DNA of 64,000 bases from Marsupella aquatica (lineage: Eukaryota; Plantae; Marchantiophyta): the NCBI GenBank assembly GCA_973895155.1, contig OZ316892.1, forward strand, positions 1,367,223-1,431,222. The letters run 5' to 3'. Positions 1-64,000 of this stretch are shown here, piece after piece (positions within the stretch are counted from its first letter, which is position 1; each line of letters opens with the position of its first letter). The notes beneath the pieces were generated by a model, which saw nothing but the letters and a program-made list of their open reading frames with translations, was not told the origin of the DNA and made no database searches. The position numbers and the translations under genes are program-made.

Positions 1-56
1 GCCGCATGCCATGCTTGACCAAAAATAAAACTGATGCAAAAGATATATTTTCTCAT
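1..56 (-). CDS. 5' end of a bacterial gene running off the window (signal-peptide-like N-terminus MRKYIFCISFIFGQAWHAA)
   Basis: ATG at 56 (alternative at 62) followed by a basic then hydrophobic stretch; lies downstream of the terminator of the M36 gene. Confidence 0.4.
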   Translation of the reverse strand, partial: MRKYIFCISFIFGQAWHA

Positions 57-147
57 ACTCATTTACAATTATGCATTTGAAGATAGTTACAAAATTTAAA
101 CCTATCTAATGGCAGAAGTAACTCGTGATTTACAACATGAATTAAAT

Positions 148-178
148 AAAAAACCACATGAATGAATTCATGTGGTTT
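148..178 (-). terminator. Rho-independent terminator after the M36 peptidase gene
   Basis: Inverted repeat aaaccacatgaat / attcatgtggttt followed by a T-run on the minus strand, about 27 bp past the stop codon. Confidence 0.7.
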
Positions 179-204
179 AAAATCAAATATAAATCTTTGC
201 GATG

Positions 205-3200
205 TTACTCAACAACTATCTTATGCTTGCTGGTACTTCCATCGGGTTTAGTTATATTAAGATAATAAACTCCACGAGAAAGAACAGGTAAACTTAATTC
301 CATATTTTCTCCAGATGTCCTATAACTTTTGATCCGATTTCCCAATGTACCCATCAACTCGATGGTAACTGCTTTATCATTTCCCTGAATATATACCTGT
401 ATCCTGTCTTTTGCAGGATTAGGAAATATTGTTACGCCTTTCAGGTTGTTGAATATTACTGATCTTACATCCGAGTAGTCAATTGCTCCATTAACTGCCA
501 GGTGGCTGATTCTATAAAGATTCATACCATCTGCCGGTGACGCATCGATGAAATTGTACGGCTGTAAATCTCCACTTCCATCCACACTTTGCAATGTGCC
601 AATCGCCTTAAAGCTTACGCCATTATCGATGCTTCTTTCCACCTGGTAAGTACCCGTATTGGTGGTCACAGGTGTGTTCCAGCTAAGCAACGCTTCTGTG
701 TTATGTTTTACAGCAATGAAATCACCGGATACATTCTTTCCTTTAATTTTTGTTACTACTGTTGAGGATCCACGCAATTCATTTTTCCTGTCAATCAACT
801 TGGCAGTATTCGTAATATTAGCAGATGCTGAAAGAACGATATCATCAATGATCCAGCCAGTACCACCATCAGGCGTTGCCAGGCTACCATCGCTCGTTGC
901 ATATCTAAAGCGAATCTTTACCTTTTCACCTGCAAAGGCACTGAGATCAATTGTTGTAGTGCCAAACAAGAAGCCGGAAAAAGCATTTCGGCCGTTGAGC
1001 ACTGAATTACCGGTTATCGTTTCGTTGTACGTTACACCAGACATATAAGGCCCTAAATCCTGCCAGGTCTTTCCTCCATTGCTGGTTATCTCAACTACAC
1101 CTCCGTTATTAAAATCATCGCTGACGATTTCATGGAAAAAGCTAAACGTAGTTGTAATGCCAGGCACAAAGTATGACTGGGTGGTAGCCAGGTTTTCAGC
1201 ATCTTTCACACTATCATCATTTGAATAATAAAAATAGATACCCAGGTTTAACGTGGACCACGCCAAATCTTTACCATTTTTCGCAACCCATACATTAGAT
1301 ATATCCAATGTGTTTACCGAATCGTTTATATAAGTTGTATCAGCAAAAGCGGTATTATTATTTACTTTCACTTTCAGCTTTAATGTAAGGCTGTCTCCAC
1401 TGTTCATATCAATATTATCAAAAGTAACAGTTCTGGTAGATGAATTATACACACCATCACTGCTTACATAAGTAACATTGCCTGGCAGAGAATCAGTTAC
1501 TGAGTAATTTTGTTGCACATTGCCACCACACACCGCTTTTGCCCTTAAACCTATTGTGTAATCAAGATTACCGCCAGGAGCTGCTTTTTTATCGGCATGT
1601 TTGGTGATAAATACAGCACCAAGCCTGAAGTCTACAATTTCATCACCGGCAATATCGGAACTTCCTTCTGAGGCGCCTACACCCATTCCCCTGCGTGCAA
1701 AAGCTTTCCATATAGCACAACTATATTTACCATTATACAACAAGGTATCTGCTTTTAATATTGCATCGCGACCATCTATGAAGCCTGGACTACATGGTTG
1801 TAATTTTAATCCTTCCAATACTAACTTGTAAGCAACTGAATTTCCTCCTTCACCATTGGCATTGAAAATATCTTTGTTAATACCATCCATGTCTATAATA
1901 TTCCATGTCATATCCCATAAAACAGTTGTCCATATTTCACCAATGTTATGCGGCTCACCACCACTGGTTGCAACATCAGCATACGTATGCGGATTGATGG
2001 TCATGTTTGTTGAATATGGATATTGCCTTATACCTCCGCCATTTGTTGGCTCATTCAACACATATGTACCAATAGTAGTAGGTTTTGCGCCATCGTTTTT
2101 ACCAACTTTACTCCAGTTGGTAATAGTCATTAATGAAATATAATCACTCCAGCCCTCGCCCATTTGTTCTGTATTGAAAAGACAGGATACGTTGGATGGT
2201 CCGCCGGTTAACCTGGTTGAAATTCCATGCGTATATTCATGGCAAATAACACTGTTATCCAAATCGCCATCTGTTGCAGGTGCTGCAGTTAAGGTAACAT
2301 TTACAGTAGTTCCGGAACTTAATACATTTTTAATAGAAGCTCCATCTTCAAGGCCGATAGATACCGCAGGAATAACCACTGAAGAATCAAGGCCACCCAT
2401 AAGTATAGGACCACCACCAGGCACATTATTTATTACGATGACAGCTATGGCACCATTACTTTGTGCATTTAATATTTTAGATGTAAAGGCGCAGGTACCC
2501 CTGCTAAGTAAAACAATTTTACCTTTTAACGCACTGGCATTGGCAGCCGCATCGCAGGCAAGATGAAGTGTATCAGCAGCATCATTGTAAAGAACAACAT
2601 CACCTGTAACTGGACCAAGATTGGCCAATAAATTGTTAGGACTTAGTGCGCCTTCAACTGCTATTATATTTCCCGCAATAGATGCCGGTGAATTAACTTT
2701 CATAACTTTTGATGGATCGCCATCCCACAAGAACATTTGCATTCTTGGATTCTTTCCATCTGGTGGTGTGCTGAAATTAGCATTGTCCAGGCCGCTTCCA
2801 TCCTGTGCATCAGCATAAACAAAGTCATAACCTTTGCCACCTCTTCCTAAATTATTTTGTTGAAAGTTTCCGGCTACTTCATCAAAACCATACTGATAAG
2901 AAAGATCGTGCATTATATTATTCCAATAAAATAAATTGGTTATGGCAAAACCCTGGTTGATAGAATCTGTAGGTGCTTTACTAAAATCAGGATTGAAATC
3001 AAAGAAAAGGTCATGTTTATTGATAACACCAATCGCTCTCTTGCCTGAGCCATTATCACCATTGAGATCTTCCTGTGCCAACACATTATTACCGCGGGTA
3101 AATTTATATTGCTTTGATCCATCATCGTTCCAGATAAAGGGTACTGCACCGCTGCCGGTCGGTGATAATGTCCATGGATCAGTAACTAAAGCCGGTGCAC

Positions 3201-4029
3201 CGCCTGGGAAACTTGGCGCCTGTGCAGGAAAAGGTACTACGCGATAAGTAACTGATGTAAGGCCTTCCGGTAATTGCTTTTTGTAGTCTTCATTTTTTCT
3301 GAAAGAAATATCATGTAAAGCACTTTGCATTGTTAAAGGCGCTTCTTTTTTTGCTTTACCCCAAACATCAGGAACTGTATAATTATCTTTCCTGATTACG
3401 TTGCCTTTTGTAGCATCTACCAAAACTCTCCAGCTATCAGAAGATTTTTTTGGTGAAATATTTACTTCCCATACCAGCTTTACTCTTTCAAAACTTTTTT
3501 GCGGAACCCAAAGTAAACGTGAGGTGACATTTTCTTTTGCTATGCCCATATCACCATGGTCAGTTAATTTGGAAAAATCCTGGTTAGGTACAGTTTTCTG
3601 AGATGCAGCAGGCGTTGGGAGACGTAAATGTTGAGCCGCCGATTGTATTGCCTGTTCAACAGTTACAGGAGGCGTTACCGCTTTTTTTTGCAAGGCCGCA
3701 GCAGACCCATTTATCAAACTAACGTTAATGCGGCTACCATTACCGGAAACAAGTTTGCCATTTTTAAAAGCAAGAACCTGGATCGCTTTATCTACATCAA
3801 TACCCATGAAGGTTTGTTGCAGATACACCAGCGTAGCGCCAGAAGTTGCATCTTCATACGTGTCTGCAACTCTTGAATCAGTAATGTTTTTTTCAGATAA
3901 GCCAATAGTAGTGGCGTTGTTTCTTACAAGTGTTGTGGCCTTCTGCAGATCCTGTGCTAGCAAGCCCTGGGAGAAGAAAGCTAATGTAAGAAATGCGATA
4001 ATTTTTTTAGGGGTAATTTGTCTTTTCAT
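205..4029 (-). CDS. Secreted M36 (fungalysin-family) metallopeptidase with propeptide, PA-domain insert, DUF11-like domain and T9SS type-A C-terminal sorting domain (Bacteroidetes)
   Basis: Intact 1274-aa ORF. Signal peptide; TNLFYWNNIMHD...YGFDE and NNANF-like DNANFSTPPDG..PRMQMF motifs; HEYTH zinc motif followed by EGWSD; PA motif RGTCAFTSK; C-terminal IFPNPAKD...GVYYLNI typical of T9SS cargo. Confidence 0.92.
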   Translation of the reverse strand: MKRQITPKKIIAFLTLAFFSQGLLAQDLQKATTLVRNNATTIGLSEKNITDSRVADTYEDATSGATLVYLQQTFMGIDVDKAIQVLAFKNGKLVSGNGSRINVSLINGSAAALQKKAVTPPVTVEQAIQSAAQHLRLPTPAASQKTVPNQDFSKLTDHGDMGIAKENVTSRLLWVPQKSFERVKLVWEVNISPKKSSDSWRVLVDATKGNVIRKDNYTVPDVWGKAKKEAPLTMQSALHDISFRKNEDYKKQLPEGLTSVTYRVVPFPAQAPSFPGGAPALVTDPWTLSPTGSGAVPFIWNDDGSKQYKFTRGNNVLAQEDLNGDNGSGKRAIGVINKHDLFFDFNPDFSKAPTDSINQGFAITNLFYWNNIMHDLSYQYGFDEVAGNFQQNNLGRGGKGYDFVYADAQDGSGLDNANFSTPPDGKNPRMQMFLWDGDPSKVMKVNSPASIAGNIIAVEGALSPNNLLANLGPVTGDVVLYNDAADTLHLACDAAANASALKGKIVLLSRGTCAFTSKILNAQSNGAIAVIVINNVPGGGPILMGGLDSSVVIPAVSIGLEDGASIKNVLSSGTTVNVTLTAAPATDGDLDNSVICHEYTHGISTRLTGGPSNVSCLFNTEQMGEGWSDYISLMTITNWSKVGKNDGAKPTTIGTYVLNEPTNGGGIRQYPYSTNMTINPHTYADVATSGGEPHNIGEIWTTVLWDMTWNIIDMDGINKDIFNANGEGGNSVAYKLVLEGLKLQPCSPGFIDGRDAILKADTLLYNGKYSCAIWKAFARRGMGVGASEGSSDIAGDEIVDFRLGAVFITKHADKKAAPGGNLDYTIGLRAKAVCGGNVQQNYSVTDSLPGNVTYVSSDGVYNSSTRTVTFDNIDMNSGDSLTLKLKVKVNNNTAFADTTYINDSVNTLDISNVWVAKNGKDLAWSTLNLGIYFYYSNDDSVKDAENLATTQSYFVPGITTTFSFFHEIVSDDFNNGGVVEITSNGGKTWQDLGPYMSGVTYNETITGNSVLNGRNAFSGFLFGTTTIDLSAFAGEKVKIRFRYATSDGSLATPDGGTGWIIDDIVLSASANITNTAKLIDRKNELRGSSTVVTKIKGKNVSGDFIAVKHNTEALLSWNTPVTTNTGTYQVERSIDNGVSFKAIGTLQSVDGSGDLQPYNFIDASPADGMNLYRISHLAVNGAIDYSDVRSVIFNNLKGVTIFPNPAKDRIQVYIQGNDKAVTIELMGTLGNRIKSYRTSGENMELSLPVLSRGVYYLNITKPDGSTSKHKIVVE

Positions 4030-4192
4030 GCGTAATAATTTAGTTTTTATTTAACTCAAAAAAGCCTATATAAATGTAAGGTGATTATTATTAACTAAAA
4101 TCATTACATCAAAAATAAATTGCAAATAAATTTTCGATTCTACCAAAGCAATGCAATTCGCTTATATTTTGAATGATAGAACTATAGATTTT

Positions 4193-4954
4193 CTATGGCT
4201 TTGCCGGCAATTTCGTTTTTATATAATCATTTTGTTCTTTTAAACCTGATGCGTCTTTTTTATCTGCAAGATTTTTTAATTCATTATTAATAAAAGTATC
4301 TGTTCTACCACGAAATTGTTTGGGAATAGCTTCGCGAAATTTTATAATCATATCCACACCTTTTTCAACATTCGGCGTGTTCTTTACCCTGCCTAAAAAA
4401 TTGGCGAAAGCAGGCAGCATATTAAATTTAGCACCATTCACAGGCATTTCATCAAACTTAGTCGCCAATGAATCAAACTTATTTTCATCGGTATAGGCAA
4501 ACAATGCATCTTTCAAAGCTCCTTTTGCAGGCTTTGTTATAAGCACCTTCGCTTGTGCTTCAGCCGCCGCATCATCAATAGGAGCCAGAGCTTCCAATGC
4601 ATTACCAGCAACGGTATATGAGGAATCAGAAACTGCTTTTATAAACAAAGCCTTGTAAGCAACATTTTTATACATGCCCAGCATTTTTATAGCCTGTGCT
4701 TTTACTGTTCTGCGGGTATCGTTTGTAGCAACTTTTACCAGCGATTTTTCTATAGCAGTTTTTACTGTATCATTATCCATATTAAATTGGTCAAGCGCAA
4801 ATGATCTTATGCGCCATGATTTATCACTCAGCGTTTTTTGTAAAAAATCTAAAGCCTTTGTATTGGTTTGTTCTTTCGAGGCAATAACTACTGCTTCTCT
4901 CCTGTCAACATAAAGGCCTGCATGATCGTATTGATAAATAAATTCTTCCAAAGT
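4193..4954 (-). CDS. C-terminal HEAT-repeat portion of a bacterial protein, probably a Bacteroidetes M1-family aminopeptidase; truncated at the bacterial/plant junction
   Basis: Helical HEAT-like repeats (LSDKSWRIRSFAL, AVSDSSYTVAGNALEAL). The ORF has no real start and stops matching bacterial composition at ~4955. Confidence 0.6.
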   Translation of the reverse strand, partial: TLEEFIYQYDHAGLYVDRREAVVIASKEQTNTKALDFLQKTLSDKSWRIRSFALDQFNMDNDTVKTAIEKSLVKVATNDTRRTVKAQAIKMLGMYKNVAYKALFIKAVSDSSYTVAGNALEALAPIDDAAAEAQAKVLITKPAKGALKDALFAYTDENKFDSLATKFDEMPVNGAKFNMLPAFANFLGRVKNTPNVEKGVDMIIKFREAIPKQFRGRTDTFINNELKNLADKKDASGLKEQNDYIKTKLPAKP

Positions 4955-5179
4955 AATGTGAAAAAGTTTTTCGTCGGAACTCGGTTTCGATTTCGGATTT
5001 CAGCGTTGGCTTGCTAGGTTGGTGGGCTAAGTGGCGGTGACAAGTTTCAAGTTTTTTGGAAAGTTGCGAAAAACGACATTTTTTCGTGATTTGGATTTGA
5101 GTCAACGCAAAGGAAGGAAGGAAAAAGCATATAGGGAGCAGCACAGCAATAGCACGTGGAGAACGTTGGGAGGACAACG

Positions 5180-8100
5180 ATGGCATCCAAGTTTGGAGGT
5201 GTCAAGTTTGAGGTGTAAAAATATGATGGGCGCACAGATTATTTGCTATGGGAGAAGCAGGTTAAGGGAATTCTTCGTGCTATGGGCCTAGATCATCTGT
5301 TATCGACTCGGGAGGAGTCTAGCAGTGAGGAGGAGATCCCGTTGAGGAAATGGAGGCAAGAGCAAGTGATTGTTGTGAATGCGGTTATGCTGTATCTGAA
5401 GCCGCATATCATTAAGAAGCTGGACGATTACGAGGATTGCGTATCCTTATTCAAGGCCCTCAGAGAGAAGTACTACCAAGAGGATGCCTCAGATTGGTTG
5501 TACAAGAAGTCTCTCTTGATGAGCTTGAGACTAAAAGAAGGAGGCAAACTTCGAGATCACTTGGATGAATTTGACAGCCTAGCTGTAGATTTGTCAAATC
5601 TTGGCAAGGGAGTGGAAGATGAAGATAAGGCATTGCTTCTTCTCAGTTCCTTACCCCCATCGTATCAAGGTTTGAAGCAGGTTCTCTTGTATAGAGATCT
5701 CAAAACCATTTCATATGATGAGGTGGTAAGCTCTTTGTTGTCAGATGATGCACAGAAGAAATTGGGTCATGCCCAGACACCATCTTCATCTGGCAGTGCA
5801 TTGAATGTGAACCGCAGGACAGATCCTTTTCACAAACGTACCCCTCACGGAATAGAGGCAAGGAGAAGGCTCGGTCTAAGTCTAGATCCAGGTCTAGAGA
5901 GAAATCTCTAGAAAGGAAACCAATTATATGTTGGAAATGTAACAAGCCTGGCCACATGAAACGAGACTGTCGAGTCAAACAGACTCATCAACCATCAGCG
6001 AACGCAGCCACTGATGTTGATATGATTGACTTGCTTGATGATGAAATCTTGTGAAGTCCAGATGTTGCCCTTTGCATTTCATCCAGTAACAACGGTGATG
6101 AATGGATTTTAGACTGTGCCTGTAGCTATCATATTTGTTGTATGAAAGAGTTTTTTAGTTCTTACTCAGTATCAACCGGTTCCGTGTTGATGGGGAATGA
6201 TCATCCTTGTCAAATTATTGGAATTGGATCCGTGAAAATTCGGATGTTTGATGGAGCTGTGCGAACAGTGAGTAATGTCAGACACATACCTGACATGAAA
6301 AAGAACTTGATTTCTCTTGGAATGCTGGAAGCAAATGGATGTCGGTGGAGTTCTGCTGATGGTATTATTCAAGTGTCAACCAGAGGCAAGGTTGTCATGA
6401 AGGGTAAGCGGCACAGGAATCTATACCTGTTGGAGGGCAACGTGATTTGTGAAGAAGCCAATGTAACTAGATCTCAATGCGAGATGACTCAGTTGTGGCA
6501 CTGCAGATTGGGACACATGAATGAAAAGGGTTTGGCGGTACTTCGCAGGAAATGACTTCTTTCTAACTTGGAATCTACTAAGCTAGATTTTTGTGAATAC
6601 TGTGTGCTTGGGAAGCAGCATAGGAGAACCTTTGGTGTTGGAACTCACAATACCAAAGCTATACTTGAGTATGTACATAGTGATGTGTGGGGTCCAGCCC
6701 CAACTCCCTCACTTTCTGGAAAATTGTACTATGTCACGTTCATTGATGATTACTCACGGTATGTGTGGATCACATTTCTACATGCCAAGTCTGAAGTTTT
6801 TGGCACTTTTAAGAAGTGGAAAGCCCAAATTGAGAATCAAACTGGATCCAAGGTGAGATATCTGCGATCAGATAACGGCGGGGAGTATAGTTCAAGTGAA
6901 TTTGAACTATATTGTACTTGTCATCTCACGACAGTTTATACTCCTCAACAGAATGGTGTTTGTGAGCGGCTAAACCGAACACTATTGGAGCGATCGAGGA
7001 GTATGTTGAGCCAATCAGGTTTACCGCATGAATTTTGGGCTGAAGCTATAAATACAACAGCTTATTTGGTAAATCTTTCTCCTTCAAGTGCAATCAATTT
7101 CAAGACGCCGTTTGAAATGAGGTATGGACGGCACGCAGACTATCAGGGTTTGAGAGTCTTTGGAAGTGATGCATATGCTCTCACACCTAAGCAGAATCGA
7201 TCTAAACTAGATTCTACTTCCAAGAAGTGTCTTTTTCTTGGTTATCAACTAGGTGTGAAAGGTTACAGGCTTTGGGATCCAGAAGCTTGTACGTTGCTTG
7301 TCAGTAGAGATGTATCCTTTAATGAATCCTGATCATCAAAGAAGGGGGAGAATGCTCAGGCTTCCCGTACTGACAAAGGTAAATCTCCTATCCTGGACCA
7401 TGTTGTGGGGGAGATTGGTCATGAGAGTTTTCATGACATAAATGAAGGAGGTGCTCCAAGAATGGAGCTGGTTCCGGTAATGGAACAAGAGGAGCAGGCT
7501 GTTGATGGAATACCTCAAATTCAACCAACAGAACAAGATCAACCAGAATCATCAGCTAGAAAATCGAGACGTACTACTCGAGCTCCTACAAGGTATGGAC
7601 AATGGACAGATTCATCAAGGTTAGATGATGTTGACATTGCACCTGATGATGATGACAGAGCACTGATCTTGGAAGAAGGAGAACCTTCTTCTTATCATGA
7701 GGTGTGCATTTCAGACGAGAAAGATGAATGGAATACAGCGATGCAGAGGGAGTTGCAATCTTTAAGTGATAATAGAACATGGGAGCTGGTGCAGCTGCCA
7801 AGTGATCAACAAGTGGTGGATAGCAAGTGGATTTACAAGCTGAAGGACAACTCTTCAGATGGAGGAGACAAGATATACAAGGCAAGGCTTGTTGCCAAGG
7901 GATTCACTCAAGAGAAGGGAGTGGATTACAATGAGGTCTTCTCTCCAGTTGCCAAGTATTCCATAATACGAATTTTGTGTCAACTTGTTGTGTTTTTTGA
8001 TCTGGTGTTAGATCAAATGGATGTTGTTACTGCTTTTCTCTATGGCACCTTGGAGGAACAAATTTTCATGAGGCAACCATTGGGCTTTGTGAAGAAGGGC

Positions 8101-9267
8101 CAAGAGAGTTTAGTTTGCAGGTTACTTAAGTCCTTGTATGGATTGAAGCAAGCTCCTCGGTAGTGGAACAAGCGGTTTGATGATTTCATGCTTGCACAAG
8201 GATTCACTAGGATGGTGTATGACCCTTGTGTGTATACGAAATCAGTCAAGAATGGTGTGTTTGGTTTGCTCATTCTGGTGCTCTATGTGGATGACATGTT
8301 GATTGTGGCTAAGGATCAAACTGAGGTTGACAAACTCAAAGCAAAATTGAGTTCTGAATTTCGAATGAAGGATCTTGGGAAAGCCAAGAGGATCTTAGGT
8401 ATGGAGATTACGAGGAACTTTGAAACTGGACAATTGTGGTTGAATCAAGGCAAGTATGCTGAAAAGGTACTTGCAAGATTCAACATGGAAAATTGTAAGC
8501 CAGTAAGTATTCCTTTGGCTCCACATTTCAAGTTATCATCGGCTTTCTGCCCCACGGATCCAGTGGAGAGAGGTTTGATGACTAAGGTTCCATATGAGAA
8601 GGCAGTGGGCAGTCTAATGTATTTGATGACATGTACCAGGCCTGATCTAGCCCTAGCAATGGGCAAAGTGAGTAGATTCATGTCAAATCCAGGGAAGGTA
8701 CATTGGGAGGCTGTGAAATGGATTCTCAGGTATCTTAAGGGCACAATAGACTATGGTCTGTTGTTTGATAGTAGATCAAACAAAACCAAATCTTTGGTTG
8801 GCTATGTAGATTCTGACTACGGAGGCTGTCTGGAAACAAGGAGGTCAACGACTGGGTATGTGTTTACTCTTGGAAGAGGATGCATAAGTTGGAGATCTAC
8901 CTTGCAAAAGTGTGTATCTCAGTCTACTACAGAAGCAGAATATGTTGCAGCAGCAGAAGCAGCAAAGGAAGCAATTTGGTTGGATAAGTTGGTCACTGAG
9001 ATGGGATTGGAGCATGGAAAAATGACTCTTCATTGTGACAGCCAAAGTGCGCTTCACCTAGCTATTAACCAGGTTATGGATAGTAGGGTGAAACACATTG
9101 ATATCAGGTACCATTTTATTAGGCAAACAGTGTCTGATAAAATGTTTGAACTAGTCAAGATTGATGGAAAGCTCAACCCGGCTGATGCTTTTACCAAAGT
9201 GATTCCTTTGGAGAGTTGCTCAAGACACCGTGCTACTTTGCAAGTTTTGCATTTGCAGCACAAGTAG
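5180..9267 (+). pseudogene. Copia gag-pol polyprotein with premature stops and frameshifts
   Basis: ATG at 5180 (MASKFGGVKFEV*KYDG); zinc knuckle CWKCNKPGHMKRDC; protease WILDCACSYH; integrase WHCRLGH, HSDVWGP, RSDNGGEY; RT YKARLVAKG and LYVDDML; RNaseH YVDSDY, KHIDIRYHFIR. Confidence 0.93.
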
Positions 9268-9471
9268 AGTAACTTAACAATATGTAATTTTTGTATATGG
9301 GTTACTCAATCCTGTTATGGCTACGGCTTAATTCTAGTTAACCCTTAGTTAACCTTAAATGGTTTTTAGGGGAACACCTATGATTTTAGGTGATTGTCTA
9401 GAATTTCCCGCTGAGTATCTCATATGGATAGCAGAAATTGCAGTCCCCAAGACTAGAGTCAAGGGGGAGTT

Positions 9472-9803
9472 TGTTAAGGATTGCTCTTAGTCTTGTGACT
9501 CATAGGTTACGGCACTTAGGCTAACCACAGTTAGGATCTTAGCTGAGGTTAGATTAGTCGTGTGTGACCTTGTATATACCAGGGCTAGTGTAAGCCGCTG
9601 GTGTGTGGTGCTTACTGATTGTAATAGAGCAACTTGAGGAAGAGGGAGAGGATGTGTGTTCGTCAACTCTTGAAGTAAAGCTTGAGTGTTCGTGTGGACG
9701 TAGCCTTGGAGAAGAGGTGAACCACGTAGAGATTGTGTCAACTACGTGTGCATGGAATAAGTCATGGTTGTATGATCGTTGCGAATGACGTCTTAGTTCA
9801 ACA
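9472..9803 (+). repeat. Copia 3' LTR (about 330 bp; end could be 9803 or 9808)
   Basis: Follows the PPT; TGTT...AACA terminal inverted repeat; tatata box near 9573. Confidence 0.7.
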
Positions 9804-12800
9804 AAACAGGCCTGTTGCTGACAAATCTGACTAATATCCAAGTTGGTCGGTTTGTTTTTTTTGCACTGGAACTCTGCCTCCAGATATAGTTTCCAGTTTG
9901 GGGGCACAATGAGGATCCAACTACAGACACTTAGAGTAAAAATGCACTTATGAAGGGTTTTGCACTTATATATTTGTCGCATATGGAATGATTCCAGGCC
10001 TGTTTGCACTAAGAAAAATGCACAAAAGTCCAAAATCTGGGCAGAACAAAAGGGAGAATAGGATACCTTGCACTCAACCACCTTGCCATTTATGGAGGTT
10101 GCACTTAGAGAGAGCTGACTGTACTTTGAGGCGAAAGCGGGGGCAAAAGGTGAGAGGAGTCATGGGTTTGAACCGCACACAGTTCTCGAACCAACCAACA
10201 GGTCTCACAGAATTGTGTCCAAATCTCCTTGTTTGCATTTCCACGGCTACAGTTTTTTTCCTTGATTTTAGAACACTAAGAAGTTGTTCATTTAAACCTC
10301 AGTGGATATATTTTATTTTCCTCTCTCTCTCTCTCTCTCTTAGCATTCTTGTTATGAAATATATCACACACTCAAAAAATATTGTTAGAACATTTGGATG
10401 CTGTTCCTTTGAACCTGTGGGTACATCCTACAGTCCTGTTTTGTTTGCAAATATATATCGTGTTGCCAAAGCCTGAGAGTCCCATGCCACAGCTGCAAAG
10501 AAACTTGAGGTCCATAATGGTTTTTTTCTTTGTAACTGTCATTTTGTTATGAAGAATGCACATTCAAAATTTCCGATGGTATTCTCTTCTACATTTACTG
10601 ACTAAGATAAAAAATGAATCTTAGGCCTTTAAGTGTATTAAGATGCTCTGGCTCTTCCCAGAGCACTATGGACAACAGTAGGCTTTCAAAACTTGAATAA
10701 GGCCTAATTTTTTGGGGGTGTTATGGCCAACAATTCGCTGTGAACAGGAAGTGACTATATTCTTATATGGGGGCAAGATATTTCTCTTTGTAAATTTTTG
10801 TACTTTATGGACGAGAATGCTGTGCAAGGGCATGATTTATCTTAGAATTACGTGCAGAAATTGGTTTGGTGTTCAGGTGAAGAAAGGAGAAATAGAATAA
10901 AAACTATTCCAGTGAAAAGCCCTACTCAGCATTAAACTGAAACCCTGGTAAAGCAACTGAAATCCCTCTGAAGCTCGGATTGAAGCAAACAACAGATTAA
11001 GGTCACAAAGAATGTCCAGCCCAGATCACAACAGATGAAGGTCGCAAAGAATGTTCCAGGCCCCCAGGTGAGTTGCTGTTGCATCCAACGAGCACAGCGG
11101 AAATGGCATGGTTGCTGCCTGTGAATCGATGCGAGCACACAGAGAGACTGGCAGCTGATTTTCATTGCACTCTCTCAATCCACGATCTCTAGCATTCTAG
11201 TTTGCCAATGCACAAGAATGACACTGATCATCGACGAGGTTCGGATATCTTGGCAACAATCAGAAGCGAAGATTTGATCGGCAGTTGAACCCGAAATTGT
11301 AGTTACATGGAGACCTCTTGAAGATTTGGACTCTGGAGGAATGAATTGAGACTCATGTTCCTCAGTCGGTAGCTTAGAGATAGATCTTCCCGCCATGGCA
11401 TGGAAGATGGAAGACTGTCCAGTTAATTTGTATTGCTTGATCACAAAAAGAGATAGCTAGGATGATCGAGTGACTAGACAGTGGCTTATCATCCAAATAG
11501 TAAAATCATCCAAGAATATATGAACATGACAAAACCAATTTCTACCAGAATACAAAAAAGATCGCAAATTCGAAATGCTCAATTCCAAGATAAATCTCAA
11601 TTCGATTACTTCGTCCATGGAAATCCGAAACACAGCTTTCTTTCTGTATGTTAATGACTTCATCTTGTGTTTGCATGATTTATATAAGAGTGCAAAAGAA
11701 CGAAGAGTGCCCAAGCGGAAACACGATCCCAAAGGCAGGAGATTCAATACAGGGGAGAAAACAAGGGAGAGTGCAAAAGAACAAAAACTGCCAACCTAAA
11801 AGCAGGATCCCAAAGGCAGGAGACCCAACAAGGTGGAAAAACAACGGTAAAACAGCATGGTAGGAATCTTCTCAAGGCCCTCGGGTGTACCTTTATACCC
11901 ACAACACAGGGAACTGTCACAGTAATCTATTTCCTACAATTGAGATTGATTGTAATAGCACTCATCGGCCTTTATGGAAATGACTGCAATCATCACGGCG
12001 ATTGCATCCAGAGCATATCTATGAACAAGAAGGTAATCGAATTTTTTTGACCCCAGATGATAAAGCCACTGCATCTGCCTTCCAGTCGAACACTCAAATA
12101 TCCGTATGTCGAGGACGAAACATAAACCATGAACTGTAAAAGTAAGACTCAGCTCCCCGAGCAGCGAAGAGCATACCTATGAACAAGAAAAAAATTGGAT
12201 GATAAAAGGCACTGCATCTGCCGTCCCGTCGAACACTCAAATATCCGTATGTCAAGGACACCTCAACCAGTGGTTGGCGGTCGAAGGACGAACCAGGAAG
12301 GAAATACATTGATCTGGCTTCACCTGCTGTCTAGTCCACTTCCAATTTCACGCACACTGCTGGTATACGAAATTTGCACTCAAAACGAACAAGTTCTGAC
12401 TGATTAGTATTAGTGGGGGTCGTCTGATCCATTCACGGCAGGAAGTCTTTCTACTGGACGAACACTAAACGGCACAAAGGGTCATAGGCAGGAGCCAGCA
12501 ATCACATCCATCCAAGTTAGGACAACTAACTGCGATATTCACACGTCAGAAAGGTCCTTTAGTGAGTAAACAGGTGCCATTTTCTTATTTCAACCCACTG
12601 CTCTGTTCGAGTGAAGGTCCCCTCACTTGGTGACCTGTTTCAAATCCTGTTTCCAATCTCTATGTGTTCAAAGACAACAGAGGAGTTGAGAATATTCCGG
12701 ACCTGGCATGCCCGGTGGGGAGCGTTTCACAGAAAATGATCTGAAGGCTAATTACAAAAATGAGAAAGCCCGTTGCAACTGCCCATCTATCTGTTTCTCC

Positions 12801-13365
12801 TGGTGTGCGAAATGAGGGTTCTGAATCAAAGTACTTCTACATACAGTACTGAAAAATGTAGGATGCAGCCAATTTTCTTCGTGTCTAGAGGAACAAATCT
12901 CTCGACGAGAACATCTCAAAGGGTAAGATGAAGGATGAAGATGGCCCGCAATGACCATCACCGGAACAAACAAGAACATGCCGTCTATGCATGAACAAGA
13001 TATGCCCAAGAATGCACTTTCAAACCTAGCTTGGAGATGTGCCCTACTATCACCTCAAACTTATCGAAGTTAAGCTGAAATTTCTTCGCATACATCTTTT
13101 CAAAGTGAACCGAACCACATCATGTCGTTCTGTCAGAACTGTTCAAGTCCATCGCTACACATGAAATCATGATGCTCGGAAAAGCTCGTCAGGGATACCA
13201 CTTGCGTATAAGGTTTCAATAACTGTACTTGCCAGATATCCTTATTACCTTCAGCTCCTTGTAGGTAAATTTTAGAAACTGAGGGGGTAATTCAGTTTAG
13301 TTGCACCGCGCCAAGCACCATCCCCTTTCTGTAGTGAATTGTCATCTGAACTTTCCCCGGAATCT

Positions 13366-13848
13366 TTAATACACTTTGTCCTCTGAGAAAGATGGAGTAC
13401 CAGGGTTGAACACCGGGCTTAAATTGTCCTCTGCCACCCGATTTTCCGCTGCCACCCTGGCCTTTTGCTCCTGCTTGGCTCTCTCACAATTGGATAGGCC
13501 AACCCAAATGTCAAGCATAGCTCCGGTTGAACCATAAAATACCAACGGGGCGAAGGATTTCTTCTTGATCCCTAGTGGAACAGCTATTCCAGCTCCCAAA
13601 ACAGAAAATATCCAAGACCTGCACCGGCGCATCTAAAAAAGTGAGACAAATCGACAGCGCAATCGCTCGGATGCACGGCAATCAAAACTGGTGTGAACCA
13701 ATTGAGCGGATAAACCCGAAAACAAAACAAAGAAATCACCAAAATCCAGAACATATAAACCCTCTCTACGGAAATGGAAACAAGTTGGTATTCACCCGTA
13801 GAGCGAGCAATCATCGAAATCTACATCCCCCTGCTTCGTCTCTGCCAT
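13366..13848 (-). CDS. Small conserved plant membrane protein, 2 coding exons (13848-13796 and 13618-13366), about 101 aa: MAETKQGDVDFDDCSLYGSWIFSVLGAGIAVPLGIKKKSFAPLVFYGSTGAMLDI...
   Basis: A GT-AG intron joins TAC GG|G TCT in frame. The sequence resembles an uncharacterised land-plant family (GSWIFSVxGA...KSLAPLVFFGTTGTMLDI, recalled from memory). Confidence 0.75.
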
Positions 13849-16817
13849 CGTTAAAGGTAGCTAGTCTCCACATGCCCAGTAAAATCGTCCAGGGTGCCTT
13901 ATCGCTCACCGATGAACACCTCATATGACCCACGGCGTTCAACCTGGCAAAAACATTCAAGAATTAAACTTCCATCACCGAATCTGGAATTAGAGAACAG
14001 GCAACCAGCATACCTGCCTGCACAAAACATGGTTCACTTCGCAGATACAGCACGGACACCGATAGTACCAATCAATGAGCTGTGTGTAAAGCGGAGGATT
14101 TCGACATTGATCTCTCTGTTGGAGGTAATGCAGGCACGATGGACTGCAAGCTGCTTCAACCTAGTTCACTCTCAATTTCCTCCTTGCTTCAGTTTCACAA
14201 GGGCTGCCTGGCTTCTCGGGGAGACAAGTTCATGGCAGCAGGCACAACTGCAGAAATGTCCACAATCAAGGAAGGTAACAGCGAGGGAGAGAAGGGAGCC
14301 GTTCACAAGAGAGTACTGGGAGAATACATAAACCCCCGTGCCAAAAGCACACGACATTAATCAGAACAAAACCCACCCACAAGCTGAACGCAGAGGAAAC
14401 AGACGAAGAAATCTGTGAAAGAAAGTAGAGGGCAACAGAGATCGAACGTACGCAGGTTTTTGACCGTGGGATCAGCAATGCACAAAAGCTCACTCGGAGA
14501 GAGATCGAGGGAAAGCTACTGCCAGATATTGTGAGAGACGCAGAGATATCAAGACCGAGCGAGAGAGAGAGTGAGTCCCAGAACAGGATGACAAGGAGCA
14601 GAACAGAAACCCCATCACCTCCGGAAACACTCGAGATGGCACAGACCCTCAATCAGTTTCCAATCCCGTCCCGAGCACAAACACATTCGAAAGAAAAACG
14701 CAACCGGTTTCAGACATCGAACACTCAGGAGTGCAAACACTTCGACAACCCAAAGCACAGCTGAACGGACCCGCCTCAGGACAGACTCGGAATGCAGAGA
14801 CCGCATCACATCGGAAATACTGATTAAGTGGCATAGACCCTCTAGCTGAAATCCCGTCCCGGGCACAAATCACCACACTCCAAAGAAGAAGCACGAGGAT
14901 TTCAGCGACCAAACATTCACGCAAGAGTACCTTTTTCGCCTTTTCAACCCGTACTGATACCACAGGGTACGGAGGTGCAAAATTGAGAAAATAGATCGCG
15001 ACAACATATTGGACGACATAGACTGCTCCCTCTCATCTCGCTTTGTAATGTAGATAGGAGAAATAGGACCTCGTTTCACTTGTGAGCAGGCTCCAGAACA
15101 TTGGACATTTTTTGGAAGCCTCTTGTTGGGCACTCTCTTTCCTGATTTTCACTTTCGGGACTTGCCCCTCTGGTTCTTTCTAGGTTTTCGGCTGCAGGAT
15201 TGGGGAGACTTGGCCTGCCGCTGCCCCATTTTCCCCTTTTGGCTTTCCTTGTTATAATCGACTCTGCCTCCGCGTATTCCCTCCCACCCAAATATTGTTT
15301 GCTTACTTTTCACTATGAAGCGTAACCTCATGTGGAATAAGTGCCAATGAAAAATTGTTACTTGGTAATTGTGCACAGGATTCTATCATTTTGCACTCAT
15401 GAACACTCACCATGTCAATAGGCAGTCAGATTTCTAGGTTTCTAGGAATGGTTGGAGGGGCACTCTGGTGCCCTGGGACTCTATAAGGAACAGAAAGCAC
15501 TTCACTGATTTGGGAGATCTCAACTACCTCATGTTCCAACCTCTTCAACATCCAGGCTTTAACACCATCCTGCTCTACGTGTCCATCCCTTCAAAGGCCT
15601 CGTCGAGATCCTGCTCTGGGTAACAATGCAGCGCTTATCCGAATGTCTGGGAATTAGACACTACCGGGCTGCTCCACCATTCAATGGAGTCGGATAATCA
15701 TTAGCAATCTTTGAGTTTGTCCGATAATGGAGCTCTTCATTCCGCTGGGGTATATCCAATTCCCTTAAGACTCCAGAGCTCACATGCTCACTTATCTTAG
15801 GCTCATGCTGGATATCAGTCTCTAGAGAGTTGGATTCCTTTCTCATTCCGTCTCTCTAGAGAGTTGGAATCCTTTCTCATTCCGACTCTCTGGAGCAGTT
15901 GGGACACAATCTAGTTTGTAATCATCCACCAATTCAGTGTTTGACAAAGCAAAATTTCGGGACGTCAATGGGCCGTGGTGGGGCATGCAGTGGTGCCAAA
16001 GAAAAAGGAAGCCAAAAATGGTCACTGCCTGGACAGCTTATTTGCGGCCTTCCATGAGCTGAATGGAGCAGGCGCACACTTCCGTCGAGGTTCAATTACA
16101 TGGCCAGAAACTCATATACAGCCCCCGGTTCCAGATCAGAAACTGACTCCAGAGAAAAGTTCCGCTGTAGGAATGCGCAAGGACATGTGCGCTCGTTAAA
16201 GCAACCCACTTCCTGCAATGAAAGAAGTAAGGTAACCACGTCTGAGATCCATATCACTCCAGGAATCAGGTGATCTCACTCCTCGTCAATATCCGTCTGG
16301 TTATCAAATTCAAAACCATGATTCAGAAAACCCATAACTATCACCTCATGTCTTTAGGTCCAATTTAGCTCATCCAAGACTTTCATCAACTTTCAGAAGA
16401 TTGGTCCATGAGAACAGTGTCTCCACCATAAAGGTCATGGTACGAACTCGACCAAGCCTTCAAAGTTTGTAAAGCCAATATAACCAATCGACTATGTTGG
16501 TGTCCTTTGCACGAATTGCAAAGATCTACGATCTGTGAACTGCTGTTTTGTAAAGAATTGACTAATCATTGTGGGTACAATAGTGGAGGCACGGGACCAT
16601 GTACTTATTATTTTCTTCGCTCTTCATGTAACGGAAGTTGTGGCACACGATGTCGGCAAGCCACACTTCAGTACCTGCCGATGATATAAAAGAATGACTC
16701 TTCACAGCAATTTAAAGAATAGATCAAAACTGACTTTCCCAACTCACTACAGACGGCGTTCTCCGTGTTACAAACAAGAACACCGTTGTCTCATGCTCTA
16801 AGCTTATCAACAAGTAT

Positions 16818-19800
16818 TTATGCCGGACCTGGTGCAGGCACTTCTTGGATGAACAACTTCTTCACCTGACAACACAAATTTGGAGTGAGAATAGGAGCAT
16901 TAGTGCACTCGAAGAACCCTTCTGTACTCAGACCTACATCACCAATGTAACCCTGTGACCTCGATGTCATTACAGAATGTCATTGCAGAACCACGGCAAT
17001 GCGATGTGAGGGATTGAAAAGGTCGTGAAATTATGGATTACCTGCTCCAAAGTCAAAAACATTATTACGTTCCATGATCCCAACCGTCCGAAATTTGGTA
17101 TAAAGCCTTTATAAAAGGCACTGATACCCTGAATTCGACAACCGGGATACCATATTAAAACTGTAAAGTATTGGCATCATGTCTCCATTGCACGTAGCTA
17201 ATCAGACCTGATAAGCCCACAATTAGACATGCTCTTGACTAACAATATTGCATAGTTACTCAAAACATAAGATTGTGGTGAAGATAATCACGTCATTTCT
17301 GAAGGTCTTCACAAAGCAATCCAAGGTTCCAGAATATTGCTTCGCAGCATCCCCCATCACTCGTGACTTCACCTGCACATTGTGAAATTCATCAAAACCC
17401 CGCATATGTAACTAGACAGGCATTTAGCTATCTGGACTAGGTCTATAAAACAGCATGTGGGCAAACAATAGCAGTAATCCAGACACCAAAACCCACCATT
17501 AATTTCTGTTGCCATTCATAATTAATAAAAATGAGATCATACTCGAGGACCACTTACCACATCAACTGGTGATCCAATACAAACTGCAAAGAATCCTGCA
17601 CCCAAACCTGATAGGATATGGGTGACCACGTTGTCTGTAAATCCAGGCAGCTTCAAGAGGGTCTAAGACAGGCACACAAAAGAATGAATTACAAAAAATG
17701 ATTTTTCTCCAAGAATAAAGATATCTTTTCCTTTGAGCGATAGACTTTCATCCCTAATTAATTGAATATACGTAACCGTATCATTCTGTTATCAAAGGTC
17801 AACGGGAACTGACAAACAAATTTCATTCACCTTGAAGGAAATTAGGTTACATTCATTATTGATCACTAAAAAATCTCACAATCGTCAAAACCACCCATTT
17901 GCAGCATTATCGTTTACAATCCACTAGAATTGAAAATATCAAGTCTATACTTGGACTACCAACTCAAACATCTTAACTAGTGTTGCTACAAATAAACTAG
18001 GACAATATGAATCCAGTGTAAAATATGGTGACATAGCAAGACGACCCCTTGCTGACCTGTTTCACTTGATCGTAACTTGCAAGCTCGGCAGCATTAATGA
18101 TGGCATTTCTCGCCACATTGGGCCCAAGCCCTTTCCAAAGAGCTGTGACGCCTTCCTGTCAATAAGAAAAACATGAGCACTTCTGCTGAAACTACAGTCC
18201 GCAAACTGTAGACTCCCAGTTCCAATACACAGAACGTGCGAAGCTGCAAAGATCAAAGCATGACCACAACAAATAGGCACATTCATCTAGATTTGGATTT
18301 TAATTCACCTGCTTTACGATAGTAGAATAAGCGTTCATAGCTCCACTGTACCTACGAGGCACACCAGGTGGTAGCTTTCCTTCAGCCTGCAGCCGTACTT
18401 TCACCAAATCGGTGGGATTTGCCACAGCAATGGCTAAGGCACCTGTTTCCAGCAACAGGGGAAAATGATCACTATGGAGCGCAACCTCGAACTAGGTTTT
18501 CGACTACAACGGCATTGAACACCAGACTAACGGTGGTGCCCATTCATACATCTGTAACCACTTTGATTGTTAATACGTACAGCCAACAGAAGCTAAGACA
18601 GTCACCTATACCATCTATACCACTGCTTGGGAATATTTGCCAGTGGAAACAAAAAAAATCCCAGAATACAATTCTCAGAGACTCTCCACCGTCATTTAAG
18701 ATTCACTACAGCCGTGGTCTCTCTTTGGACATCACACGCACAGCGTACTAGCAACAGCAGAACATGATGGATATCATCAAAGATATAGGTAGACCAAACG
18801 AGATCTCCATGGCGAGGTCAACAATCCATTCCGCACCTGTTGTAAGACCAGCCGCAATCTTCGTATACAAGGGTACATCCCCAACATGGTCCTTCCCAAC
18901 ATACAGGGTCTTTACCTGCTCTAAGTAGGAGTTCAAGCAGCATCAAGTTCACATTATTAAAATTTGTCTAGAGCGTGTGAAACACCAATCAATCTGAACT
19001 TCCAGCTCAAAGCATAATGCAGCCAAATGAAGACAAGAGGCAAAGAAGTGTGGAAATCGCCTAGTTTTCCGTTCCGAGGGAAACGGATAGCCCAAGAGAT
19101 AAAACAGAAATCCAGGTACAGTATTGAAGTCTAGACTCGTGTAAGACCGACTTGATGGATATCGAATGTATTGGCCTTTAATAAGCGTCAGAAGAAATGT
19201 GGACACATGGCTCGCAGAGTACACTCATTCTGGCGTGGCTGATGGTTTATAAAATGAATGGAAGAATTATTACCGGCTCATACAACCCTATTCGAAGGCC
19301 TCCGAAGAGGCATTGCCTGTGGAGACCTGGAACAATGCCCCGCCATAGTGAAGTAACTCCCTCCTCTCGGGCAATGGTTCCTATGGTGCCAAGCATCCCC
19401 CTATATTTGGGTGCCACATTTTCAGAACCTGCCAATGCTTTGCCTTGCAACTGGAGCCTCACCTTGGCCGTGTCTAGAGGGATCGTACATATCTGCAAGG
19501 AATCCCAACTTCGACCAATTACTAATGCTCACATGAGGACAAATCAGTGGACGTTGGTGCGCAAAGCGAAAAAAGCTCATCACGCTATGTCCTGATAAAC
19601 TGCAGAATGCAGAATAGAGCAGTCGCTAGCTTGACGATGCACAACGGATTAAACGCACATTTGCTTGGAAGTGCAAGATCCCATAATCTACAAATCCTTA
19701 CAAAGAGGGCAAATAAGAATCATAACCCGACTCGTCGGCCAGACTCACTGCCTCAAAGATTGAATCACGATGTTTACAAACTAGAGCTTCATCGCCAAAC

Positions 19801-21051
19801 TTTGTTTAAGACAAAGCATGGGGCTAATATGGTATCATCATCACGAAAATCTCAAACCAATTAATAACAGACCGATTTCAACCGCTTGGAAGTCTTCAGG
19901 GTTGACAATATCATACGGACTAGTAAGACAGATCACCTAATAACCAGGTGACCTCCCGATCCAATTTTTGGAGCAAATTTTCCACCAGCAGCCTTAAATT
20001 TCACCCGTATGCAGCCTGAAGTATTACACAGTTACATCACGCCCTACTTTTCACAGATTGTAGCTCTAAAACCTCCAACAATTGTGCGGCAAGCCCCAGT
20101 GGGCGAGCATGCAAAATTGACCCAACTTGAGGGCAGTTCTAGCATTCATTCTCTCGTCTCTGTTTGATTAATGTCACCTCGAAGAATCTGTCACTTTGTC
20201 TCTGTCCCTGGCCTGTTTAGAACGCCACCGAATCTGACTGATGACGATTGACCCAGTAGTTCATTGCTTCTTTAACTCATGCTAAACCAGACTTTGGGTT
20301 TTCAGGTAATGAAAGTGGCCCAGCAGTACACGAGCTCCCTTCTAGGCAAATGGTCAATAAATTCCACTGGTAACACAGGATTTAGCGTCCTCTGCGTGTG
20401 GCTGATGTGGTTCCCGGTTGCCCCCTTCTTAACATGGTAGATCTAGAGAAAATGCATTCGATGCCACAGATTGAGTCCTTCGATTTGAAATGCTTCAATT
20501 CGAGTAAGGGGGTGGATGGGTTATTAAGTAGCCGAAAACAGGTGCTGCCATAAGAGACTTGACCGTAAAACCCATTCATTAGACTCCAGATGCCCGATTC
20601 AACAGCGTCGCAAACGGATTCGTGCAATACGCGCAAAGCCATGATAAACAAATTCTACAAACCATTCTACTACCGGAAAGACAGTGAACACTGCACAAAT
20701 AAGCTCAAATTCAATTGACATCCAGAATTGTCACTCCTCCGCCACACAGCTGGTTCTCCATCCTTCCACAAACAACTCCGTCCAACAATCAAAGCTCCAT
20801 TAACGGATCCCAGTCAGCTGAACCCCTACTTTCAGACCCAAAACGCGGGACTCACGGAGGAATCACATCGAGCTCGATAATCAACTCTCACATTCCACAA
20901 ATCAACTCACACATTCCACAACAAAATGCCCCAGCCACAACGATGAATGAATCTTCGATACCTCTGCCCAGCAGGCTGCAGACGCACTGCTCGCGAACGT
21001 GCCATACAGAGGGATGTGTGTGGTCTTCCCCGGCTTCTCTTCCGCCACCAT
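16818..21051 (-). CDS. UCP: Mitochondrial uncoupling protein (plant UCP/PUMP, mitochondrial carrier family), 9 exons, 313 aa
   Basis: Exons 21051-20962, 19492-19274, 18915-18837, 18442-18309, 18155-18057, 17662-17558, 17372-17292, 17128-17042, 16865-16818; all GT-AG and in frame. Three carrier signatures [29 protein letters not shown]; [22 protein letters not shown]. Confidence 0.95.
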
Positions 21052-21425
21052 CGTTCCACAACTCAACTCTCCTCTCCTCTCTCTCCTCTCTCTCCTCTCC
21101 TCGCCTCGCCTCGCCTCTTCAAGCACATAGAAAGACGCACGCGCTAATTACGAGACAACAGTAAGTAAGTGCGAAGGGAAAACGAGAGCAAAACGGGAAA
21201 GAAGGGAGTGCCGAGAGAAAGGCGTGAAGGATACGGCCTGACGTTTTCTTTCTTTTGACGGACCCTACTGTACTATGCAAGTCAGGTCCCATCATTATTA
21301 GCAGTTATTGGGGGCGGAAAGGGGCGCGAAAAGCTCTTGAAAATACGTAATTATGTACGTAAATGGATACTTGTATACTTGCAGTTGTACACAAGTTCAT
21401 GAAGGATAAAGGATTCCATATTAGA

Positions 21426-21493
21426 GAGAGTATTGTACTAACTAAGAACTTAAAGCCAGGAGAGTATTGTACTAACTAAGAACTTAAAGCCAG
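21426..21493. repeat. Perfect 34-bp tandem duplication upstream of UCP
   Basis: gagagtattgtactaactaagaacttaaagccag x2. Confidence 0.85.
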
Positions 21494-23002
21494 GACAGAC
21501 GGGGACTTTTCCCATGTCTATCCCCATGGAGTGTGACATAGGGATTGATTGTTTTACACCTCATCAGGGGTGAAATGGGCTACAAATGGATGATAAAATG
21601 CCTTTAATTTTCCATAGGCAGTTTACCTGCATCTCAGTTACCACTAGTGGCGGGAAGCGCAAGTAAATCCAACGCATTTTACGGGGAAACACTCCCGCGA
21701 GATCGCTACAGTATAAGGATGTCAGAAAAGCTCTATCCTCGTGCCCAAAGCTGGCCTCGTTGTGCAGCTCCTGTGAGAAGGTATGATCAAGCTTGGAGTT
21801 TTGTGCTATGTTTGTTGATATGTCTTGCATTCTGTTGTCCTTTAGTCTGCACTCTGCAACACCTTCTGTGCCTTGTCTCTGAGCTTTCAATTTGCACCTC
21901 GCCTTAGTTTGCACCTTTCTTAGCTAGTCTTGCTGCTGATAGCAGACAGCTCTGGCCCTACACTTTCCAACATTAGCTTTTTGCCTGCCATCCTCTGGCA
22001 TTTTCTGCTGCAATCCCTGGTTGCTGGCTTGCTTGCTTCTCTAATGTTTGTGGCCATGCCTTCCTGGATATTCCAGGTTCAGTTGCCGGAGTACTCAACG
22101 CCGCCTTGCGGTATGAGCTTCAATCAATCATTTTTTATGTCCACGCTTATTGTAATCGGTTAATTTAATACAACAAATTCAATGAGCAAATGTGGATCCA
22201 TGTCATTGAACAACTTCAATTTACTTGCTTGAAATACTGTTGAGGCATTTCATGTAATTGAATGGAATGAAGGTCCAATGATGAAGTAAGGAAGCATCTG
22301 AGTCTAAGAAATGAGGCGCCTAATCTAGAGGAAATAACCAACAAGCTAGAAGACATAATTTTCATGCTGCACACTGCCCCTACCGATTTAATTCGCTGAA
22401 TATGAGATTGAATCCCATGGAATAGCTCAGACATCTCAATAGTCCAAGGATACTTAGTAAATTACTTGAGGTGCTATGTGTAAAACATGCAGCGCTAAGG
22501 ACTTAGCCAATAAATTAAGGTTACCAATTTGTATTACTTGGCCCAATGAGCATTACAAGAATCAAGAACAGTCCTAGAATGCTAATTCTTTGCCTCTTGC
22601 TCCATAAATCTTACTTAGGAAGATGGACTCCATGGACCCTTATGACGAGCGGGATGACGAGTTGGCTCCAAATTGTTGAACTTGATTCTTCTGACTCCGA
22701 AGACCTTGACTATGACTCCAAAGTTGACCTCCCTCCTCCCATCACTCATGTCTACATAGGACCCCAATCCCTTCACGCACATGATCATACCATTCATCCT
22801 ATTCATGGTGTGGAGAACTTGCCCCACACGGATAATCCGTGCAGGGATCCGGCAATTGATGTTAGGGAGTTGGTGGATGAGGATGAACCAGTTCAGATTC
22901 TTCCCATACATTCAGGTGGGTCTTGATCATAGTCCCCTTCAAGTTTGCCTTGGATTGGTCAAGTAAGGGGACCGTTCTTTACTTAAAGCCCATGATGGTT
23001 TT

Positions 23003-25053
23003 TGTCGCGCCGCTAACCTGGGCCTTAAATTCAGTTTAGTGCCATGGTGCGACCTCGACCACCAGTAAGGGTGAGGGTTCGGGCAAGGAGGTGTGTAGTG
23101 ACCTCTATTAGCCCTAAGTCGGGCTAAGTCGATATACTTACTGGTATAACACCTGCGTAATTCGTACTAGTCATAGGTATATTTGTTTTCCACCGCTGGA
23201 ATATTCCCTCAGTTAGTGACTCGGACTAACTCCCGGCTTGGGGCCTTTCAAGCCATCGACACGACAGGACCTTGTGACATACAATGAGTGGCAATCCCTA
23301 CCATTAGTCCGCACCCGGTACGTCCCTTAAAATGGCGCCTTTACCCAGACAAAGCATACACACAACACCACTTACTTGCGGAAACATAAGGGGGAAAAGA
23401 CTACATTTACTCAGCGAAGCATCAGTTTACATGGTTGACTCGACTTCAAAGGGGGTCAGCAGGCCCAACGGCAGTCGATGCCCAGTCTCTACGAGGCCCT
23501 GCCTTGCACTTGCCCAGCAAGCTCGACTCTGGCTCTCACTCCTTGGTGCGCTCTGACCCTGCTCAGGCCGGGACTCCCCGTGCCTCACCTTTCTTGTCCT
23601 GAGATAACTAAGCCTTCTCCCCCTTCCATAGCGGAAGGGGAAGCCTAAATACTATAATCGCGAAGGAGAGCCGGAGGATACTGCCTTCCGAGATACTACC
23701 TACCGACTAACTACCTACTGACTACTGGCCGCGCCGCACTGACTGGTTGACCGTCGACGACAAGGTGCCGATCGGGATGGCAGCGGCCAAGCCTACTGAC
23801 AAACTCTAGTCCGTTGATGGACTCCATCCTACGTTGGCTGATCCTAACTGATCCGGCCCTAATTCTTCTTACTGCCGCTAATCGGCGCCTAATGACAGTC
23901 ATTCTATCGTTACGCCTAACCAAAAGATGCCGCTGACTTAACCGCCTCGCGCGGCGCCTGCTTCCATCCTTCGCTAACCACCCCTTACGTGTGTGCAGTG
24001 GTTGGACCAGGGTTGGTCCCCTTGTCGGGAAGAGACCTCGAGCCGCCTTGATCAGAGGTGGGCCCAGGTTTTCCCCGCTGGAGGACGAGCAGGGTAATGC
24101 GGTCCTACAAGGCCTTGTTGTCCCGTACCGCCTCCTCCGCCTCGTTGGCAGCTTCATCGGCCTCGGTTTGGAGCCGCGCTACCTCCAGGTTGAGCTGGTT
24201 AATGGAGTCGCGATGGATCCGGTCCTGCGCCAGCAATTCATCTCGTACAGCGGAGAGACTAGCCACCTGCTGCGATGCCTGCAGGAATTGCTTGTTGAGG
24301 TCGGTCAGGCTGGTAACCCGAGCCGAAGATTCTGAGCGTAATTGAAGCACGGTGTCATCCAGCTTCTTGAGGTCTGCTTGCGCTCTGCTTAACTCCTGGG
24401 TTAGTCCGTCCCTCTGTTCGACGGTGCGGACTAACTCCTCGCGGCGGGTAGTTGTCTCCTCCTCGAGGTGCTCTACCAGCATCTGGAGGCACCCAATCTC
24501 ATTCCCCTTCGCCATGAGTTCTTCTTCCAAGCGGCTTACGATCCGTGGTTGGTGCTCTAACATGAAGAAGGCTGGTTGAAAGTACGCTGAGACTTGTTGT
24601 CCGATGTACGTCGCCAGCTCCCCAGACGTAGTCTGGCTAAACTTCTGTACCAGGTCGTAGGCCATGGTCCCCGGGGCTACTTGGTAGTCCTCCATCCTCT
24701 CGGGTACCGGTGGTTCCTCGGCCGGGGCAACGAGCTCCTCAGTAGTCAGTGCTGGGGAGGGGAAGGTTTCTTCAGGTGGTGGAGGGATTGGGGGTGGCTG
24801 TAATGCGGGTAGCGGAGGCTCGACGGAAGGGGGCATCAGAATTTCCACTAGAGGTGGTGGCGGAGTATTAGTCGGGGCTTCCGACTCGGGGTTTGCCCGA
24901 GGGACGGTAGTCCGCGTGTTCGGGGTTGCCTCCTCTGGGGCGGGGGTGACATTACCCGGGGCTGAGGTGGCCATATTCTTTCCTCTGGCCTCTCGCCGTG
25001 CCTTGTACCAGGCGAGGATATTGGCGATATGACTTCCCAAGTAAGTCTTCCCC
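23003..25053 (-). mobile_element. GC-rich LTR-retroelement fragment, copy A; truncated and fused to the integrase of the DNMT-Gypsy
   Basis: Starts tgtcgcgccgct and aligns by eye with 30063-32100, with scattered substitutions and indels. Confidence 0.8.
24000..25053 (-). pseudogene. 3' part of the retroelement accessory ORF (Pro-rich plus coiled coil), with a premature CAG>TAG stop at 24105
   Basis: Near-identical to the C-terminal half of 31031..32746. Confidence 0.8.
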
Positions 25054-27539
25054 TCCATGAAACTCAGTTCCCTCATCAGTCAACACCTCTGCTGGTGCTC
25101 CAAATGACTGAGTACATGATCCAAAAATGTAGCAGCAACTCCTCCACTGGCTTTATCTGGCAACGCTACTAGCTCAATCCACTTGGAGAAGTGCTCCACC
25201 ATGACCAAAACATACCAATTATAACATTGGGTAAGAGGTAATGGACCAGCAAAATCCAAACTCCAACGATATCCCAAACCCATGATCGACAACGGGTGCA
25301 ACTGGGGAGTGGGAGCATTAAATGATGCTCTCACTCTATCACATACCACACACTTAGCTATCAACTGCTGGACATGAGTGTGCATACCACGCCACCAATA
25401 CTGTGTCTACAGCAAGCTGTAAGTGCGCTTCACACCAAAGTGACCTAACTCCTCGTGCGCATGTTGCACCAAATGTACGAGTTCGTTGTGATGGTTTTGG
25501 TACCCCAACACCCTACCATCATGCAGTACTCTCAGAAGATGGTTTCCCTCCCATCGAAACCTCTTGGCTCTTTGTAGAACCCTGTCACGTTCCTTGGTAT
25601 CAACAATGCCAACAATAGAACCACTGTGCAGATATTTCAACACTCTCACATCATTGTGAATATCTTGCTATCCAAAAGTTACCTCACCAACATCCACATC
25701 TGAAGACTCATCATCCACTCCATCCAATGAGGTAGAGTCCACAGATCCACTATATGCTGGCACCCAACAAAGAAAGGCAGATGCATGCCATCCTGGCACC
25801 ATCTTCTTATCTGACTCATCATGCCATCTGGCTCTAGTCTCATCCTGCTGACTGGTACATGGGTTGCGGCTCAACCCATCTGCATCCAAGTTCACCTTTC
25901 CAGGTCTATGTAAAAACTGGAAATCATACTCCTACAACAACAATGCCCATCGTGCAAGCTTCCCAATAAGCTTGTCAGACTCCATCAACCACTTGAGAGG
26001 CTGATGATCAATGATCAAAGTGAAAGGATTACCAAACAAGTGATAGCGGAAGTGTGCCATAGCCCACACTGCTGCCAAACACTCTCCCTCATAAGAGCTA
26101 TACTTAGCCTCTGCTGAATTGTTTGATCTACTGGCATATGCCACAACAAACTCATGCCCTTCATCATCTTTCTGAGTCAGCACTCCTCCAAGTCCTACTC
26201 CACTCCAATCAGTGTGTAGCTGAAATGGTCTGCTTGAAATGGGTCTTCTCAAAATAGGGGATGATGCCAACCTTTTCTTCAACTCCTGAAAGGCATGCTC
26301 CTGGTCATCACCCCAAGTCCATTCTTGATCCAACTTAGTGAGTATGGTTAAAGGTTTAGCAAGCTGGCTAAATCCTTTAACATACCTCCTGTAGTAGCTC
26401 GCCAATCCCAAGAATGCACGAACTCTGCTCACATCAGTAGGACAAGGAATCTGTGTAATGGCCTCCACTTTAGTCTGCTGTACACCCAATCCCCCTGGGT
26501 ATATAGTGTGACCCAAATACTCAATCTGGTCTTAGAAGAACTTACACTTGCCAGGATGGAGCTTCAACCCATGTGCTCTCAATCTCTCCAACACAATCTG
26601 CAAATGCTGTTGATGTTCTTCCACACTAGAAGAATAGACCAAAATATCATCAATATAACATCTGACAAAATCCAAACCTGCAAGGATTCGATCCATGACT
26701 CTCTGGAACTCAACTGGTGCATTCTTAAACCCAAATGGTAAGAACAACCACTGATACAAATGATCTTTGTCATAAGAATCAATCCCCCAGAATATTGCCT
26801 AATTGGAAGCTGATGGTACCCTACCCTCAGATCCAATGAACTAAAAACCTTTGCATGCCCCATAGCATCAAAGATCTCCTCAGGTGTGGGCATGGCATAT
26901 CGATCAGATTTTATCTGGTGATTAATAGGTATGTAATCACCACACATGCGCCTATCTATGTAATTGCCATGCACATCTTTCTTGGCTGGCATCATTGTGG
27001 CAGATGCATACTCCCCATATGAAATCTCCACCAATCCAACCTCCAACAAATCTTGAGTTCTACTTTGAATCAGAGCTCTCTCCATGTCACTATAATGGTA
27101 TGGTCTATGAAAGATTGGTGCATCACTAGCCAATTCAATCTGAATACCAAGGCCCTTCAATGTCCCAAAATCCTTCATGCTAAATGCAAAACAATTCCAG
27201 TAACTCTTCAGGAATTGATGCATGTGACATCTCTTCTCCCTTGTCAGCTTAGGACCAATCTGTGGCTCCCAACTCTCCACCAAATCCCTAATATCTTTTT
27301 GTAGGGTAGAAGAGATAGTTGATGATTGCTATTTAGCAGTAGATTGAGCAATCCCTTCCTGCTCAACAATCTGTCCAGCCTTGGCCAATCTGGCCATAGG
27401 TCCATGGACTGTCTGCTTGCCCCCAGCTGTGGTCGTCACTATCTCAATGGATTGCAAGCTCACTAATGGATGATCAGTAACACTAGCAGAGCGCATCCGC
27501 AACTGTTCAACTACTCCCAAGCTGACAATCCAAGTTAAG

Positions 27540-28460
27540 CAATTCAAATCCATTGCTTGACCAAGGACTTGGCAGCGTGAATTCTCTGATACCAAGGCAA
27601 CTACAATGGTGCCTGTCAAAAATCCCATAGCACGCTCCCTCTCATCAGCAATAGGTTCTACTAACTGCTGGAGAGCTGTGTCCCACACAAGTCTAGGCCA
27701 CCTGCTCTGAATGCATATGAAGTAGAGTGGCTTACAAGAGTGGGTAATGCACGACATGGGCGCCCAACTGCATTGACCACTGCCAATGGAGGTCTATCAG
27801 GTTGGGTCACACCCTGTGCACGACACCCTAGATCCAAAATATCATCCACCACTAAGGCTGGTGAGTGTGGAATGCTGTCAAATGCGCGCTTCAGCACCTC
27901 ACATGGGATCAAATTAGTCCACCACAAGCGTGGACGATGTGCACGAGAACCCATACGTGCAACATCCAATAACACAGTAGGTCCAATCCAAGACCTCACC
28001 TAGTGAACACTGGCAACAATCCTAACAATGGCACATTCTCCAAATGTATGCTGGAGACTATCTGATGTAGCTAGAGATGACATAGCACCCGTAACATCTC
28101 CCAAAACAATGTAGAGCGTGGATCATGAAGTCCATACCCAACACCAACTCTAGATTGGCCTTGACATGGCCAACCAGCAATCACCAAATCAATGGGGCCA
28201 ACACGATGTAAATGATCCGCCCCCAACAATGAAATATCAGCAGGTAGTGCATGTTGATAACCACAAACAGCATGCACTGGCAGCACCTGTGGATATCTAT
28301 CCACCAACATAGCCACATGCCGCAATGAGATCCTCCGTGCTGTCTCATCTATCTCCACATACAAATAGTGACGCACATGAATTCTTGCCTGAAGAATAGC
28401 AGCCAATCTAGTGCTAATCCCACCAAATAGATCCAACAAGCAAATACCCTCCGGTGGATA
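27540..28460 (-). pseudogene. DNA (cytosine-5)-methyltransferase domain within the Gypsy pol
   Basis: Motif I LDLFGG, II VEID, IV GWPCQG (catalytic PC), VI LENV (28043-28032, in frame past a TAG), VIII RAHRPRLWW, IX ERERAMGF, X LGQAMD, all in canonical order. Confidence 0.9.
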
Positions 28461-28516
28461 CTGCCAAGCAATAGGAGTGGTATCCAATGGTGAAAGAGTC
28501 ACCGGTCCATCTGCAA

Positions 28517-28872
28517 GGGGTATGGCATGCGTGACAGTAAACAGGAAACAAGTTTATTGGTACTAGGAAAATTTTTCCTGTTACGAGCAAAAAGTTACTG
28601 TTACCAGGAAAAATAACCATGTCAAAATAGTTTCTAAAAAGTCTCATTTTCCAAAAAAATCTAAGTTACAACATTTTTTGGCTAGCTTTGGGCGCTAGCA
28701 AAACAAATAAAATTTTGAAAAAAAAAAAGTTTTTTTTTCCCAAAAAAAAATTTCAAAAAAATATATCAAAAAAATTTCAAAAAAATTTCAAAAAAAATTA
28801 CCACTCATTTTCCTGTTACTAGTTTCTGTTTTCTGTTACTGTTTGCTGTTTCCTGTCGTTTGTAAATACCCC
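28517..28872. mobile_element. AT-rich MITE inserted in the PR-DNMT linker
   Basis: Termini GGGGTAT...ATACCCC with imperfect ~35-bp TIRs; flanking duplication tctgcaa / tctacaa; removing it restores the reading frame. Confidence 0.85.
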
Positions 28873-30062
28873 TCTACAAGAGACCGCTCTGCTCGTGACT
28901 ATGGTGTAAAAGCATGACACCATGCTTCATGTATCAATCGTGCTGCTGCCTGTGGCAAGGCCTGTCCAGTGCCCCACACTGGTGGCACCACACTGCCAAC
29001 AGGTAATCCCCGCATGATCTGTTCCTCATGTGACTCCTCCAATGGTGAAACATCTGTTGCATGCGCATTATCCTCAATCAAATCATCAGGTCCAGTAATT
29101 ACACCACTGAATGCTGCCAAAGACAAGAGTGTGGATTTAGGGCCTCCCACAGGTCCACTAAATCTCACTAGCAACCTGCTCAACCGAGCATCTCTTGACT
29201 GCCAATCAGGTCTATATGACATTGATTCATGATTCCAAAAATCAAGAATAAATCCCATGGGGTAGAGCACCGCACATCCCACCAACACATCATATGACTT
29301 TGCCTTAGTCAAAATAGCTTGCGCCTGTATCTGTGAGCTATCTATAGCATGACCTTCCTGAATCCTCAAATCAAGTGGTCTCCTGGTGATATGCTGTGTA
29401 GGTGTAGGTCCCCCCAATGAAGTTTGAATGGGAAAGGGACAATCCTCCAAATCCTCTGGACGCAATCCCAATCCACGTATGACAAACTTCCCCAACATCA
29501 AGGGCTGAGCACCAGTATCCAGTAACACTCTCTCTGGCTGGTATACTGTTCCAGATGGCCCAACTAATGGAAAGATACCACTCCAATTATCCAATGACAC
29601 AACACTAGGTTTAAACCTAGTCCTCTCAAATGCAGGGCGTGTTGGTAAATCCACCAACCTTGTTGTTGCTGCATGCCATGTCTCACTAGTAGCAATAGGT
29701 GGCATGGTCTTCACTACTTCAACATTGCAAGCTACTTTTGCATGGGAAGCAACCACTGGAGTGTCCTCATAGAGTGTAGCTATCAATCTGAACACTTTTG
29801 CAGGAACAACTCCCAAGTTTAGCATGTTTGTCACTAAAAATAATGGGGTGTGTACTATAGTAGTAGCCGCCCCCAGCAGGGTACCTATCATCCTTGCTGC
29901 ATCACTACCTGATTCTGCCAACTTACCCACGCTAGGGTTTGTTCAAACCGGGTTCATGGAGGCAATCTGAACTGTCTCTAACAATGTAAAAGACTGAGGA
30001 AGCTTTGTCTGCCAACGTGCATCCCCCCTCTGTGGATCTAGCTCCACTACTACTCCTTGGGG

Positions 30063-32825
30063 TGTCGCGCCGCTAACCTGGGCCTTAAATCCAGTTTAGT
30101 GCCATGGTGAGACCTCGACCACCAGTAAGGGTGAGGGTTCGGGCAAGGAGGTGTGTAGTGACCTCAATTAGCCCTAAGTCGGGCTAAGTCGATATACTTA
30201 CCGGTATGACACCTGAATAATTCGTACTAGTCATAGGTATATTTGTTTTCCACCGCTGGAATATTCCCTCAGTTAGCGACTCGGACTAACTCCCGGCTTG
30301 GGGCCTTTCAAGCCATCGACATGACAGGACCTTGTGACATACAATGAGTGGCAATCCCTACCATTAGTCCGCACCCGGTACGTCCCTTAAAATGGCGCCT
30401 TTACCCAGACAAAGCATACACACAACACCAGTTACTTGCAGAAACATTAGGGGGACAAGACTACATTTACTCAGCGAAGCATCAGTTTACATGGTTGACT
30501 CGACTTCAAAGGGGGTCAGCAGGCCCAACGGCAGTCGATGCCCAGTCTCTACGAGGCCTTGCCTCGCACTTGCCCAGCAAGCTCGACTCTGGCTCTCACT
30601 CCTTGGTGCACTCTGACCCTGCTCAGGCCAGGACTCCCCGTGCCTCACCTTCCCTCTGCTGAGATAACTAAGCCTTCTCCCGCTTTCCATAGCGGAAGGG
30701 GAAGCCTAAATACTACAATCGCGGAGGAGAACCGGAGGATCCTACCTTCCGGGGTACTACCTATTGACTACTGGCCGCGCCGCACTGACTGGTTGACCGT
30801 CGACGACAAGGTGCTGACCGGGATGGCAGCGGCCAATCCTACTGACAAATTCTAGTCCGTTGATGGACTCCATCCTACGTTGGCTAATCCTAACTAATCC
30901 GGCCCTAATTCTTCTTATTGCCGCTAATCGGCGCCTAATTACAGTCATTCTGTCGTTACGCCTAACCAAAAGATGTCGCTGACTTAACTGCCTCGCGCGG
31001 CGCCTGCTTCCACCCTTCGCTAACTACCCCTTACGTGTGTGCAGTGGTTGGACCAGGGCTGGTCCCCTTGTCGGGACGAGACCTCGAGCCGCCTTGATCA
31101 GAGGTGAGCCCAGGTTTTCCCCGTTGGAGGACGAGCAGGGTAATGCGGTCCTGCAAGGCCTTGTTGTCCCGTACCGCCTCCTCCGCCTCATTTGCAGCTT
31201 CATCAGCCTCGGTCGGGAGCCGCGCTACCTCCAGATTGAGCTGGTCGATGGAGTCGCGATGGATCTGGTCCTGCGCTAGCAATTTATCTCGTTCGGCGGA
31301 GAGACTAGCCACCTGCTGTGCTGCCTGCAGGAGTTGCTTGTTGAGGTCGGTCAGGCTGGTAATCCGAGCCGAAGATTCTGAGCGTAATTGAAGCACGGTG
31401 TCGTCCAGCTTCTTGAGTTCAACCTGCGCTCCGCTTAACTCGTGGGTTAGTCCGTCCCTCTGTTCAACAGTGCGGACTAACTCCTCGTGGCGGGTAGTTG
31501 TCTCCTCCTCGAGGTGCTCTACCAGCATCTGGAGGCGCCCGATCTCATTCCCCTTCGCCATGAGTTCTTCTTCCAAGCGGCTTACGATCCGTGGTTGGTG
31601 CTCTAACATGAAGAAGGCTGGTTGAAAGTACACCGCGACTTGTTGTCCGATGTATGTAGCCAGCTCCCCAGACATAGTCTGGCTAAACTTCTGGACCAGG
31701 TCATAGGCCATGGTCCCCGGGGCTACTTGGTAGTCCTCCATCCTCTCGGGTACCGGTGGCTCCTCGGGTGGAGCAACGATCTCCTCTGTAGTCAGCGCTG
31801 GGGAGGGGAAGATATCTTCAGGTGGTGGAGGGATTGGGGGTGGTTGTACTGCGGGTAGTGGAGGCTCAACAGAAGGGGGCGGCGGAATTTCCACATGAGG
31901 AGGTGGCGGAGTATTAGTCGGGGCTTCCGGCTCGGGGTTTGCCCAAGGGACGGTAGTCCGTGTGCTCGGGGTTGCCCCCTCCGGGGTGGGGGTGACATTA
32001 GCCGGGGCTGAGGTGGCCATATTCTTTCCTCTGGCCTCCCGCCGTGCCTTGTACCAGGCGAGGATAATGGCGATATGACTTCCTAAGTAAGTCTTCCCCC
32101 CAATAGCCATACCACCCTGAGCCCGCTTCAGCTCCCCCGAGAATCTTCGGTAGAAGAATTGGGCCCAGTTTCGTCGCTTGTACTGTTGCACCTGCACGAT
32201 CGTGTAGAGGGAAATCTTGGATCGTGGCTCAATCATGTGTAGGGTAGTCCGTATGAAGTTAAGCCGCTCCATACAGGTTAAGTTGGTGCACGCCCCCTGC
32301 TTGTATCCGTTGTCCGTCTTACCCTCGGGTTTGAAGTGCCGCGGCGTATACTCCTTATCCCAAATTCGGATTTCCACCGGCACCGGCCCGGTTGGTAGGC
32401 AGAAGATTTGTGTTAACCGATGCTCCGTGAGTGATAAGGCCTGCCCCGAAACCTTGGTGGTCGACGCGTCAGTGTCAAAATTGGAGATGAACTCACAAAT
32501 CTCCTTCGGCCCGGTGGCGCACGGCCTCCATAGCAAGTGGGCGAACCGCTCCAACTGATGCTCCTTGAGATAGTCCGCATGTTTGAGTTTCTTGATCGCG
32601 ATCCAGACTACTTCGGGGATGCGGATTACCTGTAATAAGTTGGACTTCGGGTTATCCGGGGGCCGTCGGGTCTGGTTGGTCGGGGGGTTTGCCGGGGCAG
32701 GTGCAGGCGCGGCGTTGGTCCGCGTTGTTGATTCGGGGGCCATCATAGTCCTTGGCCGCTTACGAGGACGTTGTCTGGGGGGGAAAATGTGGTTCTTGAG
32801 GAAGCACCGGGCCTATGGCTGCTAG
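30063..32825 (-). mobile_element. GC-rich LTR-retroelement fragment, copy B, inserted into the DNMT-Gypsy coding region
   Basis: Same tgtcgcgccgct terminus as 23003; the DNMT-Gypsy reading frame runs right up to 30062. Confidence 0.8.
31031..32746 (-). CDS. Retroelement accessory protein (571 aa): N-terminal plant-transposon-type domain, Pro-rich linker, long coiled coil
   Basis: Intact ORF. LERFAHLLW..EICEFISNF..LSLTEHRLTQIFCLP resembles env-position accessory ORFs of plant Gypsy elements; second diverged copy at 24000-25053. Confidence 0.7.
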   Translation of the reverse strand: MMAPESTTRTNAAPAPAPANPPTNQTRRPPDNPKSNLLQVIRIPEVVWIAIKKLKHADYLKEHQLERFAHLLWRPCATGPKEICEFISNFDTDASTTKVSGQALSLTEHRLTQIFCLPTGPVPVEIRIWDKEYTPRHFKPEGKTDNGYKQGACTNLTCMERLNFIRTTLHMIEPRSKISLYTIVQVQQYKRRNWAQFFYRRFSGELKRAQGGMAIGGKTYLGSHIAIILAWYKARREARGKNMATSAPANVTPTPEGATPSTRTTVPWANPEPEAPTNTPPPPHVEIPPPPSVEPPLPAVQPPPIPPPPEDIFPSPALTTEEIVAPPEEPPVPERMEDYQVAPGTMAYDLVQKFSQTMSGELATYIGQQVAVYFQPAFFMLEHQPRIVSRLEEELMAKGNEIGRLQMLVEHLEEETTTRHEELVRTVEQRDGLTHELSGAQVELKKLDDTVLQLRSESSARITSLTDLNKQLLQAAQQVASLSAERDKLLAQDQIHRDSIDQLNLEVARLPTEADEAANEAEEAVRDNKALQDRITLLVLQRGKPGLTSDQGGSRSRPDKGTSPGPTTAHT

Positions 32826-34274
32826 TGTCAAGAGAGAACTTAAGTTAAGATCATGATTACTATTCTAGACTGGGTAGCAGACACCACAAGGAACGGTTCC
32901 GTGGATGAAAGCACAACATCATAACTCTTTTCTCCATACCTACGAACTATTGCCTCCTTGGCAGCTACCTTGGGTCGAGTTACAAAACGAATATCTCCCA
33001 ACGAGAAAGAAACGGGAGGCTCATCGGAGGGAGGTTTGTTGAGATCCATCTCAATACAAGATAAAAATTGTGCAAGCCCAATCCTGCCCGTAAACTACAT
33101 AAGGGTATACAATTGGCTCTATTGAATTTAATACCGCAGTTGCAAATGCTTCCCCAAAGTGAAAAGTCATATGCTAGCGCATTATCTCTTTTTAGAGTAC
33201 ATGAATTCTAATAAGGAAAGGATTAGGGAGAGGAAGAATAGGTACTGGTCTGGGCATTATCGTACTATCAAATATTCCATCCAACTAATTTTTATTCTAA
33301 TGACAAGAAATAGAATCATTCAACAAAAAGATCATCTATTTCAAACAAATATCATGCATTGAATTAACTCTAAGTATTTATACATGCAGACGTTTATCTT
33401 AATAGGTTGATCTTCTTTTGAATGAAAATACTATCTGAAGGTCCAACTCATACAAAATACCTCTGGCCGAGCCGAAACTCTAAGCAAGAGTGCATGAGTG
33501 GGTCTACTTCATAAGGATTTCACCCAAAAGGGAGCATATGATGTCAAGGCATTGTTGAGCACTTTCCAACTCTTTAGAACTTAATAACCATCTCCTATCA
33601 AATGACAACACTTTCTGAAGGTCCGACTCATACAAAATATCCCTGGCCGAGCCGAAGCTCTAAGCAAGAGTGCATGAGTAGGTCTACTTCATAAGGGTTA
33701 TATTCATAGAAGAGATCATCAAGTCCAATGGATTTTTAAGACTTCACAACTTAGTTGACGAAAAATGGGGAGTGAGGGGAGAGAGTCTCTCTCCTCTTTA
33801 TTTATAGTGCTCACACCTCAAGCACACGGATCAAGCATGGCACACGGATGGAAGCCATGTGCCACACATCCAAGGCAAGTAAGTGTGCTAGTACTGTAGT
33901 TACGTGAGTGGAGCAACTGTAGACAGTACACTGTAGTATGTACACTGTAGATCATACACTATAGCATGCATACTGTAGATCGTACACTGTAGCATGTACA
34001 CTGTAGATCGTACACTGTAGCATGTACACTGTAGCATGCACACTGTAGATCGTACACTGTAGCATGCACACTATAGGTCTTGCACTGTAGCATGCACACT
34101 GTAGATCGAATAATATAGCATGCATACTGTAGACCGTGTACTGTAGCATGCACACTGTAGGTTGTGCACTGTAGCATGCACACTATAGACTGCATATGCA
34201 AGAATTTAAACTACTATCCTATACTACTAAGCTATACTTAGGAGGAACTTACTAAACAAAGAATCCCCACGACA
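32826..34274 (-). repeat. 3' LTR (about 1.45 kb) of the minus-strand Gypsy
   Basis: Minus strand starts TGTCGTGG right after the PPT agtaggggtgata and ends TCTTGACA; TATAAAT at 33806-33800; internal ~82-bp direct repeats at 33434-33516 and 33614-33696. Confidence 0.7.
33890..34195. repeat. 14-bp-unit minisatellite (acactgtagcatgc / acactgtagatcgt) in the LTR U3 region
   Basis: About 20 degenerate tandem units visible. Confidence 0.9.
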
Positions 34275-34440
34275 TATCACCCCTACTAAACCTGTGCAGC
34301 CTCCGGTCTGCACCACACTTTAATAGTCACCCCTACTAATTTTGTGCATCTTGTAGTCTGCACCATACTTAATAGTCACCTCTACTAATCTTGTGCATCT
34401 TGTAGTCTGCACCACACTTAATAGTCACCCCTACTAATCT
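34275..34440. repeat. About 50-bp tandem repeats, each containing the PPT-like tcacccctact
   Basis: atagtcacccctactaatcttgtgcatcttgtagtctgcaccacactta repeated about 3 times between the INT stop and the LTR. Confidence 0.85.
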
Positions 34441-34446
34441 CTTACT

Positions 34447-37063
34447 TTACTCAATGAATATTTCTTCCTCTTGCTTTTCAGGTTCTTCATCTTCTTCTTC
34501 TTCTTCCTCTTCTTCCTCTTCTTGGTCTGAATCGATGGGATCTTCCTCTAAAAAACGTGTTCGCCTTTTGAATATTTTCACTCTTTTTCCTGCATAAGGC
34601 ACACGATGAATTGCTCCATCCAATTCACGGAGAGTGTAAGTGGAATTTGGGTGAGTAGTAACTACCACAAATGGGCCCCTCCAACGTTGTGCAAATTTCT
34701 TGATCGATGAGTGATCTTGTCCGAGACCGCCTTCAGAAACTAAGACCCAATCCTCTTCTTGGATTGTCTTGGGTCTCAATCGATGGGTCTTGTCAAAGCG
34801 GGATTTGTTAGCCATTCTCTTTTGCTTCAATTGTTTAATGGCACCTTGGATCTTTGTAGGAGTGTGATCAAACTGCTCTATGCGACGAAGAATCAAATCC
34901 TCTTGAGATACACCATCCTCCCACTCTATTGCCCTCCAACTATTAATGTCTTCTTCTATTGGCATGAGTGGAAGTTGACCATTGATCAACTCTGAAGGTG
35001 CATATCCTGTTACCGATGTGCAAGTTGTTCTGTGTGCCATGAGTGCTAGGGGAAGGAAATTTGGCCAAAATGAGGTTCTTCCCTTGCATGCCTTAATCAA
35101 GGCATTCACAATTGGTTGGTGTCCCCTCTCACTCTTGCCATTACCTTCAGGATTGTAAGCAGTTGTCAATTTGAGATTCACCCTAAACTTCCTGAAAAAT
35201 GCAACCGCTTCCTCTGCATTGAGCTCCCCTCTGTCTGCCCTCATGCGATCAAAGCATCCATACCTTGCAATGATGTCCTCCAATACAAATTTGCATATTG
35301 CCTCGGTCTTATTTGTTGTCAAGGCTCTACCTTCAATGTAAGAGGAGAGGTCCTCAATAGCCAAAACAAGGTACTTGGCTCCTCTTACTCCTCTCGGCAT
35401 GTGTACCACATCTACAGCCCATTGGTAGTGTAGGGAAAGAGGGTACGTGGGTTTTAGTCCATCTCTATGCTTCACCTTCGAATAGAGTTGACACACTTTG
35501 CAAGTTTCCACATACTTGCTTACATCTACATACATTCCTGACCACCAATATAGTCTTCGAATCCTTTCATAAGTAGCTTCTCGCCCCTTATGTCCTGCCA
35601 TGTCGGAATCATGTAAGTCATGTAAAATTTTGTGTTTCTCTTCATCTCTACCAATGACCCTTAGAAGTATGTGCCCCTTCTTCTTTGGATGCTTCCAAAG
35701 GGATCCACCTCTTACCATGAATTGGTAAGACTTCTTTCGAATTTTGTTGAAGTCTTGCTTACTCCATGTTGAATCTTTCTGCAACGTGGTAAGGTAACGT
35801 CCTATCTGTAACAATTCCCCAGAATAAGCTTCCTCTTCAAACCTCAATTCCCCTTCATCTTCTCCATATGTACTATGAAGGCACATTCCTTGGTCCTCCT
35901 CGTCCCTATAGCGAGCTCGGGAAAGCATATCAGCTACTGGATTATCTCTCCCAGCAATGTGCTTTAACTCAAGATTAAACATTCTAATGAATGCTATCCA
36001 TCAAAGCATTGCAATATCTGGAGTATCACAATTGGCTATCATTCCCAACAAGGGTAGGCAATCTGTCTCCAATATTACATTTGCTCCTATCAAATAGTCT
36101 CTTTCTTGGCGAAGTGCTACCTTCGCACCCCATAACTCTCGTTTTACTTGAGGATAATGCCTCTGTCTTTCTGTAAATATTTTTGCCCCAAACCGTGCGG
36201 CAAACCTTTGTCCTTCCTCATCTTGCCCAACTGCCCATCCAGATGCGTGAGGACTTGAGTCAATGGTCACAATTATTGGGTCAATACCATTGTACTTCAG
36301 AGGTCGTAATACCGGTGAGCTAGTCAAAGCTTCTTTCAATTGTTGCATAGCCTTTGTATGGCCTGCACTCCATACAAACCTCACATTCTTCCTTAGAAGA
36401 TCATAGAGAGGTTCTGCAATGTGAGCAAAATGTGGTATCCGTATTCTGTAGAAGATGCAGGCCCCAAGAAATCTCCTTACCTCTGAGGTAGTTCTGCAGT
36501 TCTCCATATCCTTGATGGCATCCACTTTTGCTTCACATGGTCTTCTTCCATAAGGGCCACAAACTTGCCCTACTACCATGATCTCTTGTAACCCGAAAGC
36601 TGACTTCTCTCCAGATAGAGTTACTCCTACTTCCTTGAGTCTTTGTAGAATAGCTCCCACATCTTGTAAGTGCTCCCACACAAACTGTCTTAGACCATCT
36701 CCTCTAAGTGTTTGATCCCTCTCCTTGTACAAACACCCTTTTATGGGGATGTCATCAAGAAAAGGTCTAGTCTTCTCTGGAACAAACGGTTGCAAAATCC
36801 TATTCATGGCATTTTGTATATGGGCCACTGAGTTAGTTGCACCTTGAGGAAGGGTGCACATTCTCAACAACCCTAGTGGCGTTCTCATAGCAGTAATGTC
36901 TCTGCTATCTTGGGCAAGCTAAAACTGATCATACCCTGAGTATAAGTCGCCAATGGAGTAGATTGCTCTCCCAGCAAACTCCTCAGCAAACTCATCCACC
37001 ACAGGTCCTGTGCCCACATTCCTTATGGTGACCTTGTTTGGTGGCTGCATGTCTTGAATGAAC
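34447..37063 (-). pseudogene. RT (3' part), RNaseH and integrase of the minus-strand Gypsy, with in-frame stops
   Basis: ORFs 36001..36888 and 34447..35982 are in frame across single stop codons; acidic C-terminal tail, no chromodomain seen. Confidence 0.88.
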
Positions 37064-40000
37064 TGTAGATAGGCAGTAATTCCAAAGTCATGAAGAAAAC
37101 CGGAAAATTTTTAAATTTTTGAAGTAGTTAAACTATATTTGCTGATAACTCGAGTAAACTAAACTCTGCCGAAGATTAAGAGTTTAAGAGTTGAAGAGTT
37201 AAAGTGTTTAAGAGTTTACGGGTTTACGAGTAAACCCTACTTTAATAGTTTAAGAGTTTAAGAGTTGAAGAGTTGAAGTGTTTAATAGTTTAAGAGTTTA
37301 AGGGTTTACGAGTAAACCCTACTTTAAGACTTTACGACTTTAAGAGTTGCGACTTGCGAACTGGCGAGCCCCGCGATTGTGACAGGCTACGGCTAACTCC
37401 AACGGGACTTTGCAACAAAACGAGGAGCAGGCCTTGAAGGGGGAGGAATCCAGAACATAGGCGCTCACTCCTGACTTCTCTTCCGCTGCATCTTTCATCG
37501 CTCTTGACTCCAAACAATTCTTCGCGTAGCTCAGTGAGCAGAATTTGAGCTATGGCTGACTTGAACGCTGATGCACAGTATCGTGTTCAAACTCTGGCAA
37601 TTCCTAAGAGTGTGGTCGCTCGAATTCCTTTGGCGCCCGACAATTGTGAAAATTTGAGAACATCGTTACAGCAGCTCGGATTGGAACATCTACTCGCAAT
37701 CCCTTGGAATGTGGAGCTCGACTCTTATTTACAGGATTTTGTGAGAGGATCACTGATTGCCCCTGAATTTCGACAAACCATTCGAGCTCGGCCAAGTTTA
37801 TGGACAGTTGAGCAAGTAGCTCATGCCTTCCGCTGCCCCTTAGATGGAGAAGGATTATATTCAAAGAAAAAAGATTTGTCCACTCCTTACTTTTCAGGGA
37901 TTCGCCATCCTACCAATGGCTGGAATGTGACACAATGTACCTATCCGGATTTGAGGATTCTTTTAGAATTTCTAGTGCCCATTCTCCATCCGAAGAGACC
38001 AACTATCTGCCCTGTGGCATTGGCGAATACTATCGTAGCTTCTCACAGTGGAGCTATTCAAGTAAATTGGGCGTTGTTACTTTTCAATGTGATGCACGAT
38101 CAGGTGAGAAGTATGAAGGCAGGCAGACCTACTTGTCTACAAGTCTATCTATCTCAGCTGTATCAAGCACATGACTGTTTACATCCGGAGGAGAAAACAG
38201 AAAGGGGATTACTTCTGATCGAGTTGGACATTGAGGAAGAAATTAGTGTAGCAGAATCAGAACAGGACATTCTGCTGAATTCCACTGATCAGGATGTTAA
38301 TATGGAGGATGTCTCGATAGATGGTTCGGAATTTCCCCCTGAACACAACATGGAGGTCATTTTATACTCTCCAAGAGAAATCAGTGGAGCAGATCAACTT
38401 GAAGCTGAAGGAGACGAGATTTTTCCTGAGCAACAAGAAGTCGTTGTTGAACCAACTATTACTGCCATACGAGGAGTCACCATGCCCCCTTTTTCGAAAG
38501 CAGAGTCAAATCAGCAGCTTATTGATAAGTTAATCTCTCTCTTCGGTTGCAGTGATGTTGAACTCTACGATGTTGTCTGTGATTTGAGATCCGAGGCAGT
38601 TAGCTTATCCTCTCCATTTCCAGATCAGCTAACCCCTGTCAGGACCGCTTCTCCCATTGAGAGGTCAGCACCAGAAGAATTTGTTGCTCTCACTCCTACT
38701 GTCCCACAGAATCTACCTCCAGAGCCAAGTGAACCTGTCTCAAGGATAGGAAACACAAGTTGTGTTGCAATTGTAACTGACCTACTGGAATTGCTTCAGT
38801 GTGAACCTGAGGAGATAATCTCTGTGGTTAGTGACTTAATTCCGAAGTACACAGAATTCAAAGGCCCTTCCAACCCGGGTGACTGCATTTATAGTCCAGA
38901 TTCCAATTATGAGCCAACCGAGGGACCTATTTATACCCAACCACAGTATGAACATCCTTCTGTTAGACAGGATCTTCCTGAGGATTCTGATCCACCCTCT
39001 GATTTTGATTCCATCCGATCTTATGACAACTCTGTCGAGTCGTCACCAAGGCAAGGATTTGAGGATGTTGACACTACCTTAAGATCTGATCCAAATTTAG
39101 TGGCAGTTGTCACCTCCTCTACTCAAACACCCCGGTATTCTGTCATTGAGAAAAGATATACACGACATCCAGAGTCTCAAGTGCAGAGGTACGTGGAGAC
39201 TTGTAAGATAATGCAGGCCAACAGACCCCCAATTGGAGAGTTTTGGAGATACTACTACCTTAAGAAGACTGAGGCCAGTTACATATTTGACCTCAGAAGT
39301 TTCGGAACTTCAAGAGTGGAGATGGCTCAATTTGATGAGTTCTGGGCTGACTCAATCTACTTCCGACCCATCCTTGCTATGATGCTACTTCAAGGGGATG
39401 TAGAAGTAGAAGATCCAGATTTGGTTTTGGCCTATTTCGGGAATTTTGCAGCTTACGCTCTGGACTTTGTGATTTCTTTTCTCATGCAGAGTAAGAAATC
39501 CACTTCTCACCAGAACTCTTACATCCCACGAGAGCCGAAGGTTGTCCTTGTTTCCACCAGTTCCCTAGCTGAGAAACAGAGGATCTGGAATAATGTCACT
39601 ACTCAGACCCTGGCTCATTTCAACCGATATTTTAAGGATGTCAGATGGAGACTTCGACCCTTCTATTCCAGGATGATGAATAGTGATGAGTTTCTGCATC
39701 ACTATCCCCAAGTATATGCTGCCACCTGCAACAACTATGATGTGATCGGGATGTACAGAGAAGCTCTTCGTATAGATTCCTATTATTTGATGAAGAGAAT
39801 GCCTTTGATGTATCCTGAGAGACAACTGAGGTGCCTACCATACTCCAGAGGATCCCCACGCCAAGCTAAGCTGATAGAGGTTACCCAGAACTGAATTGTT
39901 ACCCTTGTGGAGTTACTAGAACCAGAGGACATCCGACAGCAAGCTTGAAGAAGTCTCTAAGTGTTCTTAGTTAGTTTTTAGAGTAGTGCATCTTATCTGA

Positions 40001-41180
40001 TTTTTAGAAATGTGTTCTAGAGCTTTAGAAGCTGTCATACTTCTTTAGGCTGTAGTCTGTACCTAGGAAACCCTGCTGGAAAAATTTCAGAGTTTTCTGA
40101 ACCAGGAGTAGAAAGTTAAAAATAGTTGAATCTACTCAATTTTTAGTATACCGAAATTAAGAGTTTAAGAGTTTAAGTTTTTACGTTTTTAAGAGTTTAA
40201 GTTTTTACGTTTTTAAGAGTTTAAGTTTTTACGTTTTTAAGAGTTTAAGTTTTTAAGAGTTTAAGAGTTCATACTTACCCATTTTTTCCGGCTTTCCACT
40301 TACTGAATCGCCATTTTAAAATTTTGAGGGGTATGAAGAGGCATGTCTCTTCGACCCTGTGACCTCTTATTCTGTAGTTCATCACTATTTATACCTCTTT
40401 CCCTAGTGTAGAGAGATGGTTAAGTTTTGCAGTTTTGCCTCTCCCTTGTGTTAAACTAGTTGATCATGAATCTATGAGTTCGAGATCAGGTTTAACATTT
40501 GGAGAGACTTACCTCCTTCTTGTATTTTGGAACCCAAATACTTGAAGTAAAACCTCAGTTATGAATCTCGTGAATTATAATGTCAGATTCCGCTTTGGTG
40601 ACACATTGTAATCTCACAAGTTCTTAGAGTTAACTCATTGAGTTTAAGTTGCATTGGAAATGATGTTTTCACCTTCATGTTGCTTAGTACCATCTAAATG
40701 CTGAAGTATTTATCCTTTTAGATCTTGACTAAGTATCACTTAGGAAGAAAGGTCAAGACATGTTGCCGGCATTTTAAAAGGATACTCTAGTATGCAGTTT
40801 AGATCTGAAAAGCCGTGTGGATTTGGATTCCCTTAAAGTCATTCCATTATTACTTATGTCTAAGGAGTAACCTTGGTCTATTCCAGACTCCCTTAAGCAT
40901 ACTCTGAGAGATTTTTCCTTGTGTTTTGTTAATTGCAATCTTTTGCTTAATTGAAGGTTATCTGATGTTGAGTTATCATCAAAAACTACTCACCGCTGTG
41001 GAGCGATCTTCAAAGTACCTGATTAAAGTAGTCAAGATTGATTACTATGTGTGACACAAGAGCTTAAAGCTTTGTTTTTAGTTTATTACATCAAACCAAC
41101 CCCATCTTGTTCTTAAAGGGAACGAATACCGAGTTTAGAGACTTTAAAATGTGATTTTTGGTTCTCTATGGCAAACTACA
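37064..41180 (+). repeat. 4117-bp LTR, copy 1 (solo-LTR-like, flanked by TGAAC TSD)
   Basis: TGTAG...CTACA termini; tgaac at 37059-37063 and 41181-41185; near-identical to 50060-54176. Confidence 0.92.
37552..39894 (+). CDS. 780-aa accessory protein encoded inside the LTR (copy 1)
   Basis: Intact ORF; N-terminal domain LQQLGLEHLLAIPW...NGWNVTQC...LEFLVPILHP...VNWA, acidic/Pro-rich middle, aromatic-rich helical C-terminal domain. Confidence 0.85.
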   Translation: MADLNADAQYRVQTLAIPKSVVARIPLAPDNCENLRTSLQQLGLEHLLAIPWNVELDSYLQDFVRGSLIAPEFRQTIRARPSLWTVEQVAHAFRCPLDGEGLYSKKKDLSTPYFSGIRHPTNGWNVTQCTYPDLRILLEFLVPILHPKRPTICPVALANTIVASHSGAIQVNWALLLFNVMHDQVRSMKAGRPTCLQVYLSQLYQAHDCLHPEEKTERGLLLIELDIEEEISVAESEQDILLNSTDQDVNMEDVSIDGSEFPPEHNMEVILYSPREISGADQLEAEGDEIFPEQQEVVVEPTITAIRGVTMPPFSKAESNQQLIDKLISLFGCSDVELYDVVCDLRSEAVSLSSPFPDQLTPVRTASPIERSAPEEFVALTPTVPQNLPPEPSEPVSRIGNTSCVAIVTDLLELLQCEPEEIISVVSDLIPKYTEFKGPSNPGDCIYSPDSNYEPTEGPIYTQPQYEHPSVRQDLPEDSDPPSDFDSIRSYDNSVESSPRQGFEDVDTTLRSDPNLVAVVTSSTQTPRYSVIEKRYTRHPESQVQRYVETCKIMQANRPPIGEFWRYYYLKKTEASYIFDLRSFGTSRVEMAQFDEFWADSIYFRPILAMMLLQGDVEVEDPDLVLAYFGNFAAYALDFVISFLMQSKKSTSHQNSYIPREPKVVLVSTSSLAEKQRIWNNVTTQTLAHFNRYFKDVRWRLRPFYSRMMNSDEFLHHYPQVYAATCNNYDVIGMYREALRIDSYYLMKRMPLMYPERQLRCLPYSRGSPRQAKLIEVTQN

Positions 41181-42104
41181 TGAACCTTAGCTTCCCATTC
41201 TTCTTTCTCACCGTGAACCACCGATTTGAGTACGGAGCGTTTGATCTCTCAAGGATTTTGGCATCTAACTTCTCCTTGAGTAACTCCACCAATTTAGGCA
41301 TCAGTGCTCGTGGCACAGGAATTGGCTTAAGGTCCCAAGGAACATGTGGAACAGTGAAGATTACCATTGGTGTGATCTCCCTTGGATCAGCACATCCAAT
41401 CTCTCCAATGGAAAAGGAAAAGGCCTTTTCATGTTTGATGATCATCTCCTTGAAGGCTCTTCTCTCTTCCTCTAGTAAACCCTTATCACCAATCTTTAAT
41501 TTGAGCAACGTCTCCTCAGTGAATTTATGCCCAATCTTAGTACGATCTCTAAGACTTGGCTCCTCCTTTGCCCGCCTCAATATTTCCTTAGCCTCAGATG
41601 GCAAGGGAACTGCTGCAGGTCGCACCTTCTTGTCCACTGTTTTGTACTTTGTGTGTACTTCTGCAAAGCGCTCAATGTAACCATACACATCCCTTTCCAC
41701 CTCCACTTCTCCATTTTCTTCCTCAATGTCTCCAATAATCTCTCGAAGAGAGGGTGGTAATTCCCTTTCCTCGAGTACTCCTTCTATTCTCGCTTCAACC
41801 TTCAACACTCCTAATGTGAACAAATCTTTTTCTTTCTTTTCCAACATCTTCTGAGCTCGCCTCTTCACACCACCTTTATGAAAATAGCTCACTTCACTAG
41901 TCCTACTCACACCAACAAAAGAGGAATGAACCTCCATAGACGAGACTAAAGGCTTGGCGTCCTGCCTGCTCGTTTCTCTTAGCGGGACGCCTAGTCGAAA
42001 CCCTTCATACTCTGATCGGACCTGTACTCCTCCACTGTTCTTAATTCCCGATGATCTCTTGTACTACCTGGCCAAAGTGTGGGAAATTGAATCTTCTTCA
42101 AGTC
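41181..42104. repeat. 924-bp duplicate of the host-Gypsy flank (same as 54177-55100)
   Basis: Identical translations (41176..41937 = 54172..54933); identity ends at tcttcaagtc. Confidence 0.92.
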
Positions 42105-42127
42105 GATTACAAATTCGATCTTTCACA

Positions 42128-43129
42128 ATGGAAAATGCACCAGAGGCATTTAGGGAGAGATTTGGAGGTGAAACTCCTCCCTCAATTTTGGAAAGAAAGA
42201 GAAAAGCTAAAGCCAAGAAGGAAAGACGAAATGGGGCTTAGTGGGGGAATATCCTTCCCAAGAAAGAGATGGTGAGGAAAAGCAGACCTCAGAAAAGAGA
42301 AAGAGCCTTGATTAGGTCAAGGGATAATCAAACACACACGATTATCAGTGCCACTGCAAGAGAGAGAACAACTATTTTGAGAAGGCAGGTGTCCAACATC
42401 AGAGGAGGAAGCTACTTTTGGGGTGGCGAATTGGTGAAGGTTGACTCCTGGGACACCAATATTTTGTATGATTGTGTATTTGTTTTCAGAAGAGCCCTAG
42501 ATGGAAGACTGGAATTGATTGAAGCCACTCAAGATGAGGAATTTGATGCCAATTTTATTCCCCCCTTACTAAAAGAACATGACATTAAGGAGGAAGTATT
42601 GGAGGAGGAACTTGAACATCAATTAAGGGAAACGTTGGATAAGTTAAAAGGGAATCCATTGTGGAGAAACCAACTTGATTATGTTTTAACAGAGTTTTAC
42701 CAGAATAATCCCAATTTAATACTTAGGGAGGAAAGACCAGTTATGACCTCCAATAGAAGAGAGTTGGTTGACACTTGTAAATGGCATGCCGGAAGTGGAT
42801 GGGTTCCATTGAAATGGAAGGAGGCAACTACCCAAAGGACATCCTTTAAGTGGACCATCCCACTCCCTCACTGCTCTGAATTAACTGATGTAATGGTTTT
42901 TAAGAGAGTTTGGATTGATGATGAGGAATACAAGTTGTAGCCCATTAAGGAAGAACATGATTTAGAATTTTTAATAAGCAAGAAGGGGCAAATTAGTAAC
43001 AGGGTTACTGAAGAAGAAGAACTAAGAATTAAGGAGGTGTTGGAAAAATTACACCTTGTTGAACACCCTTGGGTTGATGCCCTGGACACTCTAGAAAAAT
43101 TGTTAAACAACTACCGGACCTCAGCATAA
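42128..43129 (+). pseudogene. Extra ORF upstream of gag in the long-LTR Gypsy, interrupted by two in-frame TAG stops
   Basis: MENAPEAF...(TAG 42239)...ORF 42269..42940...(TAG)...PIKEEHDLEFL...RTSA* all in one frame. Confidence 0.6.
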
Positions 43130-43901
43130 AAGAGGACAACAGAGGAGCGGATTTCCCCAAATTACAATCTTGATTTCAACTTTGAATAAGCAATTTGGTG
43201 AAATAATTGAAATGCCTCCAATCAGGTCTTTAGGCACTTTGAGAGTAAGAAATTTGCATAATCGGTATGTTCAAACATGGGTACTGTCCCTAAGAGGACG
43301 AAGGGGTGTTCATTGGTTATCTATTACCTGGTGGGAAGGAGGCATTTTGCATCTGGTTATTTTAAAGTTAAATGGTAGAATTACAGGAGAAGAGTATGTT
43401 ATCATTTCTATACAAGAATTAGCTAGATCCTTGCTTCAAAGGCAAACTAGGAGACACAGATAACATTAGTTAGGCCAAGAAATTTGTTAAGTACACCTAC
43501 TCTCCTAAAAATGGGCGCTGCCGAGAACTGAAGGGACGGCATTACGAGTAAGCCTTTACGTTTTTTTTAGAGTTGAAGTTTTACGAGTAAACATACTCGA
43601 GTAAGGGTATAATAGTTGACGACTTACGAGTTGCGAGTTGACGACTTACGAGTTGAAGGGCCGCGATGAACAGGCGCGCCACTTCAACACTTGACCACTC
43701 GCTGCGACTGTTGGGGCGTACACCCCCTGAGGGTTACGAGAAGAGGCGCCATCAAGGGCCACGACGGTGCGAAAGGGTGCCAGCGGGAGGAACAATGGAA
43801 GAACGTGACCCCTCCATGCAAACTTAGACTCCCAAAGGAAACCAGAGTCAGTCCCAAACCATTAACTCGCTCCTGAAGATTGCCGACTTTCAGGATGAGG
43901 A

Positions 43902-46900
43902 ATGTCTGATAAAGGGAAGCGAAGTTGGAGATTAAGACAAGAAGAAAAAGCAAGATCAGAAGCACCACCAACTCCCCTTAATCCTAGGGGACTATTGCCC
44001 GAATTCCAATCCCCAGATTACCCAACACCGGGAAATGTAGTAGAGCGAGTTACCCTCATCCAACGAAATGAAATAGAAGGAACAGTAGACAAGCCTGCAA
44101 CAAGTCGACCAACAATTTATAAATTACGCTCTAGGGATGTCCAATACATCTCACCTAAGCCTAAGAAGAAAGAAATTGACATAGCCAAACCACTGAGACG
44201 AACACAAAGCTTGGATGAATATGAGGGAACACCTGCGTTTCAGATAATTGGAACAGGAAAAACTACCAATACAAGGCATGAAAGCATAATTGAAGGAGGA
44301 ATTCAGCAAATTGAATCTTTAAAATTTAATTCTGACTCACCTTTACTTCAAAGAACGCCTATTGATGAATCTGTCAGATTAGCAGAGGCACTACCCTCGC
44401 TTGGTTATGGAAGTGCCAGCAGTAGCTTAAGTGCGATAAGCACTCCAAATTCCGTAAATTCAATTTCACCATTAACATCTCAAGGATCAGTCACCAGCAC
44501 TAGCTCACAATCTCTGAGAGCCTATCCTCCAATTAACCCAATTCCGGTTCCTATAAGACGACCTCAAATGGCTCGAAATAATATTCGATACGATACCTTT
44601 AAGGGAACATCTAAGGAGGATGCTGAGACTTTCCTCAAGGAATTTGAAGCTGCAGCCACCTCAAATGGGCAAACCCAGGACGCTGAAAAAGCCACGATTT
44701 TTGGAGGGTTATTAAAAAAGAATGCTCAAAAATGGTATGATCGATTTCCAGATAAGAATGACTGGGGAAAAACCAAGACCGGTTTCTTGGACAAATATAA
44801 GGAGGATGGTGTTGAGGCAAGGGCTTTTGCTAGAATCTCTCAACTAACCATGAAGAAACATGGCTCAGTGAGAAAGTACGCAGATAAATTACTAGATCTA
44901 GTGGATAAATATAATCCCAATACAGCCAAGTCCACCACGAGAGATTGGTTTATTAACGGGCTGCCCTCCCGAATTGCAAGGTATGTAAGACAAGAAGGTG
45001 GTACAACCTTTGAGGAAGCTCAGGAAGCAGCACAAAAATACGTGGACTCAGAAGTTTCTGAGAAGAAAAGAGTAAAAAAAGATTTGAAGAAGGGTAAGAG
45101 GAAGGATAAAAAGAAAAAGAAAAAGAAAAAGTCCTCTTCAAGCTCGGAGTCTGGTGATAGCGACACTACCACTACTGAAGGAACTAGTTCCGACTCGGGC
45201 TCCAGCAGTAGCTCAAGCTCCAGTCCAAGTTCTGACGATGCGGACACCAAGACCAAAAGGATGCAGAAAAGCACGGTACCTCAGAAAGCCAAGACCCTGG
45301 ATAAAATGATGGATTCCTTGACTAGTAAGTTGAATAAACTCTCTGTGAATGCCGCTATATTTAAACCAACTAGGAAACTCCCACCCACCATACGAAATAA
45401 TGTGTGGTGTACACGCTGTAATAACCAAGGACACTATCACCATGAGTGCCCCTCATTGCAACGAGCTGTCAATTATGGAGAAGAGGAAGAGTTATTAGAC
45501 TATGGAGATATCTATGCTGTCCAAGCACCGTTTGCAGGGCAATACTTTCCCCCTACTGCGGGACCGACTTCATGGGCCCAACAAAAATCAGCAGGACCTT
45601 CCTCATTTAATCGGCCTATACCAAGACCACCGATGGGACCTCCTGGAGGCTATCCACCCAGAGGAGCACCAAGAGTGCAAGGAACCTGCTATAATTGTGG
45701 TCAACCAGGGCATTACTCACCAGAATGTCCGTACCCAAAACGAGAAGTAGGGTACACACCAATTTGTGGCAACTGTGGAAAGGAAGGTCATCTCCCTGTT
45801 GAATGCCCAAACCCTCCGAAACCCAAGATGATGGTAAGATTTGCTAAAGAGCCTGTGAAGGAAGCACCCAGACCTGAAGAAGTAAGGATGATATATAGCC
45901 AAGAAAATCGGGAGCAATGCAGTCATGTGACCATAGAAGCAGAAGCTGAGGAGGAAGTGCATAATATTTATACCCAAAGTCTATCAGGCACTATTCCGGA
46001 TGTTGATTTGGAGCACTTAGTACAAGACCATGTTGTGGGAATGCCCAACCTACGGGTCCAAGAACGGGACCGTGTTTTGGAAACTTACGCCACTACCAGA
46101 TCCAAGTCTCATCATGAGAAGAAGCACGGTGAGGATGGTTCTAAGCGGAAGAAATCATCCAAACAGAAGAGCAAAACAAGGATACCGGCAAAGGAAGGTA
46201 TCCCAAAAGAGGATGACCCAGCCTATGACAGGTATGACCCCAAGTACTTCCAGCCCGACATATCTACAGAGGTTAAAACTCAAATACATGAGTTAACCAA
46301 GGATGCACCCCTGCTAGTGGAACGGAAGGAAGTCCCTCCAGAGCTAAAAAAGCCTGAACCCAAGATGACCTTGGTACCAACACTCAAACCAAAGGGGTAT
46401 GATATCGTGGACGTTGTCAAGAGCCAACCTGCCAACATTACGATTGGGGAGCTATTAGAAGACAATCCCACTTATAAAAAGCAGTTAAGAACCTTGCTGA
46501 CAGGAAGGAGGAAAAGAAGGAAACTACCTTCTGTGGAGGCCTTGAGACTAGAATGGGAAGATAAAGGACCTCCGGAAATTGAAGTTCAGATCATGGGGTG
46601 TGTAATACCCGAAGTACCAGTAGACGGAGGATCGAGTGTGAACATCATGACCGAGGAAACAGCATCCAACATTGGCATCCATAAGTTTGAAAAGACCTTA
46701 CAAGTACTACGCATGGCCGATCAATCCAGAGTAGTGCCAGTAGGAAAACTTATTGGGATCGACACAATTATTGGGGGCCTGACTTTCCCCTTAGATTTTG
46801 TAGTTCTCCGACCTGAAGTTCCCTCCTCCTATCCTTTGCTATTAGGGAGACCCTGGTTATATAAGGCCAAGGTCAAGGTTGATTGGCACCAACGACAGAT

Positions 46901-47111
46901 GTCCTTTGGGACACCCCGAGTCACTATCAGTTGGATGGATGAACCACATATGGGCAAAACCCAATCAGATGATGGGTACACTTCTGACTTCTCAGATTCT
47001 ACTCTCCTTATCAAAACTCCCAAGTTTGAATCTCTAGAAGTCGGATATCTTGATATCATGGAGGTCGAGGGTGACACACCAAGTAAAGGGACTCTCCCAC
47101 CAGTCTCCTGA
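43902..47111 (+). CDS. Gypsy Gag-protease (1069 aa): capsid domain, three CCHC zinc knuckles, aspartic protease
   Basis: FKGTSKEDAETFLKEF...WFINGL; CTRCNNQGHYHHEC, CYNCGQPGHYSPEC, CGNCGKEGHLPVEC; VPVDGGSSVNIM...LLGRPWL. Confidence 0.92.
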   Translation: MSDKGKRSWRLRQEEKARSEAPPTPLNPRGLLPEFQSPDYPTPGNVVERVTLIQRNEIEGTVDKPATSRPTIYKLRSRDVQYISPKPKKKEIDIAKPLRRTQSLDEYEGTPAFQIIGTGKTTNTRHESIIEGGIQQIESLKFNSDSPLLQRTPIDESVRLAEALPSLGYGSASSSLSAISTPNSVNSISPLTSQGSVTSTSSQSLRAYPPINPIPVPIRRPQMARNNIRYDTFKGTSKEDAETFLKEFEAAATSNGQTQDAEKATIFGGLLKKNAQKWYDRFPDKNDWGKTKTGFLDKYKEDGVEARAFARISQLTMKKHGSVRKYADKLLDLVDKYNPNTAKSTTRDWFINGLPSRIARYVRQEGGTTFEEAQEAAQKYVDSEVSEKKRVKKDLKKGKRKDKKKKKKKKSSSSSESGDSDTTTTEGTSSDSGSSSSSSSSPSSDDADTKTKRMQKSTVPQKAKTLDKMMDSLTSKLNKLSVNAAIFKPTRKLPPTIRNNVWCTRCNNQGHYHHECPSLQRAVNYGEEEELLDYGDIYAVQAPFAGQYFPPTAGPTSWAQQKSAGPSSFNRPIPRPPMGPPGGYPPRGAPRVQGTCYNCGQPGHYSPECPYPKREVGYTPICGNCGKEGHLPVECPNPPKPKMMVRFAKEPVKEAPRPEEVRMIYSQENREQCSHVTIEAEAEEEVHNIYTQSLSGTIPDVDLEHLVQDHVVGMPNLRVQERDRVLETYATTRSKSHHEKKHGEDGSKRKKSSKQKSKTRIPAKEGIPKEDDPAYDRYDPKYFQPDISTEVKTQIHELTKDAPLLVERKEVPPELKKPEPKMTLVPTLKPKGYDIVDVVKSQPANITIGELLEDNPTYKKQLRTLLTGRRKRRKLPSVEALRLEWEDKGPPEIEVQIMGCVIPEVPVDGGSSVNIMTEETASNIGIHKFEKTLQVLRMADQSRVVPVGKLIGIDTIIGGLTFPLDFVVLRPEVPSSYPLLLGRPWLYKAKVKVDWHQRQMSFGTPRVTISWMDEPHMGKTQSDDGYTSDFSDSTLLIKTPKFESLEVGYLDIMEVEGDTPSKGTLPPVS

Positions 47112-47141
47112 CATGAGGAGAGGGCAGAGGAAGACACTCGG

Positions 47142-50030
47142 ATGGGCGGAAATCACGATATAAGGAAGGCGCTCACCTGGGATGACATTTCACCAAACGA
47201 AACAGATGGAATTGTCGATCTCCGAAAATGTCAGAAGATTGAGATCGAACCCGGAAAATTTTTAAATATCAGTAATCATATTGAAGGAGAGTTAAGGGAA
47301 AAATATATTGATTTGCTTACTCAGTATAAGGATGTATTTGCCTGGAGCCATAAAGACTTAAAAGGGATACCACCTCACTTGGGAGAGCACAGGATTGACT
47401 TAATTGAAGGAGCAGTTCCAGTAAGGCAAAGACAATATCGTTTGAACCCCAAATATTCTATGCTTGTCAAAGAGGAACTTGATAAGTTGACCGCTGCTGG
47501 TTTTATTTACCCAGTCCTTAGCAGTGAGTGGGTTTCACCCATTGTAATTGTTCCAAAGAAACCCGGACCAGATGGGAAGCCAAAAATCCGAGTATGTCAA
47601 GATTTCAGGAAGCTGAATGCTGCTACTAGAAAAGATCACTATCCCTTACCATTCATAGACCTTGTGTTGGATATGGTTGCTCTTCATGAACTTTATAGTT
47701 TCCTAGATGGATACTCCGGCTACAACCAGGTGTCAATCCGTGAGGAGGACAGAGACAAAACCACCTTCACTACGGATTGGGGAACGTATGCTTTTCGAGT
47801 TATGCCCTTTGGCCTGTGTAATGCACCTGGAACTTTCCAAAGGATTATGATGATTATTTTTCAGGATTTTCTCAGAAAATTCCTGGAAATCTTTATAGAT
47901 GATTTTTGTGTTTATGGATCAGCCACCCAACACCTGGATCACTTAAGACAAACGTTCCAACGCTGTAGGGAATCACAGTTGTGTCTACATCCTGAGAAAT
48001 GTTTCATTGGTATGAAGGAAGGTATTCTGTTAGGACATGTTATCTCCCAAAGAGGAATCGAAGTGGATGCAGAGAAAGTTCGAATTATTCTGGCATTACA
48101 ACCCCCTGGAAATTTGAAGGCGTTGCGAGGCTTCCTAGGCTATGTGGGGTATTATAGAAGATTTATACGGAAGTATGCTGACCTTGCCATGCCTTTAACC
48201 CAGCTCCTTAAGAAGGACGTGGCATATGTATGGACTGCAGCAAGGCAAACAGCCTTTGAAGTTTTAAAAACCAAACTAACTGTTGCGCCCATTCTACAAC
48301 CACCGGATTGGCAGAAACCTTTTCATGTGTATATTGATGCCTCAGCTTTTTGTGTGGGCGCTGCCTTAAGTCAACTGGATGATGAGAAGAAAGACCACCC
48401 TATATATTATGCCAGTAGGCAAATGAATAGTGCTGAAAAGAATTATACGGTCACAGAGAGGGAGGCCTTAGCAGTCATTTTCTCTTGTAAAAAGTTCCGG
48501 CACTATCTTCTGGGTTATAAAACTATTTTCCACACGGATCATTCTTCTTTAAAATACCTAGTGAATCAGGCAGATTTAAGTGGGCGCATTGCTAGGTGGG
48601 TACTTCTTTTACAAGAATATGATTATGAGGTACAAGTTCGAGCCGGGAAACACCATGAGAATGCAGATTTCCTATCACGATTGCCTGGAGATCCTAGTGC
48701 CGAACCTTTGTCTGATCAATTTCCGGACGAACAGCTATGGCATTTGGAAGGAGAAGAATCAAGGTACTTTGACATTGTTCAGATGCTTACTCACGGAATT
48801 TATCCACCAGGGTTGAATGCAGAAGAAAAAGCTGTTTTCCTCTACAAAGTAGGACCATATACTATTGTGAGGGGTGTTCTATTTAAATTATTGCCAAATC
48901 AGAGACTTCACCGTTGCTTGGAAGCTCAAGAAGTTCCAAAGGTCATTTCAGCCTTACACACTGAAGCCTCCGGTGGACACTATGCCGTAAATACAACTGT
49001 TAAGAAAATTAAGGACGCTGGATTTTGGTGGCCTACCATGCATAAGGACACTTATAACTACATTCAAAGCTGTGACCCTTGTCAGCGAATAGGGAAGCCT
49101 ACTGCAACATCAAAATGGCCTCTAACACCCATTTTGCCTCTAGCTCCATTTGAGAAATGGGGGATAGACTTTATTGGCCCCATTTCCCCTGCTGCTAGAC
49201 GAAGTAGAAGCAGATATATCATTCTTGCTACGGACTACCTCACCAAATGGGTGGAGGCTAAGCATACTAGGAAGAATGACGCTGCCACAGCCGCCAATTT
49301 CTTATTTGAAAACATTATTACCCGGTATGGCTGTCCCTTGGAATTGGTAAGTGATCGAGGCCTGCACTTCCTTAATGAGACAATTGAGCTCATCACTGAG
49401 AAATATCTGATTAAGCATCGAAAGACCACCCCTTATAATCCCCGAGCTAACGGATTGACTGAAAGAGCTAATGGGTTAATGGGAAAAATATTGAATAAAA
49501 TGGTGGAAGCACATAAAACGGATTGGGACATCAAACTCCACTCTGCTTTATGGGCTTACAGAACTGCAGAAAAGATTACTACCTTGAGAACGCCCTTCTA
49601 CTTAACTTTTGGTATGCATAGTGTTACCCCCATTGAATTTGAACTACCTACTGAACGGCTTCTGATCTCTGAGAGGTTACCTGAACTTGATAGTTTCCAC
49701 ACTAGGTTGGAAGTTCTGGATGAATTAGAAGAACATAGACTTCTAGCGTTACAGCATACCATACAACAACAGGATAAACGGAAGATGGCCTATGATAAGA
49801 GGTTAAAAATACCGACACTACAGCCAGGAGATTTGGCGCTTGTGTATGACTCTAGGTATATGTTCTTCCCTGGGAAGCTTCACACTCACTGGATCGGCCC
49901 TTACAGAGTTGTTACCGTATGGCCTAATGGGTCTTTAACTTTGGAAACCTTGAATAGAGAACCTCTTGATACCAGAATCAATGGATCCAGAGTGAAGAAA
50001 TATTATATACCCCACTCCAATGGCTTGTGA
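47142..50030 (+). CDS. Gypsy Pol: RT-RNaseH-integrase, intact, non-chromoviral
   Basis: RVCQDFRKLN, LDGYSGYNQ, MPFGLCNAP, FIDDF; IDAS..YYASR..ERE; GGHY, CDPC, WGIDFIGP, SDRGLHF, NGLTER, GPY. Confidence 0.95.
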   Translation: MGGNHDIRKALTWDDISPNETDGIVDLRKCQKIEIEPGKFLNISNHIEGELREKYIDLLTQYKDVFAWSHKDLKGIPPHLGEHRIDLIEGAVPVRQRQYRLNPKYSMLVKEELDKLTAAGFIYPVLSSEWVSPIVIVPKKPGPDGKPKIRVCQDFRKLNAATRKDHYPLPFIDLVLDMVALHELYSFLDGYSGYNQVSIREEDRDKTTFTTDWGTYAFRVMPFGLCNAPGTFQRIMMIIFQDFLRKFLEIFIDDFCVYGSATQHLDHLRQTFQRCRESQLCLHPEKCFIGMKEGILLGHVISQRGIEVDAEKVRIILALQPPGNLKALRGFLGYVGYYRRFIRKYADLAMPLTQLLKKDVAYVWTAARQTAFEVLKTKLTVAPILQPPDWQKPFHVYIDASAFCVGAALSQLDDEKKDHPIYYASRQMNSAEKNYTVTEREALAVIFSCKKFRHYLLGYKTIFHTDHSSLKYLVNQADLSGRIARWVLLLQEYDYEVQVRAGKHHENADFLSRLPGDPSAEPLSDQFPDEQLWHLEGEESRYFDIVQMLTHGIYPPGLNAEEKAVFLYKVGPYTIVRGVLFKLLPNQRLHRCLEAQEVPKVISALHTEASGGHYAVNTTVKKIKDAGFWWPTMHKDTYNYIQSCDPCQRIGKPTATSKWPLTPILPLAPFEKWGIDFIGPISPAARRSRSRYIILATDYLTKWVEAKHTRKNDAATAANFLFENIITRYGCPLELVSDRGLHFLNETIELITEKYLIKHRKTTPYNPRANGLTERANGLMGKILNKMVEAHKTDWDIKLHSALWAYRTAEKITTLRTPFYLTFGMHSVTPIEFELPTERLLISERLPELDSFHTRLEVLDELEEHRLLALQHTIQQQDKRKMAYDKRLKIPTLQPGDLALVYDSRYMFFPGKLHTHWIGPYRVVTVWPNGSLTLETLNREPLDTRINGSRVKKYYIPHSNGL

Positions 50031-50046
50031 GGGCACGGCGCCGTTT

Positions 50047-50059
50047 GAGGAGAGGGCTA
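50047..50059 (+). other. Polypurine tract
   Basis: gaggagagggcta directly before the TGTAG start of the LTR. Confidence 0.8.
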
Positions 50060-53000
50060 TGTAGATAGGCAGTAATTCCAAAGTCATGAAGAAAACCGGA
50101 AAATTTTTAAATTTTTGAAGTAGTTAAACTATATTTGCTGATAACTCGAGTAAACTAAACTCTGCCGAAGATTAAGAGTTTAAGAGTTGAAGAGTTAAAG
50201 TGTTTAAGAGTTTACGGGTTTACGAGTAAACCCTACTTTAATAGTTTAAGAGTTTAAGAGTTGAAGAGTTGAAGTGTTTAATAGTTTAAGAGTTTAAGGG
50301 TTTACGAGTAAACCCTACTTTAAGACTTTACGACTTTAAGAGTTGCGACTTGCGAACTGGCGAGCCCCGCGATTGTGACAGGCTATGGCTAACTCCAACG
50401 GGACTTTGCAACAAAACGAGGAGCAGGCCTTGAAGGGGGAGGAATCCAGAACATAGGCGCTCACTCCTGACTTCTCTTCCGCTGCATCTTTCATCGCTCT
50501 CGACTCCAAACAATTCTTCGCGTAGCTCAGTGAGCAGAATTTGAGCTATGGCTGACTTGAACGCTGATGCACAGTATCGTGTTCAAACTCTGGCAATTCC
50601 TAAGAGTGTGGTCGCTCGAATTCCTTTGGCGCCCGACAGTTGTGAAAATTTGAGAACATCGTTACAGCAGCTCGGATTGGAACATCTACTCGCAATCCCT
50701 TGGAATGTGGAGCTCGACTCTTATTTACAGGATTTTGTGAGAGGATCACTGATTGCCCCTGAATTTCGACAAACCATTCGAGCTCGGCCAAGTTTATGGA
50801 CAGTTGAGCAAGTAGCTCATGCCTTCCGCTGCCCCTTAGATGGAGAAGGATTATATTCAAAGAAAAAAGATTTGTCCACTCCTTACTTTTCAGGGATTCG
50901 CCATCCTACCAATGGCTGGAATGTGACACAATGTACCTATCCGGATTTGAGGATTCTTTTAGAATTTCTAGTGCCCATTCTCCATCCGAAGAGACCAACT
51001 ATCTGCCCTGTGGCATTGGCGAATACTATCGTAGCTTCTCACAGTGGAGCTATTCAAGTAAATTGGGCGTTGTTACTTTTCAATGTGATGCACGATCAGG
51101 TGAGAAGTATGAAGGCAGGCAGACCTACTTGTCTACAAGTCTATCTATCTCAGCTGTATCAAGCACATGACTGTTTACATCCGGAGGAGAAAACAGAAAG
51201 GGGATTACTTCTGATCGAGTTGGACATTGAGGAAGAAATTAGTGTAGCAGAATCAGAACAGGACATTCTGCTGAATTCCACTGATCAGGATGTTAATATG
51301 GAGGATGTCTCGATAGATGGTTCGGAATTTCCCCCTGAACACAACATGGAGGTCATTTTATACTCTCCAAGAGAAATCAGTGGAGCAGATCAACTTGAAG
51401 CTGAAGGAGACGAGATTTTTCCTGAGCAACAAGAAGTCGTTGTTGAACCAACTATTACTGCCATACGAGGAGTCACCATGCCCCCTTTTTCGAAAGCAGA
51501 GTCAAATCAGCAGCTTATTGATAAGTTAATCTCTCTCTTCGGTTGCAGTGATGTTGAACTCTACGATGTTGTCTGTGATTTGAGATCCGAGGCAGTTAGC
51601 TTATCCTCTCCATTTCCAGATCAGCTAACCCCTGTCAGGACCGCTTCTCCCATTGAGAGGTCAGCACCAGAAGAATTTGTTGCTCTCACTCCTACTGTCC
51701 CACAGAATCTACCTCCAGAGCCAAGTGAACCTGTCTCAAGGATAGGAAACACAAGTTGTGTTGCAATTGTAACTGACCTACTGGAATTGCTTCAGTGTGA
51801 ACCTGAGGAGATAATCTCTGTGGTTAGTGACTTAATTCCGAAGTACACAGAATTCAAAGGCCCTTCCAACCCGGGTGACTGCATTTATAGTCCAGATTCC
51901 AATTATGAGCCAACCGAGGGACCTATTTATACCCAACCACAGTATGAACATCCTTCTGTTAGACAGGATCTTCCTGAGGATTCTGATCCACCCTCTGATT
52001 TTGATTCCATCCGATCTTATGACAACTCTGTCGAGTCGTCACCAAGGCAAGGATTTGAGGATGTTGACACTACCTTAAGATCTGATCCAAATTTAGTGGC
52101 AGTTGTCACCTCCTCTACTCAAACACCCCGGTATTCTGTCATTGAGAAAAGATATACACGACATCCAGAGTCTCAAGTGCAGAGGTACGTGGAGACTTGT
52201 AAGATAATGCAGGCCAACAGACCCCCAATTGGAGAGTTTTGGAGATACTACTACCTTAAGAAGACTGAGGCCAGTTACATATTTGACCTCAGAAGTTTCG
52301 GAACTTCAAGAGTGGAGATGGCTCAATTTGATGAGTTCTGGGCTGACTCAATCTACTTCCGACCCATCCTTGCTATGATGCTACTTCAAGGGGATGTAGA
52401 AGTAGAAGATCCAGATTTGGTTTTGGCCTATTTCGGGAATTTTGCAGCTTACGCTCTGGACTTTGTGATTTCTTTTCTCATGCAGAGTAAGAAATCCACT
52501 TCTCACCAGAACTCTTACATCCCACGAGAGCCGAAGGTTGTCCTTGTTTCCACCAGTTCCCTAGCTGAGAAACAGAGGATCTGGAATAATGTCACTACTC
52601 AGACCCTGGCTCATTTCAACCGATATTTTAAGGATGTCAGATGGAGACTTCGACCCTTCTATTCCAGGATGATGAATAGTGATGAGTTTCTGCATCACTA
52701 TCCCCAAGTATATGCTGCCACCTGCAACAACTATGATGTGATCGGGATGTACAGAGAAGCTCTTCGTATAGATTCCTATTATTTGATGAAGAGAATGCCT
52801 TTGATGTATCCTGAGAGACAACTGAGGTGCCTACCATACTCCAGAGGATCCCCACGCCAAGCTAAGCTGATAGAGGTTACCCAGAACTGAATTGTTACCC
52901 TTGTGGAGTTACTAGAACCAGAGGACATCCGACAGCAAGCTTGAAGAAGTCTCTAAGTGTTCTTAGTTAGTTTTTAGAGTAGTGCATCTTATCTGATTTT

Positions 53001-54176
53001 TAGAAATGTGTTCTAGAGCTTTAGAAGCTGTCATACTTCTTTAGGCTGTAGTCTGTACCTAGGAAACCCTGCTGGAAAAATTTCAGAGTTTTCTGAACCA
53101 GGAGTAGAAAGTTAAAAATAGTTGAATCTACTCAATTTTTAGTATACCGAAATTAAGAGTTTAAGAGTTTAAGTTTTTACGTTTTTAAGAGTTTAAGTTT
53201 TTACGTTTTTAAGAGTTTAAGTTTTTACGTTTTTAAGAGTTTAAGTTTTTAAGAGTTTAAGAGTTCATACTTACCCATTTTTTCCGGCTTTCCACTTACT
53301 GAATCGCCATTTTAAAATTTTGAGGGGTATGAAGAGGCATGTCTCTTCGACCCTGTGACCTCTTATTCTGTAGTTCATCACTATTTATACCTCTTTCCCT
53401 AGTGTAGAGAGATGGTTAAGTTTTGCAGTTTTGCCTCTCCCTTGTGTTAAACTAGTTGATCATGAATCTATGAGTTCGAGATCAGGTTTAACATTTGGAG
53501 AGACTTACCTCCTTCTTGTATTTTGGAACCCAAATACTTGAAGTAAAACCTCAGTTATGAATCTCGTGAATTATAATGTCAGATTCCGCTTTGGTGACAC
53601 ATTGTAATCTCACAAGTTCTTAGAGTTAACTCATTGAGTTTAAGTTGCATTGGAAATGATGTTTTCACCTTCATGTTGCTTAGTACCATCTAAATGCTGA
53701 AGTATTTATCCTTTTAGATCTTGACTAAGTATCACTTAGGAAGAAAGGTCAAGACATGTTGCCGGCATTTTAAAAGGATACTCTAGTATGCAGTTTAGAT
53801 CTGAAAAGCCGTGTGGATTTGGATTCCCTTAAAGTCATTCCATTATTACTTATGTCTAAGGAGTAACCTTGGTCTATTCCAGACTCCCTTAAGCATACTC
53901 TGAGAGATTTTTCCTTGTGTTTTGTTAATTGCAATCTTTTGCTTAATTGAAGGTTATCTGATGTTGAGTTATCATCAAAAACTACTCACCGCTGTGGAGC
54001 GATCTTCAAAGTACCTGATTAAAGTAGTCAAGATTGATTACTATGTGTGACACAAGAGCTTAAAGCTTTGTTTTTAGTTTATTACATCAAACCAACCCCA
54101 TCTTGTTCTTAAAGGGAACGAATACCGAGTTTAGAGACTTTAAAATGTGATTTTTGGTTCTCTATGGCAAACTACA
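50060..54176 (+). repeat. 4117-bp 3' LTR, copy 2
   Basis: Preceded by the PPT; TGTAG...CTACA termini; followed by the tgaac TSD and host RT sequence. Confidence 0.92.
50548..52890 (+). CDS. 780-aa accessory protein encoded inside the LTR (copy 2)
   Basis: Translation identical to 37552..39894 except one N/S change. Confidence 0.85.
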   Translation: MADLNADAQYRVQTLAIPKSVVARIPLAPDSCENLRTSLQQLGLEHLLAIPWNVELDSYLQDFVRGSLIAPEFRQTIRARPSLWTVEQVAHAFRCPLDGEGLYSKKKDLSTPYFSGIRHPTNGWNVTQCTYPDLRILLEFLVPILHPKRPTICPVALANTIVASHSGAIQVNWALLLFNVMHDQVRSMKAGRPTCLQVYLSQLYQAHDCLHPEEKTERGLLLIELDIEEEISVAESEQDILLNSTDQDVNMEDVSIDGSEFPPEHNMEVILYSPREISGADQLEAEGDEIFPEQQEVVVEPTITAIRGVTMPPFSKAESNQQLIDKLISLFGCSDVELYDVVCDLRSEAVSLSSPFPDQLTPVRTASPIERSAPEEFVALTPTVPQNLPPEPSEPVSRIGNTSCVAIVTDLLELLQCEPEEIISVVSDLIPKYTEFKGPSNPGDCIYSPDSNYEPTEGPIYTQPQYEHPSVRQDLPEDSDPPSDFDSIRSYDNSVESSPRQGFEDVDTTLRSDPNLVAVVTSSTQTPRYSVIEKRYTRHPESQVQRYVETCKIMQANRPPIGEFWRYYYLKKTEASYIFDLRSFGTSRVEMAQFDEFWADSIYFRPILAMMLLQGDVEVEDPDLVLAYFGNFAAYALDFVISFLMQSKKSTSHQNSYIPREPKVVLVSTSSLAEKQRIWNNVTTQTLAHFNRYFKDVRWRLRPFYSRMMNSDEFLHHYPQVYAATCNNYDVIGMYREALRIDSYYLMKRMPLMYPERQLRCLPYSRGSPRQAKLIEVTQN

Positions 54177-54951
54177 TGAACCTTAGCTTCCCATTCTTCT
54201 TTCTCACCGTGAACCACCGATTTGAGTACGGAGCGTTTGATCTCTCAAGGATTTTGGCATCTAACTTCTCCTTGAGTAACTCCACCAATTTAGGCATCAG
54301 TGCTCGTGGCACAGGAATTGGCTTAAGGTCCCAAGGAACATGTGGAACAGTGAAGATTACCATTGGTGTGATCTCCCTTGGATCAGCACATCCAATCTCT
54401 CCAATGGAAAAGGAAAAGGCCTTTTCATGTTTGATGATCATCTCCTTGAAGGCTCTTCTCTCTTCCTCTAGTAAACCCTTATCACCAATCTTTAATTTGA
54501 GCAACGTCTCCTCAGTGAATTTATGCCCAATCTTAGTACGATCTCTAAGACTTGGCTCCTCCTTTGCCCGCCTCAATATTTCCTTAGCCTCAGATGGCAA
54601 GGGAACTGCTGCAGGTCGCACCTTCTTGTCCACTGTTTTGTACTTTGTGTGTACTTCTGCAAAGCGCTCAATGTAACCATACACATCCCTTTCCACCTCC
54701 ACTTCTCCATTTTCTTCCTCAATGTCTCCAATAATCTCTCGAAGAGAGGGTGGTAATTCCCTTTCCTCGAGTACTCCTTCTATTCTCGCTTCAACCTTCA
54801 ACACTCCTAATGTGAACAAATCTTTTTCTTTCTTTTCCAACATCTTCTGAGCTCGCCTCTTCACACCACCTTTATGAAAATAGCTCACTTCACTAGTCCT
54901 ACTCACACCAACAAAAGAGGAATGAACCTCCATAGACGAGACTAAAGGCTT

Positions 54952-54999
54952 GGCGTCCTGCCTGCTCGTTTCTCTTAGCGGGACGCCTAGTCGAAACCC
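54952..54999 (-). promoter_or_regulatory. Candidate -1 programmed ribosomal frameshift signal (duplicate at 41956-42003)
   Basis: Slippery heptamer G GGT TTC in the PR frame, 5-nt spacer, stem GGCGTCC/GGACGCC; the -1 frame opens into the RT ORF. Confidence 0.7.
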
Positions 55000-57900
55000 T
55001 TCATACTCTGATCGGACCTGTACTCCTCCACTGTTCTTAATTCCCGATGATCTCTTGTACTACCTGGCCAAAGTGTGGGAAATTGAATCTTCTTCAAGTC
55101 ATCCTTGCTCTTCACTTTTGCCATGTGAGTACCATCGTCAAGTACCATGGTCTCTACTCGTAATTCCGTGATGAAAGGAACACCAAGAATAAGAGGATAT
55201 GGAAGTTTTTCAAATACAAAGACATTGATAGCTTCTACCACATTCCCAAGTTTGATCATGATCTCGGGACATGCTCTCCACAAGGGATTTTCCCTTGTGC
55301 CCACTGAATTGACATTCCATTTGATGTCACAATCAATCTTCCAATGCCCTTTTTGGTATGTCTCTTTAGACATTAGATTCAATTCAGATCCTGAGTCTAG
55401 GAGTGCCCGAATTCCTCCTTCAGCACCAAGCAATTGCACCTCAATCTCCGGGCAAGCTCTTGCCCAATACGGTCGGATTGTTTCCCGCAAATCCACCTCA
55501 TGTAGGGCTACATTGCCAGAATACCTGAAGTTGCTTCATGGTGACTCATGGTAGCACAAAATACATTTCCCTCCAATTCTTTTTCTTCTTCTTCATCTTC
55601 TAGATCATCTTCATAGTCATAGCTAAGAATCTTGGCAGTTAGTGCATGAGGTCCCTCTTGTAAACCCTTTTTCTTCTTGCCCTATCCAAGATCTTGCCTT
55701 GTAAGTCTAAACGAAGACTTCCAAAAAGTTCTCCATTAGTGAACCCCCTAGCCTCTTGCTGCCAAAATTTCTCGGCAATCACTTCTGGATCAACAGTTTG
55801 CTCCACCTCTCTAGTAAGCAAATAGTCTGGGCTCTTCTTAGCACCTTTCTTTGGGGTGTCAGTATCCATTGAGCTTCCATGGGAGATTTCTTCTTGACTC
55901 TTGCTTGTGGACGCTTCAGGCTCCTCGAATCGTACTCCTTTCTCTTTGGCTTGACGTGTGAAGCGAGGTCCTGCTTCGGGTCTCTGTTGTTTTTCTCTCC
56001 TTTGGGTTTCTTCCATAGAAGTGCCTTCATACCTCCTCTTATCTTCCACAGCGGCATTCCATGCTGCTCCTACTTCCGTAGTGATAGAGTTGATCAACAC
56101 AGGCACATCCCAACCAGATTTTCTCTTGATACTTTCCGCAAGTCTCTTCCTCTCAATAATATCAAGATGCTCTATGGAAGGCAAATCCTTCTTAACTTGA
56201 AGACTGAAGACAGAAGGATCACCATACATCGCTACAGCACTAGAAACTTTCTCTCTCATTCTCTGTTCCACAATCTGCTTCATTCCTCCTCGGTTCACAT
56301 TCATTGGTATTGGCTCTCCAGAATCAACAAATGCAATCTTCCCTTCCACAAACTTGACATGTCGAAGTCGCAATGCTTCTGTCAGTTCTCCACAATCCCT
56401 TTTGTGATGCTCCTTGCTATCACACCACAAACAATTCCAATTTTTATTCAAGGCTGCTAGTGATGTTCCACCAGGGTTTTTGTTCTCCAAGGCTTGAATT
56501 GAAAGAGCAAGCTTTGCTATCATGTCTGTCAATGATGCTATGTCGCCCCCTTCTATGATGCTGCTTTTGACTTCTTTTTCTCCTCCATCAGTAGTGCTTT
56601 CTTCTCTAACTTTTCTCAAGTCTAGAATGGGAGCTTCCGCTTCTTGATCGACCTCCCTTCTCCTCCTTTGCTTTGTCACCTTGTGGATTGCAGCTTCTGC
56701 TTGTTCCCAAGTGACTTCATCCGCATCTGGAGCAATAACATCTAGAGCATTGTCCAACTCTACCCTCAAAGGAGATGTGGAACACTATTAGAAACTTGGA
56801 GAGTGCTTAGGCGGAGCTGGTCTGTGCTCTCTCCTTTTGCGGTCCCGCCCTTACCGGTGCAGGAATGGGATGCAATTCGGATTCACATGGGTAATCTGGG
56901 AACGAGATACAAGTGCATTCGATTGAGCTTATTAAGAGGAGATATGAGCTTGGATTCGGATTTTTATGAGCTGCGACGCGGGAGGTAGGGTTTGGAATTT
57001 GGTCAACACATGGGCGATTGAGTCTGGGGCTGAAGCAACGAGGCTTCGATTGGGATGAAGAAGGAAAGACAAAGTGGCTCATGGAGGGCTACCCGGCATG
57101 GCTAGCGCTTGATTATCAGTGGGCGGTCTGAAGAGCCAGGCTCGAGGCGGACTTATCCCTAGAGGGTTCTACTGCAATCAGTTGCATCGACTGGTGACTG
57201 CTTTCGGGATGTCCACTCTTATTGCATCGCGGGTGGAGGAGACCTTAAGAAAATTGGGAATGGGAGAGATGGTAGATGCTGTGACTTTGATTCATTAGGC
57301 TACTCGGAGAAGCTTTAAACAGGAATTTAGGGACGGCGGATCGAGGCTGGAAATTAATGGCTGCGGCATGGATAGATTGCTTATGGTGAAATGAGCTATG
57401 AGGGCTTGGAAATACTGGCAGTATAGTCATTTGGGAGAGGCCGGAGGAATGGTCGGTCGGAGTGGCACGAGTTGGCTGTTCAGAGAGTAGGGGATAGAAT
57501 GGAGAATGGTGTGCTGCACTAGGACCTCTTTTGAGAATGAGCTATTGTGCTCCACTGAGGTCGTGGTGGAGAACTCCATCATCTTAAGGGGAAACTGTGA
57601 ACTGGATTAGGGGCGGAAGTTTTGTGAGCGTTTGCGCAGTGTTGGGAAACTCTGTGTTGTTTACGGGCCACCACTGTGGATGGGCTGGTAGTGACGATGA
57701 GGGAGAACGCCCTAAAAGCAAGTGGCTTTGAATTGATTGTTTGCAGTATCGTGATTGTGGTGTGAATTTGTACTGGCGGGGGGAGATTGAAGTTGGAACC
57801 CAAGCACGGGACTGTATCTTCCTTGAAATTGGGAAGGAGTTCACTGTGAATTCCTTGACCTGCGCAATTGGGTAATGCGCAAGGCGCGGATGTGGAGCAG

Positions 57901-58007
57901 TGAATAACGGAAGGAGCTCGTTGTCAGGTAAGCTTGGAGCATTCTTGGGCCTTTGATTGTATAAATTGGACCATGCTTAGGCTATAATAGAGGAAACATC
58001 TTGGAAT

Positions 58008-60122
58008 ATGGGGGAACCTGCGTTGGATTATTACGGCTCGTCTAGTCGTAGACTCACTCGCAGTGGGCGCCCAGAGTGGGGTCGATTCTTGAGCTCAAAT
58101 GAAGGGCTGCCTAGGACCACAGAGGTTGGGTTTAAAATGGGAGAGGATCGTAGGAGGCACGATGAGATGGATACCGCTGCGGCTGATAGGGGCCAGGGCC
58201 TTGCGGTCACTTACTTGGTCCAGGATGCGCGCTCAGGGAGAATGGAACCAAATCCTACTGGTCCATTCGCAAGATGGAGCGAGGAACTGCCTTTTCCCCC
58301 TGCGCCTGCTGAATCAGCTATGGACGTGGATGTGGAAACCCCGCTGCCCTTGAGAGATGCTTTGCGGCACACGGAGGTTGAAAACTCTGAAGGTGGCCGG
58401 GTGAAAGCAAATGGGGGAGATCCACGGAGGGCTAGCGGTGGTGCACGGGACCCTTCCATGGAGGAGGAAGAATCAGAGGAGTGTATCCGGATTTTGAGAG
58501 ACATTGCGCTTAGATCTAAAGGAAATCTGGACAAGAAACTATATGTGAACCTGGAATGGAATTTGCCAGAAGCAACTAGGAACGTGAGGCAATTGTATAA
58601 CTGCGCGATGCTGTGCTACTTCACTGAGAGAGCACCGCTTCTATCTATCTTCAGAGATTGGGTGGAAGAGGTGATGATGAACAGAGAGAACTGGCCAGTC
58701 CTATAGATTAAATTTGTAGGGAAAAATTTCTACATGGTAGTCTTTGAAAATCCGGACCATAGAGATCTTGCACTCAACTACGCACCTTGGTTTATGGAGC
58801 GTCGGTATGTATACACATTCCCATGGGATCCTGCGTTTGATGTTAAAAGTGAGAGCTTCACCAAACTACCAGTATGGATTGAGATTCCTTTTCGTGCTCT
58901 TGCATTGGAAGGCTGCAGGAGGAAGATAGCCAGTACGTTGGGAACCTTGCTATACTACATCCAGGGAGACCAATTTAGCTCGTACCCACACGATAGAGCT
59001 TGCATCCTGTGGGACACTGACAGAGAAGTACCCTCTAGTGTGAGAATCCAAATTAGAGATGACATTGTGATCTGGCAACCGGTGACATTTAAAAATATCC
59101 CTTACCACTGCTATAAATGCAACCAGAGAGGACATCTAGCACGCAACTGTACAGTGGAGCCTGGTTTGAGTCACCAACCTCATGAGGGTGGCGAGGGGGG
59201 GTATCCGCCGGATGAGAAGGATGATGAACGTCATTCTGAGGTAGATCCGGAGGAGGTAAGCAAAGCTGCAACCAATGCTGAGGCGAGGGCTCTTTTTCGT
59301 GCGGCAGCTGCTGCTACCCCATCTCTGCCTGTTGATGTAGGTGTTGCCTCACCTCTGCTTGTCCCCGTGCCTATTCCCCTGCAGGGGGTTGCTGACATCG
59401 CTCAAACAGAGGGCCTTATTCAGAATCCTATTGCCCTGAGGGGAGAAATATCACCTCCTGTGCAAATGCATTCGGGACACAAAGACCCTGCTTTGGGCCC
59501 CCAAGTGGAGGAGGAGCACTGGCCTTGGAGAGCTGTGATCCCACCTGCTGATGTCTGTAGGATCCCTGACTCACAGATTATCCCTCCAGATTTGAGGATC
59601 GAACCCCCCTCTGGCCCGGGGCCACCTCTTGACCCCTTGGCACCAAGCTTTGGGCCGACTGTTATTCCCCCTGGGGCACCAGCTAGATTGAGTGCGGCTC
59701 GCCTCCCAATCTCCACCAGGGAGTCGGGTGAGGATGAGAGATTCTCATTCCATGAGGGTTCTGATGCAGAGATGTCAGAGTATGAAGAATACATTGCTCA
59801 CAGCAAGTTCAAGGCCCGAGCACGCAAACAGGAGCTACGCACCCCCCCAACTGATAGATCTGAGAAACTCAAAGGTGAGGCTAAGAAGCAAAGAGCACTC
59901 AGTTTCTCACAAGGATTCTTGTCTGATGCAGGAGAGAATCGGTCAAGAAGGTCCAAGGATGGTGTGGAACCCCCGCGGGCGGACTTGAGGGGGACTGCTG
60001 GCCCAGTGCTTGCACAGATCTGCTTAAGTACGGCTGGGAATGACTCTCCTAGACATGACTCGCCCACTGGATACATGAGTGGACCGACGACTGGTCTGTC
60101 CCCAGGACGCAACCGGCTCTAA
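58008..60122 (+). pseudogene. LINE ORF1 with one in-frame TAG at 58704
   Basis: APWFMERRYVYTFPWDP...LPVWIEIP; CYKCNQRGHLARNC. Confidence 0.85.
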
Positions 60123-60180
60123 GAGCTCCATTACTGGGGGCTGGGCGACCTGCTATGCAAATCCACTGTATAAGCAGGTG

Positions 60181-63100
60181 ATGGCAGATCTTTTTAGGCT
60201 GGCATCGTGGAATGTTTGTGGCCTTTGCGAGCCAAACCGCAAGCATGTGGTCAAGAACTGTGTGAAATCATTGAGGACACCACTGAATATTCTTGCATTA
60301 CAGGAGGTTAAAACTGACCAGTTTCGCTTAGACGTGGCGTTGAGGGCAATACTGCCTGACTACCAACACTTCTCTTCTGCGCCAGATGAGGGCCGAGGGG
60401 GAACTACTCTTTTGGTCCACCCGGAGCTCAAGGTGGTTGGATCGGGAACCCTTGACTTAGGGCGCGCTGTGTGGGTGGTGGTGGATACAGATGCTGGGAA
60501 GATTGGTATTGCATGTGTTTATGCCCCCAACTCTTCTAGACTAAGAGCATTGCTCTGGAACGACCTCAAGACGATGCTCCCACAAAATGACTGGATAGTT
60601 TGCGGGGACTTCAACATGACAGAGCGCAGGTCGGACTCTATAGGTAATTCGCCACTAATACGAGGACGAGAGGCAGAGTTCTGGCGATTTCTTAAAATGC
60701 GGCTGGACATGGTGGACGCCTGGGACATCAAAGGTGCTGCTACTGGCCCTCATTTCACATGGAGAATGTTTAGGAGCGGGGAATTGGTGCAGTCAAGGCT
60801 GGACCGTTTTTATATAAGTGAGAAAGGATGGTGGATAGGTGAACTTGTTGAACTCATACATGAGGGTGGCTCTGCGCTATCAGATCATGATCCGGTGCTA
60901 ATGCATGTGAGGCTCGCAGGACCTAGAGAGAAGGGGGAGAGATGGAATACAAAACTTTTTATGGCTAATCCGGCTGTACTGAGAAGTAATGAGAATCTGA
61001 TATTGCTGGAAGAAGCCTGGACGAAAGGAAGAGAGAACTTTGCGGACCCGCACCTTCGATTTGTGAAGGGGTGTGCCCAGCTGCGGAACACCTACAGGCA
61101 GCTTCAAGCCAGACCTCGATCAGCTGAGATGGAGCTTGCCTTTTTGAGAGCAAGGATGCGGGCTCTTAAGCTGTCCATTCTGGAGGCACATTCGACCTCG
61201 GAAATCACAGAGTTCTTGGAGGTGGAGGACTCCCTGCATCTGACTGAGATTGAGGAAGCCCACAGGGGGCGTAGACTTGCGAGGGTTAAGTGGTTGGGGG
61301 AGGGGGAGGAATCAACTAAATTCTTTTTTGCGACTGTGAGAGCGAAGAGATCCAGAGAAGCTATGACATCCTTGATTGGTGATGACGGGCGAGTGATTGA
61401 TGACCCGCGTGAGATCCTTGGTGAGGTTGAGGCATTCTGCACGAACCTGTATTCACCTCCGGATCTAACACCGAGTGAAGTGGGGGAGCAAGGGAGAGCT
61501 AGAACACGCTTATTACGGAATACTAGATTTGCATTATCTGCTCCTGAGATATTGAAGATGGAGGAACTTCCTTCCTTCTAGGAGGTGAAGGATGTACTGT
61601 GGCTTATGCCTAGTGACAAATCCCCCGGACCAGACGGCCTTACTGCGGAGGTGTACAGGGCCTGTTGGGGATTCATGGGTAGAGATCTGGTTGATGTGAT
61701 ACAGGAATTTTGGCTTTCAGGCGTCCTCGATGGTGGGATCTGTGAGGGGATTATCAAATTCATACCAAAGAAACCAGATAAACGTTACCTAAAAGATTGG
61801 AGACCATTGACAATGTTAAACACAATGTATAAAATCATTGCCAAGATCCTTGCCTTACGCCTGAAACCTCTCCTTCATAAGATTATCAGTCCTCAACAGA
61901 CGGGCTTCATTCCAGGACGGCACATCCTTGAGAATATTTCTCTTGCAATGTTAACATGTGATTGGGTGCAAAACAGAAAGAGTGAAGCATTGTTTCTGAA
62001 GCTTGATTTTGAAAAGGCTTTTGACAGGGTCTGCCATGACTACATCTGGGAGTGCATGCACCTGCTCGGGATCAGTGGGCGCTTTATCATGCTAGTGAGA
62101 GCGTTGTTGGCGCAAGCTACCTCTAGGGCACTGGTTAACGGATTCCTCTCGGAAAAGGTACACCTGAAGCGTGGGGTGCGACAAGGTTGCCCGCTCTCAC
62201 CACTTTTATTTGTACTCTCCACACAGCCGCTTATGGACTTCCTTGATGCTGAGATTGAGGAAGGGCAACTCAGAGGACTGCGGATCATGGAGGACCTCAT
62301 GATTTGCTACAGACTATTTGCAGATGATGTTGGCATGTTCATCCCAGCTACAAAGAAGGACTTTGAGGATACAAGGTTGGCACTTGAATGTTACGAGACT
62401 GCCAGCGGCGCCAAACTGAATCTTGAGAAATCAGTGGTTATCCCATTGGCCTTGGAGCTCGGGGGGTCACTATATGGAGGGTCATACATCGCGTGCGACG
62501 TTTTAGGGTTTGACCCCCCTAACTTTAAAGTGAATTTTTTTTTTTTGCAAAGCCCTTTCTTTCTTAAAATTTTGTCATTTTTTATTAAAAAACCCCTAAA
62601 AACTTTATAGAAAGTATTTTTTGCAATTAAATAGGCCTATCTGTTCTTTAAAGTCGACCAATCAATAAAACATGCCCTATGTGTTCTTCCACCAAACTTT
62701 GGAAGTCTTCCGCCACACCCATTTAAATGGGCCTATACTTCGTCGCACGTGATGTGTCACTTCCGTGGAAGTGACCCCCCCGAGCCTTGGAGGAAATACC
62801 AAGATGGCTAACTAACATTGGATGTATTATCAGCCAAAAAGGTGAGGTTCAGAAGTACTTGGGCGCACCAATTGGGGTGGGGCTGCAGACAGAACAGCTG
62901 CATAAATTCTGTTTAGACAAGATCAGCTCTCGTCTTTCTACTTGGGTAAACAAGCTCTTGTCATTCACAGGTAGAACCCTTTTGGTTAAGCATATTTTGC
63001 AAGCAATTCCTATATATCATGTGATGTATTGTAAAGCCTTTGCTAGTCTGGCAAAGAAGTTGATTGCTCTTAGTCGAGATTTCTTATGGGGATACAATAC

Positions 63101-64000
63101 CACAGGGGGAAGGAAGATCCCCCTGGTGGCCTGGGAACGGCTGGCACTTCCTAGGGTGGAGGGGGGTCTGGGATTTAAAGACTTCATAAGTCACTCAGAT
63201 GCACTGCTCTCCCAATGGTTCGCTAAAGCACTTAACTCCCCGAACCTAGAATGGTCTAGAATGCTTGCTGCAAATCTGGCTCTGATGGGCTGGATGAACT
63301 ACAAAGTAATCAGACGAAACCGATATTCCTTTCAAGACAAGTTATTACTGTGTACACCGAGGTCATATAGTGGCCTTCCATGTACGAGTGGACTATGGAG
63401 GAGTTGGACGATGCTCAGAGCACACCTGTCTTTTGAACCTGGCAGGCTTGGGGTTCCGGCGCGATGGAGCATCTATGACACCTTACATTGCCTTGCAGGA
63501 TTTCACTCCCTTTTAAATGAGGCCATTGTTGGGGTTGCCACCATTTGTGGTAGACTAGGAATGAGATCTATTGGGGACGGATGGTCTTTGGAGGATAGAG
63601 CCTGGAAGGAACTCCCAATGAGATGGCACAGCTTGCGGGGTTTCACTTCTGAGCACCGAGCACTTGCACACTCATTCCTAGAATACCTGTGGAACACCAA
63701 TGAATGTAGGACTGACTTTTACCTTTATGCCAAACAGTGGCGGTGGGCTGACAAAACAAAGAAGTTGAAGGATTTCAGGGTGGATAACTGTCGTGTTTAT
63801 GAATTCCTACGGCCCAAAAGCGCAAATCACGGTCATCTTAATCGGATCTGGTCCATTTCTCGACCTGAATTGAGATGGAACTTGGGGTGGTCTAGATTGT
63901 GGGGCTCTGATCTGCCAACCAGGGGCAAGACATTCATCTGGAGAATTATTGTTGGGGGTCTATTCACGGGTGCTAGGGCACTTAGAATTGGTGTGAGCAA
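60181..64000 (+). pseudogene. LINE ORF2 (APE endonuclease plus RT) with a TAG at 61579 and a MITE insertion
   Basis: SWNVCGL, LQEVK, VYAPN, GDFN, SRLDRFY, SDHDP; KSPGPDG, WRPLTML, KLDFEKAFDRV, RQGCPLSP, LFADD; frame resumes ...LEEIPRWL...KYLGAP after the MITE. Confidence 0.92.
62458..62784. mobile_element. 327-bp MITE with 8-bp TSD
   Basis: TIRs CTCGGGGGGTCACT / AGTGACCCCCCCGAG; perfect TSD CCTTGGAG at 62450-62457 and 62785-62792. Confidence 0.92.

What the first reader, a model, noticed from the sequence alone, without database searches (positions are those of the whole stretch)
25054..30062. Ty3/Gypsy retrotransposon carrying its own DNA cytosine-5 methyltransferase between protease and RT
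Seen: C5-MTase motifs I (LDLFGG), II (EID), IV (GWPCQG), VI (ENV), VIII (RxRxWW), IX (ERERAMGF) and X (LGQAMD) lie between the protease (LLDTGA) and RT. The fusion is in frame on both sides. Removing the MITE and reading through TAG 28899 gives ..AFTP*SRAERSLVDGPVTLSP..GICLLDLFGG, and TAG 27329 is in frame with the RT ORF at 27283. So the ancestor made one PR-DNMT-RT-RH-INT polyprotein. Known: DNMT-bearing retrotransposons were reported in dinoflagellates and the charophyte Klebsormidium (de Mendoza et al. 2018); I know of no characterised land-plant family. Inference: the enzyme could be packaged in the particle and methylate new cDNA, giving self-silencing or camouflage, or it could alter host methylation. 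This copy is dead.
Basis: partly seen in the sequence, partly recalled or inferred. Interest (0 to 1): 0.92.

Follow-up and report, generated by a model that had tools for sequence, protein, structure and literature searches.

The report
Bryophyte retrotransposon with methyltransferase and readthrough
This is a dead, cut-off copy of a jumping-gene family of liverworts and peat mosses that carries its own DNMT3-type DNA methyltransferase, and a conserved stop codon likely makes that enzyme abundant in the element's particle, where it would methylate new copies.

Summary
Window 25054-30062 (minus strand) is a decayed Ty3/Gypsy fragment with the order protease, C5 methyltransferase, RT, RNase H, partial integrase. 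It is a family, not a one-off capture. Relatives occur in Marchantia, Calypogeia and Sphagnum, and 17 of 79 fetched loci show the full order Gag to integrase. The domain is DNMT3-like and under purifying selection (dN/dS 0.12-0.17).

A stop sits at this site in 42 of 45 distinct copies. RT follows in frame, and the context fits the UAG-CAR-YYA readthrough signal. So ORF1 is Gag-protease-DNMT, and RT-RH-integrase (ending in a PHD finger in relatives) is likely made by readthrough. Readthrough, enzyme activity and packaging are untested.

The kind is known from Klebsormidium (PMC5890265). My searches found no land-plant description in print, but this scan noted the family before in two moss windows. 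The readthrough layout and intact Marchantia ORF1 copies are the additions. Verdict: new variant of a known kind, interest 0.62.

The parts
28899..30062 (-). End of the Gag-protease spacer, aspartic protease (LLDTGA 29525-29508) and protease-DNMT linker; stops at 29945 and 28901 are lesions; Gag itself is cut off at 30063
   Evidence: (63% identity to P0001 over 330 aa; 44% to Marchantia P0005)
28516..28873 (.). AT-rich MITE-like insertion with short inverted ends and a 5-base near-duplication; superfamily not assigned; no second copy in the window or fetched loci
27419..28511 (-). DNMT3-like C5 cytosine methyltransferase domain, motifs I, II, IV, VI, VIII, IX, X; catalytic C, E, R, R codons kept; broken by two frameshifts and two stops
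   Evidence: fold of intact relative P0002
27323..27331 (-). Conserved ORF1 stop with readthrough-type context, TAG CAA TCA
   Evidence: consensus from PMC3542737
26532..27328 (-). Reverse transcriptase, in frame after the stop; one frameshift near 26800-26860 and stops
25932..26531 (-). RT connection and RNase H
25054..25667 (-). Integrase zinc finger and first part of the core, cut at 25054; the C-terminal PHD finger of relatives is missing here
30063..32812 (-). Not part of the element: TG-starting end and 593-aa ORF of another retroelement that cuts the element on the Gag side
23003..25053 (-). Not part of the element: second, 93.6% identical copy of that neighbour, joined to the cut integrase over a 4-base microhomology (likely a deletion junction)

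Best explanation
This is a dead fragment of a bryophyte Ty3/Gypsy retrotransposon family whose first reading frame is Gag-protease-DNMT3, closed by a conserved UAG that is likely read through at low rate to add RT, RNase H and integrase, so the methyltransferase would be made and packaged at Gag level and would likely methylate the new cDNA. Shown: domain order, family status, DNMT3-type sequence and predicted fold, purifying selection, the conserved in-frame stop and its context, direct LTRs and an integrase PHD finger in relatives. Inferred: readthrough (about 70%); release of the DNMT by the protease inside the particle; methylation of the element's own cDNA before integration, so that the new copy arrives pre-marked like host heterochromatin (about 55%); PHD-guided choice of chromatin at integration.
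For: Family: 47 relatives among 677 candidates; the 21 with an organism name are all bryophytes (14 Marchantia, 4 Calypogeia, 3 Sphagnum). 77 metagenome loci; of 79 loci mapped, 42 show DNMT followed by RT, 17 the whole Gag-zinc knuckle-PR-DNMT-RT-RH-INT order, none RT before DNMT (many are re-assemblies of one insertion). DNMT3 type: profile best hits DNMT3A E 3e-27, DRM 1e-14, bacterial 8e-9; AlphaFold model of intact relative P0002 pLDDT 92, best Foldseek hit DNMT3A E 3e-19, TM 0.84 on target. Selection: between lineages DNMT dN/dS 0.12-0.17 against 0.33-0.38 in the linker; catalytic C in 66 and E in 66 of 74 rows. Stop: 56 loci plus the window covered the junction; of 45 distinct copies 30 have TAG, 12 TAA, 1 TGG, 2 gaps; the next most stop-rich column has 6 of 44. 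Four lineages, about 60% alike in DNA at the junction among the three compared, keep it although the tail before it is 76, 98, 112 or 135 codons, and RT follows in frame. Context: TAG CAA TCA (window), TAG CAA CCA/CTA (L010, L066), TAG TAG CCA (L047, one C>T from a match, inferred), TAG CAA CCC (main group); CARYYA follows 0.33% of TAG/TAA in these loci. UAG-CAR-YYA is the type I readthrough consensus (PMC3542737, passages). Natural ORF1 proteins end here: five Marchantia proteins of 1278-1281 aa all 96 residues after motif X, P0001 76 as in the window. Separate RT-RH-INT-PHD proteins start just after it, e.g. P0296 with L047. A related DNMT3 from dinoflagellate DIRS elements methylates CG de novo in yeast (PMC5890265 section 10).
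Against: No RNA, ribosome or protein data were seen, so readthrough and expression are untested. The largest lineage has CAA CCC, not a full CARYYA match, and an ATG six bases after the stop. The TAG could instead be a splice acceptor: an in-frame GTGAG lies upstream in the window, the main group and L010. TAA copies are scattered on the copy tree (10 changes, shuffles 10.2), so they are decay and do not show that TAA works. No conserved RNA structure follows the stop (z +1.0 to -2.05). KnitGypsy-Dnmt3 showed no activity in yeast, called inconclusive by its authors. dS is near saturation, so dN/dS values are rough. C>T decay in copies is high in CG, CHG and some CHH contexts and cannot separate host from element enzyme. 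No Marchantia DNA was available to read the stop context there.
Confidence: 0.55

Rival explanations
1. Same two products, but by splicing: the TAG is the acceptor of a retained in-frame intron that starts at GTGAG after the DNMT. Unspliced RNA gives Gag-PR-DNMT, spliced RNA gives the full polyprotein (as recalled for Ogre elements).
For: A GTGAG stands in frame 93-96 bases after the motif X anchor in the window, the main group and L010; candidate introns are 135, 201 and 246 bases. Gene models of Marchantia and Sphagnum bridge the stop with predicted introns (P0028, P0046).
Against: Candidate introns are not T-rich (T 0.21-0.29, no higher than flanks). L047 lacks the donor and Marchantia proteins have Ile at that codon. 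Splicing does not explain CAR-YY after the stop. The predicted introns differ between models. No precise intron-less copy was noticed among the 57 segments.
Confidence: 0.15
2. RT-RH-INT is made by reinitiation or from its own RNA at an ATG just after the stop.
For: ATG lies 2 codons after the stop in the main group and 4 after it in L047; P0295-P0297 begin with Met near there.
Against: No Met between the stop and the conserved WEP in the window, L010 or L066. Gene callers start at a Met by design. Keeping the frame and CAA would not be needed.
Confidence: 0.1
3. The DNMT acts in the nucleus on integrated copies or host chromatin, or binds DNA without much catalysis, not on cDNA in the particle.
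For: Gag-level synthesis would give far more enzyme than one cDNA needs; the Klebsormidium enzyme was inactive in yeast; the 2018 discussion lists host-side benefits.
Against: Catalytic residues are invariant or nearly so across 45 aligned relatives (C140, E183 of P0002). Fusion to Gag and protease ties it to the particle (established LTR biology). No chromatin-reading domain sits on ORF1 apart from Gag zinc knuckles.
Confidence: 0.2
4. One-off capture of a host DNMT fragment, or an assembly artefact.
For: The window is a nest of broken elements and its first 5 kb looks bacterial.
Against: The same order in dozens of loci and in annotated proteins of three genera; purifying selection; RT and DNMT trees both group the window with bryophyte members.
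Confidence: 0.01

Closest known systems
KnitGypsy-Dnmt3 of Klebsormidium nitens (de Mendoza et al. 2018, PMC5890265; passages of section 9, sections 10 and 11 whole, passages of one supplement; figures not seen)
   Same: Ty3/Gypsy element of a streptophyte with an unrearranged, intronless DNMT3-type domain under purifying selection.
   Different: There the DNMT is in the same ORF as RT and RNase H and the repeats are DIRS-like (Fig. 4 legend). Here a conserved stop separates DNMT from RT, relatives have direct LTRs of about 310-340 bases starting TGTCATG, and hosts are land plants. The one K. nitens RT fetched (P0313) lies outside the clade; I could not confirm that it is KnitGypsy-Dnmt3.
Continuous-frame PR-DNMT-RT elements of Closterium and unnamed contigs (P0113, P0201, P0226) and RH-DNMT-INT-PHD elements including Monoraphidium (P0259)
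   Same: Homologous DNMT in Gypsy polyproteins.
   Different: No stop between DNMT and RT, or the DNMT sits between RNase H and integrase; they branch apart in the RT trees.
EpiLTRs of Euglena and Chromera (bioRxiv 10.64898/2026.05.21.726589; passages)
   Same: LTR elements with their own C5 methyltransferase and a chromatin reader.
   Different: Their DNMT is sister to DNMT4 and comes with DAM and a chromodomain; the authors call it distinct from streptophyte Gypsy-DNMT3.
Type I stop-codon readthrough, UAG-CAR-YYA, of tobamoviruses (PMC3542737, passages)
   Same: Same stop and hexamer before an in-frame polymerase.
   Different: Here it lies after a methyltransferase in a retrotransposon. Leaky stops between gag and pol are called rare in LTR elements (PMC3441728, passages). 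Not tested by experiment here.

Membership tests
Ty3/Gypsy LTR retrotransposon | Order PR-RT-RH-INT | tested here: met
Ty3/Gypsy LTR retrotransposon | Gag and two LTRs | tested here: met
   Missing from the window copy, which is cut on both sides; present in relatives L003, L030, L055, L070 (direct repeats 86-94% identical)
Named plant Gypsy lineage (REXdb: Phygy, Selgy, Tcn1, Chlamyvir) | Placement with labelled reference RTs; chromodomain | not tested
   No labelled references held. Integrase of relatives ends in a PHD finger. The REXdb paper has no hit for 'Marchantia' or 'methyltransferase' (PMC6317226)
DNMT3-type C5 methyltransferase | Motifs I, IV (PC), VI (ENV), VIII (RxR), IX, X in unrearranged order | tested here: met
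DNMT3-type C5 methyltransferase | Closest solved relatives and fold are DNMT3 | tested here: met
   (fold from relative P0002)
DNMT3-type C5 methyltransferase | Phylogenetic nesting with host DNMT3 | not tested
   No host DNMT3 sequences were in the tree
DNMT3-type C5 methyltransferase | De novo methylation of DNA | not testable with these tools
   needs an assay
KnitGypsy-Dnmt3 | DNMT3 in a Gypsy polyprotein | tested here: met
KnitGypsy-Dnmt3 | DNMT in one ORF with RT and RNase H | tested here: not met
   conserved stop
KnitGypsy-Dnmt3 | DIRS-like repeat structure | tested here: not met
   direct LTR pairs in four relatives
KnitGypsy-Dnmt3 | Common descent of RT and DNMT | tested here: inconclusive
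   No verified KnitGypsy sequence; K. nitens P0313 is a distant branch
Type I programmed readthrough | UAG followed by CAR-YYA with the frame kept | tested here: met
   Full match in the window, L010 and L066; one change away in L047; five of six in the main group
Type I programmed readthrough | Measured readthrough | not testable with these tools
   needs a reporter or ribosome profiling

The most novel reading that the evidence does not exclude
An old streptophyte Gypsy lineage, inherited from algae (Coleochaete branches just outside) into liverworts and mosses, uses a tobamovirus-type leaky UAG to load a de novo DNMT3 into its particle at capsid stoichiometry, methylates its own cDNA before integration and aims the integrase with a PHD finger. 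Intact ORF1 copies in Marchantia polymorpha, three of the listed family genes on the male V chromosome, would be uncounted active methyltransferases in a model plant.
Probability: 0.4. Interest if true: 0.82.

Novelty: new variant of a known kind. Interest (0 to 1): 0.62.

Why it matters
Why retrotransposons carry DNMTs has been open since 2018, and the one Gypsy enzyme tested gave no signal in yeast. Marchantia polymorpha holds at least five annotated ORF1 genes of 1278-1281 aa with intact PCQ and ENV motifs (Mp4g09160, MpVg00370, MpVg00540, Mp5g06330, Mp5g06860) and has CRISPR and met1 mutants that release transposons (bioRxiv 10.1101/363937, passages). That makes self-methylation directly testable in a land plant. 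The stop layout also says how much enzyme is made: as much as Gag, not as little as RT. These genes are not among the five Marchantia DNMTs listed in PMC5784723 (passages).

Tried and rejected
No host genome is held and no run or read data were obtained, so copy number and expression in the window's own organism are open. Viral contigs gave only 2 distant loci. The first inverted-repeat scan for the insertion was too strict and found nothing; a looser one placed it. RNA structure after the stop: none conserved. TAA as an active sub-lineage: rejected. C>T spectrum as a trace of the element's enzyme: uninformative (CG 0.22, CHG 0.25, CHH 0.08 over 34 copies). Trees are quick IQ-TREE searches with SH-aLRT only; the careful RT search did not finish. 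In one search six distant loci (L074-L079) were left out; eight of 45 copies outside the main group or without the site were left out. The Atlas added only 'C5 methylase, Streptophyta'. Ten paper searches found no description of a land-plant Gypsy-DNMT3, of this readthrough, or of the Marchantia gene ids. Subscription papers are not searched. Figures and sequence supplements of PMC5890265 were not seen, the one held supplement of PMC12344493 had no hit, and bioRxiv supplements are closed. Both later papers write 'streptophytes', which could cover land-plant copies in tables I could not see. Harrell et al. 2002 was not held. No complex prediction was run: no binding claim is made.
Full report
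Observation. The three minus-strand frames of 25000-30150 hold, in order, a protease motif, C5 methyltransferase motifs I to X, RT, RNase H and the front of an integrase. Pfam confirms PF00145 above its cut-off on ORF 28074-28553, and RT, RNase H and integrase on the downstream pieces. An AT-rich insertion at 28516-28873 interrupts the protease-DNMT linker; with one copy of its 5-base near-duplication it is 363 bases, and both sides are in frame and colinear with the intact relative P0001. The copy is dead: frameshifts near 28020 and 27697 in the DNMT, one in RT, one in the integrase, and nine further stops besides the conserved one. Its CpG content is 0.26 of expected.

Surroundings. The element has no Gag or LTR here. 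At 30063 it is cut by the TG-starting end of another retroelement with a 593-aa ORF; at 25054 it joins a second, 93.6% identical copy of that neighbour over four shared bases. The rest of the window is plant-type Copia, Gypsy and LINE sequence, apart from a bacterial-looking first 5 kb. No host genome is held; a bryophyte host is my inference from relatives.

A family. The DNMT front half found 47 relatives among 677 candidates; all 21 with an organism name are Marchantia, Calypogeia or Sphagnum, many fused to Gag, zinc knuckles and protease. The 50% library gave 1048 hits at E 0.001. A scan of metagenome contigs gave 77 loci. Of 79 loci mapped, 17 carry Gag-knuckle-PR-DNMT-RT-RH-INT, 42 have RT after the DNMT, and none has RT before it; many are re-assemblies of the same insertion. 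Four have direct LTR pairs of about 310-340 bases. Their integrase ends in a PHD finger.

The enzyme. Best solved relatives are DNMT3A and DNMT3B, then DRM, then bacterial enzymes. The model of intact relative P0002 (pLDDT 92) matches DNMT3A at E 3e-19. Between lineages the domain shows dN/dS 0.12-0.17, the linker 0.33-0.38, RT under 0.1; synonymous sites are close to saturation. Catalytic Cys and Glu stand in 66 of 74 rows each. The domain was kept by selection; activity is not shown.

The stop. Natural proteins end where the window has TAG 27331-27329. Of 77 loci, 56 covered the junction; with the window they collapse to 45 distinct copies. At the aligned codon 30 have TAG, 12 TAA, 1 TGG and 2 gaps (one TAG, L060, may be misaligned); no other column passes 6 of 44. 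Four lineages keep the stop although the tail before it varies from 76 to 135 codons, and RT follows in frame. The next six bases are CAATCA, CAACCA or CAACTA, TAGCCA, and CAACCC. UAG-CAR-YYA is the type I readthrough consensus (PMC3542737), and follows 0.33% of TAG/TAA in these loci. The lineages are related, so this is conservation, not four independent draws. Stand-alone RT-RH-INT-PHD proteins of 1033-1043 aa begin just behind the site, and a more distant group of ORF1 proteins also ends at one fixed point (P0217, P0219 and kin).

Rivals for the stop. An in-frame GTGAG upstream in three lineages would let the TAG act as a splice acceptor, but the candidate introns are not T-rich and the donor is absent in L047 and, by protein, in Marchantia. 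An ATG follows in two lineages but not in the window or L010/L066. TAA copies are scattered decay. I put readthrough at about 0.7, splicing 0.15, reinitiation 0.1. Under readthrough or splicing the DNMT is in the abundant product.

Mechanism. From established LTR biology, ORF1 is made in bulk, assembles the particle and is cut by the protease; the rarer long product brings RT and integrase. The DNMT would thus sit in the particle in many copies beside the new cDNA. I take methylation of that cDNA as the most likely role (overall 0.55), as proposed for DIRS elements in 2018. Against it, the Klebsormidium enzyme was silent in yeast.

History. In RT trees the stop-bearing loci form one group (99). 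The window sits with Calypogeia, Marchantia and the peat-moss-like loci (99), then L047/P0296, then a Coleochaete scutata transcript protein; Klebsormidium and Closterium RTs are further out. The DNMT tree agrees on the bryophyte group (97). This fits descent from a streptophyte alga, but trees are quick, unrooted and thinly sampled.

What is known. Gypsy-DNMT3 was described in K. nitens, in one ORF with RT and with DIRS-like repeats (PMC5890265). A 2025 paper and a 2026 preprint refer to it as streptophyte. Ten searches found no land-plant account and no readthrough report, with the limits given under Tried and rejected. This scan noted the family in two moss windows before; a words search with 'readthrough' found nothing. 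The Ogre splicing comparison is recalled, not from a call.

Verdict. Real, a new variant of a known kind. The window copy is only a fossil; the value lies in the family, its stop layout and its intact Marchantia genes. Interest 0.62.

Noticed in passing
window 1-about 5000: Two bacterial-type genes (M36 peptidase with a Por secretion tail, 205-4050 minus; HEAT-repeat ORF 4193-4999 minus, cut off) abut a plant Copia element near 5000-5040. Joined contigs, chimera or contaminant are more likely than transfer.
   Followed up: partly
window 43899-50030 +: Near-intact Gypsy with a 1070-aa Gag-protease frame, a single TGA (context TGA CAT GAG) and a 972-aa RT-RH-INT frame in phase; lesion or another leaky stop, not tested.
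   Followed up: partly
window 37064-42104 and 50060-55100: 5041-base direct repeats, 99.94% identical, starting TG, each with a 781-aa ORF without Pfam match and a piece of another element's pol: very young large LTRs or a duplication.
   Followed up: no
window 31031-32812 -: 593-aa ORF with a proline-rich middle and coiled-coil end near the 3' end of the neighbouring Gypsy; no convincing Pfam match; unexplained accessory gene.
   Followed up: partly
P0309, P0310: A second DNMT-bearing Gypsy lineage close to a Calypogeia fissa RT has DNMT and RT in one continuous frame: liverworts may hold two such lineages.
   Followed up: partly
P0102-P0288; P0114, P0169, P0193, P0088, P0171, P0183, P0175: The same DNMT sits at other places in other elements: between RNase H and integrase with a PHD (52 proteins, one named Monoraphidium neglectum), in Copia polyproteins, beside a Dam domain, and ahead of the protease.
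   Followed up: partly
Marchantia records: Three of the 15 listed members of the P0005 cluster are on the male V chromosome (MpVg00370, MpVg00540, MpVg00690), a fourth short one too (MpVg00480).
   Followed up: no
P0350: A family RT-RH-INT protein is labelled as from an uncultured cyanobacterium, likely plant or algal DNA in a metagenome bin.
   Followed up: no

Follow-up and report, generated by a model that had tools for sequence, protein, structure and literature searches.

A probable Athila-type accessory gene within the long terminal repeats of a Marsupella aquatica Ty3/gypsy element, encoding a candidate sequence-specific anti-silencing factor

The element and its long terminal repeats

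The window analyzed here, 64,000 nucleotides of Marsupella aquatica contig OZ316892.1, contains a retrotransposon inserted into the reverse transcriptase (RT) of a minus-strand gypsy host element (Table 1). We found that the unit at 37064-41180 begins with TGTAG, ends with CTACA and recurs at 50060-54176, that between the pol stop (50030) and the second copy there is a purine tract (50047-50059), and that TGAAC at 37059-37063 and 54177-54181 interrupts the host RT. The termini, polypurine tract (PPT) and 5-bp target site duplication (TSD) given in a preliminary description of this DNA are therefore confirmed. In addition, the empty insertion site, seen as a joint skipping 4122 bases (4117+5), is present in 4 of 4 public runs from 4 studies. 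By its TG...CA termini, the PPT before the 3' copy, and the TSD with its empty site, the unit is a long terminal repeat (LTR) of a Ty3/gypsy element.

In full, the direct repeat spans 5041 bp (37064-42104 is the same as 50060-55100); LTR copy 1 continues as TGAAC and the 924-bp host right flank, and no primer-binding site (PBS) directly follows the 5' LTR within the window. Elsewhere, one X1 contig and one X2 contig continue after 41180 with PBS-like TGGCGCCGCTG, a different flank follows 41180 in one X3 contig, and the PPT-to-LTR junction is present in X5. We attribute the duplicated flank behind copy 1 either to a rearrangement that arose later in this copy or to an assembly join; none of the listed contigs bridges 42104/42105, where single-copy joins could escape detection. 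Only three differences separate the copies (37390, 37505 and 37643), all within the first 580 bp. The open reading frame (ORF) is intact in both, as was described, but because the copies are identical after 37643 the one intact ORF offers no independent confirmation of the other, and together they amount to about a single observation.

Pfam searches of pol identified RT, a single RNase H region and integrase, with no chromodomain and no extra archaeal-type RNase H, the latter judged from Pfam rather than a dedicated aRH profile. The non-Met PBS TGGCGCCGCTG, found in sister copies and in the related loci L001, L004 and L005, is presumably of tRNA-Asp type. A chromodomain-free RT-RNase H-integrase pol, a non-Met PBS (here in sister copies) and a 5-bp TSD are shared with the Athila clade (PMC6317226, PMC7264820, PMC11728184), as are a long LTR (known up to ~5 kb), a sense ORF directly after pol, an extra polypurine tract (here in relatives) and probable distant similarity of the N-terminal domain. 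Athila elements are non-chromovirus OTA Ty3/gypsy elements with a 3' sense extra ORF, PF03078 / PF20167 (PMC6317226, PMC7264820, PMC11728184), and PMC2829016 reports an extra polypurine tract in Athila4/Calypso. In the Athila clade the extra ORF is internal, between pol and the 3' LTR, whereas here it is wholly contained in the LTR, 3' of the PPT in use; it also differs in its sub-Pfam-threshold similarity, lack of a clear transmembrane helix and novel C-terminal domain.

Table 1. Coordinates of the element and associated features within the window
Feature	Position	Strand	Remarks
Left TSD TGAAC	37059..37063	+	in RT of minus-strand gypsy host element; from sequence and empty site
5' LTR copy, 4117 bp	37064..41180	+	same as 3' LTR after 37643
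Motif cluster 1, 11 copies of TTA[AC]GA[GC]T	37176..37347	+	upstream of ORF
780-codon accessory ORF within LTR	37552..39894	+	P0001 71% identical, full length
N-terminal domain, aa 1-226	37552..38229	+	predicted VANC21/PMD-like fold; probable distant Transposase_32/ATHILA ORF relative
Acidic, Pro/Ser-rich variable middle	38230..39153	+	in-frame 84-codon deletion tolerated in other copies
Conserved C-terminal domain	39154..39891	+	no known family
Motif cluster 2, 7 copies	40157..40268	+	downstream of ORF
Possible second-tract relic	40309..40338	+	not significant; 51/500 shuffles reach score
Exact 924-bp copy of right flank (54177-55100)	41181..42104	+	replaces PBS and internal-region start
Leftover 5' internal region	42106..43132	+	long frame interrupted by two stops; perhaps another accessory ORF, on the 5' side
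Motif cluster 3, 4 copies	43542..43653	+	upstream of gag
gag-protease ORF, 1069 aa	43902..47111	+	
RT-RNase H-integrase ORF, 962 aa	47142..50030	+	no chromodomain match
Polypurine tract	50047..50059	+	straight after pol
3' LTR, 4117 bp	50060..54176	+	second ORF copy at 50548-52890
Right TSD TGAAC	54177..54181	+	

The accessory protein and its relatives

The long ORF noted previously (37552-39894) encodes 780 aa and takes up 57% of the LTR. Its stop-free frame spans 781 codons, compared to a longest of 208 in 500 LTR shuffles, and the remaining five frames of the LTR contain 35-60 stops. The protein of the family is probably slightly longer, given that the stop position (39892) differs in most public contigs and that the homologue P0001 extends ~19 residues beyond the end of the window ORF. 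Identity to P0001 is 84% in the N-domain, 79% in the C-domain and 58% in the middle, and among public contigs the ORF shows an in-frame loss of 84 codons and two pairs of 1-base indels that compensate each other. Since the N- and C-domains are conserved above the middle, and both the deletion and the indel pairs preserve the frame, our data suggest selection on the protein. Hydropathy revealed no clear transmembrane helix in the ORF protein (highest 19-residue value 1.53) and gives no support to an ENV-like membrane protein. A simple scan of the sequence 5' of the ORF found no TATA-like match; the ORF likely lies in U3, given that it adjoins the PPT.

The gene is not of a new kind but probably a remote member of the Athila-type accessory ORFs already described. 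We found 330 related proteins (E≤0.001), and of 80 related loci, 6 carry an N-domain homologue 3' of pol (E 8e-43 to 9e-4). Among N-domain matches in the ESM Atlas, 23 of 30 were Transposase_32 (score 0.90-0.91, 156-172 shared features), and the N-domain matched a profile of L006, L063 and a 571-aa ORF of the window (ORF571) with a probability of 85% (E 6e-6); compared directly by BLASTP, the 780-aa and 571-aa ORFs gave E 0.17. L006 and L063 match PF20167 at E 2e-4, and P0140 matches the Transposase_32/ATHILA Pfam families at E 0.014, in each case below the cut-off. The window protein itself has no match to Pfam DUF1985, PMD (PF10536), Transposase_32 (PF20167) or ATHILA (PF03078), and 39 aligned family members likewise fall short of the gathering scores of PF20167 and PF03078. 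For the C-domain, all ESM matches were below 0.9 and there was no Pfam or PDB sequence match. N-domain profiles found nothing below E 0.1 among PDB sequences, a word-based search with the N-domain alone returned 0 of 198 candidates, and a metagenome scan with a two-sequence ORF alignment yielded 203 pattern matches, 0 of them confirmed.

Structure prediction of the N-terminal domain, suggested in the preliminary description, returned a confident model (pLDDT 92.9, pTM 0.90) with a VANC21-like fold. VANC21 ranked first of 48,161 chains, with 201-204 of 226 residues aligned at an rmsd of 4.0-4.2 and a Z of 7.5-7.7, which is below the threshold of 8 of the fold tool, at a sequence identity of 10%. 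It was the only match with a Z of at least 5; the runner-up reached Z 4.1 over 59 aligned residues. Foldseek gave VANC21 a TM of 0.47 (E 1.1), and the other matches listed were all below 0.2. The N-domain had no match at E≤0.001 in a viral fold library, and a model of the full-length ORF from 2 sequences (pLDDT 28.7) was of no use. As a moderate match, these searches suggest that the N-domain shares the VANC21 fold; all of them start from one predicted model, and a shared fold proves no function. The best reading of sequence and model is that the ORF is an LTR-borne, Athila-type accessory gene and likely encodes a sequence-specific anti-silencing factor.

Polypurine tracts and the position of the gene

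As first described, the ORF lies in an unusual position, wholly within a true LTR. The sag gene of MMTV is a protein gene in both LTRs, while HIV nef merely overlaps U3; both are retroviral and unrelated, and encode much shorter proteins with immune functions. We asked how relatives are arranged. In L001, one contig contains a tract, the ORF, a second tract, TG, ~1 kb, CTACA and the PBS, with the ORF outside the LTR, as in Athila; the second tract outscores 300 of 300 shuffles. By eye, L006 and L010 likewise have two tracts and an ORF that is not part of the LTR. L004 and L005 have a one-tract layout in which the sequence following the tract repeats, in inverted orientation, the LTR end next to the PBS, and L009 has no second tract within 1106 bases 3' of the ORF. 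Judging from contigs, none of which spans a whole LTR, four relatives (L004, L005, L007 and L009; 56-58% integrase identity) probably carry the ORF inside the LTR as here. A single origin of this layout is unsupported by a 16-row tree (75/87) from which near-duplicates or long branches had been dropped (L013, L014, L015, L018, L019, L046, L063 and the host integrase); an earlier 24-row tree was a quick tree only, and both comprise unnamed loci only.

Both layouts are directly observed, and from them we infer that the ORF likely became part of the LTR through a shift to the upstream tract. Relatives have one tract after pol and another after the ORF. If plus-strand synthesis were primed at the first tract, all downstream sequence would join the LTR, and the gene would therefore be copied to both ends. 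Neither a second tract nor an old LTR start has left a significant relic in the window: a candidate start at TGTAG 40051 was rejected, with 134 of 2000 shuffles and 23 of 498 window controls scoring equally high. The tract shuffle test is weak, because it failed to detect the L006 second tract (228/300), which can be seen by eye.

Recombination between LTRs would leave the gene and two motif clusters, and LTRs, including those left after excision of the element, likely each keep a gene, ORF-deleted variants excepted. One such variant, with 37484 joined directly to 39619, is present in X6 and, as a loose end, also in X2. Since this LTR is without the full gene, not all LTRs retain it, and the earlier statement that every solo LTR keeps a gene copy was too broad.

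Motif arrays and a putative anti-silencing role

The motif TTA[AC]GA[GC]T, chosen post hoc once arrays were seen, occurs in three clusters, with 22 copies in 2735 non-coding bases of the element, 0 in 8472 coding bases and 3 in 45,963 bases elsewhere in the window. L001, L004, L005 and L009 have their own, differing family-specific motifs in several non-coding parts, such as AGCGCTA in L001 and TCCGGA in L004, and no motif arrays were found in L006, L010 or the ORF571 unit within the stretches tested.

This organization resembles that of VANDAL21, a MuDR DNA transposon (PDB 9LNK/9LNJ; PMC5735166). VANC21 is likewise encoded by a transposable element (TE), its fold is predicted to be shared over 201 of 226 residues, and short motifs lie in non-coding clusters that differ between families; that paper reports that VANC21 binds motifs within non-coding tandem repeats. 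In contrast to VANDAL21, the window element is a retrotransposon whose protein has no DUF1985 match, and binding and demethylation are putative here. VANC is described as dicot-specific in PMC13547354. PMD proteins (Gypsy-encoded PMD-A, host MAIN/MAIL1) provide another case of a Gypsy-borne chromatin-type domain; PMD-C is said to resemble the VANC domain, and TE-encoded PMDs have been proposed as anti-silencing factors (PMC5418596; bioRxiv 2024.09.27.615353). The window protein differs in having no PF10536 match, its link to PMD being the shared VANC fold alone, and in its position in the LTR, whereas Ogre PMD ORFs are internal.

With slightly better than even confidence, we propose that this Athila-like Ty3/gypsy element gained the accessory gene of its 4.1-kb LTR through a PPT switch, and that the VANC21-fold N-domain binds the element's own arrays and counters silencing. 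The protein would be a nuclear DNA-binding factor, with a VANC/PMD-like N-domain, an acidic linker and the C-domain, and would act in cis and in trans on the clusters on either side of the ORF and ahead of gag. It may in this way shield the element from silencing. The earlier guess of a silencing suppressor gains support from the moderate fold match and the motif arrays, but the function stays putative.

More tentatively, a plant Ty3/gypsy lineage may have made its LTR a self-contained anti-silencing cassette, composed of a VANC-fold gene and its own arrays, with solo LTRs emitting a trans factor. If true, solo LTRs, normally the host's route to disarming an element, would keep producing a trans-acting factor that unsilences the family, and annotation pipelines would take them for normal host genes without introns. 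By changing its plus-strand primer, an element could in a simple way bring a whole gene into the LTR, where it would outlast solo-LTR formation. Furthermore, Athila/Transposase_32 accessory ORFs would gain a VANC-like function, and the fold would occur in retrotransposons far beyond eudicots. The role of extra ORFs in plant gypsy elements is a long-standing question (PMC7264820) and for Athila is still to be investigated (PMC12844716); this locus offers a direct test, with a well-modelled domain, a named counterpart in VANC21 and a candidate 8-base target.

It is possible, though we consider it rather unlikely, that the same anatomy serves another job, either in replication or integration (nuclear import, tethering of the integration complex, target choice) or as an oligomerising scaffold, with the arrays acting as ordinary promoter or enhancer repeats. 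Functions of plant accessory ORFs are unsettled, nuclear and retroviral-accessory-like roles having been proposed (PMC7264820), and host PMD proteins both aid silencing and counter Polycomb. Tandem arrays are common in the non-coding regions of non-chromoviruses (PMC6317226), the minus-strand host element carries a motif array (17 copies) without the ORF, and the C-domain is left unexplained. Nevertheless, the sole solved structure that matches the whole N-domain is that of an anti-silencing protein on its target DNA, and the family-specific motifs of L001, L004, L005 and L009 are distributed as in VANDAL families.

An improbable alternative is that the position in the LTR arose by chance, in a few copies or in a young subfamily primed at the upstream tract, that it brings no advantage and that the gene tends to be lost from such LTRs. 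The ORF-deleted variant in X6 and X2 fits such an accident, as does the close relative L001, which keeps the ORF outside the LTR. Furthermore, the summed depth of the LTR 3' part is 4-8 times that of the ORF start, and the ratio of ORF to internal contig depth, ~2.8 in X2, is below 2 in X1 (~1.3) and X5 (0.65). Against this, depth at 37182 is near that of the LTR 3' end (795 vs 865 in X2, 2106 vs 3080 in X1) and far exceeds the internal region, so many LTRs seem to start at the upstream tract, with the caveat that 37182 falls in a motif array and depth is a weak measure. The four relatives at 56-58% integrase identity also share the layout.

Finally, the near-perfect 5041-bp repeat running into host DNA, the missing PBS and the unbridged 42104/42105 junction could mean that the unit was misassembled, is a nested insertion or is a small non-autonomous element of its own, but this is very improbable: an assembly error accounts for the flank duplication alone, the empty site, the PBS and other flank after 41180 and the PPT-LTR junction of X5 are seen elsewhere, and the unit is neither nested nor non-autonomous because the ORF begins within the stretch of copy 1 that has private differences and ORF homologues follow pol at 6 loci.

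An accessory gene within the LTR

The gene described here is a distant Athila-type accessory gene within the LTR of an Athila-like Ty3/gypsy retrotransposon; its product is predicted to have a VANC-like domain, and a short motif is its candidate target. The source organism may be a non-seed plant. MMTV sag and HIV nef are LTR-associated genes. Both LTR copies begin with TGTAG and end with CTACA, and between them sit a gag-protease ORF and an RT-RNase H-integrase ORF. The polypurine tract adjoins copy 2 on its 5' side, 17 bases past the pol stop, and the 5-bp duplication TGAAC surrounds the whole block, which splits the RT of a gypsy element lying on the minus strand (the host element). The termini, the tract before copy 2 and the duplication in the host RT are as the preliminary description had them. 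The empty insertion site was found as a 4122-base skip in contigs of all four runs (four studies).

In a second contig comparison at the LTR ends (four runs, three studies), sequence past 41180 was TGGCGCCGCTG in one contig each of public runs X1 and X2 and a different flank in one X3 contig; X1 and X2 contigs differed from the window upstream of 42106, and at 42104 contigs of X1, X2 and X3 ran on into the host element. These continuations suggest that sister copies are normal LTR-PBS elements, their primer-binding site (PBS) presumably matching tRNA-Asp, and place the LTR end at 41180. A 47-base stretch near this end also occurs in much more abundant sequences of each of the four runs examined (summed depth about 26,000 in X1 and X3), and we read it as an LTR motif conserved in other families.

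The 780-codon ORF comprises 57% of the LTR; the longest stop-free run in 500 LTR shuffles was 208 codons. Its product is conserved, being 71% identical to the homologue P0001 (84% over aa 1-215, 79% over aa 541-780 and 58% in the acidic region between them), and variants in public contigs preserve the frame: one deletion amounts to a net 252 bases, and two pairs of indels compensate each other. HMMER, run as a full scan, gave 330 relatives at E<=0.001, most of them through the N-domain (aa 1-226); the C-domain was matched by 16 of 182 proteins scanned and both domains by 2. C-domains seem to be swapped in the family, as the pol-related locus L001 (6450-8170) and the proteins P0058 and P0067 join the N-domain to a C-terminal domain other than that of the window protein.

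Contig depth, a weak measure of copy number, was 291 for the ORF contig versus 98-124 for five internal contigs (198 for a sixth) and 865 for the LTR 3' end in X2, the run that most resembles the host sequence of the window; the ORF and internal values were 1238 and 846-1018 in X1, and 63 and 91-105 in X5. One LTR variant (joint in X6, loose end in X2) lacks most of the ORF; the gene is not retained by all LTRs. It is rather doubtful that the gene would stay active from solo LTRs.

Features of the window
Feature	Position	Strand	Remark
Copy 1 (5' LTR)	37064-41180		
Copy 2 (3' LTR)	50060-54176		
Target site duplication	37059-37063, 54177-54181		TGAAC
780-codon ORF	37552-39894		
C-domain	39154-39891		
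Joint of ORF-poor LTR variant	37484 to 39619		
47-base stretch shared with abundant sequences	41090-41136		
Possible second accessory ORF	42106-43132	+	about 340 codons, two stops
Host element 3' LTR (likely)	33037-34272	-	about 1.2 kb
Second repeated unit	30063-32746	-	
Second repeated unit, left copy	23003-25053	-	cut at 5' end
Bacterial-looking ORFs	205-4780		
Apparent plant copia element	about 5200-9300		
Junction between the two	near 4900-5200		

Possible rearrangement of copy 1

The 4117-bp length proposed for the LTR stood, and the direct repeat is actually 5041 bp. After copy 1 come 924 bases of right flank, one extra base and the internal region, and it lacks a PBS; the element in the window is likely not autonomous. 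The 3 positions at which the copies differ all fall in the first 580 bases, which an even spread would give with a probability of about 0.003 by post hoc arithmetic. Copy 1 therefore resembles a 5' LTR that acquired its 3' part from the 3' LTR and the adjoining flank; repair, a solo-LTR allele joined to a full allele, or assembly may be the source. Since the ORF start lies within the privately differing part of copy 1, the original 5' LTR already contained the gene.

Position of the gene in related elements

Among 80 related loci gathered by a pol scan, 6 carry an N-domain homologue shortly 3' of integrase, all within the nine best pol matches. The single contig L001 reads pol, tract, 742-aa ORF, second tract, TG, about 1 kb, CTACA, PBS and gag, and in L006 and L010, whose ORFs are more distantly related, a tract and TGTAG directly follow the ORF. 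This places the ORF of these three loci outside the LTR, as in Athila; PMC2829016 mentions an additional tract in Athila4 and Calypso. In L004 and L005, the bases past the post-pol tract (TGTGGGAGC) repeat in inverted orientation the LTR end that adjoins the PBS, and 0.5-0.7 kb separate them from the ORF start. L007 and L009 begin in the same manner after this tract, and a second tract is absent from the 218 and 1106 bases, respectively, 3' of their ORFs. These four loci, read from contigs covering part of the LTR, probably have the window's in-LTR layout. The simplest route into the LTR, and quite probably the one taken, is that plus-strand priming moved to the upstream tract. The integrase tree (75/87) allows a single origin but falls short of establishing it, and the window holds no significant relic of a second tract. 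In L012-L015, the pol frame extends >400 codons past integrase into a protease-like stretch, an unusual domain order.

The preliminary description placed accessory ORFs usually between pol and the 3' LTR or upstream of gag, in agreement with the plant literature covered (PMC7264820, PMC6317226, PMC3485330, PMC11728184, PMC2829016, bioRxiv 2024.09.27.615353, PMC13547354, PMC5735166, PMC5418596, PMC12844716, PMC12859917). Titles and abstract openings, with few subscription papers among them, contained no report of a gene within a plant LTR; the supplements of PMC6317226, where extra ORFs are listed for each element, may bear on this.

Predicted fold, candidate motif and neighbouring features

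The window protein had no Pfam match. ESM Atlas neighbours of the N-domain (0.90-0.91) carried Transposase_32 in 23 of 30 cases and included ATHILA clusters. A profile of seven N-domains matched a second profile, built from L006, L063 and the 571-aa ORF in the window (probability 85%), and L006 and L063 weakly matched PF20167. We had sought a VANC link before the fold results because PMD-C was reported to resemble the VANC domain. For an N-domain model built from 39 sequences (pLDDT 92.9), VANC21 bound to its target DNA was the sole match with Z>=5 among 48,161 solved chains (Z 7.7 and rmsd 4.0 across 201 residues, against Z 4.1 across 59 for the next chain), and two further fold comparisons, all on this one predicted model, were concordant. 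The match, a moderate one that in itself shows no function, suggests a VANC-like fold; we lean towards the protein being a DNA-binding chromatin factor.

The candidate target motif TTA[AC]GA[GC]T, picked post hoc once arrays had been seen, occurs 11 times before the ORF, 7 times after it and 4 times before gag, with 0 copies in 8472 coding bases and 3 in the remaining 45,963 window bases. Different motifs are enriched in non-coding parts of L001, L004, L005, L007 and L009, and VANC21 and VANC6 bind family-specific motifs in non-coding tandem repeats (PMC5735166). Against a target role, besides the post hoc choice, no such array was found in the stretches tested of L006, L010 and the 571-aa-ORF unit, and the host element, without the ORF, also carries an array. 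That the protein would counter silencing at its own arrays is a prospect just short of even. Anti-silencing by TE-encoded PMDs is speculation in the sources (bioRxiv 2024.09.27.615353 among them), and titles and abstract openings, with few subscription papers, contained no report of retrotransposon VANC-like factors.

The second repeated unit, whose copies share 93.6% identity across 2052 bp and end in GCGCGACA, encodes the 571-aa ORF; the N-domain of this ORF is a distant relative of the 780-codon ORF family. The 5' end of the unit was not found, and it is possibly another ORF-bearing LTR family. The frame upstream of gag has a basic NLS-like stretch, no Pfam match and no homologue among the 80 loci. 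The bacterial-looking ORFs, an M36 metallopeptidase with PA domain and Por secretion tail (E 2e-134) and a 195-aa ORF, run directly into the apparent copia element, which may reflect a contaminant join, chimeric contig or transfer. The host element's likely 3' LTR contains an internal duplication of 180 bp and an array of 14-bp tandem repeats, with CTACAGT present 17 times; the 5' end of the host element is lost near 56790, with LINE-like ORFs next.
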